Virus record (IMG/VR): IMGVR_UViG_3300044809_000038
Span: 1 to 58,968 of that record
Length of the DNA: 58,968 nt
Reading direction: 5' to 3' (one strand)
DNA from: a virus
Taxonomy: Duplodnaviria > Caudoviricetes
Shown: positions 1-58,968 of the stretch, piece by piece
Numbering within the stretch: position 1 is the first letter of the stretch
Layout: every line of letters begins with the position of its first letter
The notes under the pieces: model-generated
Database searches by the model: none
Told to the model about the DNA's origin: nothing
What the model saw: only the letters and a program-made list of their open reading frames with translations
Translations under genes and position numbers: made by a program

Positions 1-286
1 CCGGGGCCCCCCCCCCCTTCCGGGCCCCGTGGCCCGCGCCGAGTCGACGCGCGACGCCGGACAGCGCCTGGTAGCTGGCCTCGGCCGCCTCGTACTGCCA
101 CTTCCGGCCGCGACCGGACAGCATCTGCGCGCGGCGGCGCTCATGTGCGGCCTCCGTCCGGTAGTGCACGATCTGGCGCTCCAGCTCGGCCACGACCGCA
201 GCCCGCGCCTCGTCGAGCGCGGCCCAGGCGTCGCCCTCCATCCGGGCCAGGTACGAGTCCTCCGACTCCGGGTCGACGTCACTCAT
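1..286 (-). CDS. Hypothetical coiled-coil protein, paralog of 58720..58944; runs off the left end and probably finishes at 58941..58968
   Basis: Not in the ORF track (no stop). Hand translation MSDVDPESEDSYLARMEGDAWAALDEARAAVVAELERQIVHY...RRL; ATG overlaps the end of the upstream gene. Confidence 0.75.
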   Translation of the reverse strand, partial: MSDVDPESEDSYLARMEGDAWAALDEARAAVVAELERQIVHYRTEAAHERRRAQMLSGRGRKWQYEAAEASYQALSGVARRLGAGHGARKGGGAP

Positions 287-698
287 GGCCGCTGATCGCC
301 CCATCCCATGCTTCGGGCAGGAAGCCACCGCTGGTGAGCCAGCCGTCGAGCGCCTCGACCAGCTCGGCGAACTCCTCCGGGTCGACTCGGCCCGTGCCGC
401 CCTGTACGCGCATGACCAGCTCGCGCAGTTTGCGCAGTGTCGCGTTCGGGTCCATCAGCGTGTTGAGGCGCAACGCAGTCAGGCCGGCCTCGGTGAGACA
501 CCATGCGTGGCCCTCGCCCAGGTCTCGCCAGGTGATCCAGCCGGCGCCCTGCAAGTCGTGAGTGATTCTCGCCCTGACGGCCTTGGCGTCCCGGCTCATC
601 GGCGGCTTAGTGTAGTGGAACAGGGCGTCAACGTGTTCGTCGGTGATGGCGCTGGGCGCGGAGCGGGAGAAGGCCGTTCCGGATTCGGGTGTGCTCAT
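279..698 (-). CDS. Hypothetical protein, probably leaderless
   Basis: ATG 7 nt after TAGAAT -10 box; coupled to the next gene. Confidence 0.7.
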   Translation of the reverse strand: MSTPESGTAFSRSAPSAITDEHVDALFHYTKPPMSRDAKAVRARITHDLQGAGWITWRDLGEGHAWCLTEAGLTALRLNTLMDPNATLRKLRELVMRVQGGTGRVDPEEFAELVEALDGWLTSGGFLPEAWDGAISGHE

Positions 699-705
699 GG
701 CCCCG

Positions 706-734
706 ATTCTACACCCCGAATCGGGGTGTGTCTA
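706..734 (-). promoter_or_regulatory. Sigma70-type promoter TAGACA-17-TAGAAT with palindromic spacer
   Basis: Spacer CACCCCgaatcGGGGTG at 712-728; the motif recurs genome-wide. Confidence 0.8.
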
Positions 735-762
735 ACTCAGGTGAGATGACAGCGCGGGACGG

Positions 763-1017
763 CTACTTGCCGAGCGCCTTCGCGTGCTCGGCCGTCGTCA
801 TCCCCGTGGCGGCGATGTGCATCTCCGCGCACAGGCCGTGTGCGCCCTTCGGCGTGTACTTCTCCAGCTCGGCCACGCACCGGTCGTAGTCGCCCGGTTC
901 GCCCCAGCCGACCTTCGCTGCGCCCTCGCCGTGCACCCAGTAGTCCCAGAGCTTGCGACCCTTGGGGCTCGTCTCCAGGCCGCTGACCGCGAAGTCGGGC
1001 GACAGCACCAGGGCCAC
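763..1017 (-). CDS. Small conserved actinophage head-module protein
   Basis: LWDYWVHGEGAAKVGWGEPGDYDRCVAELEKY...GLCAEMH; follows the protease gene. Confidence 0.65.
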   Translation of the reverse strand: MALVLSPDFAVSGLETSPKGRKLWDYWVHGEGAAKVGWGEPGDYDRCVAELEKYTPKGAHGLCAEMHIAATGMTTAEHAKALGK

Positions 1018-1061
1018 GAGCTCGGCCCAGGCGCCCGGTGGGCCCGATCCTGCCGGGCCGA

Positions 1062-3437
1062 TCAGAAAGGGTTCGCGGCCAGCACGATGTCGCGGCGTGC
1101 CGTCGCCGCCCTGGTGGCATCGTCCAGGCCGAACGTGGCCAGGGCGGCCAGGCGCTGCTCGGCCAGTGCGCTGGTACCGGTCGCGTCGCCGCCCGTGTCC
1201 AGGCCGTCCTGCTCGGCGGCCGGCGCCGTCTTGCCGTTGAGGCGTAGCGCGATGGCGTCGGCCAGCTGGTCGTAGTCCAGGACCACGGCGCCCGAGGCCG
1301 GGGGTGCCTCGACGGGTGTCGACTTGACCGCGCCGGCCGCGACGAGCGTCTCCACTTCGCCGCTGGCGATGCGGGCACGGGGCACGGGGAAGCCGCCGAC
1401 GTTGACGCCCAGGGCGGCCACGAGTTCGAGTCGGCCGCCGATCTTGCGCCAGTCGCCGGACAGGGCGTGCGCGCGGAGCAGGTCGAGGTCGGCGCCTGGG
1501 CGTGCGCGGCCGGCGACCCAGATGCCGTACTGGTCTTCGCCCGCAGCGACGTCGGCGACGGCGGAGCCCGTGTTGTCGTAGTGCTCCGCTGCTGGACCTG
1601 AGGACAGCCGTGTGCTGGCGTGACCGGTTCCCATGGTGATGTGCCCGACGGCGACCGTTCGCAGCTCTCCGTCGTCGTCACGTACCCGTACGGCTCCCGT
1701 GGCGAAGTACGCGTAGTCGGACGCGCTGCGTGGCGGCGTCACGCACTGGCCGGCGAAGCCGATGTGGCACGTGCCCCAGGTCGCCAGGTGGCCGTACACG
1801 TGGCCGTCCTCGCCCACCGTGAGCGCCGTCGGGCCGCTCAGCGCCGGGTTGGCGAACCAGTGCGCCGCGGGCAGATCGGCCAGGGCGCTGGCTGCGACGC
1901 TCTTCAGGCTGCCGTCGGGCGCCCAGTTGTCGGGGATCTTGCTGGACAGGCCGAGCTTCTTCGCCGCGGAGATGATGTGCTTGCGGATGGCGTCGTGGCC
2001 GGCGCCGCCGCGACCCACGGCCCGGATGGCGTTGTCGAGGTCGGCCGCGTTCTCGACGGGGTAGCTGGCTTCGCCAGCCGGCTTGCCCTTCGCCGGTGGC
2101 ATGGCCAGGCCCTTCTTGAGCGCGCGGGCCCGCTTCTCGGCGTTCGGCGCCTTACCGGCTGCGTAGCCCTCGGCGTCGAACTGCTCGGCCGATGCCAGGA
2201 GTTCGCACAGCAGGCAGTCATCGCCGAGTTCGGCCGACGTCCAGGCACTGGCCGCGACGGCATCCAGGTCGGCCGCGGGCACCATCTCCTGGCCGTCGAT
2301 GACCACGTAGGCCTCGGCGAACGCCGGAATCGCCACGAGCGTCGTCGCGGCGATCTTGCCGCCCGTAACGACCAGGCGCTGCTCGGCGTCGATGTAGTCC
2401 ATCTTCGCCTGCTCGTCGCCGGCCTCGGCCTTCGCCATCAGCTCGGCCATGCGCTCCGAGTCGATGAACTCGTACTCGGCCTGCATGTCGGACAGGTCGG
2501 CCGAGTTGCCGGTCAGGTACCCGCGGCGGGCCAGGGTCGTCGCGGCGGCATCGGGGTCGAGCTCGCCCTTGCCGGTCCACACGAACGAGCCTTCGGGGAA
2601 CGGCTCGCCGGTCTCCTTGCTGATGACGTCGGGGCCGGCGACGCGCGTCAGCTCGGTGATCTTGCCGACGATCGTGGCTCCGGTGTGGCCGTCGCCCGTG
2701 TTCTGCACCTGGGCCAGGACGGGGATCGGGAGGGCGCGGTGGCTCAGGGCGCCCGGCTCGATGTAGCGGTGGTCGCTGGTCTCGACGCCCTCGACGATGA
2801 CCACCGGGAAGGTGGCCGGCACGCCGTCGGCGTAGTCGGGTAGGTCGAGCGGCTGAGTGTCGCTGTCCGGTTCGTCGGCTGCTGCGTACATGGACTGGCC
2901 TCCGGTCAGCGGGTAGTCGGTCACGGTGCCGCCCAGGGCTAGGCGCAGCCGGTCGAAGGTGACGGGTCCGACACAGTTCGGGTCGAGGTCGGTGACCGGC
3001 ACGCCGTAGCCGGCGGTGACGTGCTGCACGAACGGGTCGTGCTGTGCGGGCATGAACGCACCCATGATGATGTTGGCGCCGTCCTGGGCGCGCTCGCGCA
3101 GCGGCGTGATCATGTCGCCCTCGGCGGCGTTGCCGACCATGTAGACCGTGGCGGCCTCGGTCTCGCCGACTGGTCGAGCATCCGGGTTGAACACGGCCCA
3201 GCCGAAGACGTTTGCCGCGCACGGACCGCAGTGGCTGGCCAGTCCGCCGGCCAGCGTGGCGAGCTGGGCGCCGATCTCGGGCGGCCAGGTGCTGACGTCG
3301 TCGCCCAGATACAGCAGCGTGAGGTGCAGCTCGTCGGGCGCGTCGCCGCCAGCCACGGTGAGCCGGCTGATGTCCGCCTGGCTGGGCACCAGGGCGATCA
3401 TGCCGCCGGTATGGGTCTGCTCGTCCTCGTCAGCCAC
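1062..3437 (-). CDS. Capsid maturation protease with N-terminal 2H phosphoesterase (LigT/Acb1-like) domain
   Basis: HLTL and HVTA motifs in the first ~150 aa; central prohead-protease-like region; lies between portal and (circularly) capsid. Confidence 0.75.
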   Translation of the reverse strand: MADEDEQTHTGGMIALVPSQADISRLTVAGGDAPDELHLTLLYLGDDVSTWPPEIGAQLATLAGGLASHCGPCAANVFGWAVFNPDARPVGETEAATVYMVGNAAEGDMITPLRERAQDGANIIMGAFMPAQHDPFVQHVTAGYGVPVTDLDPNCVGPVTFDRLRLALGGTVTDYPLTGGQSMYAAADEPDSDTQPLDLPDYADGVPATFPVVIVEGVETSDHRYIEPGALSHRALPIPVLAQVQNTGDGHTGATIVGKITELTRVAGPDVISKETGEPFPEGSFVWTGKGELDPDAAATTLARRGYLTGNSADLSDMQAEYEFIDSERMAELMAKAEAGDEQAKMDYIDAEQRLVVTGGKIAATTLVAIPAFAEAYVVIDGQEMVPAADLDAVAASAWTSAELGDDCLLCELLASAEQFDAEGYAAGKAPNAEKRARALKKGLAMPPAKGKPAGEASYPVENAADLDNAIRAVGRGGAGHDAIRKHIISAAKKLGLSSKIPDNWAPDGSLKSVAASALADLPAAHWFANPALSGPTALTVGEDGHVYGHLATWGTCHIGFAGQCVTPPRSASDYAYFATGAVRVRDDDGELRTVAVGHITMGTGHASTRLSSGPAAEHYDNTGSAVADVAAGEDQYGIWVAGRARPGADLDLLRAHALSGDWRKIGGRLELVAALGVNVGGFPVPRARIASGEVETLVAAGAVKSTPVEAPPASGAVVLDYDQLADAIALRLNGKTAPAAEQDGLDTGGDATGTSALAEQRLAALATFGLDDATRAATARRDIVLAANPF

Positions 3438-3699
3438 GGTCGTCCTCCAGTGCCCTCGGTGTGTCGCCGTCCCACGGATCGGTCGGCTGCGTGATCGACC
3501 GGACCATGAGCATGAAGCCGGTCCGGATCAGCCGGCGTGCCTGCTTCAGGTCTTCGCTGTGGATCTCGTCCTGGCCGGCGATCTCGCGCCAGAGGTCAGC
3601 CACGCCGGCTTCGCACATCTTGACCGTGTTGACCAGGCCGATGGTGGCGTTGTCGAGGTCGCGGTAGCCGGCGATCCGGCGGTGCTGGTTGTCGACCAT
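3430..3699 (-). CDS. acb2: Acb2/Tad1-family cyclic nucleotide sponge (anti-CBASS)
   Basis: MVDNQHRRIAGYRDL...VNTVK...IRTGFMLMVRSITQP matches the Acb2 pattern as I recall it. Confidence 0.8.
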   Translation of the reverse strand: MVDNQHRRIAGYRDLDNATIGLVNTVKMCEAGVADLWREIAGQDEIHSEDLKQARRLIRTGFMLMVRSITQPTDPWDGDTPRALEDDRG

Positions 3700-3701
3700 G
3701 G

Positions 3702-3914
3702 TCAGTCGTCTCCGTTCGTCTCGGCGCGGCTGGCCTGCCAGGCCGACCAGTGTCCGATGATCAGCGCGTAGACGCTGATCAGAGCCACGTACAGGATGGA
3801 GTTGTGCCACCACAGCACGGTCGGTACCGCCATGGCCAGCCAGAACAGTGCCAGGCCGGCGTGCAGCCGGCGCAGCCTGATGGCGTTCGCTGCGGCCTGT
3901 CGGCTCGCTGCCAT
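3702..3914 (-). CDS. Small two-TM membrane protein
   Basis: Two hydrophobic helices; RBS GGAGAG. Confidence 0.65.
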   Translation of the reverse strand: MAASRQAAANAIRLRRLHAGLALFWLAMAVPTVLWWHNSILYVALISVYALIIGHWSAWQASRAETNGDD

Positions 3915-3985
3915 GGTTACTCTCCGTCGCGAGATGATCTTGCTTACCGGTTACCCGCCCGTGAGCGAGGGAGCCTTTTGCCTGG

Positions 3986-4744
3986 TCAGAGGCTCAGATA
4001 CTCTCCGTGTTCGTTGGCCGGAATATGCCGTATCGGGGTGTCTTCCCCGATCGCGGCGTCGCCGGCCATCGCCTGCTCCGGGCGCTCGTGGCGACGCCAC
4101 AGCTCCTCGTAATGCTGCTGCACCCGCTCGCCCAGCAGCAGGTGCAGATCCAGCAGCGTGTCGAATTCGGGCACGTAGCGGCGCATGTCGTCGTTCTGCT
4201 TGAGCCGCAGCTGCGCGAACTCGACCGGGTCGATGCCCTGCGCCAGGACGCCCCAGGCGCCGCCGACCAGCACCACGACGCTGGTCATCACCTTGTCCAA
4301 GCCCCTCACGTACCGGGCCTCGGGCATCTCCTGGCGCTCGTACTCGCCCAACAGGTTGCCCACCCACGGCAGCGTGCCCCGGAACTGGTCGTTCAGCGCC
4401 TCGGCGGCGGCGTGCTCGCGCACCTGCTTGCGCAGCCGCTCCTGGTCGCTGATGCGCAACGTGGGGGTGTCGCCCGCGTACACCTCGGGCATGTCGTGGA
4501 TCAGGGCGAACTGGGCCACGAGGCCGCGGTCCAGGTGCGGGTAGTACCGGGCGGCGAACGCGCACGCCGTCCAACCCAGCATCACCGTGTGATCGGTGTC
4601 CGACTCCGGAGTGAGCTGGTCGGCATGGAAGCACGAGTTGCGGGCGATGCCGCCGAACGCCAAGGCCAGGGAGCCCAGCTCGACCAGGGCATCCGCGGTG
4701 TCGTGCAGGTCGGTGCCGACGTCTCGCCTGGCGATGGCCGTCAC
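3986..4744 (-). CDS. HD-domain 5'-deoxynucleotidase-like (YfbR family) hydrolase
   Basis: ESDTDHT...ALIHDMPEVYAGDTPT...EARYVRGLDK. Confidence 0.85.
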   Translation of the reverse strand: MTAIARRDVGTDLHDTADALVELGSLALAFGGIARNSCFHADQLTPESDTDHTVMLGWTACAFAARYYPHLDRGLVAQFALIHDMPEVYAGDTPTLRISDQERLRKQVREHAAAEALNDQFRGTLPWVGNLLGEYERQEMPEARYVRGLDKVMTSVVVLVGGAWGVLAQGIDPVEFAQLRLKQNDDMRRYVPEFDTLLDLHLLLGERVQQHYEELWRRHERPEQAMAGDAAIGEDTPIRHIPANEHGEYLSL

Positions 4745-5007
4745 TTGGCGGCCTCGGGCTTGACGCCGTGCAGGTCGTCGTCGTGGCGCTGGAACGTGAG
4801 CTCGTAGTTCCAGCCGGCCTCGAACTGGTCGGCCACGTCACCGTTGACCGTCATGGTGACGGACAGGTTCGGGCTGGCCGCAGCCCAGGCCTTGTTGCGG
4901 TCGTCCCGGTAGTCGGGCGTGAACATCAGCGTCGCGCTACCGGGTCCGCCCCAGCCGGGAGACTGCTTGCCGGTGCAGGTGACTCGGGCCGTGATGTGCT
5001 TGTGCAT
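4741..5007 (-). CDS. Small conserved phage beta-rich protein
   Basis: NKAWAAASP...QFEAGWNYELTF; coupled to the HD gene. Confidence 0.65.
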   Translation of the reverse strand: MHKHITARVTCTGKQSPGWGGPGSATLMFTPDYRDDRNKAWAAASPNLSVTMTVNGDVADQFEAGWNYELTFQRHDDDLHGVKPEAAK

Positions 5008-5032
5008 GGCTGCTTCCCTTGTGTCGCTGGGC

Positions 5033-5137
5033 TTACGGGACTCGGCGGAACGGGCCGACGCCGATCATGATCAGGAACAGGAACAGGATGATGGCGATCA
5101 CGATCAGCAGGATGTTCGTCGTGGTGAGAGTGTCCAT
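5033..5137 (-). CDS. 34-aa single-TM microprotein
   Basis: MDTLTTTNILLIVIAIILFLFLIMIGVGPFRRVP; RBS AGGAGG; start overlaps the portal stop. Confidence 0.6.
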   Translation of the reverse strand: MDTLTTTNILLIVIAIILFLFLIMIGVGPFRRVP

Positions 5138-7947
5138 CAGGTCACCTCCTTCGGGTTGCGGTCCAGGAATCGCTGCCGGAGCTCCTGAATGCGGTTGCGC
5201 TCGGTCAGTGTCGCCTGCGCCACGGTGCCTGTCCGGCCGGCCGCGGTATCGCCCTCCGCCAGCGCTCGCACGTCGGCCATGGCCTGCGTGTCCTCCTGGT
5301 GGACCTGAGTCTGCTCCCGAGCTTCGGGAATGGCCCAGACGGCGACGTAGTCGCACAGGCAACCGTCGTGGTCGCCCGGATGGCGGTAGGGCCCAACCCA
5401 CTCGCACGGCGGGCTGGCGATGGCGCTGCTGAGCTTCTCGTCGCGCCAGCCGCCGAAACGCAGGCCGTCGAGCTCCTCGTGCGGATGGAACCCGCGTGGG
5501 CTCGGCGTCGGGCCGTAGCGCCACTCGTAGCCCAGGTGTGAGCCGCCCTCCTGGGCGACGACCTGGTGCACGGTGTCGCCGACGAGGCCGCCGGCCGGCG
5601 TGCCGTTACCCGCCGCGCCGGTGCCGTTGCTGCTGGCGCCGCCCGAGCCGGGCGTGATGCCGCCGACCTCGGCCAGCGCCGCCCGGACCGCACCCGGCGG
5701 AACGAGCGTGTCCGACTGCTCGCCGAGCTCGTCCTTCGTCGGGTGGAACAGGTGCCGCTCGGCCGTCTTGAGCAGGGCGGCTTCCAGCCGGTTCCAACCG
5801 GCGCGCTTGCGGCCCGTCATGGCGAGCTCGATGGTGCGGCCGATGCGCTTGGCCTTGTCGCTGGCCGGGTCGAGGCGCAGCAGCTTGACGACAGCCGCCG
5901 CGAGCTGAGTGACGGCCTGGGCCACCCACTTGTCCCACTTGACCTGGAGGCCGGCGAAAGCGGCCTCCAGGAGCTTGCTGGCAGGCAGGCCCAGTGCCAT
6001 GACCGTGTCGGGTCCGAGGATGGCCGCGAAGTCCTCCACGGCAGCGTCAGCCAGCTTGGCGCGCACCTCGGGCTTGCCGTTGGCGTGACTGCGGATGCGG
6101 GCGCCGGCCTTCTCCAGTGCGCGCTCCATCGCGGCGTCGGCCGCCACCAGGATGCGGTCGCGCAGCGCGGCCTCGATCGCCGCCAGTTCGCGACTGGCAT
6201 CGACGTCCACAGACCAGTCCACACCTGTGGACAATTCGCCGGCCGCGGTGAAGCTCTCGGCGATGGCCGTCAGCACGTCGGTCTCCATGCCGGTGGCCTG
6301 CTCGTCGGTCAAACCCAGCTGCCCCAATGCCCAAACCCGTTGCGCCGCAAGTCCGGAAGGCTTCTGCGCCGGCTGCGTCGTGCCCGTCGCCGGCTGCGTG
6401 GCCGGCTGGCCGCCGGGCGTGGCCGGCACCTTCGCGGCGGGAGCCGGCGGTGCCAACGGGCCGTTCGTGCCGCCGCCCTCGTCCTGCGGCGCCTGGCCGA
6501 TCTCCTTGTCGGCGATCGTCTCCCGCGTCGGGTACATGAGCGGCTGGTCCGGGTTGAGCAGGCGCTGGATCAGCAGGGCGCTGGTCGAGGAGTCCATGCC
6601 CGTCTTCAGCATGATCTGCCGGAAGACCTCCTCGTCGCTGGGCGCGTCCTCGTCGGTGAAGCCCAGGGCATCGCGCAGCGCGCGGTCGCCGATGGCCAAC
6701 CGGTCGTGAGCATCCTTCGCGTCGCTGCCCCGGTTGGGGTTCTCGGTGAGGTTGCCGGCGTCGAACCACACCTGCACCTGGGAGATCTCGTCCAGGGTGA
6801 ACTGGTCGCGCGCCACCAGCATCGGCCACAGGTAGCCCTCGGTGAAGCTGTCGGCGATGTTCCGCAGTCGCGGGTCGATGTGGTAGCGGTAGGTGTTCTG
6901 GTCGATCTGGGCACCGGACCAGTGGTTGGTCTGACCGATGCCGCTCAAGATCTCGGGCGGCATGTCCAGGCCCGTGCCGAGACGGTTGAGCGCGTTGTCC
7001 AGCGACTCCAGCAGTAGCTTGCTGTCCTCGCGGACGAACGTGATGTGCCGGACCTCCCGCAGGTCCTCCGGGTTGCCCTTGAGCACCATCGGGACGACCG
7101 CGCCGGGCTCGCCCTCATTGTTGATCGGCGCCAGCATCGCGCCCATGAACTCGCTCATGAACTCGTCGGAGTCCGGGTCCTGGTCCTCGGCGTCGCGTGT
7201 CGCCGGCAGCAGCGACAGGCCTTCGGGCAGCAGCAACATCCCGTTCGCGGCGGCACGGGAGCGGCGGACGGCTCGGCGCTCGCGGCCGTTCAGGACGATC
7301 TCGCCGCACAGGTCCTGCATGGCGCGCATCGGGCTGTCGGCGAAGTCGGAGTACCGCGGATGCGGCAGCCACAGCCGCAGCATCTCCTCTTTCGCGGGGT
7401 CGACCTGGTGTCGGATCTGGCCCTTGCCGTTCTTGAGCAACAGCACGCCATCGGGCTGCACCTGCACCTCGTCGACCGACAGCACCTCCCAGCGCTCGCG
7501 CGCCAACTCGTCGATGTAGCCGTGCAGCCAGCACTCGCCGGTGATGTCGAAGTTCTCGGCCACCGCGCCCTGAAACTTCGCTCCGCTGGCGATCGGCAGC
7601 CGGCTCAGCTCGTCCTCGACCGCGGCCATCAGCTCAGGCGAGATGCCCTCGGGCTTGGCACTGAACAGGATCGGGTCGTCGCCCTCGACGTTCACGACAG
7701 CACCGACGAAGCGTGCCCGGCCGACGGCGTTGGCGATGAACTTGCCGGCGAACCTGAGCTCGGGAATCAGGTCGCGGTACACCCAGGCGTCGGACTGCCA
7801 CACCTGCTTGGTGCCGATCAGGACACGCACGCTGTCGCGGTTGCGGACGTCGATGCGGGCGCCGGCCGCGCGGAGCAGGACCATGCCGCGACGGGTCGGA
7901 CGCGCGGATGCGGCGATCTGCTGGTCCTGTGGCACGGCCAGGGTCAT
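5137..7947 (-). CDS. Portal protein with C-terminal MuF-like extension
   Basis: Actinophage portal motifs (LWLPHPRYSDFADSPMRA, TNHWSG); C-terminal HEELDG...HDGCLC. Confidence 0.8.
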   Translation of the reverse strand: MTLAVPQDQQIAASARPTRRGMVLLRAAGARIDVRNRDSVRVLIGTKQVWQSDAWVYRDLIPELRFAGKFIANAVGRARFVGAVVNVEGDDPILFSAKPEGISPELMAAVEDELSRLPIASGAKFQGAVAENFDITGECWLHGYIDELARERWEVLSVDEVQVQPDGVLLLKNGKGQIRHQVDPAKEEMLRLWLPHPRYSDFADSPMRAMQDLCGEIVLNGRERRAVRRSRAAANGMLLLPEGLSLLPATRDAEDQDPDSDEFMSEFMGAMLAPINNEGEPGAVVPMVLKGNPEDLREVRHITFVREDSKLLLESLDNALNRLGTGLDMPPEILSGIGQTNHWSGAQIDQNTYRYHIDPRLRNIADSFTEGYLWPMLVARDQFTLDEISQVQVWFDAGNLTENPNRGSDAKDAHDRLAIGDRALRDALGFTDEDAPSDEEVFRQIMLKTGMDSSTSALLIQRLLNPDQPLMYPTRETIADKEIGQAPQDEGGGTNGPLAPPAPAAKVPATPGGQPATQPATGTTQPAQKPSGLAAQRVWALGQLGLTDEQATGMETDVLTAIAESFTAAGELSTGVDWSVDVDASRELAAIEAALRDRILVAADAAMERALEKAGARIRSHANGKPEVRAKLADAAVEDFAAILGPDTVMALGLPASKLLEAAFAGLQVKWDKWVAQAVTQLAAAVVKLLRLDPASDKAKRIGRTIELAMTGRKRAGWNRLEAALLKTAERHLFHPTKDELGEQSDTLVPPGAVRAALAEVGGITPGSGGASSNGTGAAGNGTPAGGLVGDTVHQVVAQEGGSHLGYEWRYGPTPSPRGFHPHEELDGLRFGGWRDEKLSSAIASPPCEWVGPYRHPGDHDGCLCDYVAVWAIPEAREQTQVHQEDTQAMADVRALAEGDTAAGRTGTVAQATLTERNRIQELRQRFLDRNPKEVT

Positions 7948-7954
7948 GGCGCTC

Positions 7955-8278
7955 CTACTCCTGGTCGTGGGCAGCTAGGTGTCCGACTACCGTGCTGAAG
8001 GCCAACGGAACCGCCACGACGGGCCAGAGCGACGGCAGCAGCGACATGATCACTGCGACGCCGGCACTGATCCAGAAGCCGATGCACCACGGACAGTCGA
8101 CTAGGTTGACCAGCGGGTGTTCGGTTGGACGGTTGCGGTTCAGCCTTTCGATCACAGTATCGCGCCAGCGCGGCAACGGCGGCAGGGAGTCGCGGGTCCA
8201 CAGTCGAGTCAGGCGCGCGGCGGCCAGCGCGTTCACGGCCAACCAGACCGGATCGTGCAGCCAGTTCAGGCTGGCCAT
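7955..8278 (-). CDS. DUF1360-like membrane protein
   Basis: LAAARLTRLWTRD...LVDCPWCIGFW. Confidence 0.75.
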   Translation of the reverse strand: MASLNWLHDPVWLAVNALAAARLTRLWTRDSLPPLPRWRDTVIERLNRNRPTEHPLVNLVDCPWCIGFWISAGVAVIMSLLPSLWPVVAVPLAFSTVVGHLAAHDQE

Positions 8279-8619
8279 TCGAGCAGCCTGCCCGCCCAGC
8301 TCGGATGCCAGCCCTTCAGCGGGTTGCCGCAGCCGCAGCCTCCGCCGCCCGTGATCGTCAACACTTCGCCGGTCTCCAGCGTGACCCACCAACCGGTTGA
8401 GGCCTGCCCCATCGGGCGACGAGTGGCCGCCATGTTGACCTCGGCCCAGAACGCCGGCTCAGGATCGCCCGGTCCGGTCGGGGCCGCCCGGTAGATGAAC
8501 AGGCCCTGGTCGGTGGCGTACGCCTTGCAGCGGTGCCACACGGTCCGGTCCGGCAGTACGACGGAGGTCGGGTAGAAGGTGGCGTAGACGCCGGCCGGCA
8601 CCGGAAGCGTGGTGGTCAT
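8266..8619 (-). CDS. Hypothetical protein, leaderless
   Basis: ATG 7 nt after TATCAT (8627-8632); GGCGCGNPLKGW motif. Confidence 0.65.
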   Translation of the reverse strand: MTTTLPVPAGVYATFYPTSVVLPDRTVWHRCKAYATDQGLFIYRAAPTGPGDPEPAFWAEVNMAATRRPMGQASTGWWVTLETGEVLTITGGGGCGCGNPLKGWHPSWAGRLLEWPA

Positions 8620-8635
8620 GCTGCTGATGATACGA

Positions 8636-8680
8636 CGATGCACCCGGCTCCGGGGTATGAACCCAGAGCCGGGTGCATCG
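8636..8680. terminator. 15-bp inverted repeat, probable terminator
   Basis: cgatgcacccggctc...gagccgggtgcatcg, intergenic. Confidence 0.6.
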
Positions 8681-8781
8681 CACCAATGCCGGCCGCCGCA
8701 AGCACGAAGCCGATCTTTATGGACAGCGGCAGCGTCGGCGTCTCGGCCTTCGGGGTCAGGCTGCCTCGGCGAACCGGCCGA

Positions 8782-9090
8782 TCAGGTGATGAGCCGCGGT
8801 CCACGGGGCACCTCCTGCTCGGCCTTGATCTTCACCAGTTCGGCGCTGTAGGCAGCAAACAGGCCGTTGATAGCGCCCGAGACGTCCTGCTGGGCCTGCT
8901 GGGCCCGCCGGTCCTTCTCGGCCGTCACCAGGCCGCCCTGCTCGAACATGGCCAGCGGGAGCGCCACAATCTGCATGATCATGTCGCGGCCGTTCGGGTG
9001 CGCCATCTGGAGCAGCATCGTGGTCGACGGCTCCAGTCGCCGCATGACTCGTGCCGCGATCTCCTCATCCGTCGGCTGCTGGCTTGTCAC
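8782..9090 (-). CDS. Hypothetical protein
   Basis: GTG overlaps the upstream stop; RBS GGAAGGAG. Confidence 0.55.
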   Translation of the reverse strand: MTSQQPTDEEIAARVMRRLEPSTTMLLQMAHPNGRDMIMQIVALPLAMFEQGGLVTAEKDRRAQQAQQDVSGAINGLFAAYSAELVKIKAEQEVPRGPRLIT

Positions 9091-9470
9091 TGCATTGCTC
9101 CTTCCATGATCGGGAAGTGCTCGACGGCCGTGGCGCCGTTCGGGTGGTGGATGGCCAGCAAGTGGCCCTGCCGAAAAACCCACACGGCGTTCTTCGTGTA
9201 GGCGTACGCGTAGTCGGTTTCCGCCGACGTCGCGTGCTCGTGCGGCCAGGTGCGCTGCGTCGCCCAAGGCGAGCGCGGCCAGTGGGCGTCCTGGTTGGCG
9301 TCCAGCATGATCTGCCGGACGCGCTCCAGATACGAGTCCTCGGTGTAGTTGCCGCGCGCCTCACGGAACAGGTTCTCGCTGGCCACGTCGGCCGGCGAGC
9401 CGTAGTCGGTCACGCTGCCCAGCCACTGGGCGCCCGGTCCGCGGCCCAGGTAGAAGTCTGCCTTCGCCAT
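9087..9470 (-). CDS. Hypothetical protein
   Basis: RBS AGGAG; ADFYLGRGPGAQWLGSV. Confidence 0.65.
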   Translation of the reverse strand: MAKADFYLGRGPGAQWLGSVTDYGSPADVASENLFREARGNYTEDSYLERVRQIMLDANQDAHWPRSPWATQRTWPHEHATSAETDYAYAYTKNAVWVFRQGHLLAIHHPNGATAVEHFPIMEGAMQ

Positions 9471-9479
9471 GATCGTCTC

Positions 9480-9899
9480 CTAGAGCTGCGTGGCCGTCCA
9501 CACGTGGCCGTCGTCCCCGCGAAGCAGCAGCCCCCGCTGGGTAGTACCGATGCACTCGAACAACGCGCCGACCGAGGCCGGCGTCACCCTGGTCTGCTCC
9601 TGCTTGGCTGCCTCCGCCCTGGCTGCGTACGCCCGGTCGGCGCGGCCGACGTCGCGTGCGGCACGAGCAGCCGCGTTCGTCTCGGTCGTAGTGAGCTTCG
9701 GGCCGCGGTAGATCCAGGCTCGACCCTGGCTGACGATCTCGATCTCCAGGCTGTCGGTGAGCTGCAACACCGTGCGCTGCATCGAACCGCGATTCACTCC
9801 TGAGAACCGCGTCAGCAACTCCTCAATGCTCACGACGGCGTCGCGCCTGCTGTCCAGGTACGCGGCGACGTCGCCGATGATCGTTACCCCTCGTGACAT
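9480..9899 (-). CDS. Possible winged-helix DNA-binding protein
   Basis: Helix pattern followed by VSQGRAWIYRG wing. Confidence 0.5.
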   Translation of the reverse strand: MSRGVTIIGDVAAYLDSRRDAVVSIEELLTRFSGVNRGSMQRTVLQLTDSLEIEIVSQGRAWIYRGPKLTTTETNAAARAARDVGRADRAYAARAEAAKQEQTRVTPASVGALFECIGTTQRGLLLRGDDGHVWTATQL

Positions 9900-10143
9900 T
9901 TTCAGTCCTTCCCTCAGTGGGTTGTCCCATCTCGCCGGCCGTGTGCCGGGAAGTCTTGTTGGCGACATGCCAGTAGCCGCAGCCGCCCTGGTGGAGACAC
10001 TCGTAGGTGACGAACTCGGCCTGCTCCATGCCGCGCAGTCGCTGGGCCATCTCGTCCATCCGGGTGATGCCGCGCGCCGCGTCGTCCCGCGACAGGTACT
10101 TGATCTTCCCTGGCGTCAGCTCGCACTGCGGTCGACGCTGCAC
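9823..10143 (-). CDS. Hypothetical protein with Cys/His motif
   Basis: GKIKYLSRDDA...YECLHQGGCGYWHV. Confidence 0.55.
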   Translation of the reverse strand: MQRRPQCELTPGKIKYLSRDDAARGITRMDEMAQRLRGMEQAEFVTYECLHQGGCGYWHVANKTSRHTAGEMGQPTEGRTENVTRGNDHRRRRRVPGQQARRRREH

Positions 10144-10145
10144 CG

Positions 10146-10484
10146 TCAGCCGTCCGCCGTCAGGCCGTTGGCCGTGCTTTCAAGGTCAGTCTTGGCGCCC
10201 TCCAAGGTCTCGGCCAGGTGGGCGCTCAGGTCCAGCGCGGTCGCCATGCGCTCCTCGATCTGGTCGATGAAGTCAGTAGCACGCGAGAACCATTCGCCGA
10301 GGTCGGCCTGCTGCTTGCCGCCGACCAGGCCGAGGTATCCACGTATCGCATCGACCCTGGCCCGAACCATCTCGATCTTGTCCAGGTGCAGGTCGGAGCG
10401 CACGCGTTGGGCCGTCCTCACCGCGTCCTGGCACAGCTCGGCCGCTGCCCTGAGGGCACTGGCAGCCTCGTCTGTGGCGCCCAC
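10146..10484 (-). CDS. WXG100-like helical-hairpin paralog (dispersed copy)
   Basis: MGATDEAASAL start shared with the 15.5-17.4 kb array. Confidence 0.55.
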   Translation of the reverse strand: MGATDEAASALRAAAELCQDAVRTAQRVRSDLHLDKIEMVRARVDAIRGYLGLVGGKQQADLGEWFSRATDFIDQIEERMATALDLSAHLAETLEGAKTDLESTANGLTADG

Positions 10485-10762
10485 TACAGCAGCCCTCCGT
10501 CGAGCTCGCTGGCCTGGGCGTGATTACAGATCCAGCCTTCTTCCGTCATGCGGACCATGTCGCCCTCCTCGAAGCGCTGGTGGCACTTCTTGCTGGAGCA
10601 GCGGCCGGCGAACCGCGCGGGCACCCAGCTCGGCGACGTGACGACTTCTGGCTCTGCTGGCTCGTCGAGCCAGCTCGGGTCGAGGTCGGGCAGCCCCTTG
10701 CACCATGAGCAGTCGCGCAGCACCATCTCGTGCTTACATCTCTCCTCGTCCACGGTGATCAC
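10484..10762 (-). CDS. Zn-binding hypothetical protein
   Basis: CKHEM...CSWC and ARFAGRCSSKKC...CNH. Confidence 0.6.
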   Translation of the reverse strand: MITVDEERCKHEMVLRDCSWCKGLPDLDPSWLDEPAEPEVVTSPSWVPARFAGRCSSKKCHQRFEEGDMVRMTEEGWICNHAQASELDGGLL

Positions 10763-10932
10763 GAGTTTCTCCTGTCGATGGCGCGATAGAGCTGGTAGGC
10801 GCCCACGCACACTCCGGTCAGGGCCATCAGTACGACAGCAGCCATGACGATCACCTCGGCGAGGCCGACGAAGATCATGACGCAGACGGTCCATAGCACG
10901 ATGCGCGCCGGGCCGATGTGATGGCAGTGCAC
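10759..10932 (-). CDS. 57-aa membrane protein
   Basis: Hand translation MHCHHIGPARIVLWTVCVMIFVGLAEVIVMAAVVLMALTGVCVGAYQLYRAIDRRNS; fills the gap between neighbours. Confidence 0.5.
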   Translation of the reverse strand: MHCHHIGPARIVLWTVCVMIFVGLAEVIVMAAVVLMALTGVCVGAYQLYRAIDRRNS

Positions 10933-11130
10933 TCAGACCACCCAGCCGAAGACCCACAAGACGGCGGTGAGCAGGTGGTTGAGCATGTTCAGCGCGAACC
11001 AGCCGGTCGTCCGGACGACGTACCAGACGTACGCGTCGGCTAGGTGGCCTGGCTCGGTGGCGGCGAAGAACAGCACGATCAGTGCGACGATGCTGATCGC
11101 CGCGGTGCGTCTGGTGGCCTGCTCGGTCAT
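10933..11130 (-). CDS. Small membrane protein
   Basis: Hydrophobic; first gene after a promoter, with the conserved leader motif. Confidence 0.6.
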   Translation of the reverse strand: MTEQATRRTAAISIVALIVLFFAATEPGHLADAYVWYVVRTTGWFALNMLNHLLTAVLWVFGWVV

Positions 11131-11166
11131 TGGGTTCTCCCGTGTCCGGTTGTTCCGTACAGCTCG

Positions 11167-11195
11167 ACTCTAGACCCCGAATCGGGGTGTGTCTA
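11167..11195 (-). promoter_or_regulatory. Promoter TAGACA-17-TAGAGT with palindromic spacer
   Basis: GACCCCgaatcGGGGTG at 11173-11189. Confidence 0.8.
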
Positions 11196-11690
11196 GCCTT
11201 CGCGCATGAGCCGGATCGACTCGTCGGCGTCGAGGTCGGCCGTGACTCGCCGGCGCAGGTCGGTCGTCGAGATCTCGCGCTGTCGGTTGACGTAGCACAG
11301 CTCTATGCCGTGCTCGTAGAGCCACGTCGGCGTGAACTGCATCTGCGCGTAGTAGTCGCGGCCCGTCTCGGGTGCCCAGTCCGAGCCGATGATCACCAGG
11401 TCCGGCTTCGCCTCCAGGATGGCCGGCTTGCTGTCGGCGCCGCTCACGTTGGGTATCACCTTGCTCACGTAGCGGATCGCCTGGAGCACCTCGGCGCGCT
11501 CCTCGTAGCTGCACACGGGGCGCCGACCCTTGAACTCTTCGACGAACTCGTCCGTGTTCAAGCCGACGATGACCTGGCCGTACGGGTGCCCGGCGGCGAT
11601 ATAGCACTGCCGCAGGAAGTCGACGTGGCCGGCGTGCAACAGGTCGAACGTGCCGCCGGTGTAGACGACGAACGATGTCCGCGGTCGCAT
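11193..11690 (-). CDS. Cytidylyltransferase (TagD/RfaE-like)
   Basis: YTGGTFDLLHAGH, IVGLNTDEF, IGSDW, ISTT motifs. Confidence 0.9.
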   Translation of the reverse strand: MRPRTSFVVYTGGTFDLLHAGHVDFLRQCYIAAGHPYGQVIVGLNTDEFVEEFKGRRPVCSYEERAEVLQAIRYVSKVIPNVSGADSKPAILEAKPDLVIIGSDWAPETGRDYYAQMQFTPTWLYEHGIELCYVNRQREISTTDLRRRVTADLDADESIRLMREG

Positions 11691-12412
11691 CACGCCACGC
11701 TCCGTTCCAACTCGCGCCGCAAAGCCGCGACGTCGTCCATCAACCGGGTCGCCTCGTACCGGTAAAAGATCGCCTGGTCGCCGTTCGGATCCTGCTGGCG
11801 GTAGGTGTCGTCCCACTCGCCCTTGTTGACCAGCGGATGCAGGTGCTCGATCACGACGTCGGCGCGATAGGTGAGGTTCGTCGACTCGCCCCAGAGTTTC
11901 CACACGTTGTCGACGTACAGGTGGCCGAGCTCGGGCGGTGCGATGTAGCCCAGCGCGCCGAACACGGTCGAGGTCATCATGCAGGAGGTGGGGATGGACG
12001 CTCCGTGCACGAGGTCGTTGCCGTAGGCGAAGCTGACCGGCCGCTCCCTCAATTCGCCCCAGAGCCGCCAATCCCAGGCTTCGGCACGGGGCACGTGGTC
12101 ATCGCCCAAAACAGCCAGAGCGAAGGACTCAGGGGCCGCTAAGGCCGCCATGCGGTTGAGCGGATAGACAAAACCGCGGTGCACGACGGGGGCCGGCATG
12201 ATCATCAGCCGAACGTCGAGATTGGCGTAGCCGCCCATCTGATTCACTACCCAGCGGTAGCCGCCCATGTCGTCGACCATCGGATCGTCGTCACACACGC
12301 CCACCAGCAGCTGCACGTCCTTCAGGGCACAGGTGCTGTGACATGCCTCGATCAGTCGGGCCAGGCCGCGCGGCCGGCCGCGCGTCGGCACCAGGATCGT
12401 CAGCTCTCTCAT
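11690..12412 (-). CDS. GT-A (family 2-like) glycosyltransferase
   Basis: ILVPTRGRP, LGDDH, HLYVDN, IEHLHP. Confidence 0.85.
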   Translation of the reverse strand: MRELTILVPTRGRPRGLARLIEACHSTCALKDVQLLVGVCDDDPMVDDMGGYRWVVNQMGGYANLDVRLMIMPAPVVHRGFVYPLNRMAALAAPESFALAVLGDDHVPRAEAWDWRLWGELRERPVSFAYGNDLVHGASIPTSCMMTSTVFGALGYIAPPELGHLYVDNVWKLWGESTNLTYRADVVIEHLHPLVNKGEWDDTYRQQDPNGDQAIFYRYEATRLMDDVAALRRELERSVA

Positions 12413-12522
12413 CAGAAGACTCCGTTCTCGCCGACGCCCCAGCAGTCCACTGCCAGGAACAGCACCGCCAGTAGCCAGGCGCCGAGCAGACAGAGTTTCG
12501 GCTGGCGCAACAGGATCGTCAC
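12412..12522 (-). CDS. 36-aa membrane microprotein
   Basis: MTILLRQPKLCLLGAWLLAVLFLAVDCWGVGENGVF; coupled at both ends. Confidence 0.45.
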   Translation of the reverse strand: MTILLRQPKLCLLGAWLLAVLFLAVDCWGVGENGVF

Positions 12523-13511
12523 CGGTCCACCAGCGTCCAGTGCGACCAGGCCAGCATGATCACGTCAGCCAGGGGCGACACGTACGACAGCTGGATGTCG
12601 TGGCCGCTCGATACCAGCACGGTCGTCAGGTGCGTGTGGAAGTAGGGCGCCTCCGACGCGCGGAACGTCGCCTGGCTGGCGCAGTTGTCGACGTCGGCTC
12701 CGCAGTAGTGATCGTCCGTGTTGCCGTCCATCAGCAGCACCGGTACCCGGATCTTGATGGACAGGGCGCCCTGGTCGGTCGGCCGGGTCTGCGCCTCACC
12801 CAGGGCCAGCGTGTCCTCCGTGGCCTCGTCGTAGGCGATGACGCGCGGATCAGCCTTCGTCGGGTCGTACACCAGCGCGGCGCGCGTGCCGGGCCTCGAC
12901 GTCAGGTAGCCGGCGTCGAGGCCGGCGAAGCGCTCCAGGTTGCTGGCTGGGTACGTCGTGGCCTTGCTGACGGCGTTGATGACCGAGGTCGTGGTGTGAC
13001 CTGAGCCGGTCAGGATCACCGCATCGGCGTCGTGCGGGTGGGCGGCCAGGTCGCCCTCGACGTACAGCGACCCGTAGCTGTGACCGACGAGCTCGACCGG
13101 ACCGGCGTGCAGCCGGCGAGCCTGCTGGATCACCTGGTGCAGCGCGTCGACCTGCACGGCGTAGGTGTCGTTCGCTGCCAGCTTCGGCCGGAACGAGGCG
13201 CCGTCGCCGATGCGATCGAGGTTCAGCGTGGCGTAGCCGGCTGCGTTCGCCTTGTCGACGTAGGAGTAGGCGCCGCCGAACTGCCGCCAATCCCAGTAGT
13301 CGTGGTTGTAGGTGCCGCCGTGCACCAGGACCTGCAACACCCGATTGGCGCGGCGGGGCACGCAGTACTGCGCCGACACCGCGCCCTGCGTTGTGCCGAG
13401 GCGCACTGTCGAGCAGCTGCGGCCATGGTCGGCTGCCTGGGCGACGGGACCGGCCAGCGGCAGTAGCGCCACCGCCAGCGCGACCGTCAGTAGCTTCTGT
13501 CGGATCTTCAT
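12519..13511 (-). CDS. Secreted alpha/beta hydrolase
   Basis: Signal peptide, LVHGGTY, GHSYG nucleophile elbow, C-terminal GH. Confidence 0.85.
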   Translation of the reverse strand: MKIRQKLLTVALAVALLPLAGPVAQAADHGRSCSTVRLGTTQGAVSAQYCVPRRANRVLQVLVHGGTYNHDYWDWRQFGGAYSYVDKANAAGYATLNLDRIGDGASFRPKLAANDTYAVQVDALHQVIQQARRLHAGPVELVGHSYGSLYVEGDLAAHPHDADAVILTGSGHTTTSVINAVSKATTYPASNLERFAGLDAGYLTSRPGTRAALVYDPTKADPRVIAYDEATEDTLALGEAQTRPTDQGALSIKIRVPVLLMDGNTDDHYCGADVDNCASQATFRASEAPYFHTHLTTVLVSSGHDIQLSYVSPLADVIMLAWSHWTLVDR

Positions 13512-13894
13512 CCAGCTCTCCTTGAGGCCTCGGCCCAGGTCTCGATCCGGTAGGACGGCGCGACCAGGAATGGCTTCAGGTCGGCCGGGCAGGTGATCAG
13601 GTGTGACGCGCGGCGGACCCGGACGGCGCGCACGATCCGGAGGGCGTGCTCGTCGGTGAAGCCATCGGCCAGCACCGTGACCCCGTTGGGCCACTGGTGG
13701 AAGTGTTGCGCCGGCTCGCTCAGCGCACCCAGGATGATCTTCTCGGGCCGAGCCGGAATGTAGATCTTCGGCTCGGCGCTGCCGTAGCGACGCCGGTTGA
13801 CCCGTGCCCGGTACCACCCTGGCGGCCTGATCGCGAACAGGTAGCCGGCCACGACAGTGGCGAGCGCCAGCACAATCTGGACAAGGTCACTCAT
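13508..13894 (-). CDS. Membrane-anchored hypothetical protein
   Basis: N-terminal TM; coupled to neighbours. Confidence 0.55.
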   Translation of the reverse strand: MSDLVQIVLALATVVAGYLFAIRPPGWYRARVNRRRYGSAEPKIYIPARPEKIILGALSEPAQHFHQWPNGVTVLADGFTDEHALRIVRAVRVRRASHLITCPADLKPFLVAPSYRIETWAEASRRAG

Positions 13895-14106
13895 ATCCGG
13901 CTTCCTCTCTTCGGCATCGGCGTGCCCAGGAGCAGCAGCGCACCCAGGTCGGGCGCAGCAATCTTCAAGTAGGCATCCAGGGCCTGGGCCACGACGAACG
14001 CGCCGGCCGCGGTCTGTGCAGCGCCCACGAAGATGTCCTGATCGCCCTCGTCCGGCTCGATGTAGACGGCACAGCTGTTCTTCGTGCCGGTCCTGCCACG
14101 GCTCAT
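13891..14106 (-). CDS. Hypothetical protein
   Basis: Tightly packed between neighbours. Confidence 0.5.
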   Translation of the reverse strand: MSRGRTGTKNSCAVYIEPDEGDQDIFVGAAQTAAGAFVVAQALDAYLKIAAPDLGALLLLGTPMPKRGSRI

Positions 14107-14111
14107 GTCGA

Positions 14112-14714
14112 CTACCACCTGTCCGGTTGGCCTGATGTGTTCGCGCCGTGGTGATACCAGAGCCACGAGCGATCGGGACGGTGCACGATCTTGGCGCCGA
14201 GCTCGATACAGCGCAAGGTGAAGATCCAGTCCTCGCCGCCGGACAGGCCGGCCTCGGGCGTGTCCGGCGTAGCGGCCGGCCACGCGAAGCCAGCTTCCTT
14301 CGCCAGCTCTGTCCGGACCAGCGTGACGATCGTCGTCTGGTGCGGACTGGCCGGGTCGAACGTCTTACCGAAGTGGCCGAGCGGATCGGAGCCGAGCGGT
14401 GAGCCATCGGCATCGACCACGACGTAGTAGCTGTAGACGTAGTCGGCGCCGGTCGCCTCGGCCGTCTCGGCCAGGCCCTCCAGGTGCCAGGGCATCATCG
14501 CGTCGTCGTCGTCGAGAAAGGCCGTCCAGGGCGTCGAGGAGTGCGACAAGGCGAGTCCGCGGTTGATGGCCGCGCCTTCGTGCTCCTGGTCCATACGGAC
14601 GGACAGGGCCCCAGGACAGAGCACCTGAGACCGCACCGACTCGACGGCGCGCTGGAGCATGGCTTCGCGGGTCGGAATCGTCGGAATGACCACCGTGATG
14701 TCCTGGCCCCTCAT
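14112..14714 (-). CDS. Glycosyltransferase family 2
   Basis: VVIPT, AFLDDDD, GEDW motifs. Confidence 0.9.
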   Translation of the reverse strand: MRGQDITVVIPTIPTREAMLQRAVESVRSQVLCPGALSVRMDQEHEGAAINRGLALSHSSTPWTAFLDDDDAMMPWHLEGLAETAEATGADYVYSYYVVVDADGSPLGSDPLGHFGKTFDPASPHQTTIVTLVRTELAKEAGFAWPAATPDTPEAGLSGGEDWIFTLRCIELGAKIVHRPDRSWLWYHHGANTSGQPDRW

Positions 14715-15085
14715 TCTCGACCGCCCTTCACGTCACCGATGATCGCTACGAGTCGATCGTTCATCTGGTCGGCGCTGGAGCGCGTGCCGACATTGATCAT
14801 GAGGGCGTTCTCCAGGCGCCGCACCAGTGCGGCCTGGTCACTGGGCAGCGCGGGCGGCACCGCCTCATAGAAACCCAGCTCGTCGAGCTTCACCGTCCAG
14901 CCGCCACGCCGGTTGCCGTCGGCCAGCACCTCGTCGGCGAGCTGGCACGCGGACGTCCTATCGCCGTTGCGGAGCCACTCCATCGTGAGGTACCGCAGCG
15001 CACCAACCACCATGGCCGGGTACATCGCCTCGGCCAACACTGCGGCCTGCTCGATCTTCAGTTGCTCATCCCTCAGGTCGGGCAT
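14711..15085 (-). CDS. Hypothetical protein
   Basis: RBS AAGGGG; coupled to the GT2 gene. Confidence 0.55.
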   Translation of the reverse strand: MPDLRDEQLKIEQAAVLAEAMYPAMVVGALRYLTMEWLRNGDRTSACQLADEVLADGNRRGGWTVKLDELGFYEAVPPALPSDQAALVRRLENALMINVGTRSSADQMNDRLVAIIGDVKGGRE

Positions 15086-15518
15086 CGCCGGTCCCCTTCG
15101 TTCCGGGCCACGGGCCGTCGAGCTCGTGGCGGACATGATCGTCGATGCGGGCCCGCCACAGTCCGGGCCAACCCTGCGGCTCGTCGGGGAGAGCGGACCC
15201 GGTGAGCCCCAGCTGCTCCAAGAGGCGTGCCGGGTCGATCGGCGCCTGCTCGACGGCCGTAGCCAGCGCGGCACGCGTCTGCTCGACCTCCGAGCGGTAC
15301 CGATTCAGCATGGCGTTGATCAGCGTCTGGGCGTGCGCACGCTCCATGCCGAGCTCCTCGACGGCTTCGTCCAGGCCGATGAACCACTTCACCCAGCACT
15401 CGACCCAATAGCGGAACAGGGATGTCTTGTTGAACTTGTCGCGGTCCTCGTCGCTGGACAGGATCGCTCGCATCACGGCGTCGCGAATCTCGATCGCCCG
15501 ATCCATTCGACCGCTCAT
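15066..15518 (-). CDS. Hypothetical protein
   Basis: ATGA overlap with the upstream gene. Confidence 0.55.
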   Translation of the reverse strand: MSGRMDRAIEIRDAVMRAILSSDEDRDKFNKTSLFRYWVECWVKWFIGLDEAVEELGMERAHAQTLINAMLNRYRSEVEQTRAALATAVEQAPIDPARLLEQLGLTGSALPDEPQGWPGLWRARIDDHVRHELDGPWPGTKGTGDARPEG

Positions 15519-15766
15519 GAGCCGGCCAGGCGTCGCGCTGCCTGCTCCAGGTCGGAGCCGAGCTGGAGCATCAGCGAAATCAGCCCTTCGAGCTCGCGCA
15601 TCGCCTCGCCGAATCGGCTGCCGAACTGCCGAAGGTACTCGTCGCCGGCCGCATCGACGAAGGTCACGCCCGACGACAGAGCCTCCCTGACGATCTGGAG
15701 CGGGTTCGTGTCGCACGTGTCGCTCGCGGCGGCCAGCGCCACCGCGGCCTCCTCCATGCTGCCCAT
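15515..15766 (-). CDS. WXG100-like helical-hairpin paralog
   Basis: MGSMEEAAVAL...AAGDEYLRQFG...LEQAARRL. Confidence 0.6.
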   Translation of the reverse strand: MGSMEEAAVALAAASDTCDTNPLQIVREALSSGVTFVDAAGDEYLRQFGSRFGEAMRELEGLISLMLQLGSDLEQAARRLAGS

Positions 15767-16278
15767 CAGTCGGTCCTCTCGTCTCGTCCACTGAACTGCT
15801 TGTTGACGTGCCGCACGAGCTCCATCCAGCGGGCCCGAGTAAGCAGCACGCTCGACTCTTCCGGCACCTCGCCGACGAGGGCCGTCAGGACGATCTCGAC
15901 CACGGCCCGATCGGTGGCCGAGCCGCGCTCGTGCACTGCGGCCTTGATGCTGGTCCTGGCGCCGTCGTAGCTCCAACCGAACCATCCGCCATCCGTGATG
16001 GCTGCCGCCGCGGGATCGGTACCGCTCCTGGCTGGCTCGCTGCGCCCAGCGCGCTCCCCGGCCACGAGCTTTGCGGCCAGGTTGTCGTAGACATCCTGCA
16101 CAGCCTGCGTGATGATCATCTTGGCGATCAGCACCTGGCCCGCCTGGCCGGCCTTGCCCTCGTCGGCCAGGTCGCCGGCCTGGAGCTCCAGTGTCGACAG
16201 CGCCTCGGCGATCGGCTTCAGCAGCTCGCGTTCACGGTGTAGGTCGGCCAGCGCGGCCGTCTCGTCGTAGTCCGTCAT
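15766..16278 (-). CDS. Hypothetical protein embedded in the paralog array
   Basis: Coupled at both ends; helical N-half. Confidence 0.6.
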   Translation of the reverse strand: MTDYDETAALADLHRERELLKPIAEALSTLELQAGDLADEGKAGQAGQVLIAKMIITQAVQDVYDNLAAKLVAGERAGRSEPARSGTDPAAAAITDGGWFGWSYDGARTSIKAAVHERGSATDRAVVEIVLTALVGEVPEESSVLLTRARWMELVRHVNKQFSGRDERTD

Positions 16279-16541
16279 CGGCCCATCCCTCCGCCTTGCA
16301 GCAGCTGGGCGGAGGCCTCGTCGAGCTCGGCTCGCACCGCCCCCATCTCGGCCTGCACCTCGTCCAGGTTCTCGATGAAGCGCTCAATCTTCGAAGCCCA
16401 GTTGGTGTACGCGGCGTCGCCGACGACAGGCAACAGCCGTAGTGCCTCCCGCAGATCACTACCGACGGCCTGGAGCGCGTCGTCGCGAACGAGTGCGCCG
16501 ATGGTGCCCAGCAGCGCGCCTGCGTCTTCCCAATGTCCCAC
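16275..16541 (-). CDS. WXG100-like helical-hairpin paralog
   Basis: MGHWEDAGALL...VVGDAAYTNWA...LDEASAQL. Confidence 0.6.
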   Translation of the reverse strand: MGHWEDAGALLGTIGALVRDDALQAVGSDLREALRLLPVVGDAAYTNWASKIERFIENLDEVQAEMGAVRAELDEASAQLLQGGGMGR

Positions 16542-16560
16542 TTTTGTCTCCTGGTGACGG

Positions 16561-16597
16561 GCGCTCCAGCGGTCCCGATCCTGTACCGCTGGAGCGC
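16561..16597. terminator. 13-bp hairpin in leader/intergenic region
   Basis: gcgctccagcggt...accgctggagcgc. Confidence 0.5.
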
Positions 16598-16602
16598 GCC
16601 TG

Positions 16603-16631
16603 ACTTTACACCCTTGCTAGGGGTGCGATTA
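16603..16631 (-). promoter_or_regulatory. Promoter (-10 TAAAGT, weak -35) with palindromic spacer
   Basis: CACCCTtgctaGGGGTG at 16609-16625. Confidence 0.65.
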
Positions 16632-16901
16632 GACGGAGCCGCTCAAGCTGCCGCCGGCCGCGATGACTTCGCCCGCCTGCTGGAATGCCTCCTGGCTGGA
16701 CAAGATGATGGCCTGGAGCTCCTCCGCCGCTGCCTGGATCTGCTGGAGCCTGGGCGCGCACTGCTGTGCGACGATCTCGCCGGCCTGGGACATGTACCCG
16801 TTGCAGGCCTCGACCTGCCGCAGCACCTCCTGGCACGGCGCGGCGTTCAGCTCCTGGCTGGCGGCGATGATGGCGTTGGCGGCGTCTTCGATGTGACCCA
16901 T
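16629..16901 (-). CDS. WXG100-like helical-hairpin paralog
   Basis: MGHIEDAANAI...QAGEIVAQQCA...FQQAGEVI. Confidence 0.6.
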   Translation of the reverse strand: MGHIEDAANAIIAASQELNAAPCQEVLRQVEACNGYMSQAGEIVAQQCAPRLQQIQAAAEELQAIILSSQEAFQQAGEVIAAGGSLSGSV

Positions 16902-16905
16902 TTGC

Positions 16906-17175
16906 TCACTCTCCTGATATCGACATGCCCGCGCGCACGCGGTGCGATGCCGTTCGTAGTTGATCGTTCAGGTTGTAGATCAGCGGCAGCATCTGGTCGG
17001 TCAGCGCGACGATCTGCTGGAGGTCTTCGTTGAAGGCGTCGACCGCCGGCTGGCCGAGCAGAATGAGCGCGTCGTACACGGCGCCCAGGTCCTGTTTCTG
17101 GGCGTAGATGTGGCCGTTGTGCAGGATGCCTGACGTGCGCATCAGCAGGTCGGCAGCGTCGTCGAGCGCGCCCAT
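16906..17175 (-). CDS. WXG100-like helical-hairpin paralog
   Basis: MGALDDAADLL...LGQPAVDAFN...LRTASHRV. Confidence 0.6.
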   Translation of the reverse strand: MGALDDAADLLMRTSGILHNGHIYAQKQDLGAVYDALILLGQPAVDAFNEDLQQIVALTDQMLPLIYNLNDQLRTASHRVRAGMSISGE

Positions 17176-17432
17176 CAGGTCCCCCTTGAGGTGAGCTTGG
17201 CGACCTCGTCCAGCATTTCCTGGTAGGCCTGCCGCAGCATTTCGGCGTGCTGTTTGAGCGTCATCGCCGAGTGGCCGACACCGATGCCCCAGTGGCGCGA
17301 ATAGGCCTCACCGGCGACGTCGATGAACTGCTGAGCCGTTTCCAGCTCGTCGGCGATTCGGGCTATCACCTCGGGCTGCATCAGGTTGCCGGCCCGCACC
17401 AGCATCTGGGCGGCCTCGTCCGTACTACCCAT
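17175..17432 (-). CDS. WXG100-like helical-hairpin paralog
   Basis: MGSTDEAAQML...VAGEAYSRHWG...MLDEVAKL. Confidence 0.6.
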   Translation of the reverse strand: MGSTDEAAQMLVRAGNLMQPEVIARIADELETAQQFIDVAGEAYSRHWGIGVGHSAMTLKQHAEMLRQAYQEMLDEVAKLTSRGT

Positions 17433-17462
17433 TACGGGCCCCTCTCTCGGCTGTCTCGCACG

Positions 17463-17551
17463 GGGGGACGCCAGGATTCGAACCTGGAACCTCGGTCGCA
17501 CCGGTTGCCCGGCGGGCCCTGCCGCGCTCTGCCGCTTTGAGCTACGTCCCC
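17463..17551 (-). ncRNA. tRNA-like RNA B (89 nt), anticodon arm replaced by an extended GCAA-capped hairpin
   Basis: GGGGACG/CGTCCCC acceptor, GCTC/GAGC D stem, AGGTT variable loop, CCAGG-TTCGAAT-CCTGG T arm; 32-nt central arm. Confidence 0.8.
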
Positions 17552-17688
17552 AGGTGGCCGTCCCCGCCCGAGTTCGGGAGACGGCCCGTGAGCCTTGTCG
17601 CCGTCGCTCCATCCTGTCCCGGCGACCGAAGTCTGTAGGCGCTGCGGAAGGCGTGCGGGCAACCGTGCACGGGTGGCTCTGTGTTGCG

Positions 17689-17785
17689 TGGTGGCGCCCG
17701 GAGTTGAACCGGGACACAGGGACTCGCGTCGATCGCGGCCGGGAGTTGCCCCGCCGCCCTGGCTCTGCCGTTGAGCTACGCCACC
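17689..17785 (-). ncRNA. tRNA-like RNA A (97 nt), anticodon loop replaced by a branched insert
   Basis: GGTGGCG/CGCCACC acceptor, GCTC/GAGC D stem, AGGG/CCCT stem enclosing 35 nt, CCCGG-TTCAACT-CCGGG T arm. Confidence 0.8.
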
Positions 17786-17790
17786 GTGGT

Positions 17791-17833
17791 TGTCGGGCCC
17801 CTGGCCGGGGGAGGCGCGGCCAGGGGCCCGACA
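17791..17833. terminator. Perfect 17-bp inverted repeat (terminator or processing hairpin)
   Basis: tgtcgggcccctggccg...cggccaggggcccgaca; no U-tract on the minus strand. Confidence 0.6.
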
Positions 17834-17838
17834 GGCTA

Positions 17839-19080
17839 TCAGGCGTTCAGCAGGTGCAGGGCCCGCATCGCCACGTTCTCCAGGCCCTCGGCCCGGTCGG
17901 CCGACTTGAGGGTCTGGCTGAACGAGGTGATGGCGTTGGCGATACCGCCGGCCGTGGCCTGGCCCGAGCGCAGGAAGTGGCTGATGATGCCGACCTGCTC
18001 GTCCTGGCTGAAGCCCAGCTTCGGCGCCAGCACCTTGACGGCCTGCTCCGGGTTGGCGACCGGCTTGCCGGCCAGGCCTTCGATCTCGGCCACCTGCTGG
18101 CTCAGGAACTCGGGCGACAGCCACAGCTTGACCAGGTCACGAGTCTTGCCGGTGATGACGTCGAGCATCTTGCGGTTGGTGTCGTCGCTCCACACGACGG
18201 CGCCTTCGTTGAGCCGGCTGCCCAGGTGCACGCGGTTCTCGGCCAGCAGCGGGATCGTCAGGCCGTTCTTGCACAGGGCCACGACCAGGCGCGGCATCAG
18301 CTCGAAGCGGCCGTTACCGGTCTCGCTGTTGCGGAACTGGAAGCCGGCGTGCACGACCGGCTCCTTGCCCGGCTCGTAGTCCATGCCCTCGGCCTTGGCC
18401 GCCGCGCGCCATTCTTCGACCGTGCGGCCGTGATGGCGCTGCTGCTCGATCGCGGGGTTGCGGAACGGCGACTCGTAGTCGCCCAGCAACACGGGTGCCA
18501 GCGCGGCCACGGCCGGCGCGTGCAAGTTGACGTACATCGACCGGTCGGTCAGGTCTGCGGAGGTGACCTGCACGCTCACGCCGGCCTCCTTGATGCCCTG
18601 AAGCGATGCCATCAGGACGTCCAGGTGGTCGATGATGCCGAACCGGTCGGACAGGAAGGCGCGCAGTACGCCCTCCCCGCCCTCGTCGCCGCGGAAGCAG
18701 CGGAGCAGGAACGACCGATCGTCGGCCGGGAACAGCACCTCGCGGTCCTCGCCGCGGACCATGGTCTTGCCGCGCAGCCAGCCGTTCACGTTGGCGTCGT
18801 ACAGGTACGGCCGACTACGCAGGGTCCGCATGTACGTGGTGGGGATGCCGAGCTTGCTGCCGATGCCCTCGTCAGCGATCGAGGTCGGGCGGTACACGCC
18901 GTCGACCTGGGTCACGCCGGTCTCGTCGACCCGTGCTTCGACGCCCTTGACGATCAGGTTGCCGTCCTGGCTGCGGATCTTGCTGGCCGGCACGTTGATG
19001 TCCAGCTTGCGCGCCTGCTGCTCCGACAGGATCTTGACAAGCTCACCGGCGGTGGCGTTGCGGGCGTTCGTGGCGATCAT
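17839..19080 (-). CDS. DUF932-like phage/plasmid protein
   Basis: KLGIPTTY, RAFLSDRF, NSETGNG, RLVVALCKNG, HLG motifs. Confidence 0.75.
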   Translation of the reverse strand: MIATNARNATAGELVKILSEQQARKLDINVPASKIRSQDGNLIVKGVEARVDETGVTQVDGVYRPTSIADEGIGSKLGIPTTYMRTLRSRPYLYDANVNGWLRGKTMVRGEDREVLFPADDRSFLLRCFRGDEGGEGVLRAFLSDRFGIIDHLDVLMASLQGIKEAGVSVQVTSADLTDRSMYVNLHAPAVAALAPVLLGDYESPFRNPAIEQQRHHGRTVEEWRAAAKAEGMDYEPGKEPVVHAGFQFRNSETGNGRFELMPRLVVALCKNGLTIPLLAENRVHLGSRLNEGAVVWSDDTNRKMLDVITGKTRDLVKLWLSPEFLSQQVAEIEGLAGKPVANPEQAVKVLAPKLGFSQDEQVGIISHFLRSGQATAGGIANAITSFSQTLKSADRAEGLENVAMRALHLLNA

Positions 19081-19115
19081 TGGTTCTTCCTCTCGGGTTG
19101 TCCCGGACGTCGGTC

Positions 19116-19352
19116 TCAGGCGTCCTTTACGTCGATAGCCAGGATCCGGCTGGTGGCGACATGGCCGGCGATGGGTCCGCTTGGACGCTGCACCATAACC
19201 GTGTCGTTCGGGCTGGGCAGGATGTTGCCGGCGACCACCTGGAGCGTGTCCAGAATCAGCTTGCCGGCGAAGCCCAGGGCCAACCACTCGGCGATTTCGG
19301 CCTGGTCGGTGATGCGCACCGCACCCTTGGCGAGTCGTAGAGTGCTCAGCAT
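19116..19352 (-). CDS. Hypothetical protein
   Basis: First gene after a promoter; conserved leader motif. Confidence 0.6.
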   Translation of the reverse strand: MLSTLRLAKGAVRITDQAEIAEWLALGFAGKLILDTLQVVAGNILPSPNDTVMVQRPSGPIAGHVATSRILAIDVKDA

Positions 19353-19394
19353 GTCGGTTCTCCCTCGCGGGTTGTTCCTGGCCTGACAAGAACG

Positions 19395-19423
19395 ACTCTA
19401 CACCCCGGTTCGGGGTGTGTCTA
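19395..19423 (-). promoter_or_regulatory. Promoter TAGACA-17-TAGAGT with palindromic spacer
   Basis: CACCCCggttcGGGGTG at 19401-19417. Confidence 0.8.
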
Positions 19424-19426
19424 GTC

Positions 19427-19918
19427 TCAGATCGGCAGGCCCAGCGCCACGCGCCTGGCCTTCACTTTTGCCACCATGTCCGTCTCGGGCCGGTATGCCC
19501 GGCCGCCGGGCGAGCGCCAGCGGCCGTCCTCCAGCTTGACCCAGTCCCCTGGAGCGGATGTGTCGGGTCGACGCTGACCCGGACCGTAGCCCACGCCGGG
19601 CGGCGGGTAGTCGCGGCGGCTCGGGCGCACGCGCGGCGGCGCCATCGGGTCGCCGGCCAAGGCCGCGGTGAGCTCGTCGAGATCGTAGGCGTCGCCCTTC
19701 CAGCGCGAGTACGCCGCGACCTGCGCTTCGGTGAACGCCGAGCCGACCGCCCTGGCCAGGTCGTGCTCTGTCCGCACGGTGACCGCCCAGCCTCGGGCGG
19801 CCGGCGTGCTGATGCGCAGGTGTCCGGTGGACAGCTCCTCGATCTGGACGAGCACCGACCGCACCTGATGCGCTACCGGTGCAGGACCCTGGACAGTAGG
19901 ACGCTCGATGCGCGCCAC
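19427..19918 (-). CDS. Hypothetical protein
   Basis: RBS AGGAGG; C-terminal DGRWRSPGGRAY. Confidence 0.6.
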   Translation of the reverse strand: MARIERPTVQGPAPVAHQVRSVLVQIEELSTGHLRISTPAARGWAVTVRTEHDLARAVGSAFTEAQVAAYSRWKGDAYDLDELTAALAGDPMAPPRVRPSRRDYPPPGVGYGPGQRRPDTSAPGDWVKLEDGRWRSPGGRAYRPETDMVAKVKARRVALGLPI

Positions 19919-19926
19919 GCCGCCTC

Positions 19927-21705
19927 CTAGGGCCGTGTGCGGATGTTCATGCCGTGGACGGTCGACGACACCTTCGTTTGGATCTGGCGCTCCCTGGTGG
20001 CCTTGGGAGCCTGGAGTGAGCCCGTGCCGGCGCGGCTCAGCTCGGTGATCAGGTGGACGTCGGCGTCCATGCGGTCGGGGGAGTCCTGGCTGGGTAGCCA
20101 GGTTGCCATCTGGTGCTCCAGCTCCATGAAGTGCCCGACATGGTGCACGGCGCCCGACGAGTACATGGGCGCGATGAACTCGGCGCGCAGCCGCTTGTTC
20201 ACGATCGGGTTGACCTGGCGCGTCGGCGGACCGGCGGCCGGCCAGCTCAGCAGGATCGGCACATTCGGCCACATCATCCGCAGCTGGTCGTCGATCGCCC
20301 AGCGGTCCTGGAGGCTGTCCTCGGGCACGACGAGCTGAGCCAGGGCGTGCTCAGCGGCCATCTTGTCCGGGGCGACCGGCCAGGGCTGCCGGGTGATCGA
20401 GCGGTAGCACTCGTCGAGGATGCGCGCCTGGCGCCTGATCAGCTTCCACTCGGTGCGGATCGAGCGGCGCAGCCCGGACAGCGACTTCTCGTAGGCCAGG
20501 GCCGAGCCGCCCCACTTCGCCATCGCGAAGATCGCTCGCCTGATCCACTCGCCGACCGTGTAGTGCCCGGAATCGTCGGCCAGCACGTAGTAGTCCCCGT
20601 CGGCCCCGATGCCGCCGGTGATGATGCCGGCCTCGTCGCCGGCTCCCGTGTTGTCGGCCGGGTCGACCATCGTCAGCACGCTGGCCATCTCGGGCGCGGC
20701 CGACACCCGGTTGCGCTCGAACCATTGGCGCTTGAAACTTCCGCCCTCGGGCGCACTGGGAACGCCCTGGTACAGCGCGTTCCACCAGCGGACGCCGATC
20801 TGGTCGGGCTTCGCCTCCCACTCCTCGCGGGTGCGACCGCGGGCCGAGACGAGCCACTCGCCCGGCTCGCGGCCCAGCGGATCGTTCTGGCCGGCCTGCG
20901 CCGGGATGTTGAGCCGGGCGTAGATCGGCGTGACCCGCGCGTCGTCCTCCTTGATCAGCCAGCCGGACAGGTCGTCCTCGTGCCAACGGGTTTGGATGAC
21001 GATCACGATGGCGCGGCCAGACAGTCGCGCGCTGGCCACCGCCTGGAACCAGTCCTTCGCGGCCTGCCGATAGACCGGGCTGTCGGCCTGCTTGGCGTCC
21101 TTCAGCGGGTCGTCGACGATCAGCACGTCGACGGGCCGGCCGGTGAACGCGCTGCCGACGCCGACGGCCAACATGCCGCCGGCACCCTTGCGGCCCGGTA
21201 TGTCCGTCAGGGCCCAGTTGGTCTGCTGTGCGCGGTCCGGGTCCAGGGTGAGGCCGAGCACGTCGACCCGGTCGAGGTCCTTCCGCTCGCCTTTGTAGCC
21301 GGCGCCGTGCAGCTCGATGAACTGCCGCACGGCCAGGGTCGGCTGGCTGGCGATGCCCTGCTCGTAGCTGGCCACGGCGATGCGGAGGCTCGGGTCGCGC
21401 AGCAGCAGCCATAGGCTGCCGTCCTGACTGATGCGGGTGGTTTTGCCCTCCTGCGGCGGCGTGCTGATGATCCAGCGGCGCTGCACGCCGTGCCACGCCT
21501 GGGTAATGACCTCGTCAAGCTTGTCCAGCAGCGGCGTCTGCACGCTGTCGCGGCGCAGGAACTGGGCCAGGTGGCCCGGCATCGGGAACCGCGCGATGGC
21601 CTCACGCCGGCGCAGCACCCGGTCGAGCCGGGTCTGGAACAGCTTCCGCTCCGTGGCCGACAGGTCGCCCACAACCTGCTGGACGACGTCGCCGGTCGAG
21701 GTCAC
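19927..21705 (-). CDS. terL: Terminase large subunit
   Basis: TPPQEGKT Walker A, LIVDDP Walker B, QTRWHEDD, VDPA nuclease motif, SPDRMDA. Confidence 0.95.
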   Translation of the reverse strand: MTSTGDVVQQVVGDLSATERKLFQTRLDRVLRRREAIARFPMPGHLAQFLRRDSVQTPLLDKLDEVITQAWHGVQRRWIISTPPQEGKTTRISQDGSLWLLLRDPSLRIAVASYEQGIASQPTLAVRQFIELHGAGYKGERKDLDRVDVLGLTLDPDRAQQTNWALTDIPGRKGAGGMLAVGVGSAFTGRPVDVLIVDDPLKDAKQADSPVYRQAAKDWFQAVASARLSGRAIVIVIQTRWHEDDLSGWLIKEDDARVTPIYARLNIPAQAGQNDPLGREPGEWLVSARGRTREEWEAKPDQIGVRWWNALYQGVPSAPEGGSFKRQWFERNRVSAAPEMASVLTMVDPADNTGAGDEAGIITGGIGADGDYYVLADDSGHYTVGEWIRRAIFAMAKWGGSALAYEKSLSGLRRSIRTEWKLIRRQARILDECYRSITRQPWPVAPDKMAAEHALAQLVVPEDSLQDRWAIDDQLRMMWPNVPILLSWPAAGPPTRQVNPIVNKRLRAEFIAPMYSSGAVHHVGHFMELEHQMATWLPSQDSPDRMDADVHLITELSRAGTGSLQAPKATRERQIQTKVSSTVHGMNIRTRP

Positions 21706-22169
21706 CCGGCACTCTCCAGCGGCACCGCGGTCAGCCGGCGCAGCGGCTGCACGTCACCGGGCGCGCCGTCGGTCAGCTCGACGATACGAGTGATGGCGTC
21801 CTCGACCTTGCTGGCCTGCACTTCGATCTTCATGGCGGCGTCGAGGCCCAGGAACTTCCGGTACTCGCGGCCCAGCGCGATCATGACCTCGATCGAGCGC
21901 GGCTCGCCACGCAGGGCCCGCGGCATACCGGCCTGGCGCAGCAGGCGCATGTTCTCCAGCTCCTGGGCGAACACCTGTTCCCGCAGGTCGGCGCTGTCGT
22001 CGATGACGCGCTGCATTTCGCGGCCGAGCAGCGTCCGGGCTTGCTTCTCCGAGAGGTTGAGCGAACGAGCAGCATTCGGCACGGTGCTGCCGCTCGCCAC
22101 GAGCTCCATCATCTTCCGGGCCAGGCCGAGGTTCTTGACCCTGGTGGCGACGCCGTCCTCCTTCGTCAT
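21702..22169 (-). CDS. terS: Terminase small subunit
   Basis: N-terminal HTH, KFLGLDA; directly upstream of TerL. Confidence 0.75.
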   Translation of the reverse strand: MTKEDGVATRVKNLGLARKMMELVASGSTVPNAARSLNLSEKQARTLLGREMQRVIDDSADLREQVFAQELENMRLLRQAGMPRALRGEPRSIEVMIALGREYRKFLGLDAAMKIEVQASKVEDAITRIVELTDGAPGDVQPLRRLTAVPLESAG

Positions 22170-22175
22170 TACCCC

Positions 22176-22199
22176 AGGTTAGCACCCTGCGGCGGGGTC
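22176..22199 (-). promoter_or_regulatory. Extended -10 promoter (TGcTAACCT) with adjacent palindrome; leaderless terS
   Basis: CACCCTgcggcGGGGTC at 22183-22199; ATG 6 nt after -10. Confidence 0.55.
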
Positions 22200-22204
22200 G
22201 ATAC

Positions 22205-22807
22205 CTACCAGCCGATGATCTCGGCGAGCCGCTCGGTGCAGCCCTGTAGTCCTGCCGAACCCAGGTTGCTCATCTCGTGCACGTGCAGCAGCGGGCGCTC
22301 CAGGGCGGCGTGCTCGGCGTATTCGAAGAAGTTGCGCGACCGCGTGAACTGCCCGCGCACCCATGATTCCTTCTGGTGACTGCCGCGCTCCTGGCAGCGG
22401 CGCTCGACGATGTCCGGCGACGCCGTGACCAGCACCACGTGCGCCTCGATCTCGGCTGCCATGAGCGCCTCTACGAAGCGGCGCACGCCGAGCCGGGCGC
22501 CCTCGCCGAGCAGCACGGGCGCCTCGGCCGCCGCGACCCCGCTGACGATCCACTCCTCGACCGGCACGATGGCGCTCATCGCCATGGCGTCGGTGCCGGG
22601 GAAGCCGGCCGGGTGCTTGCCGGCACGGGCGCCGAGCTCGACCGCGATGGCACCAGGATCGTGCCGATGGGCCGGCTGGAACAGCCACTCGCGGCGCGGC
22701 TGCCCCTCGTCGGGCGTGCTCTCGACCCGGCCGTAGGGACTCGTGAGGCGACTCATGATCGCCGACTTGCCGACCGCCGGGCCGCCGGTCAGGTACAGGG
22801 CCTTCAC
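22205..22807 (-). CDS. P-loop kinase, probable 5-hydroxymethyluracil DNA kinase
   Basis: LTGGPAVGKS, FPGTDAM, LGEGARL, RGSHQKESWVRG; gene context. Confidence 0.8.
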   Translation of the reverse strand: MKALYLTGGPAVGKSAIMSRLTSPYGRVESTPDEGQPRREWLFQPAHRHDPGAIAVELGARAGKHPAGFPGTDAMAMSAIVPVEEWIVSGVAAAEAPVLLGEGARLGVRRFVEALMAAEIEAHVVLVTASPDIVERRCQERGSHQKESWVRGQFTRSRNFFEYAEHAALERPLLHVHEMSNLGSAGLQGCTERLAEIIGW

Positions 22808-23700
22808 GCTTTCACCTTTGCTTTCGTGCCGATCTGGCCGCCCACGATCCACAGGGCGGTAGTGCCGTCGCGCCGCATCCACCAGGGCGGCTTCGTCTCG
22901 TCGAGATACCGGACGACCTTGCCTTCGTAGGTCGGGTGCAGGTCAATGCCATCAGCCTGACCTGGCATCCGCTGGGCGTAGCTGGCGTAGCGCATGGCGT
23001 GCAGGTCGATGACCTCGATGCGCACGGGTGTCAGGTCGAAGTCGACGCCGAGCCGGTCGAGGCGCTCGTGCAGCCAGGCGCGCCGGCTCGGGCCGATACC
23101 GACAAGCACGACGCGCCGAACGCCGACCGGGCCGTACCGGTGCAGGCCGTACAGCACGCCGGCCGCCGAGTTGCCTGAGCCGAAGGGGATCACCAGTGTC
23201 TCGACGTTCACCGGCAGGTTGTGCACCTGCTCGGCGGCGGAGCGATGGAACGCCTCGACGTCGGCCGGCGTGGCGTCGCCCGGCGGCGTGATGCCGTAGT
23301 TGAGCACGTAGGAGCCCGGCTCGTTCGCCTGGCGGATGCGCGCGGCCCGCTGGAGATACGGGTTGAAACCCACCGGCACGAACTCGAACTCGCCGCCGGC
23401 CGAGGCCGCGATGACGGGCGCGATGTGTCGCACGACTGTCTCAGGTCGGGTGGCGCCGTAGATCAGCGTGCAGGGCAGGCCCAGGTCGCGGGCCACGACG
23501 GCGGCCATGGCCGATTGTGGGCTGAGCACCGAGCTGGCCGAGACGATGCGGGTGGCGCCGCGCTCGGCGGCCAGCTGGAGCAGGTGTTGGCAGGCCCTCA
23601 GCTTCGAGCCGTTGACGCCGAAGTCTGCGCGATGATGATCTTCTCGTTTGTACCACCGCCCGTTGCGTAGCTCGACAGGGGTGAGGTTGACGGTGGGCAT
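22804..23700 (-). CDS. PLP-dependent enzyme (fold type II) of the DNA modification cluster
   Basis: LTPVE...KRED...NGSKLR, IPFGSGNS, LHPTYEGK. Confidence 0.85.
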   Translation of the reverse strand: MPTVNLTPVELRNGRWYKREDHHRADFGVNGSKLRACQHLLQLAAERGATRIVSASSVLSPQSAMAAVVARDLGLPCTLIYGATRPETVVRHIAPVIAASAGGEFEFVPVGFNPYLQRAARIRQANEPGSYVLNYGITPPGDATPADVEAFHRSAAEQVHNLPVNVETLVIPFGSGNSAAGVLYGLHRYGPVGVRRVVLVGIGPSRRAWLHERLDRLGVDFDLTPVRIEVIDLHAMRYASYAQRMPGQADGIDLHPTYEGKVVRYLDETKPPWWMRRDGTTALWIVGGQIGTKAKVKA

Positions 23701-24788
23701 CGGTCGTCCTTTCTGGTGCCGAACGCGCCAGCGGCCACGCGGGCGCCGAAGTCGTTCTCGAAACACGGCCAGTCGCCGTCCATCACGATGACCTGGCCCG
23801 TGTTCAGGTAGTGGTTCTGCTTGTCCGGCACGACGCCGGGGTCCAGCGGGTTGCACTCCAGCCGTAGGCGCGGCGGCAGCTCGGCCGCGCGGGCGTCCCA
23901 GATGGCTTCGAAGCGGGTGCCGAACTTCGACTCGGCCCGCACGAGCCGGTTGTAGAGCAGGTCGTTGTAGACGTTGGGGTAGCGGCGCTTCGGCCGGTGC
24001 CAGCTCTTGTACGTGCACAGCGCCGACTCCAGCGTCAGGTAACCCACGTCCGGGTTGTCCGGGTTGCGCACCCTCGCAATCGACAACAGGTGCTCACCCA
24101 GGCGCTCCAGCTCGCCGAGCACCTCGGGCGGATAGTCGCCCCGAAAGTTCGGGTTGCGGTCCCACCAAATCCACTCGTCGAGGCCGTGCACCAGGGCCAG
24201 GCCATTGCGGTGGCTCTTGCTGCCGTCCTTGTCGCGCAGCAGCAGCGTGTCGGCGTCGGGCAACCAGTGTCGGCCGCGGGCGCCGACGCCGAGCAGCCGG
24301 ACGTACTCCAGGTAGCTCCAGGCGCTCAGCCGGCCCATGGTGTAGATCTCGTTGGCGGCCCGCCACACGCCGGTCCAGTCACCGGCGGCGGCATGGCGCC
24401 AGTACGCGTCCTGGCCGGCGCGCGTCAGGTTGAGGTAGCTGCCGACCGCCTCCGCGAACTTGCTTTTGTGGTAGCGGCGATCGGTGTCCCATTCGAGGTC
24501 GCGGTAGTGCTGCCGCCAGAACTTGACCACGCGGCCGGCCTGCTCGGGCCGGCTGCCCTGCTGCATCAGGAGCAGGGTCGTCACGGGGTTCTGCGTGTTG
24601 CCGTTGATGAACGCGGCCCAGGCGCGCTGCTCGACGTCCCAGTTCAGCTCACGGGCCAGGTAGGGCAGCACGTAGTAGACGGCGCCCGGATGGCTGCGGT
24701 AGCGCAGATGGAACGTGTAGAACCGCTGGAACACCTCGTGCCGGTACTGGGTGAGCCGGAAGTCGCTGCCGGCCTTCAGGTCCATCAC
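23598..24788 (-). CDS. aGPT-PPlase / amino acid:DNA transferase family
   Basis: DTDRRYHK, MGRLSAWSYLE, SHRNGL, TLESALCTYK. Confidence 0.8.
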   Translation of the reverse strand: MMDLKAGSDFRLTQYRHEVFQRFYTFHLRYRSHPGAVYYVLPYLARELNWDVEQRAWAAFINGNTQNPVTTLLLMQQGSRPEQAGRVVKFWRQHYRDLEWDTDRRYHKSKFAEAVGSYLNLTRAGQDAYWRHAAAGDWTGVWRAANEIYTMGRLSAWSYLEYVRLLGVGARGRHWLPDADTLLLRDKDGSKSHRNGLALVHGLDEWIWWDRNPNFRGDYPPEVLGELERLGEHLLSIARVRNPDNPDVGYLTLESALCTYKSWHRPKRRYPNVYNDLLYNRLVRAESKFGTRFEAIWDARAAELPPRLRLECNPLDPGVVPDKQNHYLNTGQVIVMDGDWPCFENDFGARVAAGAFGTRKDDRCPPSTSPLSSYATGGGTNEKIIIAQTSASTARS

Positions 24789-25753
24789 GTCTCCAGTTGG
24801 TCGAGGTAGGCGTCTTCGATGGCGGTCGGATCACCGCTGAGCGCCGCGCCCGAGCGGCCACCAATCAGCCGGCCGGACTGCTTCTTGCGCATCGACGTCG
24901 CCGAGCGGCCGTTAGCCGGACTCAGATTCCCTTCGGCAACACGACTGGCAATGTCACGTTCGCGCTCGGTGCGCCGCCGTCGGGCGTAGGTGGCCTCGAC
25001 GGCGGCGCTGAAGCAGTCCTTCAGGCCACGGAGGGAGTAGTAGACGATGCTGTAGCGATAGCCGTCGACCGCGGTCTGGCGCATCGGCGTGACACCGTGG
25101 ACGAGCTGCTGGCCGGGGAAGAACACGGCCCAGCCGTCGCGGCACGGCACGACCAGGTCGTACTCGGGCACCGACAGGTAACCGCCGGTGACGCCTCGGC
25201 GCAGCACCGGCATCGCCGACCACACAGGGTAGTTGAACACGTCGCGGTGATAGGGCAGCTGTGCCGACCGGTTGATGACGCCGCTGGTGTAGTGCGTTTC
25301 GCCGAGCTTCCAATCAGCATCGACGGCCGCGACCGTGGAACGGTCGGCCTCGACCCGGTCGGGCACGATCTCGCGCAGCATGTCGATCAGCCGGCTGGCC
25401 CATTCGTCCAGGACGCGTTCGGTGTCCGGGTTGTCGATGGCCATGCTGGCCGGCTGGCAGCCCTCCCGGCCGTACAGCGGGCGCCGCGGTGTCCAGCCGA
25501 AGGTCCTGCTGGCGTTGCGCAGGCCGGCCCGGTACGCGGTGTAGCTGGCGCCGCTGGTGGCGAGCACGGCCCGGCGTAGGTCGCCGACCGCGGTACGGTC
25601 CAGCGGCAGGTAGGCCAGCACCGGTTCGCCCGTGTCGCCATCGACGACGAGCTGCGCCGAGTGGATGTTCGGCAGCAGCGTCGGCACGGTCTCGCCGATC
25701 ATCTTGCCGGCGACGTCGGCCGCCATGGTGCGGCCTGTCCCCACGAAGTCCAT
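24785..25753 (-). CDS. TET/JBP-family 2OG-Fe(II) dioxygenase
   Basis: TSGVIN...YHRD (HxD), VHGVTP, YRYSIVYY (RxS). Confidence 0.9.
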   Translation of the reverse strand: MDFVGTGRTMAADVAGKMIGETVPTLLPNIHSAQLVVDGDTGEPVLAYLPLDRTAVGDLRRAVLATSGASYTAYRAGLRNASRTFGWTPRRPLYGREGCQPASMAIDNPDTERVLDEWASRLIDMLREIVPDRVEADRSTVAAVDADWKLGETHYTSGVINRSAQLPYHRDVFNYPVWSAMPVLRRGVTGGYLSVPEYDLVVPCRDGWAVFFPGQQLVHGVTPMRQTAVDGYRYSIVYYSLRGLKDCFSAAVEATYARRRRTERERDIASRVAEGNLSPANGRSATSMRKKQSGRLIGGRSGAALSGDPTAIEDAYLDQLET

Positions 25754-26427
25754 CAGTCGGCCTCGGGCGCCTGGGCGCCGGTCGCGTCGGCCAGCAGCCG
25801 CACCAGCACGTCGGGCGAGTTGTCGACGTCCCAGCGTTCGGCCAGATCCTTGAGCTGCTCCACCACCCACACGTAGACCGGGTTGCTGAACATCAGCATG
25901 ACCATGCGGGTCTTCGTGGTCTCGTACTGGGTGGCCATCTCGTCGATGGTCTTGCGGCTCGCGGTCTGGATCGGGTCGCCGAGCGCGTCGGCGACGGCGG
26001 TCCCGCCGGTCTCCTCCAGCGCGGCGGCCAGGTCGTCGAGGTTGCCCTGGTCGTAGCCGGCCAGACTGAGACTGCCGTTCTGTTCGATGGCCGTCAGCAG
26101 CTCCAGCAGGCTGGACTGGTCGTAGCCGAGCGACTTGTCTCGGGCCCGGTTGTCCCATGCCAAGATCTCCAGGGCGCGCTCGTCGCTGCACCGCACGAAC
26201 TCGGCCCGGATGTGCGTCCAGCCCAGCTGGTCCCTTGCGGCGCGGTAGGTCGAATTGCCGGCCAAGATGTGCCCCGTGTCGGCGTGCACGACGATCGTCC
26301 GGTACTGGCCCATCTCGCGCAGCCGGGTGGCGATCTCCCCGATGTTGCCGCGGTTGGCGTTGCGCGGATGTTCCGAGATCGCGGTGACCGGCACGTCCCG
26401 CACCTCAACGACATGAACCTTCTCCAT
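25753..26427 (-). CDS. ParB/Srx-like domain protein
   Basis: HPRNAN, GQYRTIVV...ILAGN, WDNR. Confidence 0.85.
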   Translation of the reverse strand: MEKVHVVEVRDVPVTAISEHPRNANRGNIGEIATRLREMGQYRTIVVHADTGHILAGNSTYRAARDQLGWTHIRAEFVRCSDERALEILAWDNRARDKSLGYDQSSLLELLTAIEQNGSLSLAGYDQGNLDDLAAALEETGGTAVADALGDPIQTASRKTIDEMATQYETTKTRMVMLMFSNPVYVWVVEQLKDLAERWDVDNSPDVLVRLLADATGAQAPEAD

Positions 26428-26903
26428 CAGCCTTCGCTCTCGTCGGTGATGACCACGTAGAGGCGTGGCTCCTTGCTGTATTCCGAATCCTCGTGCCGAG
26501 AAACAATGCTCTGGCTGGCGCGGACGATGTGGCGCGAATTGTCGTCGGGCACGACGCCGTAGCCCACCAGGCAATCAATGATCGGCTTCAGGCTGGGCGC
26601 GATGTTGTCGGCGTCCATTTTGCGATTGTTGCCGGGATAGTAGACAAGCTCCACGCTGGCCTTTTCCAGGCGCAGCGGCGGCAGGTTAGCCTGCTTCGCC
26701 GAGAGCAGGGTGATCAGCTTGAGGTCGTTCTGCAAGTCGCGCAGCTGGGCCCAGTGCATCTTGCGCTGCTCGTTCGCGGTGATGGTGGGCCGGTCGATGA
26801 GCAGTCGTAGCTTCCATCGCCGCTGGCCGGGCGGTCGCTCGGGCGTAACCACGTGGGCACCCTTCATGCACCAGCAGCTCGTGGGCCGATGCGGTTGGCT
26901 CAT
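26427..26903 (-). CDS. rusA: RusA-like Holliday junction resolvase, leaderless
   Basis: DADN...KPIIDCLV...VVPDD; ATG 6 nt after -10. Confidence 0.85.
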   Translation of the reverse strand: MSQPHRPTSCWCMKGAHVVTPERPPGQRRWKLRLLIDRPTITANEQRKMHWAQLRDLQNDLKLITLLSAKQANLPPLRLEKASVELVYYPGNNRKMDADNIAPSLKPIIDCLVGYGVVPDDNSRHIVRASQSIVSRHEDSEYSKEPRLYVVITDESEG

Positions 26904-26909
26904 GGCGCT

Positions 26910-26932
26910 ACCATACACCCCTAAATGGGGTG
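26910..26932 (-). promoter_or_regulatory. Promoter (-10 TATGGT) with palindrome
   Basis: CACCCCtaaatGGGGTG at 26916-26932. Confidence 0.7.
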
Positions 26933-26939
26933 CAGACGG

Positions 26940-26977
26940 GCCGGTGCCCCTCCGAATCCCGACGGAGGGGCACCGGC
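26940..26977. terminator. 15-bp hairpin terminator
   Basis: gccggtgcccctccg...cggaggggcaccggc just after a stop codon. Confidence 0.6.
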
Positions 26978-26989
26978 GTGCGAGCCTAC

Positions 26990-27304
26990 TCAGCGCTGCT
27001 GGTTCTCGGCCGGGTTGGCCGGGTCCGTCGGCTGAATCTGCGGCGCCTGGGTGGGCGTCACCTGGTCGGCCGGCTTCGCTGCGTTGCCAGCAGCTGCCGA
27101 GACGTCGCCCTCGGCGACCTTCAGGTCCGCCGAGGCGTCGGCCTCGACCGTGTGCACCAGGTCGGCCACCTGGCCCCGCGCGGTGTTGACGAGGCTCACG
27201 GCGTCGGCCTTGATCTCGTCGGCCACGGTGCCATGCAGCATCCCGCCCAGCTTGGTCTCCAGCTCGTTGAAGAACTCGTGCACCTTGTCGACGAAGTTCG
27301 ACAT
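26990..27304 (-). CDS. Hypothetical helical protein
   Basis: Clean ORF followed by a terminator hairpin. Confidence 0.6.
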   Translation of the reverse strand: MSNFVDKVHEFFNELETKLGGMLHGTVADEIKADAVSLVNTARGQVADLVHTVEADASADLKVAEGDVSAAAGNAAKPADQVTPTQAPQIQPTDPANPAENQQR

Positions 27305-27355
27305 GGGGTCGTCCCACTTTCTCTCGTACGGCGCCCGATCGGTTGTCGAGCGTGG

Positions 27356-28666
27356 CTACTGGTGGTTGTTGAACAGGTTGAAGTCGACCGGGATTGCCGG
27401 GCCCATCTCCAGTGAGCCGGCGCCGGTGGACTTCCAGGCAATGCAGAATGTGACGGCGCCGCCAGCGATATCGCCGGACGTGGCGTTGAACCAGGGATTG
27501 ATGGCCGGCCCGAAGAACTGGTTGGGCTGGTCCGGGTTGGCCTCGGGCATCCCCTCGTAGGCCGGGTCCGGCGGGAACGTCGGCGAGTTCAGCAGGCGCA
27601 CGATCGCGCCCGCGACGACCACGCCGATGTCGTAGTAGGTGCTGGCGCCCGCGTTCGTCAGGAAGCCGTACTCGGCGCGCACCTGGTCGCCGAGCGCAGC
27701 AGCGATGGCCTGGGCCGTGCCGGCGATCGGCATCCACAGGCCGCCCGTGTTCACGGCGGAGACGTTGCCCGAGGTGATGCTGCCCGAGGTGATGGCCATC
27801 CGGGCGCCGCCACCTCCAGCTGCTGGCGCCCAGGCGACGCCGGCTGCCTGGGCCGAGCTGGCGGTCAACACGTTGGCGTCGGCGCCGACCGGTAGCCGCA
27901 CGAGCGCACCGGCGCCGGTCGCCACGAACAGGTCGCCCTTGGCGGTGGCCAGGCTGGTCTGCACGGCGCCCGCGATTCGCGCATCGTTGCCCTGCGCCGC
28001 GGTGCCGGCCGTGGTGCCGTAGGTGATGGCCAGCGTTCGGTCGGCCGTCAGGTCGCCGCCGCCCGTCAGGCCACCCGCCGTGGCGATGACGCGTCCGCTG
28101 GTGGCCTTGCTGGCCACGCCGGCCGCGAGTGTCGCCAGGTCGGACACAAGGCCCGTGACGGAGCTCTCCGGGACGATACCGACCGCGGCCTTGGGGTTCT
28201 GCGGATCGGTGTTGTCGACGACGATCGTGCCGTTCGTGGCCGTGACCGACTGGACGCCGGCCGCCGTACTGGGCAGGAAGCTCTGCGGCACGTGGCCGGT
28301 CCCGTCCAGCGGTGCGACACCATTCGGCGTACCGCGCTCCGAGGCGAGCAGGTACAGGTTGGCGGCTGTCGGCACCGAGCGCGGCGCGGTTGACAGGTCG
28401 AGCGTGCCGCCATGGCAGGTGACCGTGTAGGGCGCCGGATTCTCCGCGCCGTTGATCTGCTCGACGATCTCCAGCTGCATACCGTCGATCGTCGTCAGCG
28501 CCACCGAGAAGGCGCCGTTGACCAGCGTCTCGACGACACCCAGAACGGGGATCAGCGAACCGGGCGTCACGGCTTCGGCCACCGGCGTAATGGTGACCTG
28601 GCCGGTGGCCTGGCTGCCGTTGATGAGCGGCCAGTTGCCGGTGATCGTCGTCGAGATGGTCGGCAC
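27356..28666 (-). CDS. Tail-fibre-like virion protein
   Basis: NGVAPLD, GLTGGGDLTADRTL, GTTAGTAAQGNDARI, TAKGDL...RLPVG fibre motifs. Confidence 0.7.
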   Translation of the reverse strand: MPTISTTITGNWPLINGSQATGQVTITPVAEAVTPGSLIPVLGVVETLVNGAFSVALTTIDGMQLEIVEQINGAENPAPYTVTCHGGTLDLSTAPRSVPTAANLYLLASERGTPNGVAPLDGTGHVPQSFLPSTAAGVQSVTATNGTIVVDNTDPQNPKAAVGIVPESSVTGLVSDLATLAAGVASKATSGRVIATAGGLTGGGDLTADRTLAITYGTTAGTAAQGNDARIAGAVQTSLATAKGDLFVATGAGALVRLPVGADANVLTASSAQAAGVAWAPAAGGGGARMAITSGSITSGNVSAVNTGGLWMPIAGTAQAIAAALGDQVRAEYGFLTNAGASTYYDIGVVVAGAIVRLLNSPTFPPDPAYEGMPEANPDQPNQFFGPAINPWFNATSGDIAGGAVTFCIAWKSTGAGSLEMGPAIPVDFNLFNNHQ

Positions 28667-28676
28667 GGAGACTCCC

Positions 28677-29546
28677 TCAGATCAGGTACAGCGCACGCAG
28701 GGTGATCGGGCCCGCGATGCCGTCGACCGCCAGGTGGTCCCTGGACTGGAACTCGCGCACGACAGCTTCGGTGGCCGGTCCGAAGTCATTGTCCACGGCC
28801 AGGTGGCTGTAGGCCGGGTACTGCGTGTCGAGCGCCCGCTGAAGCACGCCGACGGCCGACCCGCGGTTGCCGCGCCGCAGGTAGGTGTTCGGCGGGAGCT
28901 TGCCGGTCACCGGGTGCGGCACGGGTGGTGGCCCAGGTGTCGGCGCCGGTGCGGGCGCACCCATCCGGATCATGTCGACGGCGGGCGTCCAACCGTTCTC
29001 GAACTGACTCTCGTCAACGTGACCCACGACGCCGGCCACGTTCGCCGAACTGGTGTTCTGCCACAGCTCGACGCCCGGATGACTCCAGGCCAGAGCTGAC
29101 GCGTACTGCGCCGGCCACAGCGACGTGTAGGCGTCGAACCAAGGATCGACGTTGAGCGTGTGCGTGAACAGGTAGACCCCGGAGTATGACCTGAACCAGG
29201 CGTGGCCCGTCCGGCTGCGGAACTGGTTGCGGAAGGCGACGTGCCAGGCCGGCGTGACGTTGGAGCCTTCGTCGTCCAGGACGGGCAGCAGTTCCCAGCG
29301 GGGCACCGACAGGTAGACGTCGGCGAAGTGGTTGGCTTCGGTGACGGGGTTGCCGTGGTCGGCGTAGTGGTAGGCGCCGCGCGGGATGCCTGCGGCGCCG
29401 GCTGCGGCGTAGTTGTCGCTCCAGTACGGGTTGACGTAGCCGTTGCCCTCGGTGAGCTTCTCGATCATGCCGAGCACGCCACCCGCCTTCGCGACCGGCC
29501 AATCCACGCGGCCTTGATAGCTGGCCACGTCCAGAATGAATCCCAT
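28677..29546 (-). CDS. Endolysin: GH25 muramidase plus peptidoglycan-binding domain
   Basis: DVASYQG, KLTEG, GAYHY, VLDDE; Pro linker; LRRGNRG...DGIAGPITL. Confidence 0.9.
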   Translation of the reverse strand: MGFILDVASYQGRVDWPVAKAGGVLGMIEKLTEGNGYVNPYWSDNYAAAGAAGIPRGAYHYADHGNPVTEANHFADVYLSVPRWELLPVLDDEGSNVTPAWHVAFRNQFRSRTGHAWFRSYSGVYLFTHTLNVDPWFDAYTSLWPAQYASALAWSHPGVELWQNTSSANVAGVVGHVDESQFENGWTPAVDMIRMGAPAPAPTPGPPPVPHPVTGKLPPNTYLRRGNRGSAVGVLQRALDTQYPAYSHLAVDNDFGPATEAVVREFQSRDHLAVDGIAGPITLRALYLI

Positions 29547-29564
29547 CGGTCCTCCTGTTCGGGT

Positions 29565-29611
29565 GTGACCGGCCTGCCCGGTCGGGGGTATCAGGCGGGC
29601 AGGCCGGTCAC
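29565..29611. terminator. 16-bp inverted repeat between DnaC-like gene and lysin
   Basis: gtgaccggcctgcccg...cgggcaggccggtcac. Confidence 0.6.
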
Positions 29612-29615
29612 GGTG

Positions 29616-30269
29616 CTACCAGGTCTCGCGAGCGATCACCTGAGGTGGCGCGCTGGTGATCCGCAGAACCTGGCAGTTCTCGGTGATGCGCCGGGCGATG
29701 CGGTCGCCGTAGCGCTCGGTGAGCTCACGGGAGCTCAGGTTGGTGGTCACGATCATGGGCAGCGAGCGCGCGTTGCGGTAGTTCGTGAGCCGGTACAGCT
29801 GCTCCAGGCTCCAGTCGGTGACCTTCTCGGCGCCCAGGTCGTCGATCAGCAGCACGGGCGTGAGCTGGAACGTGCCGATGTCGCTCGCCCCGTCGGCGTT
29901 CGGCCGCAGGCTGTCGATCAGCGATGCGACCTCGACGTAGGTCACCGGCACGCGGTGGTCCATCAGCAGCATCCGGGCCAGGGCGCTGGCCTCCCAGGTC
30001 TTGCCGACGCCGGCCGGGCCGACGATGACCATGTTGCGCCGCTGGCCGGCGAAGTAGCCCAGCAGCCAGCGTTCCGTCTCCGGGTGGCGCGGCTCGGCGC
30101 CGCGGTAGTTGTGCGGCAGGCGCGACAGCAGCACGCGCGACTTCTCCTCGCGCCACTCTTCGCGCGCCCGGTCCTCGGCTGCCTGCATCTCAGCGTCCGT
30201 GGCGAACCGGGTGCCGTGCCGGGCGATGAACTCGCTCAGGCGTGCATCCAGGTCTCGACTCGCGTTCAC
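29616..30269 (-). CDS. DnaC/IstB-like helicase loader
   Basis: GPAGVGKT, LLIDDLGAE, IVTTNL. Confidence 0.9.
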   Translation of the reverse strand: MNASRDLDARLSEFIARHGTRFATDAEMQAAEDRAREEWREEKSRVLLSRLPHNYRGAEPRHPETERWLLGYFAGQRRNMVIVGPAGVGKTWEASALARMLLMDHRVPVTYVEVASLIDSLRPNADGASDIGTFQLTPVLLIDDLGAEKVTDWSLEQLYRLTNYRNARSLPMIVTTNLSSRELTERYGDRIARRITENCQVLRITSAPPQVIARETW

Positions 30270-30275
30270 GTCCCA

Positions 30276-30298
30276 AGCATACCCCCCGAAATGGGGGT
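30276..30298 (-). promoter_or_regulatory. Promoter (-10 TATGCT) with palindrome; leaderless GTG
   Basis: CCCCCCgaaatGGGGGT at 30282-30298. Confidence 0.6.
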
Positions 30299-30330
30299 CC
30301 ACACCTGCATTCACGGTGAACTCTTCCTGC

Positions 30331-31233
30331 TCAGAAGTACGTGGGCGTCGGCTCGGCGTTCGCCGCCGCTTCCGCCTCCTCGGCGGCCACCCCGTCCCAG
30401 TAGTCCTGGTTGCTGATGTTGAGCGTCGTGCCACCGTTGGCGACCGGCCGCGACGCCGGCTCGTCCAGCCAGCAGTCCTGGTTGAGCCAGGTCGAGGGAT
30501 GCTTGGTGTAGGTCTTGTCCTGGCCGGCGCGCTCGCCCGCGTACCGCCGGCAGCCTTCCATGATCAACTCCGGATTAGCTCCACGCCGGATCGCCGCCAA
30601 CCAGGAGCGCTCCGCGCCCTTGCGTCCTACGTGCCTCGGGTAGAGCGCGTAGAACGCAGCGAAGCCGACGAGCGGGTCGGGCTTCGGCTCTGGGCTGCCC
30701 TTCGGTTCTGGCTCCAGGTCGGGGAGCAGGCTCGCCTGGCCGTCGCTCGACTCGTCGAGCAAGATCTGTTGATCAGTTTGGTCTTCTGGTAGATCATTGA
30801 TCTTCTTCGAAGAACTGGTCTTCTTATGTTCCGGGTTTTCCCCGGTTGGGGATGGCCCGCGCTGGGCTTCCCCGCCTAGGTCGCTCGGCCTAACCTGGAT
30901 TTTCTGGGTTAGGGCCTCTCGCTCCTCCGTGCTGAACTCGATATCGCTGATCAGGAGCTGTGTGCCTACCCGGTGGCCGAGCTTGTTGCGCACCTCGTTG
31001 CGGATCAGGAAGCCGAGCTTCTCCAGCTCGCGCAGGCAGTTGCCGACCGTGTCCGGATTGATGTGCAACACCTTGCCGACCGACTGGTGAGTGATCTCGA
31101 AGTCGACCGTGTTGGACATCAGGTAGCAGGCCACGTGGAAGGTGTGGCCGCTGCGGTATGGGCGCCGGATGAAGCTGTTCGCGACCTTCGTGTGCCGCTC
31201 TGGCCGGACGTACCGGCGGGCCGTCATCGCCAT
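30331..31233 (-). CDS. Replication initiator (wHTH plus C-terminal helicase-loader-recruiting domain)
   Basis: FYALYPRHVGR...HPSTWLNQDCW; upstream of the DnaC-like gene. Confidence 0.8.
   Translation of the reverse strand: MAMTARRYVRPERHTKVANSFIRRPYRSGHTFHVACYLMSNTVDFEITHQSVGKVLHINPDTVGNCLRELEKLGFLIRNEVRNKLGHRVGTQLLISDIEFSTEEREALTQKIQVRPSDLGGEAQRGPSPTGENPEHKKTSSSKKINDLPEDQTDQQILLDESSDGQASLLPDLEPEPKGSPEPKPDPLVGFAAFYALYPRHVGRKGAERSWLAAIRRGANPELIMEGCRRYAGERAGQDKTYTKHPSTWLNQDCWLDEPASRPVANGGTTLNISNQDYWDGVAAEEAEAAANAEPTPTYF
30765..30914. repeat. Putative replication origin: three imperfect iterons plus AT-rich tract
   Basis: ccgggttttccccggttgggg, gctgggcttccccgcctagg, cctggattttctgggttaggg beside a TCTTCT-rich tract inside the initiator gene. 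Confidence 0.5.
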
Positions 31234-31523
31234 CAGGAGGCCACCTTGACCCAACCGTGCAGCTCCAGCCAGGCCAGGGCTGTCGTCAGCTCCCCCAGGT
31301 CGCCCTTGCCTGCCAGCAGGGCAACCGGCACGGCCGTGGAACCCTCCCCTGCGTACGAAGCCAGGCACCAGGCGACGCCGGTGACCTCTATCGGACTGGT
31401 GAAGTCGAGCAGCATTCGGCCGATCTCGCTGTCGCGGTCGACCAGCGTGCTGTTGGCGAAGTTGCCGACCTCCAGCCAACGATCGTCGAGCCGGACAACC
31501 GAGCGCTCATGGACCTGTGTCAT
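31233..31523 (-). CDS. Small wHTH-like protein
   Basis: Resembles the initiator N-terminus. Confidence 0.55.
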   Translation of the reverse strand: MTQVHERSVVRLDDRWLEVGNFANSTLVDRDSEIGRMLLDFTSPIEVTGVAWCLASYAGEGSTAVPVALLAGKGDLGELTTALAWLELHGWVKVAS

Positions 31524-31560
31524 ACTGGCTTCCGTCCTACGCAGGGGACTACTGGATGTA

Positions 31561-31591
31561 CGAACGGCCGGGTAGCAAGCCCGGCCGTTCG
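31561..31591. terminator. 12-bp hairpin
   Basis: cgaacggccggg...cccggccgttcg. Confidence 0.5.
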
Positions 31592-31627
31592 CCGTGTCTG
31601 AACCTATCTTGCGCCCCGGTCCCGTGA

Positions 31628-31852
31628 TTACAACAGAGTGGGTTCACTCTCCGTGTCGGCGGCCGGCAGCGTCGGGGCGACGAAGTGCACGCCGGCCTCG
31701 GCGCCGCCCAACTCCAGCTCGTGCAGCACGGTGTCGAGCTCGTGCCGCAGTCCAGCGGCTAGCGCCGGCCGATCGGTGGCCGGCGCCGTGTCGAGGTTCG
31801 CAGCAAGCTGGCGCGCACGCAGTGTGGCCGCGTAGGCGTCGCCGATCGTCAC
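31628..31852 (-). CDS. Hypothetical protein
   Basis: GTGA overlap with the upstream gene. Confidence 0.5.
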   Translation of the reverse strand: MTIGDAYAATLRARQLAANLDTAPATDRPALAAGLRHELDTVLHELELGGAEAGVHFVAPTLPAADTESEPTLL

Positions 31853-32325
31853 TGTGCGAGCTTCGCCGCGAGAGTGGCCGGATCGACCCCCAGCATCCTC
31901 GCTGCGGCCTCGATAGAGCTGCCCTGGGGCGAGGCGCCCAGGTTGGCCAACGGGGCCACGCTGAGCAACTGAGCTCCCTCGCACGGCCATGTCTGGCCGC
32001 ATCCGCCGCAGGTCGCACCGCTGGCGCCGGCCGCGATCACACCGAAGTGGGCGACGCCCTGGCCATCGACATTGCTCGGCGCCGCCGACAGGTCGAGGTC
32101 GTGCGGCTCGGGCACGGACAGCTGCGGCTCGCTCAGGTGCGGCTGCGGCTGGGCCGGCGCGCGCCCCTCGGCCATGTTCGCCACGTCGGCGTTCGTCCAC
32201 AGGTGGCCGGTCGGCGGCTCCGGGATCGGCGCCGTGTGCGGCTCGCCGGTCCGGTGGTCGATGTAGTCACCCGTCTCGCCGTGTCGGGCGGCCGGCTCCA
32301 GGTCGATGTTGCGTTCGGGCGTCAT
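31849..32325 (-). CDS. Hypothetical protein with CxxC...WPC motif
   Basis: H...CGGCGQTWPC; ATGA overlap. Confidence 0.55.
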   Translation of the reverse strand: MTPERNIDLEPAARHGETGDYIDHRTGEPHTAPIPEPPTGHLWTNADVANMAEGRAPAQPQPHLSEPQLSVPEPHDLDLSAAPSNVDGQGVAHFGVIAAGASGATCGGCGQTWPCEGAQLLSVAPLANLGASPQGSSIEAAARMLGVDPATLAAKLAQ

Positions 32326-33002
32326 CTCGGCTTCTTCCTGCTCAGGTCGACCCCGGTAAGCTTCTTCTTCGTCCGGATAGCATCGCGCACCGTGGCCGCC
32401 ACCGAGTCCTGTCCGGCCCGCGCAAGGTCGGTTGCCAACTCGCGCACCTTCGTGACCAGCGGCTTGTAGTTCACCAGACCGGTCGAGCGGCGCATGGCCG
32501 TCACGAGCATCTCGGCCATCCACTCCTCGTAGGTGGCCACGTACTCGGCGTCGGACTCCTGGCCGCCCTGCGCCGGCTCGGTGCCGCGGTACTCCTCCAG
32601 GATGGCGAAGGCCAGCGCGGTGAACACGTCATCGGTGTCGATGTCGTGCTCATTCTGGATCTTGCGGGTGAGCTGCACATCGCCGTCGGCGCTGGGTATC
32701 GTGAGGTTCTGCGTCGGGATGCCGTCCTGTTCGCCGACCGCCTCCAGCAGCTCCTCCTCGGCGTACGCCTTGATCGTCGCAGCGGCCGACGCGAACGCCC
32801 GGCCGTAGTCCTCCAGGCGCTCGACCGTGGCCATCATCCAGCGCCCGGTGGCGTAGATGTCCTCCTGGCGGTGGACTGCGCCGCGCTCGCGACGCAGTCG
32901 GGCCATGGTCTCGTTCGCGCCGCCGCGCAGCGCCTCGGCCAGCTCGTGGTGTGTGGGGAACCGCTGGAGAACCGGCTCCAGCTCGGCGGCGTCATGCTCC
33001 AT
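32322..33002 (-). CDS. Hypothetical helical protein
   Basis: Coupled ORF. Confidence 0.6.
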   Translation of the reverse strand: MEHDAAELEPVLQRFPTHHELAEALRGGANETMARLRRERGAVHRQEDIYATGRWMMATVERLEDYGRAFASAAATIKAYAEEELLEAVGEQDGIPTQNLTIPSADGDVQLTRKIQNEHDIDTDDVFTALAFAILEEYRGTEPAQGGQESDAEYVATYEEWMAEMLVTAMRRSTGLVNYKPLVTKVRELATDLARAGQDSVAATVRDAIRTKKKLTGVDLSRKKPR

Positions 33003-33246
33003 CGGATTCAACCTTTCTGACCGCTTCGCGCAGGTCGTTCGCAACCTTCGGCTCGATCCCGGCCAGGCCGTCGGCGATCTGAAGCATCATGTGCCGGCGC
33101 AGGTCCGGCTCAGCGGCGCGCAGGGCCTCGGTGGCCACGCGTAGCGCCTGCTCGGAATCCAGCAGCCCGGACGCGACGCGCTGCGCAGCCCTGGCTCCCT
33201 TCGCCAGCGCCTCGACGAGGCGCGCGTCAGGTTCGTTCGAGGACAT
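32992..33246 (-). CDS. Hypothetical protein
   Basis: Operon packing. Confidence 0.5.
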   Translation of the reverse strand: MSSNEPDARLVEALAKGARAAQRVASGLLDSEQALRVATEALRAAEPDLRRHMMLQIADGLAGIEPKVANDLREAVRKVESDGA

Positions 33247-33451
33247 CGCGCAGCCTCGTCATCGCGTCGCGGAACTCGCCCTGGTCCACCCGCAGCAGCA
33301 CGGTCTCGTCGCCGACCGGCTTGAACCGCTCCGTGGCTTGTCGAGCAAGCCGGCGAGCCGCAGATTCGGCTCGCCGGTCGTGCGCCCGCAGAATGCCGGC
33401 GAACGCACAGGCACCCGCGAAGATGATCGGGTACCACAGCAGAACGTGCAT
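33227..33451 (-). CDS. Small membrane-anchored protein
   Basis: N-terminal TM. Confidence 0.5.
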   Translation of the reverse strand: MHVLLWYPIIFAGACAFAGILRAHDRRAESAARRLARQATERFKPVGDETVLLRVDQGEFRDAMTRLRDVLERT

Positions 33452-33693
33452 CAGTCCTTGCCCTCCTCGTATTCGATCAGGTTGTTGTAGTAGCCGCGCA
33501 GCACTCGGTAGTTGCGCGGCGTCTGGTACCGAGCGAATTCCGGTCCGATTCCGGTCAGGACCTCCTCGGCGCGCTTGATCTCGTCGCGCACGATGCCCGG
33601 CCGGCGGTTGATGGTGACCATGGCGCAGTGCTGGCCCAGCCGGTAGTCCGAGTCGTCGGAGTTGATCAGCACGACCACGTTGGCCGCGCTCAT
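33451..33693 (-). CDS. Hypothetical protein
   Basis: Operon packing. Confidence 0.55.
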   Translation of the reverse strand: MSAANVVVLINSDDSDYRLGQHCAMVTINRRPGIVRDEIKRAEEVLTGIGPEFARYQTPRNYRVLRGYYNNLIEYEEGKD

Positions 33694-33794
33694 CGGTCGC
33701 CCGCTGCGTCGTAGGCGTCGTCCGGGTCGGACCAGTTCTCCGGATCCAGCGGGTCGATCTCGAACTGCGCGATCACGACGAACATGTCGTCCAT
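33690..33794 (-). CDS. 34-aa acidic microprotein
   Basis: MDDMFVVIAQFEIDPLDPENWSDPDDAYDAAGDR; RBS GGAGG; ATGA overlap with the next gene. Confidence 0.6.
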   Translation of the reverse strand: MDDMFVVIAQFEIDPLDPENWSDPDDAYDAAGDR

Positions 33795-33833
33795 GGCGTC
33801 CTCCGGTGGTGTGCCGTTGTCCCGATTCTCGAG

Positions 33834-33863
33834 ACTTTACACCCCGATTCGGGGCCCTGTCGA
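33834..33863 (-). promoter_or_regulatory. Promoter TCGACA-18-TAAAGT with palindrome
   Basis: CACCCCgattcGGGGCC at 33840-33856. Confidence 0.75.
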
Positions 33864-33892
33864 CTCAGCGGCAGCAGACCCGAACCCGTGTC

Positions 33893-34327
33893 CTAAAAGG
33901 GTGGCTCCTCGCTCTGGGCGGCCGGCGTGCCACCGCTCCAATTCTGCTGACTGCCCTGCTCGCGGGTCGCACGCAACACCTTCGCCATGGCGTAGCGCAG
34001 CGACGGCCCGACCTCGTCCACCTCAAGCTCGACCACGGTCCGCTTCTCGCCCTCCTTCGTCTCGAACGAGCGCTGCTTCAGCCTGCCCTGCACGATCACC
34101 CGAGCGCCCTTGGTGAGACTCTCGGCGACGTTCTCCGCCGGCTGGGACCACTGGTTGCAGCGCAGGAACAGCGCGGCGCCGTCCTTCCATTCGCCGCTGG
34201 CCTTGTCGAAGGTGCGCGGCGTCGAGGCCACGGTGAAGTTCACGACCGCCTTACCGGCCGGCGTGAATCGCAATTCGGGATCGGCAGTCAGATTCCCCAC
34301 AACGGTGATAACGGTATCGCCAGCCAT
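33893..34327 (-). CDS. ssb: Single-stranded DNA-binding protein
   Basis: [23 protein letters not shown]...EEPPF, typical actinobacterial SSB. Confidence 0.97.
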
Positions 34328-34337
34328 CGGTTCCCTT

Positions 34338-35318
34338 TCAGATATCGAACGCGTGCCGCCACAGCGGCAAGGTGTGTTTGATGCTGAACTTCTCGGCATA
34401 TCGACGAGCCGCCGCGCCCATTTCCAGCCGCATCGCCTCGTCGTGCACGAGGTCGTTCACATAGGCGTACGCCTCGGCGCTTGATCGGTACAGGTAGCCG
34501 GTGACTCCGTGGTACACCGCCTCGGTGTACGGCTCGATCTTGCGGGCCACGATCGGTATCCCGAGCGCCGCCATCTCCATCGCCTTGATGGCCGACTTGC
34601 TGGCATTGAACACGTGGCGCTGGAGCGGTATGACCGCAACGTCGAAATCGATCGTCCGCAGGTACGCCTCGACGCCGCTGACCCACGGCGTGTGCCGCAC
34701 GTTCGGCTCGTCACTCGGTACCCAGGCCGACTGCCCGCCGATCACGTGTGTCTCGACGCCGTCACGCGCTGCCCAGTGTGCCCACCAGGGCTTCATCCAG
34801 GCGACGTCCATGGCGTGCGTGTCGCTGCCCGCCCAGCCGATCACAGTCCGGTCGCGCCGCGGTCGCTCGTGGCTCAGCAGCCAGTCGGGTACCGCGTTCG
34901 GCACCGGCACGATGTCGTCGTTGTACTTCCCCAGAGCCTGCGCCAGCGACCTGGTGCTCACCGTGACCCGATCGGCCAGGGCCAGCCCCAGCTCCAGCGT
35001 GCGGAGCACCTCGGGCCGCGAGTACACCTGATAGGCCGGCGATGACGGGTCGACGTGGAACAGGTCATCGTCAAGGTCGACCACCAGGCGCGGCGTCGCC
35101 CGGCCGGCCCACTCCTGCCAATACGTCGCCACCTCGGGATCGGCGATCCGCTGGCCGAACAGGACGCCGCTACTGGTGACGTCCTGTTCGTAGATGCGGT
35201 GCCGGTACGTGACGTCGTCGCCGGCCGCAGTCATCGCCTCGAACGGCACCTTGACCCGGTAGTAGGCGCAGCCGTCGGTCTCCGGATCAGCCGAACACCA
35301 GCCGAACACCGCGGCCAT
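34338..35318 (-). CDS. GT-B (family 4-like) glycosyltransferase
   Basis: [31 protein letters not shown]. Confidence 0.85.
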
Positions 35319-35977
35319 CAGAAGTGTCTCCCGTCTCGCCGGCCCGGATCGGTCTGGTTCGTGGCGCCGTAAGCCGCCGCGACCGACTTGGCTACCGACT
35401 GGTACGACGACAGCACCGAGCGCAGGCTGTGCGTGGTGGCCTTCATCGCATCGCGTGCCCGCACGGCCACGATCATGTTGACGTACTGCTCCTCGCAGGC
35501 GACCAGGGCGCGCGCCTCGCGCTGCTTCGCGTCGCCGCCGGACAGCTGCACCAGCACCTTCGCCTTCGCCAGCTCGAAGTCCATCGTGGCGGTGTGTGCG
35601 GCGGCGATCAGCGCGGCCTCGTAGACGATGCCGCGCTCCAGTCGGGCCGCCGAGTCGATGATGTGCAGCTCGACCTCCTTCGGCCCGTACGGCTTCGTCG
35701 GGTCGATGAGTGCGATCTGGGCGGTGATCGGGTCAACCTCGTGACCGACCATGCCCCGACCCGAGACGACCAGCGCGCTCTCCGCCTCGGCCGACGGCTC
35801 GGGTATGGCGATCTCGGACAGCTCGTCCCACTCGGGCACCCGGATGTCCAGGACGGCGCGGCACCCGCACACCACGCCATCCTCCGGGTCGTAGTAGCCC
35901 AGGCCATGGCGATCGTGACCACCGACCTCGGCCTGGATGGCCAGCAGCCGGTCGGCCATCTCCTGTGTGTCATCCAT
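35318..35977 (-). CDS. Hypothetical protein
   Basis: Coupled at both ends; coiled-coil C-terminus. Confidence 0.6.
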   Translation of the reverse strand: MDDTQEMADRLLAIQAEVGGHDRHGLGYYDPEDGVVCGCRAVLDIRVPEWDELSEIAIPEPSAEAESALVVSGRGMVGHEVDPITAQIALIDPTKPYGPKEVELHIIDSAARLERGIVYEAALIAAAHTATMDFELAKAKVLVQLSGGDAKQREARALVACEEQYVNMIVAVRARDAMKATTHSLRSVLSSYQSVAKSVAAAYGATNQTDPGRRDGRHF

Positions 35978-37527
35978 CAGTTGTCCGGCCGGTGCTCGAC
36001 CGGCGCCAGAGTGCGACCGATGGCCAGCAGGTGGCTCCGCAGCGTCATGCCCTGCACCTCAAGGGACAGCAGGCCTTCGCCGCTGGCCTGGCCGATGATG
36101 GCGTTCAGCTTGCCCAGGTCGGTACCAGGCGTGCGTGCCGCAGCCAGGGCGGCCGTGGCGCGCACCAGCTTCGGATCGGCCGGCTGCTCGACAACGGGCT
36201 GCGCCGGCTCGGCCAGCGGTAGGCCCGTGTCCCAGGGATCGGCCGGCTGATCGTGAGCACCCGCATCGTCGGGCGACGAACCCGGCTGCTCGACCTGGCG
36301 AGCGCCGAGCTGGTCGGCCAGCTGCTGCTGTGCGGCGGCGAACTGGTCCACCGGCGGCTGCGCTGTCGCGGCGTCGCGCGCCTGCTCGGCGACGCTGGGC
36401 CCTGTGTCCCCCGTCGGCGCCTGCGCGGGCGCGGTGGCCGGTGGCTGCTGGGTAGCAGCCGCGCGGCGTGCCTCGAACGCCTCACGGGCAGCGCGGGCCG
36501 CGTCGGTCTCGTTCGCCGACACCTTCACGTTCGGCTGCACCTCGTCGTCGCCCGGCCGCTCGGCATCCGGGTCGTCGTCGCCGTTGCCCAGGGCGAACGC
36601 CTGATCCAGCGCAGCCTTGAGCGCCATCGTCATCGCCTTGCGGGTGGCCTTGTCGGTCAGGTCTCGGCCTTCGCCGGCTGCCTCGAACTCGACCGTGCTG
36701 CCGTCGACCAGGCTGGTGAAGATGTAGCGCACGATCAGGTGACAGCTCGTCCACTCCTGGGCGCCATCCTTGATCGGCCGGTAGTGCTGCCGCATCTTCA
36801 GCACGCGGGATTGGATCATCACGCCGTGGCGGCGGAACTCGGCGCCCAGCTCGGCGATCATGTCGTCGTACTGGCGGTATTTGTACCGTTCGCCGCTCTG
36901 CATCTGACCGTGCTTGCCGATGCCCTCGACGGTGCGCATCGTCTCCCAGATCGCCGTGAGGATGTGTCGCGGCGACGGCGGGTAGACGCCAGGCCAAGGT
37001 CCGGCGCTGCCGCTCGGGATCGTCTGCGTCGTGCCGGTCTGATGACCCAGCACCTCGTCGACCGCGGTGCCGAGCGTCTCCAGCTCACGGTGGATCTTCG
37101 CGATATCGTCGGCCATGGAGGTCCCGCCGGCCGGCACCTGCTCCACCATGGTCAGCCGGTTGTGCAGACTGTTCAGCTCGGCGGGCACGTTGCCGACAGC
37201 CAGTACCAGGTCGGACAGCTCGGCGGTGGCCTCGGTCAGCGTGTTCAGCCGGTTGCCCAGATCCTGGTCGCGCTCGACGCCCTGCTGATCGAAAGCCGCC
37301 AGGGTCGAGGTGAGGTCACCGGCGATGGCGTCGACCTTGCGGTGCAGATCGCCCTTGATGCCCTCCAGCTTGGTGTCGATGCGCTTCTCGACGACGGCAA
37401 TGGCGGGTCCGAACATGCTGGCCTTCTCGGCGACCGGCTCGGCGTCGGGCAGCTGCACGTCGACCACCTTCGGCGGCTCGGGCTGCGCAGCTTCGGCCTG
37501 GTCAGCCGCGCGGGGACGTGGGGGCAT
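35977..37527 (-). CDS. ERF-family ssDNA annealing protein with long N- and C-terminal extensions
   Basis: YKYRQYDD...GEGRDLTDKATRKAMTMALK...DDPDA. Confidence 0.85.
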   Translation of the reverse strand: MPPRPRAADQAEAAQPEPPKVVDVQLPDAEPVAEKASMFGPAIAVVEKRIDTKLEGIKGDLHRKVDAIAGDLTSTLAAFDQQGVERDQDLGNRLNTLTEATAELSDLVLAVGNVPAELNSLHNRLTMVEQVPAGGTSMADDIAKIHRELETLGTAVDEVLGHQTGTTQTIPSGSAGPWPGVYPPSPRHILTAIWETMRTVEGIGKHGQMQSGERYKYRQYDDMIAELGAEFRRHGVMIQSRVLKMRQHYRPIKDGAQEWTSCHLIVRYIFTSLVDGSTVEFEAAGEGRDLTDKATRKAMTMALKAALDQAFALGNGDDDPDAERPGDDEVQPNVKVSANETDAARAAREAFEARRAAATQQPPATAPAQAPTGDTGPSVAEQARDAATAQPPVDQFAAAQQQLADQLGARQVEQPGSSPDDAGAHDQPADPWDTGLPLAEPAQPVVEQPADPKLVRATAALAAARTPGTDLGKLNAIIGQASGEGLLSLEVQGMTLRSHLLAIGRTLAPVEHRPDN

Positions 37528-37879
37528 CGGTGTCTCCTAGGGTGTATGTCCCATATCGGGCGTAGTTTTCGAGGCCAGCCTCCAGGGCCGAGGCGACACT
37601 CCTGCCGCTGGCCCTGATCCGGTCGCGGGCGACCCGGTAGCTGGACTCGGGAATGGTGAGCCGAACGCGGTGACGCTTGGCGTTGGTGGGACGCCGAGCC
37701 GGATGGGCTACCGTGGCCCCGTTGGGCTTCTGGGCCTGCATCGATGCTCGCCAGATCACTTCGCGTGCGACGGCCGACAGCGGTTGGCCTGCCCGCTTGG
37801 CGCGGATGAGCGCGGCGGCGTAGACCTGTTCGAGTACGTAGATCTCCACTGTCTTGATCGGTCCTCGTGCTCCGGTCAC
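37502..37879 (-). CDS. Tandem ribbon-helix-helix DNA-binding protein
   Basis: TVEIYV...GQPLSAVAREVI and RVRLTIP...GRSVASALEAGL. Confidence 0.65.
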   Translation of the reverse strand: MTGARGPIKTVEIYVLEQVYAAALIRAKRAGQPLSAVAREVIWRASMQAQKPNGATVAHPARRPTNAKRHRVRLTIPESSYRVARDRIRASGRSVASALEAGLENYARYGTYTLGDTDAPTSPRG

Positions 37880-37907
37880 GGTCTCCTCCTCTCGGGTGTG
37901 TTCACCG

Positions 37908-37940
37908 TGCTAATATACACCCCGGTCAGGGGTGTGTCGA
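37908..37940. promoter_or_regulatory. Overlapping divergent promoters: minus TCGACA-17-TATATT with palindrome; plus TGcTAATAT extended -10
   Basis: CACCCCggtcaGGGGTG at 37918-37934. Confidence 0.7.
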
Positions 37941-37951
37941 CGGGAGTCCAC

Positions 37952-38371
37952 GTGAACGAGAAGCAGGCACGCGAGATCGTCTACGAGAGGTCAGAAGGAT
38001 GGTGCGAGGTCGCGGTGAACGGCTTCTGTCTCGGCCGCGCCGGCAACTGGCACCATCGGGGCACCGTCGGACGTATCTGGACGCCGGCCAACGGCCTGCA
38101 TCTGTGCGGCTCGGGCACGACCGGCTGCCACGGCTGGATCACGGAGCATCCGAAGATCTCGCTGGCCATGGGCTGGTCGGTCAGCAGCTTCACCGATCTA
38201 GACGCCGTGCACCTCGTGCCGGTCGTCGTGCGACCAGGTCGGCGGCTGCTGCATCCGCACGAGCCGCGCTATCTACGGCTCCCGGCGCGGCGAGTCCGGC
38301 CGCAGGTCACCACTCCGCGGCCGGACTCTGGGACCGATGCCGACCCCGCGAAAGGGTCGGTCTCAGGTTAG
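37952..38371 (+). CDS. HNH endonuclease
   Basis: WHHR...NGLHLCGSGTTGCHGWI; RBS GGGAG; the only convincing plus-strand gene. Confidence 0.85.
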   Translation: MNEKQAREIVYERSEGWCEVAVNGFCLGRAGNWHHRGTVGRIWTPANGLHLCGSGTTGCHGWITEHPKISLAMGWSVSSFTDLDAVHLVPVVVRPGRRLLHPHEPRYLRLPARRVRPQVTTPRPDSGTDADPAKGSVSG

Positions 38372-38667
38372 CCGACCTTGGCCGGCTCGGGCGTCGGATA
38401 GCTCGGCGCCGTGTTCGCGCCGAGCACCAGCCGGGTGAACCAGGGCGGTAGCTTGCCCTCGATCCAGTGCCACACCGCGTACCAGGCCGCGACCGCCGCA
38501 CTCATGACCAGCCACTGGCCAACGCCCATTACGGCCGGCGACAGGTGCAGGCCCAGCGATGTCAGCCAACCCAGCGCGGCACCCCAGGCCGACGGAACCG
38601 CGGTCCGCAGCAGGGCTACGCCGTAGGCGAACACCCTGTCGGAATGGCCAGCTTCGGTTGCGTGCAC
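38368..38667 (-). CDS. Holin-like membrane protein
   Basis: LLRTAVPSAWG...two TMs...RLVLGANTAPSY. Confidence 0.65.
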   Translation of the reverse strand: MHATEAGHSDRVFAYGVALLRTAVPSAWGAALGWLTSLGLHLSPAVMGVGQWLVMSAAVAAWYAVWHWIEGKLPPWFTRLVLGANTAPSYPTPEPAKVG

Positions 38668-38676
38668 GTCGACAGC

Positions 38677-39546
38677 CTACGTGCAGGTGTAGGTCGCGGC
38701 GTTGTCCGGCGAACCGGCATCCCGCGTGCAGGTGTGCGGCATCCCCAGCGCATCGGTGAACGTCCAGCCCGCGACGGGCGGCCCGGCCGGGCCGGCGACA
38801 CCGCTCGGTCCCGCTGGGCCGGTTGGGCCCGGTTCGCCGGTCGGGCCACCCGCTCCACCCGGACCGGTCGGGCCGGCGCATTCGGCGTGCACGGCACAGT
38901 AGTCAGCCACTGCTGACGCCACCTGCGCGCTGGTCGCGTTCTGGCCGGCGGGACCGAGACATCCGCCGTTGGCCTGGCAGTAGTTCACCACTGCCGCAGC
39001 CACCTCGGCCGTCGTCGGTGGACGGCCGGGCGTCGGCGGGTTCAGGTCCAGGAACGCAGCCACGGCGGTCGCAACCTGCTCAGCAGTAGCGTTCTGGCCT
39101 GGCGCTGGCGGGTGCACGGCCAGGTAGGCATTGACGGCCGTGTCGATCTGCCCCTGACTCGGCCCAGGGCCGGGCGGCCCGGAAGCACCCGGCGGCCCGG
39201 ACACTACGACCTGCTGAACCTTGCTGGCCTGAGCGCACGCGCCCGCCGACGACAGCTGCGCCGCAGCCGCCCCTCCCTCGCCGCACACCGCCTGCACCTG
39301 GCCGGCCAGCGGCGCGGCCTGGCTCTTGACGGCGGCCAGGCCGCTGTTTGCCGTGTCGGCGCTGGTCTGGCTGGCGTTCGCGTGCGACGTCATCAGGATG
39401 GACAGGGGGATCAGCGCGGCCACGGTGAGCGCGCCCAGCGCCAGCAGCAGCCACGCGGGAATGCTCCGTACAACGGTGGCCGCGCGACCGGTCGGCGGCA
39501 CCGGCGGCTGAAACGCCTCGGTCGGTACTTCGTGCTGGCCGGTCAT
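38677..39546 (-). CDS. Membrane-anchored collagen-like protein
   Basis: TM helix, GPx repeats, repeated QVAxAVxxYC. Confidence 0.75.
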   Translation of the reverse strand: MTGQHEVPTEAFQPPVPPTGRAATVVRSIPAWLLLALGALTVAALIPLSILMTSHANASQTSADTANSGLAAVKSQAAPLAGQVQAVCGEGGAAAAQLSSAGACAQASKVQQVVVSGPPGASGPPGPGPSQGQIDTAVNAYLAVHPPAPGQNATAEQVATAVAAFLDLNPPTPGRPPTTAEVAAAVVNYCQANGGCLGPAGQNATSAQVASAVADYCAVHAECAGPTGPGGAGGPTGEPGPTGPAGPSGVAGPAGPPVAGWTFTDALGMPHTCTRDAGSPDNAATYTCT

Positions 39547-39881
39547 CAGTGCGTACCTCCCGTCGAGCCACCGGGCGGGACCAGGCCACTGGCGAGTTGT
39601 GCGAGCTGGGCCAGTTCGGGGTTCCCCTCGCCCTCGGCCTTGCCTGCAAGGTACTCGGGAGTCATCTCTTTCGGCACGGTTGGCAGATCCCAGCCGTGCA
39701 CCGCCGCCAGCACCTGCACCTGATAGGCCCAACGCAGCGCGGCCACATTCGTAGCTCGGACAGCCCGCAGGTCGCGCGCCTCGTTGCTGGTACGTCGAGA
39801 CCGGAACGACAGCAATGCCAAGATCACGAACAGTAGCGCCGATAGGCCACTGACCAGCGCACCAGTCGTGTTGGCATTCAC
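39546..39881 (-). CDS. Membrane protein (lysis cassette)
   Basis: N-terminal TM; coupled. Confidence 0.6.
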   Translation of the reverse strand: MNANTTGALVSGLSALLFVILALLSFRSRRTSNEARDLRAVRATNVAALRWAYQVQVLAAVHGWDLPTVPKEMTPEYLAGKAEGEGNPELAQLAQLASGLVPPGGSTGGTH

Positions 39882-40282
39882 TGTCTTGCCTCCCGGCCCG
39901 CACCCTCATTGTAGCTGGCGGCCAGGATCACATGGATAGCGACCAGAACCGTGGTTACTGTCGGGTAAAACACCGTACCGTGCGGCTTGTCCGCGAGAGC
40001 GCCGATCCACAATGCCACCGCGTACACCACCCAGACTCCAGCGCAGGCTAAATGTCCGTAGTGCACGCCTCGGCGACGCACCAGGGCAACGCTCAGAATC
40101 AGCGATGTGATACCGAACGCCAACACCCATAGCGGACCAAGGTCCTGGATGTAGGCCACGATCCTGGTCGTGCTGCGCCCTAGTCGCGACGCATACACCA
40201 AGCCCGGCACCGCGTGCAACGCCATAGCCGCGACCTGAAGGCTCAGCAACGTAAGCGACGCTTGGAGCCGATGGCGCGACAC
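39878..40282 (-). CDS. Four-TM membrane protein (lysis cassette)
   Basis: Four hydrophobic segments; follows the tail genes. Confidence 0.65.
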   Translation of the reverse strand: MSRHRLQASLTLLSLQVAAMALHAVPGLVYASRLGRSTTRIVAYIQDLGPLWVLAFGITSLILSVALVRRRGVHYGHLACAGVWVVYAVALWIGALADKPHGTVFYPTVTTVLVAIHVILAASYNEGAGREARQ

Positions 40283-40287
40283 CGCGA

Positions 40288-41151
40288 TCAGAACCCTTCA
40301 AGCTGTCTATTCGTCCACAATGTGACGTTATGAAAGTAGACCGGCCAGAGCTGGAAGCAATTCGAGCTACCGCCGGTCATCCAGGCATTCAGGTTGACGT
40401 TCATGAAGTCGCTGGCCAGGTTCGGCATCCACGACGCGCCCAGGTCGAGCGTCGTATTGACGAAGGCGCCAGCAGTCGCCGTCGAGTTGGCGCTGGTAAC
40501 GGTGTTCGCCCCGATTGACACGCTGATGTTCCAGGTGATCTGGAAACCGGCGTTCGGGCCGGCCGTGAACAGTGGCAGGCTCACGTTCGCGAAACCGGCC
40601 TGCGCCTGGACCGGCCACAGCGGGTAGCCGCCGACCTGGAACATGAAATCGACGTGCCGGCCGACGACCTGGGACCGGCCGAACAGGGTCGTGCCGACAG
40701 TCGTGTTCGTGTTGATCGCGTTGACCTGGCCCATGACGATGGGCAGCCGAGGCCAGCCCCAGCCGCCCGACTCGCCCTCGCGCCACATCGTCCGGCCGTC
40801 GGCGTCCTGGAAGCCGAACTTCTGGCGCAGCGGACCGCCCAGGTACGGGTCCCAGTCGTACATGGCGAACGTGCTCATGTGCTTCGGGTCGTCGCGAACC
40901 AGGCTGAACGCCCTCTGTGGCAACGCGTTACCCGAGGCGTCGAGCTGGTTCGGGTCCGCCGGGTTGAACTCGCCGATCCACAGGAACATGCCGCCGTACC
41001 GGCCCACCCACTGCATCAGGCCGGCGTTGGTGATGGCGTTCGTCAGCGGGTTGCTGGTGAGGATGCCGCGGGCGATCCGCTGCGTCTCGGCCACGGTCTG
41101 GAGAATGCTGGGCGGCGCCGGCAGGAACGTCGGCAGGCCGATGTCAGCCAC
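40288..41151 (-). CDS. Minor tail protein
   Basis: Position; beta-rich. Confidence 0.65.
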   Translation of the reverse strand: MADIGLPTFLPAPPSILQTVAETQRIARGILTSNPLTNAITNAGLMQWVGRYGGMFLWIGEFNPADPNQLDASGNALPQRAFSLVRDDPKHMSTFAMYDWDPYLGGPLRQKFGFQDADGRTMWREGESGGWGWPRLPIVMGQVNAINTNTTVGTTLFGRSQVVGRHVDFMFQVGGYPLWPVQAQAGFANVSLPLFTAGPNAGFQITWNISVSIGANTVTSANSTATAGAFVNTTLDLGASWMPNLASDFMNVNLNAWMTGGSSNCFQLWPVYFHNVTLWTNRQLEGF

Positions 41152-42901
41152 CGAGGTTCCCTCCGTTCGCCAGGATCGACACGAGCTCGCTCTTGCCGCC
41201 CTCGGGCGGCGTGACGACGTAACCGGTGACCCGCGTCAGCACGCTGATCTGCCGAGCGCCGGGCGTCTGGTCGGGCCAGATCCAGTCGTCCATCGTGACC
41301 AGGATGTCGTCGCCGATGCTGTAGGTGTCGAGCGTGGGCGGCAGGTCGCCGCGCACCGTGAGGCCCGAGAAGAACCGTTCGTTTTCCAGCTCGGTGACGA
41401 TCAGGGCGTCGCTGTAGGCCTGGAGCGTGGCCTGCACGCTGACGTTCGGGTCACTGCACTGGCCCTCCGTTTGCAGGAAGCCGTTCGTCCAGTCGAGGCT
41501 GTTCGTGCTCAGGCTCTGGACCTGGCTGGACTGGTAGCCCTGGCCGGCGCCCCACACGATGTTCGCGACGTTCGTGCCGTCGTAGCTCACGCCGTAGCTG
41601 ATGACGTTGCCGGTGCCGTCGATGCGGGACTGGAAGTTCTGGAGCGGCTGCCCCAGGGCTGCCTGGGCGCCGCACCGCGGGTAGCCCAGGATGAACTGGA
41701 GCCGGTACACGGAGGCGTCGAGCGGGTTCCCGCCGGTCAGCACCCGCAGTGTCGTGTACCACTCGTAGCCGTTGATGACGGTCGAGCGGTCGACGTGCGC
41801 CGTGAGCAGGTTGACCTGCGCATTCAGGGTGTAGGACAAGTCGCGCAGCACGTTGGTCGGCACGGTCGGCGGGTCCACCGTGATCCAGCCCGGAAAGGTG
41901 CCGGTGTTGACCGGGATCTGGGACCACTTCGCCGGATTCAGCAGGTCGGCAGCGATGGCCTGCTGGTCGGCCTGGTGCCACTGCGGCGCAGTGGACACGA
42001 TGGCGTTCGTCGACAGCACCGCCGTGGTGATGAAGCCGGTCGCCGTGGCGGTGGTCGTCGAGGTCACGCTGGCGAAGTCGCTGGCGTTGCCGGTGAGTGT
42101 GCTGGCATTGAGCGCCGACCAGCCGGACAGGTCCGCGCCCAGGAAGTTGAAGTTGGAAATGAAGTTCGTAGTCGTTGCGGCCGGCCCGAAGAACACATTC
42201 GTGATCGAGACGACGGCGCCGATCGGCATCGCGTTGACGTAGATCGATACGCGTACGCCCGTGGCGCCGGCCGGCGCGGTGTGCGTGGTGGAGATCGTCA
42301 CGGCACCGGTGGGTATCGCACCGGGACTCTGGATCGTCGGAGGCAGCGGGGTTGTGCCGGCGAACCAGTCGCACTGCATCTGCGGCGTGAAGGTGGCCGT
42401 GCCGTTGTAGGTCGAGCTGAAGGTGTACGACGCGCCCGGCGTGATCTTGACCCTGATCGCCACCGTCCCGGTGATCAGGCGCTTCGCCCAGGCCGATTCG
42501 ACCGTGTTCGCGGTGATGGACATGCGGCCCGTGGTCGGATCGGTCGGCGCCGCCCACACGATGTAGTGCGCCATGGCCTTGCTGGTCTGGGCGCCGGTCG
42601 TCGGGTCCGTTACGGTCCTGATAACCACGATGCCCGTTTTTCGGGGTATCACACAAGCCCAGGGGTTCATCGCCCGCACGCCCGCGTCCGCCAGCTGGAG
42701 CGACGCCGTGAGCTGTCCTACGCCGCGCAGGCCCAGGCTGTACTGGACGCCCGACAGCAGCAGCGGCGTCTGCGCGATGACGGTCGGGTCGCCGTTCTGG
42801 TAGCTCACCGGCCAGTAGGTGTAGGCCACCTGCTGCGGTTGCCGCAGCGTCGGGTCGACGACGACCGGCCGCGCCAGCGCCTTGCGGACGATGGTCGTCA
42901 T
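41144..42901 (-). CDS. Minor tail / baseplate hub protein with inserted beta-sandwich region
   Basis: LSGVQYSLGLRGVGQLTASL; YSIGDDI; Thr/Ala-rich insert. Confidence 0.75.
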   Translation of the reverse strand: MTTIVRKALARPVVVDPTLRQPQQVAYTYWPVSYQNGDPTVIAQTPLLLSGVQYSLGLRGVGQLTASLQLADAGVRAMNPWACVIPRKTGIVVIRTVTDPTTGAQTSKAMAHYIVWAAPTDPTTGRMSITANTVESAWAKRLITGTVAIRVKITPGASYTFSSTYNGTATFTPQMQCDWFAGTTPLPPTIQSPGAIPTGAVTISTTHTAPAGATGVRVSIYVNAMPIGAVVSITNVFFGPAATTTNFISNFNFLGADLSGWSALNASTLTGNASDFASVTSTTTATATGFITTAVLSTNAIVSTAPQWHQADQQAIAADLLNPAKWSQIPVNTGTFPGWITVDPPTVPTNVLRDLSYTLNAQVNLLTAHVDRSTVINGYEWYTTLRVLTGGNPLDASVYRLQFILGYPRCGAQAALGQPLQNFQSRIDGTGNVISYGVSYDGTNVANIVWGAGQGYQSSQVQSLSTNSLDWTNGFLQTEGQCSDPNVSVQATLQAYSDALIVTELENERFFSGLTVRGDLPPTLDTYSIGDDILVTMDDWIWPDQTPGARQISVLTRVTGYVVTPPEGGKSELVSILANGGNLGG

Positions 42902-44007
42902 GCCGGCATGATCTCGACGTCGAAGCGCCAGGTCCCGTCAGCGTTCAGCGCGCCCACGCTCAGGTTGCTGGCCGCGCCCGTGTGCACGATCAGGTTCACG
43001 GTGTGCGCACCGGTCCAGGTCGCGATGCTCGGTGTCATCGGCACGTTGAACTGGCCGAAGCTGGCAGTCGTGAAACCGATGTACGCGGCACCGACCAGGG
43101 CCGCCGAGCCGGCCGACGGCTGCGTCGAAGTGTCCACCGCGATCACGATCTGGTGGCTGAAGCTGGCCGCGACCAGGTTCGCGTCCACGTTGTGGACCAG
43201 GAAGCCGCCGCCGGCCCGGATGTAGTACGGGAAGCCCGGATCGGGGACGCTCACGCTGGCGACGACCTGCTGCGTGTTGGCGGCGATCGTGGCCGGCGAC
43301 GAGTTGCCGAAGGACGGAGTCGGCCGAGCCAGCCGGAAGGACTGCACGCCGTGCCAGAGAGCGTCCGCGCCGTAGGCCCCCAGCAGGTTCTGCGGCAGTC
43401 CGCCGGCGCCGGCCGTCAGGTGCGTACGGTATTCGCCGGTGAAGGCGCCCGCGTCGGCCAGCTGGAGCGCGTTGAGTATCGGCCCGATGCCGCCGGCCGC
43501 CGCCACCGTGCGCCGTACGTCTGTGACCGTGGGCGTGGTCGACAGAGCCGGGATGGACGCCTGGAGGATCGGCACGAAGCTCGCCGGCAGCGTCGGCACG
43601 GTGGGCGCGCCCGCGCTGTTCGTGCCCTGCACGATGACCAGGCTGCCCGTGTTGATCACGCCGCTGTAGAACGCGTCCTGCACCTGCACGCCGATCACGT
43701 CGATGCGGTTCTGGGTGCCCGAGCTCCCGGCGTGCGTCAGGTTCTGGTTGGCGGTGTTGATCGCCACGTATTCGCCCTGGTTGGCACCGAACGTGTTCTC
43801 CACGATGCCGGTGAACAGGCCGATGGTGGCGACGAAGCCGGCGTAGCTGAAGCTCGGCGCCCGGCCGGGCAGGAAGCCGCCGCGGGCCCCCTGGTTCAGG
43901 GTATCGACGAGGGAACGCTGCATCGACGCCGTCGTGACGGCGCGCCGCAGGTCGGCCGCCGCGTAGCTGGAGGCCTGCTCGAACGGTATCGGCGTGATGA
44001 CGGTCAT
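42898..44007 (-). CDS. Minor tail protein
   Basis: NRIDVIGVQVQD...PTVPTLP...VTDVR. Confidence 0.75.
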   Translation of the reverse strand: MTVITPIPFEQASSYAAADLRRAVTTASMQRSLVDTLNQGARGGFLPGRAPSFSYAGFVATIGLFTGIVENTFGANQGEYVAINTANQNLTHAGSSGTQNRIDVIGVQVQDAFYSGVINTGSLVIVQGTNSAGAPTVPTLPASFVPILQASIPALSTTPTVTDVRRTVAAAGGIGPILNALQLADAGAFTGEYRTHLTAGAGGLPQNLLGAYGADALWHGVQSFRLARPTPSFGNSSPATIAANTQQVVASVSVPDPGFPYYIRAGGGFLVHNVDANLVAASFSHQIVIAVDTSTQPSAGSAALVGAAYIGFTTASFGQFNVPMTPSIATWTGAHTVNLIVHTGAASNLSVGALNADGTWRFDVEIMPA

Positions 44008-44010
44008 CGG

Positions 44011-44934
44011 TCACTCCATCGTTGAACGCCAGGTCAGCGTCAGGTTGGCGGCAGCATTGAACGTACCGGTCGTGGCCCGCCAGCGGATCGCGTTCGCACC
44101 GGGCGCCAGGCCGAAGGGCACGCCGAGCAGGCGGTAGTTGCTGGGCGTGACGACGCCGGTCTGCGCGTCGATCGTCACCGTGACGCCCGAGGGCACCGTG
44201 GCGTTGATCAGGAAGCTCTGGCCCGTGGTGTCATCGCTGATGAACGGCATCGGGATCGGCCCAGTAACGGCGAAGATCGGGTAGGCGGGGATGTTGCCCT
44301 GGTTGTTGGCGATGCCGGCGCCGCCGGGGTTCGTGGTGGCGCCGAAGTTGAACGGGAACGTGATCGGGAAGGTGAAGCCCGAGACGACGTCGACCGGCAT
44401 CGCCAGACTGAGCGACTCGGCCACGCCGCCCGAGACGAACCGCCAGGGCGTGCCCGCAATGAGGCTGAAGTGGATGACGCACGCCTCGCCGCCGGCTGCC
44501 CGGCCGAAGGGTGACCCGACGTCGAACAGGCCGCCAGGGGAGCACTGAGCCCCCAGGAGCAGGCCCGTGCCGGGGTCGAACGCCTCGAATATCGTGACCT
44601 TGCGCGGTCCGATCAGCGCCCGCAGGGCCGCGACCTTGAGCCGCAGCTGCTGCGCCGACGAGCCGATGATCATCGCCGAGAAGTCCAGCTGCTTCGGTCC
44701 GACGCTCGACGGACCGATCAGGCCGCCGTCGTGGCCGCCGACCGTGTCGATGGGCGTGATGAACTGGAGGCTCTCCCAGCCGACGGGCTCGGCACAGATC
44801 GTCACGTTGCCGAGCGCGTCCGTCGCGTTCCAGATGAAGTCGCCCGGCTGCGGGACGAAGCTCGACCCCATGCGGTACTGCTGCTGCGCCGGGATCACCG
44901 GCAGCTGGTAGTACGGGTTGAGGGCGGTCGTCAT
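44011..44934 (-). CDS. Distal tail protein (Dit-like)
   Basis: NQGNIPAYPIFAVTGP, LAPGANAI; follows the tape measure. Confidence 0.75.
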   Translation of the reverse strand: MTTALNPYYQLPVIPAQQQYRMGSSFVPQPGDFIWNATDALGNVTICAEPVGWESLQFITPIDTVGGHDGGLIGPSSVGPKQLDFSAMIIGSSAQQLRLKVAALRALIGPRKVTIFEAFDPGTGLLLGAQCSPGGLFDVGSPFGRAAGGEACVIHFSLIAGTPWRFVSGGVAESLSLAMPVDVVSGFTFPITFPFNFGATTNPGGAGIANNQGNIPAYPIFAVTGPIPMPFISDDTTGQSFLINATVPSGVTVTIDAQTGVVTPSNYRLLGVPFGLAPGANAIRWRATTGTFNAAANLTLTWRSTME

Positions 44935-47825
44935 ACCAGGCTCCCCGCGGCGAGTGTCTTGTTCGTCATGCCCAGGCGGGCAGCCTGCGGACTCGTCGCG
45001 ACGACTCGCGAACCGCCGGCCCCCAGCGCCCGACCCATCGCGGCGGCGGACTGTGCCGCGAACTGGAACGGGTCCGTCCCCGGCAGCATCTGGTTGGTCT
45101 GGTGCACGATGATCGGCGAGCTCGCGCCGCCCTGCGCCGCGCTGGTCGCACCGAGACCGGCCAGGTTGACCTGGGCACCGACGTCCCCGCCGAACGCGCC
45201 GGCCACGGTGTCGCTGACGCCGGCCAGGAAGCTCTCCAGCGGACCCATCTGCTGCTTGAGGCCGTGCAGGAAGCCCTCCAGGACCGCGTTGCCGTGCGGG
45301 ACGAGCAGCTGGCGGTCGAACTCCAGCGGACCCTTGTGCGCCTGGATCCAGTTGGCGATGCCACCGAAGAAGTTCTTGACCGCATCGAAGGCGGACTCCA
45401 GTCCGTGCAGGAAGCCCTCGATGATGGCCTTGCCGGCGTTGAGCAGGATCGAGCCGACGTCGCCGAGCGCGCGCAGGATCTTGCCGCCGATGCCGCCGAC
45501 GAAGCTGATCACGTGGCCGATGCCGTCGGACACCGCGTTGGAGACGTTGTTCCAGACATCCCGGAAGAAGCCGACGATAGGCCCGAAGACCGCACGCACC
45601 TGGCCGACGATGCCGTTCCAGACCGACGACAGGAAGCCGCTGATCACGTTCCACACGGCAGTGACGACCTCTTTGACGCCCGCCCAGATCGAGGAGAACA
45701 GGGCGACGATCGGATCCCACACGGCGTGGAAGATCGCGAGAATGCCGGCCCACACCGCACCGAGGAAACCCAGGATCGCGCCCCACACGATCTGCACCGC
45801 TGCGGTGACCGCGTCCCAGATTATCTTGAAGCCGATCACCAGCGGATCCCACACCGCGTGGAACACAATCAGAATGCCGGCCCACACGGCCTTCAGTACG
45901 CCGAGTATCACATTCCAGGCAGCGATCGTTCCATCCTTGATCGCATTCCACACGGCGATGGCGATAATCGCGATGCCGCCGAATACGATGATGAACAAAT
46001 CCTTGATGATCGCAATGATGTCACCGAGAATGTGAACGATCGGCTCCCAGATCGGCCTCGTCGCGGCGACGATCTTCTGCCATATCTCGGTGAGCACGCG
46101 GGCCACGGTGTCCCAGGCCGATCGGATCGCCCCAGTGATCGTATTCCACAGACCCGTAAAGAAGCTGGCGATCGAGTTCCAGGCACCCACGATGGCGCCC
46201 GTAATGGCGTTCCACAGGTCGGTGAAGAAGCCGGCGATCGAACTCCACACGGCACGGGCAACAGCCAGGATGGCGCGCCACACGTCGGTCAGGAAGCCGA
46301 GAACGCTCTTCCAGTTCTTGATCAGCAGGAACACGGCGACGCCGACAACAGCGATCGCGGCGACGATGGCGGCGACGATGAGCGTGATCGGTGCCGTCAG
46401 GATGGCGATCACGACTTCGAGCGCCGAGCCGGCCACGGTGGCCACGACCTCGGCGATGCTGAATCCGAGCAGGGCCGTGCGCGCGATGGTGAAGAACTCG
46501 GCGACAGTCTTCAGGATCGAGAACAGCTTGAAGGCGCCGATCAGCCCCACGGTGATGCCGGTCAGCACCGTGGTGGCGGTGGCGTGCTGGCCCATCAGGG
46601 TGGTGAGTCCGTTGAGTAGTGGCGACACCGCCGTGATCGCGCCGACCAGCAGGACGCCGAGCGCGTTGGCCAGGGTGACGACGAACGGCGACAGGTTGAC
46701 CAGCGTCGAGGCCAGCACCTGGAGCAGCTTGAGTAGCACGGGCCCCAGGTTGTTGCCGATCGCCGCCATGGCCGCGCCGATCGCCTGGAGCGCGGCCTGC
46801 CCCTGGGCCGACCTGAGGAACGCGGCCATCTGACCAGTAAGCGATCCGAGCACGGACAGGAAGTTGCCGCCCTGGCTGCCCAGGCCCTGGAGGATGGTAA
46901 TGACGATCGAGCCGACGTTCACCACGACGGTGAGCAGCTGCTTGAACGCCACGACGCCCTGCTGGATGAACTGGGCCAGCTGGCCCGAGTCGCGGGCGCG
47001 CTGCACGAAGTCGGCCAGCTTCTGGGTGGCCCGGCCGGCGTTGGCGGTGATGTCGGCGAACGAGCCGGCCGCCACCACGGTCAGGTTCTGGAAGATCGAG
47101 AGCAGCGGCCTGATCGCGTTCGACAGGTTGAACACCGCAGCCTGGCCCGAGTTGAACACCGCGGCCAGGTCGGCCTTCGTCCCGGCCTGCTGAAAGAACT
47201 GCGCGAAGAAATGGCCGGCCCGGTTGAGGCTCGCGGCGAAGCCGTCCATCCCGGTGCGGACGATCGGCAGCACCTGCACGCCGAGCGACTTCAGCTCGCC
47301 GGCCATCCCCTCGAACAGGGTGTTCTGCACGTCGAGGCGCAGCCCCTTGAGCGCGGGCTGCATCTTCTGGAAGGCGATCGCCGTGGCCGCCGCGTTCGGA
47401 GCCAGGTTCTTCAGGTCGGCGGCGAACTTCTTGGTGTTGCCGACGTCGGTGAGCGCTTTGCCGAAGCCCTTCATGCCGACGACCAGGGTGGCCATCGCGC
47501 CACCGGCGGCGGCGAACACGCCCGGTATCAGGCCAACAACGCCCACAACAGGCAGCAGCGCGTTGGCCAGCTGCGGCGCGATCGCCACCAGCTCGGTGAT
47601 CGCCGACGCCCTGACGGCGGCCCACAGGCCGGTGAAGATCGCGCCGGCCTGTTTGGCGAACGCGCTGAGGTTGTTCTTGTTCTTGTTCAGTCCAGGCTTC
47701 AGCTCGTCGCCGGTGAGCGACTTCTCCAGGTCCTTCTTGATGCTCGCGCCGGTACTGGTGCTGAAGCCTGTCGTGTCGGACGTGACCTTGACGGCGGCCG
47801 TGCCGATGATGCGCGCGCCGGCCAT
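44931..47825 (-). CDS. Tape measure protein
   Basis: 964 aa, Ala/Gly-rich helical, Trp repeats with ~11-residue period. Confidence 0.9.
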   Translation of the reverse strand: MAGARIIGTAAVKVTSDTTGFSTSTGASIKKDLEKSLTGDELKPGLNKNKNNLSAFAKQAGAIFTGLWAAVRASAITELVAIAPQLANALLPVVGVVGLIPGVFAAAGGAMATLVVGMKGFGKALTDVGNTKKFAADLKNLAPNAAATAIAFQKMQPALKGLRLDVQNTLFEGMAGELKSLGVQVLPIVRTGMDGFAASLNRAGHFFAQFFQQAGTKADLAAVFNSGQAAVFNLSNAIRPLLSIFQNLTVVAAGSFADITANAGRATQKLADFVQRARDSGQLAQFIQQGVVAFKQLLTVVVNVGSIVITILQGLGSQGGNFLSVLGSLTGQMAAFLRSAQGQAALQAIGAAMAAIGNNLGPVLLKLLQVLASTLVNLSPFVVTLANALGVLLVGAITAVSPLLNGLTTLMGQHATATTVLTGITVGLIGAFKLFSILKTVAEFFTIARTALLGFSIAEVVATVAGSALEVVIAILTAPITLIVAAIVAAIAVVGVAVFLLIKNWKSVLGFLTDVWRAILAVARAVWSSIAGFFTDLWNAITGAIVGAWNSIASFFTGLWNTITGAIRSAWDTVARVLTEIWQKIVAATRPIWEPIVHILGDIIAIIKDLFIIVFGGIAIIAIAVWNAIKDGTIAAWNVILGVLKAVWAGILIVFHAVWDPLVIGFKIIWDAVTAAVQIVWGAILGFLGAVWAGILAIFHAVWDPIVALFSSIWAGVKEVVTAVWNVISGFLSSVWNGIVGQVRAVFGPIVGFFRDVWNNVSNAVSDGIGHVISFVGGIGGKILRALGDVGSILLNAGKAIIEGFLHGLESAFDAVKNFFGGIANWIQAHKGPLEFDRQLLVPHGNAVLEGFLHGLKQQMGPLESFLAGVSDTVAGAFGGDVGAQVNLAGLGATSAAQGGASSPIIVHQTNQMLPGTDPFQFAAQSAAAMGRALGAGGSRVVATSPQAARLGMTNKTLAAGSLV

Positions 47826-47829
47826 GGCG

Positions 47830-48192
47830 CTACCGGGCCGGCTGGGCGGTCGGACCGCGGTCGGGCATGACGGGCGCCTCCTGGGCTGCGGCGAACGTCC
47901 CGGCCATCGACTGGTGCTCGGGCAGCAGACCCCAGGTGTCCGGATCCGGTGCAGCCCGAGTGCCGGCGACGATCAGCCGTTTGTTCAGCTGCTCGATGAT
48001 CTCGTGCGGTGCATCCGCCAGGATGGCGTACACGGCGTCGAGCCAGCCACCGCAGTCGCCACGCAAGTCGAAGTCGGCCAGGGCCAGCCGGCCGCGCACG
48101 TAGGGCCCGAGGGTCGAGCTGCGGGTGACCGCCAGCGAAACTAGGACGCTGACGGTGCCGTAGGGCGGTTGGCCGCCAGCCCGATGATCCAC
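47830..48192 (-). CDS. Tail assembly chaperone, second ORF (possible frameshift extension)
   Basis: Overlaps the first chaperone ORF in the -1 frame; precedes the tape measure. Confidence 0.55.
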   Translation of the reverse strand: MDHRAGGQPPYGTVSVLVSLAVTRSSTLGPYVRGRLALADFDLRGDCGGWLDAVYAILADAPHEIIEQLNKRLIVAGTRAAPDPDTWGLLPEHQSMAGTFAAAQEAPVMPDRGPTAQPAR

Positions 48193-48758
48193 TTGCCGAT
48201 GTCGGCAAGATCCTCGGCGTCGATCACCGCCGTCTCGTCCTGCTCCATCAGGTAGTTCCAGCGGCGCCGCGAGCTGCCCGCCTCGACCGCCAGGAAGCCC
48301 TTCAGGGTGCCCTCGTCGCTCAGCAGGTAGATCTTGCCGTCCGGCCCGCGATAGGCCGGCTCGTACACCTGGGCGGCCGGAACGTCGGCCGGTGTCGTCG
48401 GCCAGGGCACCAGGGAGCCGTCGTCCTCCCGGTACGCCGTTGTGCCGACCGGCACGCTATCGGTGTCCTGCGGCACGACCACGCCGAGCAGGTCGCCGGC
48501 CGTCTTCTCGGGCAGCGGTGTCGGCTTCCACTGCGCCGGCACGCCGTCATCGTTGACGAGCGACTTCTTGATGAGGCCGATCATCGCCTTGACCGCCTGC
48601 TCGCCTTCGCCGCCCGACATGGCCATCAGCATGTCGGTGGCGCTCAGGCGTGGCGCGACCTTGAACCGCAGTGCCTCCCGTACGCCGTTACGCTCCAGCC
48701 AGAGCTCGAACTCGTCACGGGCTACGGGAGTCGCGACGCGCTTGCCGAATGTCTTCAT
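48141..48758 (-). CDS. Tail assembly chaperone
   Basis: Position; ends ANRPTAPSAS. Confidence 0.6.
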   Translation of the reverse strand: MKTFGKRVATPVARDEFELWLERNGVREALRFKVAPRLSATDMLMAMSGGEGEQAVKAMIGLIKKSLVNDDGVPAQWKPTPLPEKTAGDLLGVVVPQDTDSVPVGTTAYREDDGSLVPWPTTPADVPAAQVYEPAYRGPDGKIYLLSDEGTLKGFLAVEAGSSRRRWNYLMEQDETAVIDAEDLADIGKWIIGLAANRPTAPSAS

Positions 48759-48772
48759 GTCATTCCTATTCT

Positions 48773-49264
48773 CTACGCGCCGAAGCCCATTTCCAGGCCG
48801 CGAGTAATGAAGTCGTTCGACTTCGTGCCAGGGTGATGCACAACGGTCGCGAATACGACCCGGCCGCCGGACACGAATCGCAGATGCGTGTTCTGGACTC
48901 TCTTGCGCTTCACCTTGTGACCCTTGATTTCGGGGCCCTCGAATACCTTGACCATGTGGGCGCCGCGCGGCGTGATGATGTGCGGCACGGTGCCGTCGAG
49001 AATGTAGCCCAGGTAGGGCGTGAGACTGGAGCTACCGACGGTGATCGTCATGCTGACCTGGCTGGCCGAGCTGCGACTGAAGGCCAGCGGCTGCTTGCGC
49101 ACGGTGGCGGCCAGTAGGCCCGTCATCCGCGGTGTCTCGCCCCTGATCGCCAGGTGCACGCGGTCGCCGCGCCGCTCGACCTCGTGCGCCAGCGGCCCGA
49201 TCGGGTCCATCCAGAAGGCGTCGAGCAGCTCCCGGCTGATGTCGACCTTGACCTTGGCGGCCAT
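48773..49264 (-). CDS. HK97 gp10-like neck/tail completion protein
   Basis: PRMTGLL, YILDGT.PH, VHHPGTKSNDFI. Confidence 0.7.
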   Translation of the reverse strand: MAAKVKVDISRELLDAFWMDPIGPLAHEVERRGDRVHLAIRGETPRMTGLLAATVRKQPLAFSRSSASQVSMTITVGSSSLTPYLGYILDGTVPHIITPRGAHMVKVFEGPEIKGHKVKRKRVQNTHLRFVSGGRVVFATVVHHPGTKSNDFITRGLEMGFGA

Positions 49265-49800
49265 CAGCTCAGGTCCATCGCGCTGATGTAGAACGGGCAG
49301 TTCACGGCGACGTAGCCGCCCTGCGGGCCCTTCGTGGTGACGATGCCGGGCCGGACGATCGCGCCGACCGCCAGCCCGTGGCGCAGCTCGGCGGCGAACG
49401 CGACTGTGGCCTGGCTCATGAGGCCGCAGTCGCGCAGGTACGACAGGCCGAACTCGTTGAGCGCCGCCAGGTCGGGTACGCCGTTCTTGAGGCCGGTCGT
49501 CGGTAGGCAGCGCAGCAGCTCGATCTCGTAGACGGCGTGCCGGGTCACCAGGGCCATGGCGTTCGCGCCGACCTGCACGTTCTGGGGGTAGCTCTCCTCG
49601 GCCACGCCCCAGGCGATGCCCTGGAGGCACACCGTGAGCTGCTCGGCGTCCCACGCGACGTCGTTCGGGTCGCCGGCCGCGACGTACTGCCGGGCCGGTA
49701 GCGCGTTCGCGGTCGGACCGGCGGCGAAGTGGTCGTTGATCGTGTCCAGCAGTGACTGGGCCAGTGTGTCGACCCGCAGGCCGGTGCCGAGACTCGTCAC
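49264..49800 (-). CDS. Head-tail connector / tail terminator-like protein
   Basis: Position; ELLRCLP, GPQGG. Confidence 0.6.
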   Translation of the reverse strand: MTSLGTGLRVDTLAQSLLDTINDHFAAGPTANALPARQYVAAGDPNDVAWDAEQLTVCLQGIAWGVAEESYPQNVQVGANAMALVTRHAVYEIELLRCLPTTGLKNGVPDLAALNEFGLSYLRDCGLMSQATVAFAAELRHGLAVGAIVRPGIVTTKGPQGGYVAVNCPFYISAMDLS

Positions 49801-50090
49801 AGCGCCTCCCGTACGGCATCCAGGGCGGCCAGGCTGCTGTCGAGCTCCTCGTCAGCGGGCGCAACCGGTATGGCCGGTGCCGATGGCCGGCGAGCGGTCG
49901 TCGGGCGCTTGACGGGCTTCCTGGCTGCCTTCTTCGCGGCCGGCTTCCGGGTCGCCTTGGCTGGCGCCTTCGGTGCCGGCGTCGCGGCGGCCGGCTCGGC
50001 TGCCCTCGGCAGCGGTAGGGGCTCGACGAAGACGGGCGCGGCCGGGAACACCGCCACATGCGGGCTGAACGGGTCGTACCCCTGATTCAT
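49797..50090 (-). CDS. Small Ala/Pro/Lys-rich (histone H1-like) protein, leaderless
   Basis: PKAPAKATRKPAAKKAARKPVKR; ATG 7 nt after TAGACT. Confidence 0.55.
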   Translation of the reverse strand: MNQGYDPFSPHVAVFPAAPVFVEPLPLPRAAEPAAATPAPKAPAKATRKPAAKKAARKPVKRPTTARRPSAPAIPVAPADEELDSSLAALDAVREAL

Positions 50091-50097
50091 GCACCGG

Positions 50098-50126
50098 AGT
50101 CTAGCAAGACACCCCTCTACGGGGAG
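50098..50126 (-). promoter_or_regulatory. -10 TAGACT with palindrome shifted 6 nt upstream
   Basis: CACCCCtctacGGGGAG at 50110-50126. Confidence 0.5.
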
Positions 50127-50911
50127 TGAATGCCCGTGGGCAGGTCGGGCGAGTAGACGCGCGCCCGCTGGTGTCGGCCGCCCGGATTCACCGCCTGTAG
50201 CCACAGGTCGACCCGGTAGATGCCGGTCTGGTTCAGTGGCAGGAACGTCATCGGGTCGAGCACCGCGAAGCTCACGCCCTGACGGGTGATCGAGGTGACA
50301 CGCTCGGGCAGCTTGCAGTCCAGGCCCAGATCCGACTTCGCGAACTCGCCGGCCAGCAGGCACGCCGCGCCGATGCCGCCGGGCGGTGGCGCCTTGCCGA
50401 AGCTGTAGGTGACGACGATGTTCTGGGCCGACAGCGACCACGGCAGGTTGTCCAGGCGCTCCAGCCAGCCGTTCGGCGACAGCCGCCAAATGGACGGGTC
50501 GAGCGTGACCCCGCCGACCACCACGCTCGACACAGCGGTGATCGCGCCGCGCGGCAGCCTGATCGCCATCGGCTGCAAGCTGGTCGCCGTGAACATGTTC
50601 ATCGGCGGGAACAGCCAGTTGTCCATGAACGTGCCGGCCGGTATCCAGCCCCAGCGACCCCACGTGCGCTGGTAGGGCCAGTTGCCCTGGCCGGCGCCCT
50701 GCGGGAACTGGCGCAGCACTGCGGTCTCGGTGCAGGCGCCCGCACCGAGCCAGCGCCGGCCCGACAGCATGTAGAGCAGCTCGCTGGCCTGGAGCAGGTA
50801 CATCGACCACTGGTCGGGAGTGACGTTCTCCAGCTCGCCGACCAGCGCGCTCGGCAGGTCGGAGGGAGTCGCCCAAGGCCGACACAGCAGGTTGGCTGCT
50901 GGGCTGCTCAT
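50117..50911 (-). CDS. Head-to-tail adaptor
   Basis: ASELLYMLSGRRW, CKLPERVTSITRQGVS, VDLWLQAVNP. Confidence 0.75.
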   Translation of the reverse strand: MSSPAANLLCRPWATPSDLPSALVGELENVTPDQWSMYLLQASELLYMLSGRRWLGAGACTETAVLRQFPQGAGQGNWPYQRTWGRWGWIPAGTFMDNWLFPPMNMFTATSLQPMAIRLPRGAITAVSSVVVGGVTLDPSIWRLSPNGWLERLDNLPWSLSAQNIVVTYSFGKAPPPGGIGAACLLAGEFAKSDLGLDCKLPERVTSITRQGVSFAVLDPMTFLPLNQTGIYRVDLWLQAVNPGGRHQRARVYSPDLPTGIHSP

Positions 50912-50956
50912 GGTCGACTCCCTCCGGTTTCAATGCCTTTCCTGCCGCTGTAGAGC

Positions 50957-51868
50957 CTACGGGCTGATGACCGCCGCGGTGCCCGGCATCGTGCCGAACG
51001 TCGCCGTGATCGTCGCCGAGCCGGCCGACACGCCCTGCGCGAGACCGCCCGAGCCGACGACGATGCTGGCCGGGTTGGAGCTCGTCCAGGCCGCGATGCT
51101 GGTGACGTCGCGGACCGTGCTGTCGCTCATGTGCGCCTTGGCCAGCAGCTGCGCCTCGGCGTCCAGGGCGACGTGCGACGTAGCCGGCGTGACCGTCACG
51201 CTCGTGACGGTCGGCGGGACCGGCACATTCGCGTAGCCCTGGGACAGGTTCGGGATCGTCGACACACGCGCGTACTGCCACACGCGCGACGAGTCCCACT
51301 GCCACAGGCCGTCGGGACCGGCGCCCCAGTTCGGGTTCTGTTGCGCGTCGGCCGCAAACTCCGGGATGCCGGCGTTGGCGGCTTCCAGCTTGGTGTCCGC
51401 CGACAGGGTGAAGCTCGTGCACCGCGGGAACACCCACCAGAAGTACGGGTACTGGTTGGCGAACGCGCCGTCCTGCACGGCCCGCGTATACAGCTCCAGG
51501 CTGACGCCGTTCGGGTTCGGGGTCGACCCGATCGCCGGTGCCTGGTAGCCCACCTCGACGTTGTTCACGTCGAGCAGGATGTTGCCGCCCAGCAGGAACT
51601 GCAAGATGATCGGGTCGGGCACACACACCTGCATGGAGGCGATGTGGGCGCCCGACAGGCTGGCCGGCGCCGCGTAGCTCACGCAGACCTGGCCGGCGCC
51701 GTTCTCCTGGGTGACGATGTTCGGCTTGGTGTAGTCCAGGCCGGTGGACACCGTGACCAGCGAGCTCGACATGTAGCAGCTCGTCGTGCCGGGAATCGGG
51801 GCCCCCGACGCGTCGAGCTTCGTCACCCGGAAGCCCAGCGCGAACAGGGTTCCAGAACCGTCGTACAT
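50957..51868 (-). CDS. Major tail protein with C-terminal Ig-like domain
   Basis: RVTKLDASGAP, YFWWVFP, NPNWGAGP; WTSSNP...GSATITA. Confidence 0.85.
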   Translation of the reverse strand: MYDGSGTLFALGFRVTKLDASGAPIPGTTSCYMSSSLVTVSTGLDYTKPNIVTQENGAGQVCVSYAAPASLSGAHIASMQVCVPDPIILQFLLGGNILLDVNNVEVGYQAPAIGSTPNPNGVSLELYTRAVQDGAFANQYPYFWWVFPRCTSFTLSADTKLEAANAGIPEFAADAQQNPNWGAGPDGLWQWDSSRVWQYARVSTIPNLSQGYANVPVPPTVTSVTVTPATSHVALDAEAQLLAKAHMSDSTVRDVTSIAAWTSSNPASIVVGSGGLAQGVSAGSATITATFGTMPGTAAVISP

Positions 51869-51887
51869 GATCTCTCCTCCTGTTCGC

Positions 51888-52766
51888 TCAGCCGAGTCCG
51901 GCGGTGCTGACCTGGGCGGCGAAGTGCACGCACGGGTCGAATGTGGCCGCGAAGTAGCGCTGGGCCCAGATCTCCCGCGTGTTCATGCCGCGGTTGATGG
52001 TCTGTACCTCCGTGTCGAGCACGTCGATTGTCGACGTGCGCACCGTGACCGGGCCGGTGGCGTAGATCCACACGGCGGCGGCCGGCAGTGCCCCGGTCGG
52101 GCCGGTGCCGGGGTAGCCGGCGTCGACCACCACGACGGAGTCCTGCTCGGTCAGCAGCAGAGATCCCTCGCGCCGGAAGTTGTACGGGTCGAGCTGGGCC
52201 ATCGTGCTGGGCATGTGAATGAAGATCTGCTGCCCGCGCGACGCTGCCCTGGCTGCCTGCTCCAGCGCGCCCAGTGCCTCGGCCGGCGACGTGTACGCCG
52301 TCCCACTGTTGATCTGTGTCGCCGTCGAGCTGGCCAGCCAGTAGTTCATGGTCTGGGTGCCCGTGGGCGTCACGTACGGATCGGTCTGCGTCTCAGTGCC
52401 CGACCACAGCTCGGCCGCCACGGCGTAGTCGGTGGCGGCGTCGCACTGCCGGCGCGCCTTGTCCAGGTCGACGTCGCGCACCTGCCGGGTCGGGCAGATG
52501 TGGACGACCCGGAACGCGGGTGGCCGGCAGTAGACGAGGTCTTCGGGGTCGGGCGTCGGGAAGCTCCCGATGTCCTGGCACTGGCTGAAGGTCTGCGGCT
52601 CAATGCAGATCTCGGGTCGCCAGGCGAAGCCCTGCTCCCAGCGCTCACCGGGATTGTCGGGCGCGACGGCCGACGCGAGTAGCCCCAGGCGCGGCGGCTT
52701 CGCGTGCACGCCCTCGACAGGCTGGAATGCGTTGAACGTGGGGCTGAATGGTTGCGCGGCGCTCAT
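51888..52766 (-). CDS. Capsid pentamer-type protein
   Basis: Follows the major capsid gene; RWEQG, VAAELWSG, WIYATGPV. Confidence 0.65.
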   Translation of the reverse strand: MSAAQPFSPTFNAFQPVEGVHAKPPRLGLLASAVAPDNPGERWEQGFAWRPEICIEPQTFSQCQDIGSFPTPDPEDLVYCRPPAFRVVHICPTRQVRDVDLDKARRQCDAATDYAVAAELWSGTETQTDPYVTPTGTQTMNYWLASSTATQINSGTAYTSPAEALGALEQAARAASRGQQIFIHMPSTMAQLDPYNFRREGSLLLTEQDSVVVVDAGYPGTGPTGALPAAAVWIYATGPVTVRTSTIDVLDTEVQTINRGMNTREIWAQRYFAATFDPCVHFAAQVSTAGLG

Positions 52767-52827
52767 GTGTCACCTCCTTCGGTGATCGGGCGCCGGCCGA
52801 TTGGACTTCGGCCGGCGCCGGGACACG

Positions 52828-54633
52828 TCAGGAGTTGATGAACGCGGCGTTGATCGTGCCCACCGTGGCGCCGGTCGGCTGGCCGGTGAACATGCCCAGG
52901 CGCAGCGACTCGATACCGCGGAAGGCCAGGCCCTCGAAGTTCTCGGTGAAGGTGCGGTACCGGTTGCGCGCGTTGAGCGCCGAGTCCCGCACCAGGCCCA
53001 GGTCGAGGGTGCCGCCGTCGAGGTACAGCCAGTCGCCGGTCGCGTACAGCGCCGAGTCGACCATGGTCGGGAACAGCGGGACGACCGCGCCGGCCGCGCC
53101 GTTGTTGTAGAACTGCTGCGGGATGGTCTGGCCCGCCGAGCCGCCGACCTGCGTCGAGGACAGGCCGTCCAGGTGCCACACGACGTTGACGCCGCGCGCC
53201 CGGAACCAGCCCATGATCATCTCGTCAGCGACGGCCATGGCCTCCAGGTCGTAGCTGAAGCCGCGCGTCATGTCCGCCCGGACCAGGTCCAGGACCCAGC
53301 GCGGCGCGACCCACGTCAGCGGCACCATCGTGTCGAGGCGGTGCCGGTTGCGGTAGTAGGCCACGGCCCGGTCCATCGTCACCAGAATGTCGCGCGCCGA
53401 GCTGACGTTGCCGCCGTTGCTGGTGGCGCCGGGCTGCACGAACGTCGCGCCCGGACCGAGCATCAGCTTCGAGCCGGGGTCACCAGTCTGGGTGCCGTCG
53501 GTCGAACCGTTCAGCAGCCTGGTCAGCAGCTGGTTCTCGGCGAACCGCGCCGCCGCGACCAGCGCGGCCTGCGTGGTGGCGTCGGCCCACTCCGGGTCGA
53601 ACCGGCTGGTGAAGTTCGGGAACTCCAGGCACAGGTACGTGCTGTAGACGCTGGCCGACAGCAGGCCGGGGCAGTTGACGACCGCGCAGCCCTTCTGGGT
53701 GGCTGCGTCGGAGCTGGACACGTTGACGTCGTCCGTCGCCGTCCAGATACCGAGACCGCCCGTGTGGCCCGACTCGCCGAGCACGTCGGAACCGAGCGCG
53801 TCGAACGGCGGCCGATAGGTGATGCCGCCGCGCTCCACCTGGAACCGGTTGAGCGAATTCATCACCGGTCGGTTGGTGATGCCGATGTTGTCGATGTCGT
53901 ACAGGATCTCCAGCGGTGCGCAGTACCCGCCGGCCGCGACGATCGCCGTCGGCTCCTGGCCGGCCTCGATCTTCCGGGTGTTCGTCGCCCAGGTCGCGTC
54001 CTTCTGGAGTACGCGGTCCTCGGGGTAGGTGAGCTGGAAGCTCACCACGTCGTGGCGGCTGCCATCAGAGCCGGCGCCCGAGACGAACACGGCGTTCATC
54101 TTGTTGGCCATAGCCTCGGCGAGCTGCTCGCGGTCGACCTCGGCGCCCGTGGTGAAGTGCGGCACGTTGCCGGACAGGACCCGCTTGGCGTTGATGACGC
54201 CTACGGCCGTCTCGGGTGAGCGCGCCTGGGTGGCGGCGCCGAGCGGTGCCCGCCCGGCCGCTGCGGTGACCGCGGTCGTGCCGTCGGGCTTCTTGCTGGT
54301 GGGACTGGTCTTGTGGCCCTTGGACTCCTCCAAGTCCTGCGCCAGGTCGCCGTCGATCGGGTCGCCGCCGTTGTCCGACTTCATCGCCAGGTCGGCGTCA
54401 GCGGTGCCGACCTCGGCGAGCGCGGCGGCGCGGCTGGCGGCCAGCTCGGCGCGCCGGCTCAGCTCGGCCTTGATCTGCTTCGCCTGGTCGGCGTAGCCCA
54501 CCAGCGTGTCGACGTCTTCCTTCGAGGTCGCGGCGGACAGCTCGGCTGCCTGCCCCTGAAGGTGCGTCAGCCCCGCGGACAGTTCGGCGTCGGTCGCCTT
54601 GTCCAGTGCGGCGAGAAGGGCTTCGATATCCAC
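52828..54633 (-). CDS. Major capsid (hexamer) protein with N-terminal scaffold region
   Basis: Coiled-coil N-terminus; AAGGYCAP, RGGITY, LDLGLVRDS.LN.RN.Y..F.E.FEG. Confidence 0.85.
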   Translation of the reverse strand: MDIEALLAALDKATDAELSAGLTHLQGQAAELSAATSKEDVDTLVGYADQAKQIKAELSRRAELAASRAAALAEVGTADADLAMKSDNGGDPIDGDLAQDLEESKGHKTSPTSKKPDGTTAVTAAAGRAPLGAATQARSPETAVGVINAKRVLSGNVPHFTTGAEVDREQLAEAMANKMNAVFVSGAGSDGSRHDVVSFQLTYPEDRVLQKDATWATNTRKIEAGQEPTAIVAAGGYCAPLEILYDIDNIGITNRPVMNSLNRFQVERGGITYRPPFDALGSDVLGESGHTGGLGIWTATDDVNVSSSDAATQKGCAVVNCPGLLSASVYSTYLCLEFPNFTSRFDPEWADATTQAALVAAARFAENQLLTRLLNGSTDGTQTGDPGSKLMLGPGATFVQPGATSNGGNVSSARDILVTMDRAVAYYRNRHRLDTMVPLTWVAPRWVLDLVRADMTRGFSYDLEAMAVADEMIMGWFRARGVNVVWHLDGLSSTQVGGSAGQTIPQQFYNNGAAGAVVPLFPTMVDSALYATGDWLYLDGGTLDLGLVRDSALNARNRYRTFTENFEGLAFRGIESLRLGMFTGQPTGATVGTINAAFINS

Positions 54634-54644
54634 TTCGCACTCCT

Positions 54645-54740
54645 AGATGCTCACGGTCGGATGGCGGGCCAGCGGTCGCTAGGCGATCCGTGAGCATCTG
54701 GCACTAGGTGCCGGCTGCTGCCCTACTGGTGAGCAGCATA
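54645..54740 (-). promoter_or_regulatory. Capsid promoter (-10 TATGCT) and structured 5' leader
   Basis: 12-bp stem agatgctcacgg/ccgtgagcatct ending at the AGGAG RBS. Confidence 0.5.
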
Positions 54741-54778
54741 CGAGCACCGGTGACGGTTGGGGTGCAGTGTCGCGTGGA

Positions 54779-55012
54779 TCAGTACGTGTCGCCGACGAAG
54801 ACCAGGTCGCGGTCGATCGGCTCGGCGACACGTAGCCAGCGGGTGCCGTCGCGCTCGCTGCGGTGGCGGCCGGGCGTCGTGCGGGCAGCGTGCGGTCTCG
54901 ATACCGGGCGCAGCGTGTGCCGCCCGTAGCGGCAGGCCTTCAGCTTCCAGCGGCGGACGGCGACGATCGCCGGCACGCCGGCCGCGAGCTCCACCAGTAG
55001 CAGCCAGATCAT
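54779..55012 (-). CDS. Small membrane-anchored protein
   Basis: N-terminal hydrophobic segment; coupled. Confidence 0.45.
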   Translation of the reverse strand: MIWLLLVELAAGVPAIVAVRRWKLKACRYGRHTLRPVSRPHAARTTPGRHRSERDGTRWLRVAEPIDRDLVFVGDTY

Positions 55013-55506
55013 CAGTGCTCCTCGTCTTCGAGCCGGTGGAACGACACTCCCATGGACATGACCAGGTTGGCGCCCAGGTTCAGGCACTCGGTGAAGGCCC
55101 TGCTCGGATCGTCGTACTCGGTCTGGATGGCGTCAACAATGCGCACAGCGGCAGCGAGGTCGCCGCGCATCGAGCACTCGAAGAAGGCCTGCATCGCCGA
55201 GTGGCCGAGCTCGCGGCGTGCATCCTCCAGCGGCGCGACGTGCACGTGTGCGTCTTCGCGTGTGCGGTCCTGGATCAGGTTGCCGATCTCCCACAGGACC
55301 TCCTTGGCGGCCTGGAACGGCATCGGCGTGTCGCAGTGCGCAGTGAGGCTGAACAGGCAGCGGGCGACCATGGCCGGCGCGACGGGCGGCAGGCCGCCAG
55401 CGTCTTCGCTGCAATGGGCGATGCCGGCCAGGAGCGCGAGATGGCTGACGTGCCCGTTGATGGACTCGGCTTCGGTCTGGCGCTCGGCGAACGGGTTGGC
55501 CTGCAT
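55012..55506 (-). CDS. Hypothetical protein
   Basis: Coupled at both ends. Confidence 0.55.
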   Translation of the reverse strand: MQANPFAERQTEAESINGHVSHLALLAGIAHCSEDAGGLPPVAPAMVARCLFSLTAHCDTPMPFQAAKEVLWEIGNLIQDRTREDAHVHVAPLEDARRELGHSAMQAFFECSMRGDLAAAVRIVDAIQTEYDDPSRAFTECLNLGANLVMSMGVSFHRLEDEEH

Positions 55507-56615
55507 CACTTCTCCACGGTGGCGTTGAGCAGGTCGACAGCGCTGGCCTGCGTTGAGGTGTTCAGGCCACGCGGCGCGGCGGCCCAGGACTGGCCGTAGA
55601 ACGCACCCGCGGCCTGGTCGTGCTTGATCATGGTGTCGGCCTGCCGGTCGAGGTAGGCGGTCAGCGGTCGGTCGGCGAGCGCCCGGTTGAGCTGGCCCCA
55701 GCCGCGCACCGCCGCGCCCTTGAATGTCCAGCCGTCGGCCGCGCACGTCCCGGTGTCCTCGCACACGTCCTTCAGCGTGCCGCCAGGGTTCAAGAAGGCG
55801 CTCGTGGTGCTGGCGGTCGCCAGCCGGCGCGCGATCGTCAGGTAAGGACCCAGGCCGGTTGCGCGGGCCATCGCCGCGAGCGCCGCCGCGACCGTGCCCT
55901 GGTTGTAGCTCCAGGGCGGCCCGGCCGGCCGACAGTTCTCCAGGTGGTCGAGCACCATGCCGTCGGCGCGGACGAGGCCGCTACGGCTCAGCCACTGCCA
56001 TGCCGACCGGGCACGGTCGAGGTACGCGCGCTGGCCGGTGATCGTGAACAGGCTCGCCGAGAGCTGCACGTACAGCGCGTTCGTGATCGAACCCTTCTGG
56101 TCGCCGTTGTGGATGAACGGCAACGCCCATGTGACGCCCCCGCCACAGCTCGACGTCCAGCCGCCAGCCATGAAGTCGTCATCCACCTCGGCCACGTGCA
56201 GGAACAGCGGCTCGCCGGTCGCCCGGTAGGCGTCGAGCCAGGCCAGCGCCCACCAGCCGGCATCATCGTGGTAGTTACCGGTGAAGAACGGGCCCTGCTT
56301 GTTGACGTTGCGGTTCCACGTGTTGTCGATCATCGCGACCGGCACGGGCTGGCCCAGGGCACGAGCGCCGTCGATCACGGTCGTCAGCGTGTTCGCGCTC
56401 GACCACCAACCCGACGTCACGATCGGCCACAGGCCGGTCTGCCAGCTGTATTCGCCCTCCAGCGTCTTGAGCGCGGCGGCGTCGGCCGCCCGGTAGTCGA
56501 CGACCCTCACGATCACGCGCGCCGGCACGGTGTCGCCCTGCGCGGTCATCGGGTAGCCGGCGATCGTCAACGCCAGCGCGGTCAGCGCCAGCGTCCAGCG
56601 GACTGCGGTCCTCAT
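55506..56615 (-). CDS. Secreted glycoside hydrolase family 76 (alpha-1,6-mannanase-like)
   Basis: Signal peptide; YHDDAGWWALAW, CGGGVTW, KGSITNALY, WSYNQG, FKG. Confidence 0.9.
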   Translation of the reverse strand: MRTAVRWTLALTALALTIAGYPMTAQGDTVPARVIVRVVDYRAADAAALKTLEGEYSWQTGLWPIVTSGWWSSANTLTTVIDGARALGQPVPVAMIDNTWNRNVNKQGPFFTGNYHDDAGWWALAWLDAYRATGEPLFLHVAEVDDDFMAGGWTSSCGGGVTWALPFIHNGDQKGSITNALYVQLSASLFTITGQRAYLDRARSAWQWLSRSGLVRADGMVLDHLENCRPAGPPWSYNQGTVAAALAAMARATGLGPYLTIARRLATASTTSAFLNPGGTLKDVCEDTGTCAADGWTFKGAAVRGWGQLNRALADRPLTAYLDRQADTMIKHDQAAGAFYGQSWAAAPRGLNTSTQASAVDLLNATVEK

Positions 56616-56685
56616 GGTTCTTCCTTCTCGGGTTGTCCCAGCGGTCGGCCGGGCGACGGAGTGTCGCCCGGCCTGGTTCGGTCGA

Positions 56686-56940
56686 TCAGTTGTTGCCGTA
56701 GTGCTCCGGGCCGTTGCACAGGGAGAGCGACAGGCCGTGCGGGCACGTCGGGTACATCACTTCGAGCAGCTGCGGGTAGCGGTGTTCGTTGATCTGGTCG
56801 TCGCCCTCCAGCTCACTGAAGTCGTGAGTGGCGGCCTTGCGGGTGAAGAAGTCGATGGCCATGGCCTCGGCCAGCGGGCCCTCGAAGGTGACGACGTAGG
56901 TCTGGTGAGCGGCGCAGACGTTGGCCAGCAGCTTGATCAT
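56686..56940 (-). CDS. Small Cys/His protein
   Basis: PTCPHGLSLSLCNGPEHY; conserved leader motif. Confidence 0.65.
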   Translation of the reverse strand: MIKLLANVCAAHQTYVVTFEGPLAEAMAIDFFTRKAATHDFSELEGDDQINEHRYPQLLEVMYPTCPHGLSLSLCNGPEHYGNN

Positions 56941-56980
56941 TTCGGTTCTCCCGTGATGTCCGGTTGTTCCTGTGAAGGCG

Positions 56981-57009
56981 ACTTTACACCCCGGTCCGGG
57001 GTCTGTCTA
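56981..57009 (-). promoter_or_regulatory. Promoter TAGACA-17-TAAAGT with palindromic spacer; extra half-site and -35 at 57035-57050
   Basis: CACCCCggtccGGGGTC at 56987-57003. Confidence 0.8.
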
Positions 57010-57147
57010 GCGCTGCGCGTCTCAGCCCTCCAGGGTTCGGGGTGTGTCTAGTCGGAGGCTCGCGCCAGCGCGGCGGCCACAGTCGCGGGTACTCGCAACC
57101 GCAGTAGCCGCCCTCGATCTCGCGCTCATCTTCCCGCCACTGCTCGG

Positions 57148-57492
57148 TCACCGACGTCGGACCGCCTTCTTACGAGTCCGGCGCTCGCCGCCCTTCGTCG
57201 TCTTCGCGAACCCGTAGCCCGTGGTGTTCTTGCTCCACTTGTGGGCCATCGGGCACGTCAGGGCGTGGCGCAGGTACAGCGGCAGGCCGGCCGCGCGCAT
57301 CCCGTCGGCGGCCAGCTTCGTCGGCCGGCCCAGCAGCAGCTCGCGACCGCGCGGCGTCAACGTCAAGTTGCCATTGGGCTGCGGCTCGGCCGTCACCGGG
57401 AATCGTGACTCGTCCTCGGTGACCCAGACGATGTCTGCCGGGCAGTGCGTGCACTTGCGCACGAAGTCAAAGATCGCATCGGGAACGCTCAC
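57148..57492 (-). CDS. Zn-binding hypothetical protein
   Basis: CTHCPADIVW...PNGNL...HALTCP. Confidence 0.65.
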   Translation of the reverse strand: MSVPDAIFDFVRKCTHCPADIVWVTEDESRFPVTAEPQPNGNLTLTPRGRELLLGRPTKLAADGMRAAGLPLYLRHALTCPMAHKWSKNTTGYGFAKTTKGGERRTRKKAVRRR

Positions 57493-57710
57493 CTGCGTCG
57501 CCGAGGGACGCCGACATGCACCGGATTCGTGTCGCCCAGGCCGCACTCGCGGCAGGCCCTGTCCCTATGGCCGCCATCCGGCCGCTCAGGCCGCTCGAAG
57601 TCGTGCCGGCTGATCGGCCCCAGTCGCCTAGAAAGCGGCTTCTCCGTCCCATCCGGCGGCTTCTGCAAGCCGTGCCAGATCGTCGGCGATACCGGCTGCT
57701 CGTGCTGCAC
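57489..57710 (-). CDS. Hypothetical protein
   Basis: HDF...CRECG...H; stop overlaps the next start. Confidence 0.4.
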   Translation of the reverse strand: MQHEQPVSPTIWHGLQKPPDGTEKPLSRRLGPISRHDFERPERPDGGHRDRACRECGLGDTNPVHVGVPRRRR

Positions 57711-57903
57711 TGTCGCTCACCTCCCGTTCTCGATACCACTCCAGATCGGCCTCGGGCAACGTCTCGTGCGTGTCGCCCTGGTAGCGCTCGGGCTGGTACA
57801 CGCACCGCGGGCACTCCCGGACGCGCTCGGCGTGATTGGCCTGGCGCCACGAGATGAGTCGCGGCGCCGGCCGATCACACTTCGGACAGATCGTGTCGCC
57901 CAC
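57628..57903 (-). CDS. Hypothetical protein with two CxxC motifs
   Basis: CPKC...CPRC. Confidence 0.5.
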   Translation of the reverse strand: MGDTICPKCDRPAPRLISWRQANHAERVRECPRCVYQPERYQGDTHETLPEADLEWYREREVSDSAARAAGIADDLARLAEAAGWDGEAAF

Positions 57904-57905
57904 GG

Positions 57906-58481
57906 TCAGATGACGGCGATCGGCTCACGCAGCAGCGCGACGAGGTGCGCGACGGCGTCCGGGTAGTTCAGGTCGAGCACGAAGCCGACGGACAGCACTG
58001 TGGCGGCCTGCCAGAGGACGCCAGCGTCCTGCGCGTCCGGATCGTGGGCGAACGTGAGGGCGATCCGGTGCCGACCGGAACCGGGGCCCTGAAGGCGCCC
58101 CACGGTGGCCGGGTAGAACGCGCCGGGCCCGTACGCCAGCCAGGCACCGGGATTGTCGGCGATCGCGTCGGAGACCTCGGCCATGGTGTCGGCGTGCACG
58201 ACAGCTTCCGGGTGCAGGTGGACGTCGAGCACGTGCCGCACCGGCGTGCCCGGCTCGACGCCGAGCGTGATCAGCATTGACATCGGGCCAACCTCTCGTT
58301 TCGGTTCGTGCGCCTCGACGCGTCGCGCCAAGCGCTCACGGGTCATCGACTCGACCTGGAAGTGGGCTACGCCGGCCTTGCTCAGGGCCTTCGCGACCAG
58401 GAGTGACGCCCTGTCCGGGGCGATGCCGGGCGCGTCGTCGGGGAACTCCACCAGGATGACGTACTCGGTGAACGGCTTCAC
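57906..58481 (-). CDS. Hypothetical protein
   Basis: Coupled ORF. Confidence 0.55.
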   Translation of the reverse strand: MKPFTEYVILVEFPDDAPGIAPDRASLLVAKALSKAGVAHFQVESMTRERLARRVEAHEPKREVGPMSMLITLGVEPGTPVRHVLDVHLHPEAVVHADTMAEVSDAIADNPGAWLAYGPGAFYPATVGRLQGPGSGRHRIALTFAHDPDAQDAGVLWQAATVLSVGFVLDLNYPDAVAHLVALLREPIAVI

Positions 58482-58723
58482 ATCAGCTCCTCGACCTTGA
58501 CCGTGACCCGGAAGCGCTGGCGGTCGGCCGGCGGGTCGCCCTCTCGCACCAGGCTGGTGAACTCGTAGACGTCGTCACCCGACGTGTCGAGCAGCCGCAC
58601 CCGCCACTGAATCGGCTCGCCATTCGGGCCCGTCCCGCCATCGTCGGCGCCCGTGTAGCCCTGGAACCACTGCTGCAACGTGCCCTTGGCGAAGTCGGTG
58701 ACCGTCTCCAGGCTGATCCTCAC
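58478..58723 (-). CDS. Hypothetical protein
   Basis: Coupled ORF. Confidence 0.55.
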   Translation of the reverse strand: MRISLETVTDFAKGTLQQWFQGYTGADDGGTGPNGEPIQWRVRLLDTSGDDVYEFTSLVREGDPPADRQRFRVTVKVEELM

Positions 58724-58944
58724 AACGCCACTCCCGCCTCCAGGTCGATCACGCGGGCCCGTAGCCGGCGCTCAACGTCAGCCAGGACCTGAGCCGCCGT
58801 CAGTGCGTTCTCGTACATCCGCTTCGGCGCCGACTTGGCCAGCCGGTGGGCGCGTTCCCGCTGCTCGCCGGCCTCCTTCTTGTAGTGGTCGAGCTGCTGC
58901 TCCAGCTCGGCCACTACAGCGGCGCGCGCATCGTCGATCTTCAC
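58720..58944 (-). CDS. Hypothetical coiled-coil protein, paralog of 1..286
   Basis: DDARAAVVAELEQQLDHY...RRLRARVIDLEAGVAL. Confidence 0.7.
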   Translation of the reverse strand: MKIDDARAAVVAELEQQLDHYKKEAGEQRERAHRLAKSAPKRMYENALTAAQVLADVERRLRARVIDLEAGVAL

Positions 58945-58968
58945 AGGGGCGCTCCCGCCTTCAGGTCG

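Follow-up and report, generated by a model that had tools for sequence, protein, structure and literature searches.

The DNA analysed here (the window) is a stretch of 58,968 nt spanning the whole of a Caudoviricetes record (IMG/VR IMGVR_UViG_3300044809_000038), whose source is a soil phage of high-GC bacteria. The sequencing runs that contain the sequence are soil metagenomes, one of them possibly the source of the record, with no RNA run listed. Five co-directional ORFs encoding proteins of 83–90 aa are present on the minus strand at 15515–17432, as a sequence-only reading had described, and the N-terminal MG..., glycine-turn and C-terminal strings it quoted are all found in the five proteins. 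Its "array of five" holds for the paralogues, but an unrelated 170-aa ORF that it did not mention interrupts the series and a sixth paralogue lies at 10146–10484. The features are:

17462–17551: tRNA-Ala(ggc), 90 nt, called by ARAGORN, upstream of the array
17175–17432, minus strand: W1 (P0001), 85 aa, MGSTDEAA..., subtype A; family profile E 1.1e-24
16906–17175, minus strand: W2 (P0002), 89 aa, MGALDDAA..., subtype B (GQPAVDAF; tail ...GMSISGE)
16629–16901, minus strand: W3 (P0003), 90 aa, MGHIEDAA..., subtype B (tail ...GGSLSGSV)
16542–16628, minus strand: intergenic RNA stem-loop between W3 and W4, from folding against shuffles
16275–16541, minus strand: W4 (P0004), 88 aa, GTG start, (M)GHWEDAG..., subtype B, following an 87-nt gap
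15766–16278, minus strand: interposed ORF (P0006), 170 aa, not a family member
15515–15766, minus strand: W5 (P0005), 83 aa, MGSMEEAA..., subtype A; family profile E 1.9e-25
10146–10484, minus strand: W6 (P0008), the sixth paralogue, 112 aa, GTG start, (M)GATDEAAS..., subtype A

The array ORFs are real coding genes, given the synonymous excess in W2 and W3, the Shine–Dalgarno motifs and the translational coupling. Each of the five is preceded by a Shine–Dalgarno-like purine run, and most are coupled through 1- or 4-nt overlaps, with the W2 start overlapping the W1 stop by 1 nt, the W5 start overlapping the stop of the 170-aa ORF and the W5 stop overlapping the start of the next gene (15066–15518). 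Compared with soil-metagenome contigs, W2 and W3 together differ by 11 synonymous and 1 non-synonymous changes (W2, 4 of 4 synonymous; W3, 7 versus 1) and W4 by 9 synonymous and 7 non-synonymous, all counted among the 40 listed of 189 differences. GC3 in W3 is 0.92. The RNA between W3 and W4 folds into a stem-loop with a G+C-rich core stem of 13 pairs and no U tail (−41.5 kcal/mol, z −4.7; none of 200 shuffles folds as well), which may be a terminator, an attenuator or a processing site; a promoter and terminator scan of the coding strand of the array returned nothing useful.

The five paralogues are mutually homologous, as had been proposed, and their description as otherwise very divergent is borne out by pairwise identities of 17–27%. 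All 10 pairs score at least 3.5 standard units (z) above 500 shuffles, at most 4 of which reach the observed score, and profiles of subtypes A and B built with no window protein in either align over 85 columns (hhalign probability 99.2%, E 2.5e-19). W1, a subtype A protein, carries the signature AGxxY...WG and ends in ...RGT; subtype B has a conserved C-terminal tail, R[VI]xxGGx[ILVM]. Run against 1.84 billion proteins, a profile of the five paralogues gave 51 matches at E ≤1e-3, 48 of them 74–92 aa long and aligned end to end (47 counted as further proteins) and the remaining three long proteins aligning only as repeated single helices. The sixth paralogue, in which both helices are longer than in the others, was found with the family profile (E 5.6e-4) and again, in two pieces, in a second profile search (E 5.1e-4 and 7.0e-4). 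A protein 91% identical to W1 is present in other assemblies. The nearest neighbours of the window copies are proteins of other genomes rather than each other (W1 with P0012, W3 with P0013 and W6 with P0039, the last grouping with support 95/89), and the window paralogues appear to be old, anciently diverged copies.

The family is real and rare. Its members are nearly all metagenomic, the single NCBI member (P0050) coming from Saccharomonospora iraqiensis. Neither blastn with the 3-kb array region nor tblastn with protein P0016 (E ≤1) gave a match among 50,697 GenBank phage records, a search of IMG/VR with protein P0021 gave none, and no family member was found among the 46 loci matching a degenerate N-terminal DNA pattern in IMG/VR or among the at least 119 loci matching a longer DNA pattern in metagenome contigs. 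The five window proteins have only scattered matches in Pfam and PHROGs (E 0.003–0.4) and, judged by the lack of any significant Pfam, PHROGs or NCBIfam match, the family is undescribed.

Within the window, the array lies between the TerL gene (19927–21705) and the portal gene (5137–7947). An unrelated second phage (L024/G001) carries seven family copies, all of subtype B and five of them in tandem directly behind an HTH gene, where they head an operon that goes on to encode a primase and a Dda-like helicase; the tail and lysis genes of that phage lie on the other strand. No family member occurs in two complete phages with TerL proteins about 52% identical to that of the window, none within 10 kb of 16 TerL-related IMG/VR loci, and a scan of genome contigs by TerL alignment gave one MAG contig, which is without the family. 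The TerL relatives conserve the order kinase, TerS-like, TerL and p19427, beyond which the DNA is non-homologous. The family is thus not part of the conserved morphogenesis set, since syntenic phages with related TerL proteins do without it, and the soil actinophages that carry it have 6–7 copies per genome in regions that are variable accessory or early ones. A conserved module of hairpin gene and following "MTD..." ORF was considered and rejected, the 12 neighbouring ORFs of the two phages being dissimilar (best phmmer E about 0.1).

The interposed 170-aa ORF is coupled to both W4 and W5. It does not match the family profile (hhalign probability 0.3%) or Pfam (E ≤1), it and the downstream ORFs belong to no Pfam or PHROGs family, and its predicted fold is of low quality (pLDDT 45). 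Its known close relatives number just two, with global identities of 85% and 79% (87% and 79% by BLASTP), and these share contigs with W1- and W3-like proteins. The earlier statement that no toxin or immunity gene is visible is upheld in so far as no toxin domain, immunity gene or FtsK/EccC-like ATPase was recognisable among the window ORFs scanned (60 with Pfam, 30 with PHROGs), but it overlooked this ORF inside the array. The "tRNA mimics" placed upstream come down to one tRNA-like gene, the only one called, and Rfam reports no tRNA at gathering score. A joint module of array and tRNA is not supported: in the second phage no tRNA lies within 10 kb of the array, and a relative that lacks the family still has a tRNA beside a phrog_1362-like gene.

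The helical-hairpin fold that had been anticipated is predicted by the AlphaFold2 model of W1 (pLDDT 89.9), in which helices 2–18, 20–40 and 42–84 make up a two-helix hairpin; the other members align without large gaps. Conserved positions comprise an N-terminal [DE][DE]AAxxL...A block, a turn at A40 (39 of 48 members) followed by G41 (48 of 48), an aromatic residue at 48 and a C-terminal AAxR..GG block; in the models these residues are structural, and the remaining sequence is free to vary. The homodimer model scores 0.84, against 0.00 for the best of three controls, a mark attained by 20 of 30 proteins solved as homodimers and by 1 of 23 solved as single chains, although these benchmark counts hold only roughly here, a custom alignment having been used. 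Three dimer runs show at least 96% contact agreement and a partner pLDDT of at least 90, and the predicted contacts (33–40 with 10–17, and 58 with 58) describe an antiparallel four-helix bundle, in which the N-terminal block of one copy packs onto the turn region of its partner and the interface takes in conserved columns 7, 8, 11, 14, 40, 41 and 48. The score may stem from the predictor's memory of solved helical bundles. Every member is net negatively charged (51/51; median pI 4.49; about −6 per chain), and a 19-aa hydropathy window reaches 1.6 in 1 of 51.

Foldseek found no match at E ≤1e-3 in the PDB or BFVD. The top VIA-align matches are hairpins of ESCRT-III (Snf7/CHMP4B core), Rad50 and prefoldin, with Z values of 8.3–10.2, and there is no WXG100 chain within the top 50. 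Since these values lie within the range common for helical models (the tool places that level at a Z of about 13), they speak for shape and not for kinship or function. Such generic hairpins, Rop variants included, share the two-helix geometry over 77–85 residues but have no sequence relation to the family.

Sequence comparison points, weakly and repeatedly, to the WXG100 proteins. Among single members, PF06013 is the most frequent weak Pfam match (7 of 48 at E ≤1, best E 0.015), with EspC matched by 3 and WXG100_2 by 2, and Apolipoprotein, the next unrelated family, by 4; NCBIfam TIGR03930 matches 9 of 48 (best E 0.0074; next family 2). PF06013 has no match in the window at E ≤10 and none in the second phage at E ≤1. 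The family profile aligns with Staphylococcus aureus EsxA over positions 21–82 (E 7.8e-4, 22.4 bits), the turn falling on WEG and the aromatic at 48 on a Phe. EsxA is equalled or outscored in that PDB profile search by constructs of coronavirus HR1 and by designed coiled coils, so part of the Esx signal is possibly composition or heptad pattern. Among natural single-domain PDB chains, those matched across both helices, in register at the turn, are the WXG100 chains (2vs0, 2vrz, 12fa and 3ogi), the exception being an engineered lengthened Rop (9cfs; positions 11–78 and 19–78); flagellin and spike matches cover one helix only. The label WXG100-like is justified in part: this is the only known family recurrently resembled, and the predicted dimer is Esx-like, but all curated models score far below threshold.

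The claim that the Trp of WxG and the YxxxD/E signal are missing extends across the family. WxG occurs in 4 of 51 members, there at positions 48–50 inside helix 2, and YxxxD/E in the last 30 residues of 2 of 51. HxxxD/ExxhxxxH, an extended form of the export pattern according to PMC3935865, is found in 7 of 51 members, against 6.1 ± 2.4 in shuffled tails. Compared with EsxA and EsxB (PF06013, TIGR03930; S. aureus EsxA homodimer 2VS0/2VRZ), the family shares a length of about 85–100 aa, acidity, a single hairpin, a tandem arrangement of translationally coupled genes, weak similarity of sequence that is collinear and keeps the turn in register, and the antiparallel four-helix-bundle dimer (PMC3935865), which in the family is a prediction. 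A conserved aromatic lies two turns past the loop in the family, on the Phe of S. aureus EsxA, and it may resemble Y51 of ESAT-6 (PMC3935865), a likeness proposed here and not taken from an alignment. The family differs in its A40–G41 turn without Trp, its lack of either export pattern, its own N-terminal MG..[DE][DE]AA and C-terminal AAxR..GG blocks, scores far under the curated cut-offs, and its occurrence in phages at 6–7 copies per genome with no type VII gene nearby. The chances that it branched off from the WXG100/EsxAB superfamily, diverging far and losing the export signals, are on this evidence about even.

Mycobacterium prophages offer a phage-borne parallel in their PEST cassettes (phage-encoded ESX-secreted toxins), which PMC10654092 describes as prophage-expressed units of three or four genes that combine a WXG100 effector with an immunity gene and a polymorphic toxin whose N-terminal domain is a WXG domain. 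Like the family, they provide small, highly polymorphic Esx-kind hairpins in actinobacterial viruses, often beside small genes; the family loci differ in having no recognisable toxin domain or immunity gene, in missing the WXG motif, in arraying their copies, and in that the two phages have non-homologous ORFs behind their hairpin genes. As a separate observation, a PF06013 search of two M. abscessus prophage records, phage Che9c and others found no WXG100 protein; in Che9c, a Pfam scan of gp33–36 identified gp35 as a PE/PPE-Tox-REase-5 protein and recognised no small WXG100 partner, and tblastn with gp35 finds Che9c and Sbash only.

We tentatively favour the reading that these signal-less, Esx-like dimeric hairpins are diversified cytoplasmic accessory binders. 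Each soluble, acidic protein of about 85 aa would form one long helix-turn-helix hairpin, and two hairpins would pack antiparallel into a four-helix bundle. Because the WxG and YxxxD/E export determinants are missing, the proteins would most likely stay inside the infected cell; the conserved subtype B tail could conceivably be an unrecognised targeting peptide, in which case the cytoplasmic reading would be wrong. Multi-copy diversified genes in variable or early phage regions are typical of host takeover and counter-defence, and the presence of anciently diverged copies in such regions suggests that the 6–7 copies may act as small protein binders for one or the other, with a surface that differs from one dimer or mixed dimer to the next.

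The alternative that best withstands the evidence, possible though on balance unlikely, is that the family is unrelated to Esx and that its coiled-coil hairpins came to resemble WXG100 proteins in length, composition and heptads by convergence. Its members would counter restriction or signalling defences as acidic decoys, for instance by mimicking DNA or trapping nucleoid proteins, or as sponges for small molecules. The uniform acidity is in keeping with it, as are structural searches that return generic hairpins only, an ESM Atlas search without a named look-alike (best score 0.83), the position of the second phage's copies at the head of an early operon, and counter-defence elsewhere in the window phage, which carries DNA hypermodification genes and an Acb2/Tad1 hairpin-domain protein (PF24729, E 2.2e-7, 3430–3813). 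A charge of about −6 per chain is, however, modest for a DNA mimic, and the natural PDB matches over both helices (the engineered Rop aside) belong to WXG100 chains. The family has no sequence match to the phage's own PF24729 protein (hhalign probability 0.2%), and PF24729 is absent among the 25 families listed for 48 members.

An engagement with type VII secretion itself seems improbable. The hairpins would form mixed dimers with host substrates of the EsxA/EsxB type and would then either poison EccC-dependent secretion as signal-less decoys or be exported themselves by way of a non-canonical C-terminal tail, perhaps with a neighbour such as the 170-aa protein. The weak but recurrent WXG100 signal, the predicted Esx-like bundle and the conserved subtype B tail are compatible with this, and missing export motifs would suit a decoy. 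WXG100 heterodimer partners are encoded bicistronically (PMC3935865), and W1 (subtype A) and W2 (subtype B) are translationally coupled; mycobacteria have prophage-borne WXG100 cassettes (PMC10654092). An obligate A/B pair is unlikely, however, because the second phage has subtype B only. Moreover, the scanned window ORFs include no toxin domain, immunity gene or EccC-like ATPase, no C-terminal-domain fusion occurs among the 51 matches although proteins of all lengths were searched, and the literature consulted documents no advantage that a phage would draw from a block of type VII secretion.

A structural or assembly role, with the paralogues co-assembling as a hetero-oligomer or filament (ESCRT-III/PspA- or prefoldin-like) or acting as virion or assembly-chaperone proteins, is suggested by the location of the window copies between the terminase and portal genes, by the ESCRT-III hairpins as best VIA-align matches (Z 10.2 and 9.7) and by the several copies in both genomes, but it is very improbable given Z values in the range common for helical models, second-phage copies in a replication operon on the strand opposite the tail and lysis genes, and related-TerL phages of the same local synteny that have no family member.

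Type VII secretion has its universal currency in small helical-hairpin proteins. A phage branch that has kept the dimeric hairpin and lost both export determinants would show the scaffold being reused outside secretion, and such a branch would be a natural set of candidate Esx binders. There is a slight chance that the diversified members heterodimerise with host Esx substrates, blocking or hijacking type VII secretion during infection, and if so they would be the first type VII inhibitors encoded by a phage. Short, soluble and readily expressed, the proteins could yield their binding partners quickly. Even if the link to Esx is convergent, the family is uncatalogued and anciently diversified.

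The array lies in the TerL-portal gap (8000-19900), about 12 kb of accessory genes forming a hypervariable island within the packaging module. The IMG/VR record, with 58,968 bp and a completeness rating of 100%, comes, like its near relatives, from soil metagenomes; its G+C content is 66-72%, and third-position G+C identifies the minus strand as the coding strand of all its genes. Family scans gave the following gene order from terminase to portal:

TerL at 19927-21705, minus strand: TerL, preceded by a TerS-like gene
between TerL and the phrog_1362 gene, minus strand: 147-aa gene
17839-19080, minus strand: phrog_1362 gene
17462-17551, minus strand: tRNA-Ala(ggc), 90 nt, called by ARAGORN, 29 nt upstream of W1
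15515-17432, minus strand: hairpin array (five paralogues, W1-W5, proteins P0001-P0005), between tRNA-Ala(ggc) and the glycosyltransferases
between the array and the portal gene, minus strand: glycosyltransferases and a secreted alpha/beta hydrolase
5137-7947, minus strand: portal gene

Head, tail, lysis, recombination and DNA-hypermodification genes occupy other parts of the record. TerL-related genomes retain the order kinase, TerS-like gene, TerL and p19427 and diverge completely afterwards, which places the array in a variable island of accessory genes that separates terminase from portal. The 147-aa gene is kept in relatives with a TerL about 50% identical, and the DNA beyond it is non-homologous for at least 9 kb.

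The phage carries a DNA hypermodification kit (22205-24788, minus strand; also 3986-4744, 11690-12412, 14112-14714 and 34338-35318) comprising a P-loop nucleotide kinase 3 (PF18751, E 6.5e-20), an amino acid:DNA transferase (PF18724, E 2.1e-15), an HD-domain protein and at least three glycosyltransferases. The alpha/beta hydrolase (12519-13514, minus strand; PF12697, E 1.1e-12), which appears to have a signal peptide (MKIRQKLLTVALAVALLPLAGPVAQA), may target the host cell envelope, as may a GH76 glycoside hydrolase (55506-56615, minus strand; PF03663, E 2.6e-39). A 791-aa protein (1062-3437, minus strand) had no Pfam match in the scan; its residues 212-746 match portal, MuF-like or 'head maturation protease' PHROGs and its N-terminal 178 aa the C-terminal end of the 'RNA ligase' PHROG phrog_2659 (E 5.7e-32). 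The ORF at 3430-3813 (minus strand), whose likely true start is an internal MVDNQH..., matches Pfam PF24729 'Acb2/Tad1, hairpin domain' over residues 49-109 (E 2.2e-7; 31.4 bits, cut-off 27), and the phage therefore seems to carry a cyclic-nucleotide sponge like those directed against CBASS or Thoeris. By hhalign this protein is unrelated to the hairpin family (probability 0.2%).

Analysis of the array confirmed and extended the sequence-only reading. Its five ORFs are present as described, with translations of 85, 89, 90, 88 and 83 aa (W4 starting with GTG), but that reading overlooked a 170-aa ORF between W4 and W5 (P0006, 15766-16278) and a sixth copy, W6 (10146-10484), which the profile of the five detected and which is longer than the array members, with the N-terminus (M)GATDEAAS. 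Identity among W1-W5 is 17-27%; all ten pairs align end to end (z 3.5-12.5 over 500 shuffles), the observed score being reached by at most 4 of 500 shuffles. Each array ORF is preceded by a purine-rich ribosome-binding motif, and 1- or 4-nt overlaps join W1/W2, W4/P0006, P0006/W5 and W5/next gene. Contigs from four other soil runs were compared with the array region; among the 40 listed of 189 differences, classified by hand, W2 and W3 (P0002 and P0003) together carried 11 synonymous and 1 non-synonymous, and W4 (P0004) 9 and 7. Judged from these sequence comparisons, the array ORFs are genes under selection. The 87-nt W3-W4 gap (16542-16628, minus strand) contains a strong RNA stem-loop that has 13 pairs in its G+C-rich core stem and lacks a U tail (-41.5 kcal/mol, z -4.7; none of 200 shuffles folded equally well).

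P0006 has no family match in Pfam or PHROGs, is unrelated to the hairpins by hhalign (probability 0.3%) and has only two close relatives; its fold model is poor (pLDDT 45), with secondary structure called as two long helices and, after them, three short ones. As had been noted, the array has no recognisable toxin or immunity gene. In this it differs from the PEST cassette of Mycobacterium prophages, the closest phage counterpart described, in which a WXG100 effector is combined with a polymorphic toxin and an immunity gene (PMC10654092).

A HMMER profile of W1-W5, searched against one representative per 50% cluster of ~15 billion proteins, retrieved 51 proteins at E <= 1e-3, of which 48 (74-92 aa) matched over their full length and three, long proteins, only as repeated single helices. 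The 48-row family alignment comprised the five window proteins and 43 of the 47 further short matches; the four excluded were three near-duplicates of window proteins and one sequence whose C-terminus was garbled. G41 is invariant, accompanied by A40 (39/48) and an aromatic residue at 48 (43/48); the N-terminal block has [DE] at positions 5 (39/48) and 6 (37/48), A7 (34/48), A8 (32/48) and L11 (39/48), and the C-terminal part R79 (32/48) and G83 (34/48). Two loose subtypes can be distinguished: A (MG..[DE][DE]AA, AGDxY...[WF]G) and B (often MSSE.TA; AGxPAxDx[FW]; tail R[VI]xxGGx[ILVM]). The mutual homology proposed from sequence alone held in profile-profile comparison, subtype A against B giving an hhalign probability of 99.2% (E 2.5e-19) with window proteins removed from both. 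In a poorly resolved tree, window copies group with proteins from other genomes and not among themselves (W1 with P0012, W3 with P0013, W6 with P0039), and their paralogy is, on this sequence evidence, old. All ten members whose origin was looked up come from metagenome assemblies, and at least five of the 43 non-window members come from one other phage contig (L024), so independent genomes are far fewer than 43. P0050, an NCBI 'hypothetical protein' on a 341-kb contig of Saccharomonospora iraqiensis, alone connects the family with a cultured organism and offers a clue to host range. One tblastn query detected no copy in GenBank phages (E <= 1), and no account of phage hairpin arrays like these appeared in the literature searched, mostly short of full text. 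The hairpins form a genuine family that is absent from the catalogues and resembles Esx proteins in architecture.

The suggested helical hairpin was recovered in the AlphaFold2 model of W1 (P0001; five-row alignment, pLDDT 89.9), with helices spanning 2-18, 20-40 and 42-84 and a turn at G41 before the last of them. Two copies of W1, modelled with the 48-row alignment, scored 0.84 as a homodimer in all three runs (best of three controls 0.00); the dimer-score mark is reached by 20 of 30 proteins solved as one-chain pairs against 1 of 23 solved as single chains, counts that hold only roughly here because our own alignment was used. Contact agreement was at least 96% and partner pLDDT at least 90, and the contacts (33-40 with 10-17, 58 with 58) describe antiparallel hairpins in a four-helix bundle. 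Predicted interface residues (6-8, 10-11, 13-15, 39-41, 44 and 47-48) coincide with the conserved N-terminal block, turn and aromatic; in this model the N-terminal motif would be a dimer packing element and not a targeting signal.

Whether the architecture reflects remote homology to WXG100 is, in our estimate, evenly balanced. In single-member Pfam scans WXG100 was the commonest match (7/48 at E <= 1, best 0.015), with EspC matching 3, WXG100_2 2 and the next family, Apolipoprotein, 4; NCBIfam TIGR03930 matched 9/48 (best E 0.0074; next family 2). The family profile matched S. aureus EsxA over positions 21-82 (E 7.8e-4, 22.4 bits), placing the family turn on WEG and aromatic 48 on a Phe, and other ESAT-6-like chains at E 0.03-0.2; the natural PDB chains matched over both helices were ESAT-6-like only, beside an engineered lengthened Rop (9cfs). 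In the same search coronavirus HR1 constructs and designed coils scored as high as EsxA, and no WXG100 score came near any curated Pfam or NCBIfam cut-off for members scanned singly. PF06013 gave nothing on the window at E <= 10 or on the L024 record at E <= 1. Foldseek returned no match at E <= 1e-3, EsxA (TM 0.71) ranking level with unrelated coiled coils; VIA-align ranked ESCRT-III, Rad50 and prefoldin hairpins highest, with Z up to 10.2, a range that VIA-align itself describes as usual for helical models, and BFVD gave unnamed phage proteins only (E 0.46 or worse). Net charge is negative in all 51 members (median pI 4.49), and the leading alternative is an acidic decoy or sponge that resembles Esx by convergence, which we consider less likely.

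The hairpins share the architecture of WXG100 proteins and lack the defining motifs: as first read, WxG (4/51, never at the turn) and YxxxD/E (2/51) are missing. The extended export pattern HxxxD/ExxhxxxH, given by Poulsen et al. (PMC3935865), occurs in 7/51 members, no more than in shuffled tails. By the tests run, these are not WXG100 proteins as that family is defined. A hydropathy window of at least 1.6 occurs in only 1/51 members, and the proteins are predicted to be soluble, without a Sec-type leader; the family has no recognisable export signal. That they are decoys for type VII secretion, the first interpretation offered, is improbable.

The L024 contig (47 kb, 70% complete) encodes seven copies, all of subtype B, five in tandem where a rightward operon begins, immediately behind an HTH gene, and two interspersed downstream, where a Dda-like helicase and a D5-type primase are encoded; tail and lysis genes lie on the opposite strand. 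A structural or assembly role is unlikely because this context is a replication operon. Of the seven (8975-14147, plus strand), three have a small helical ORF immediately behind them. Two of these ORFs start with MTD... and, like P0006 in the window, overlap the hairpin stop by 4 nt; the followers have no detectable similarity among themselves, nor are they related to the window's. At 16 IMG/VR loci with TerL 46-61% identical, no family member lies within 10 kb, and two complete genomes among them have none anywhere.

The tRNA-Ala(ggc) is an unusual tRNA-like gene, since ARAGORN calls it and Rfam at gathering score finds no tRNA, nor any other family, in the whole window. The suggestion that array and tRNA mimics form one module was not borne out: L024 has no tRNA near its array, and a relative without the hairpin family (L012) has tRNA-Arg(tct) beside a phrog_1362-like fragment, so the tRNA goes with phrog_1362 and not with the hairpins.

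Two unrelated phages carry old multi-copy arrays, located in variable or early regions and absent from close relatives, whose products combine a conserved scaffold, modelled as a dimeric hairpin, with a variable surface in acidic, soluble proteins. We infer that the hairpins are an intracellular, diversified set of small binders, which during infection would serve host takeover or counter-defence.
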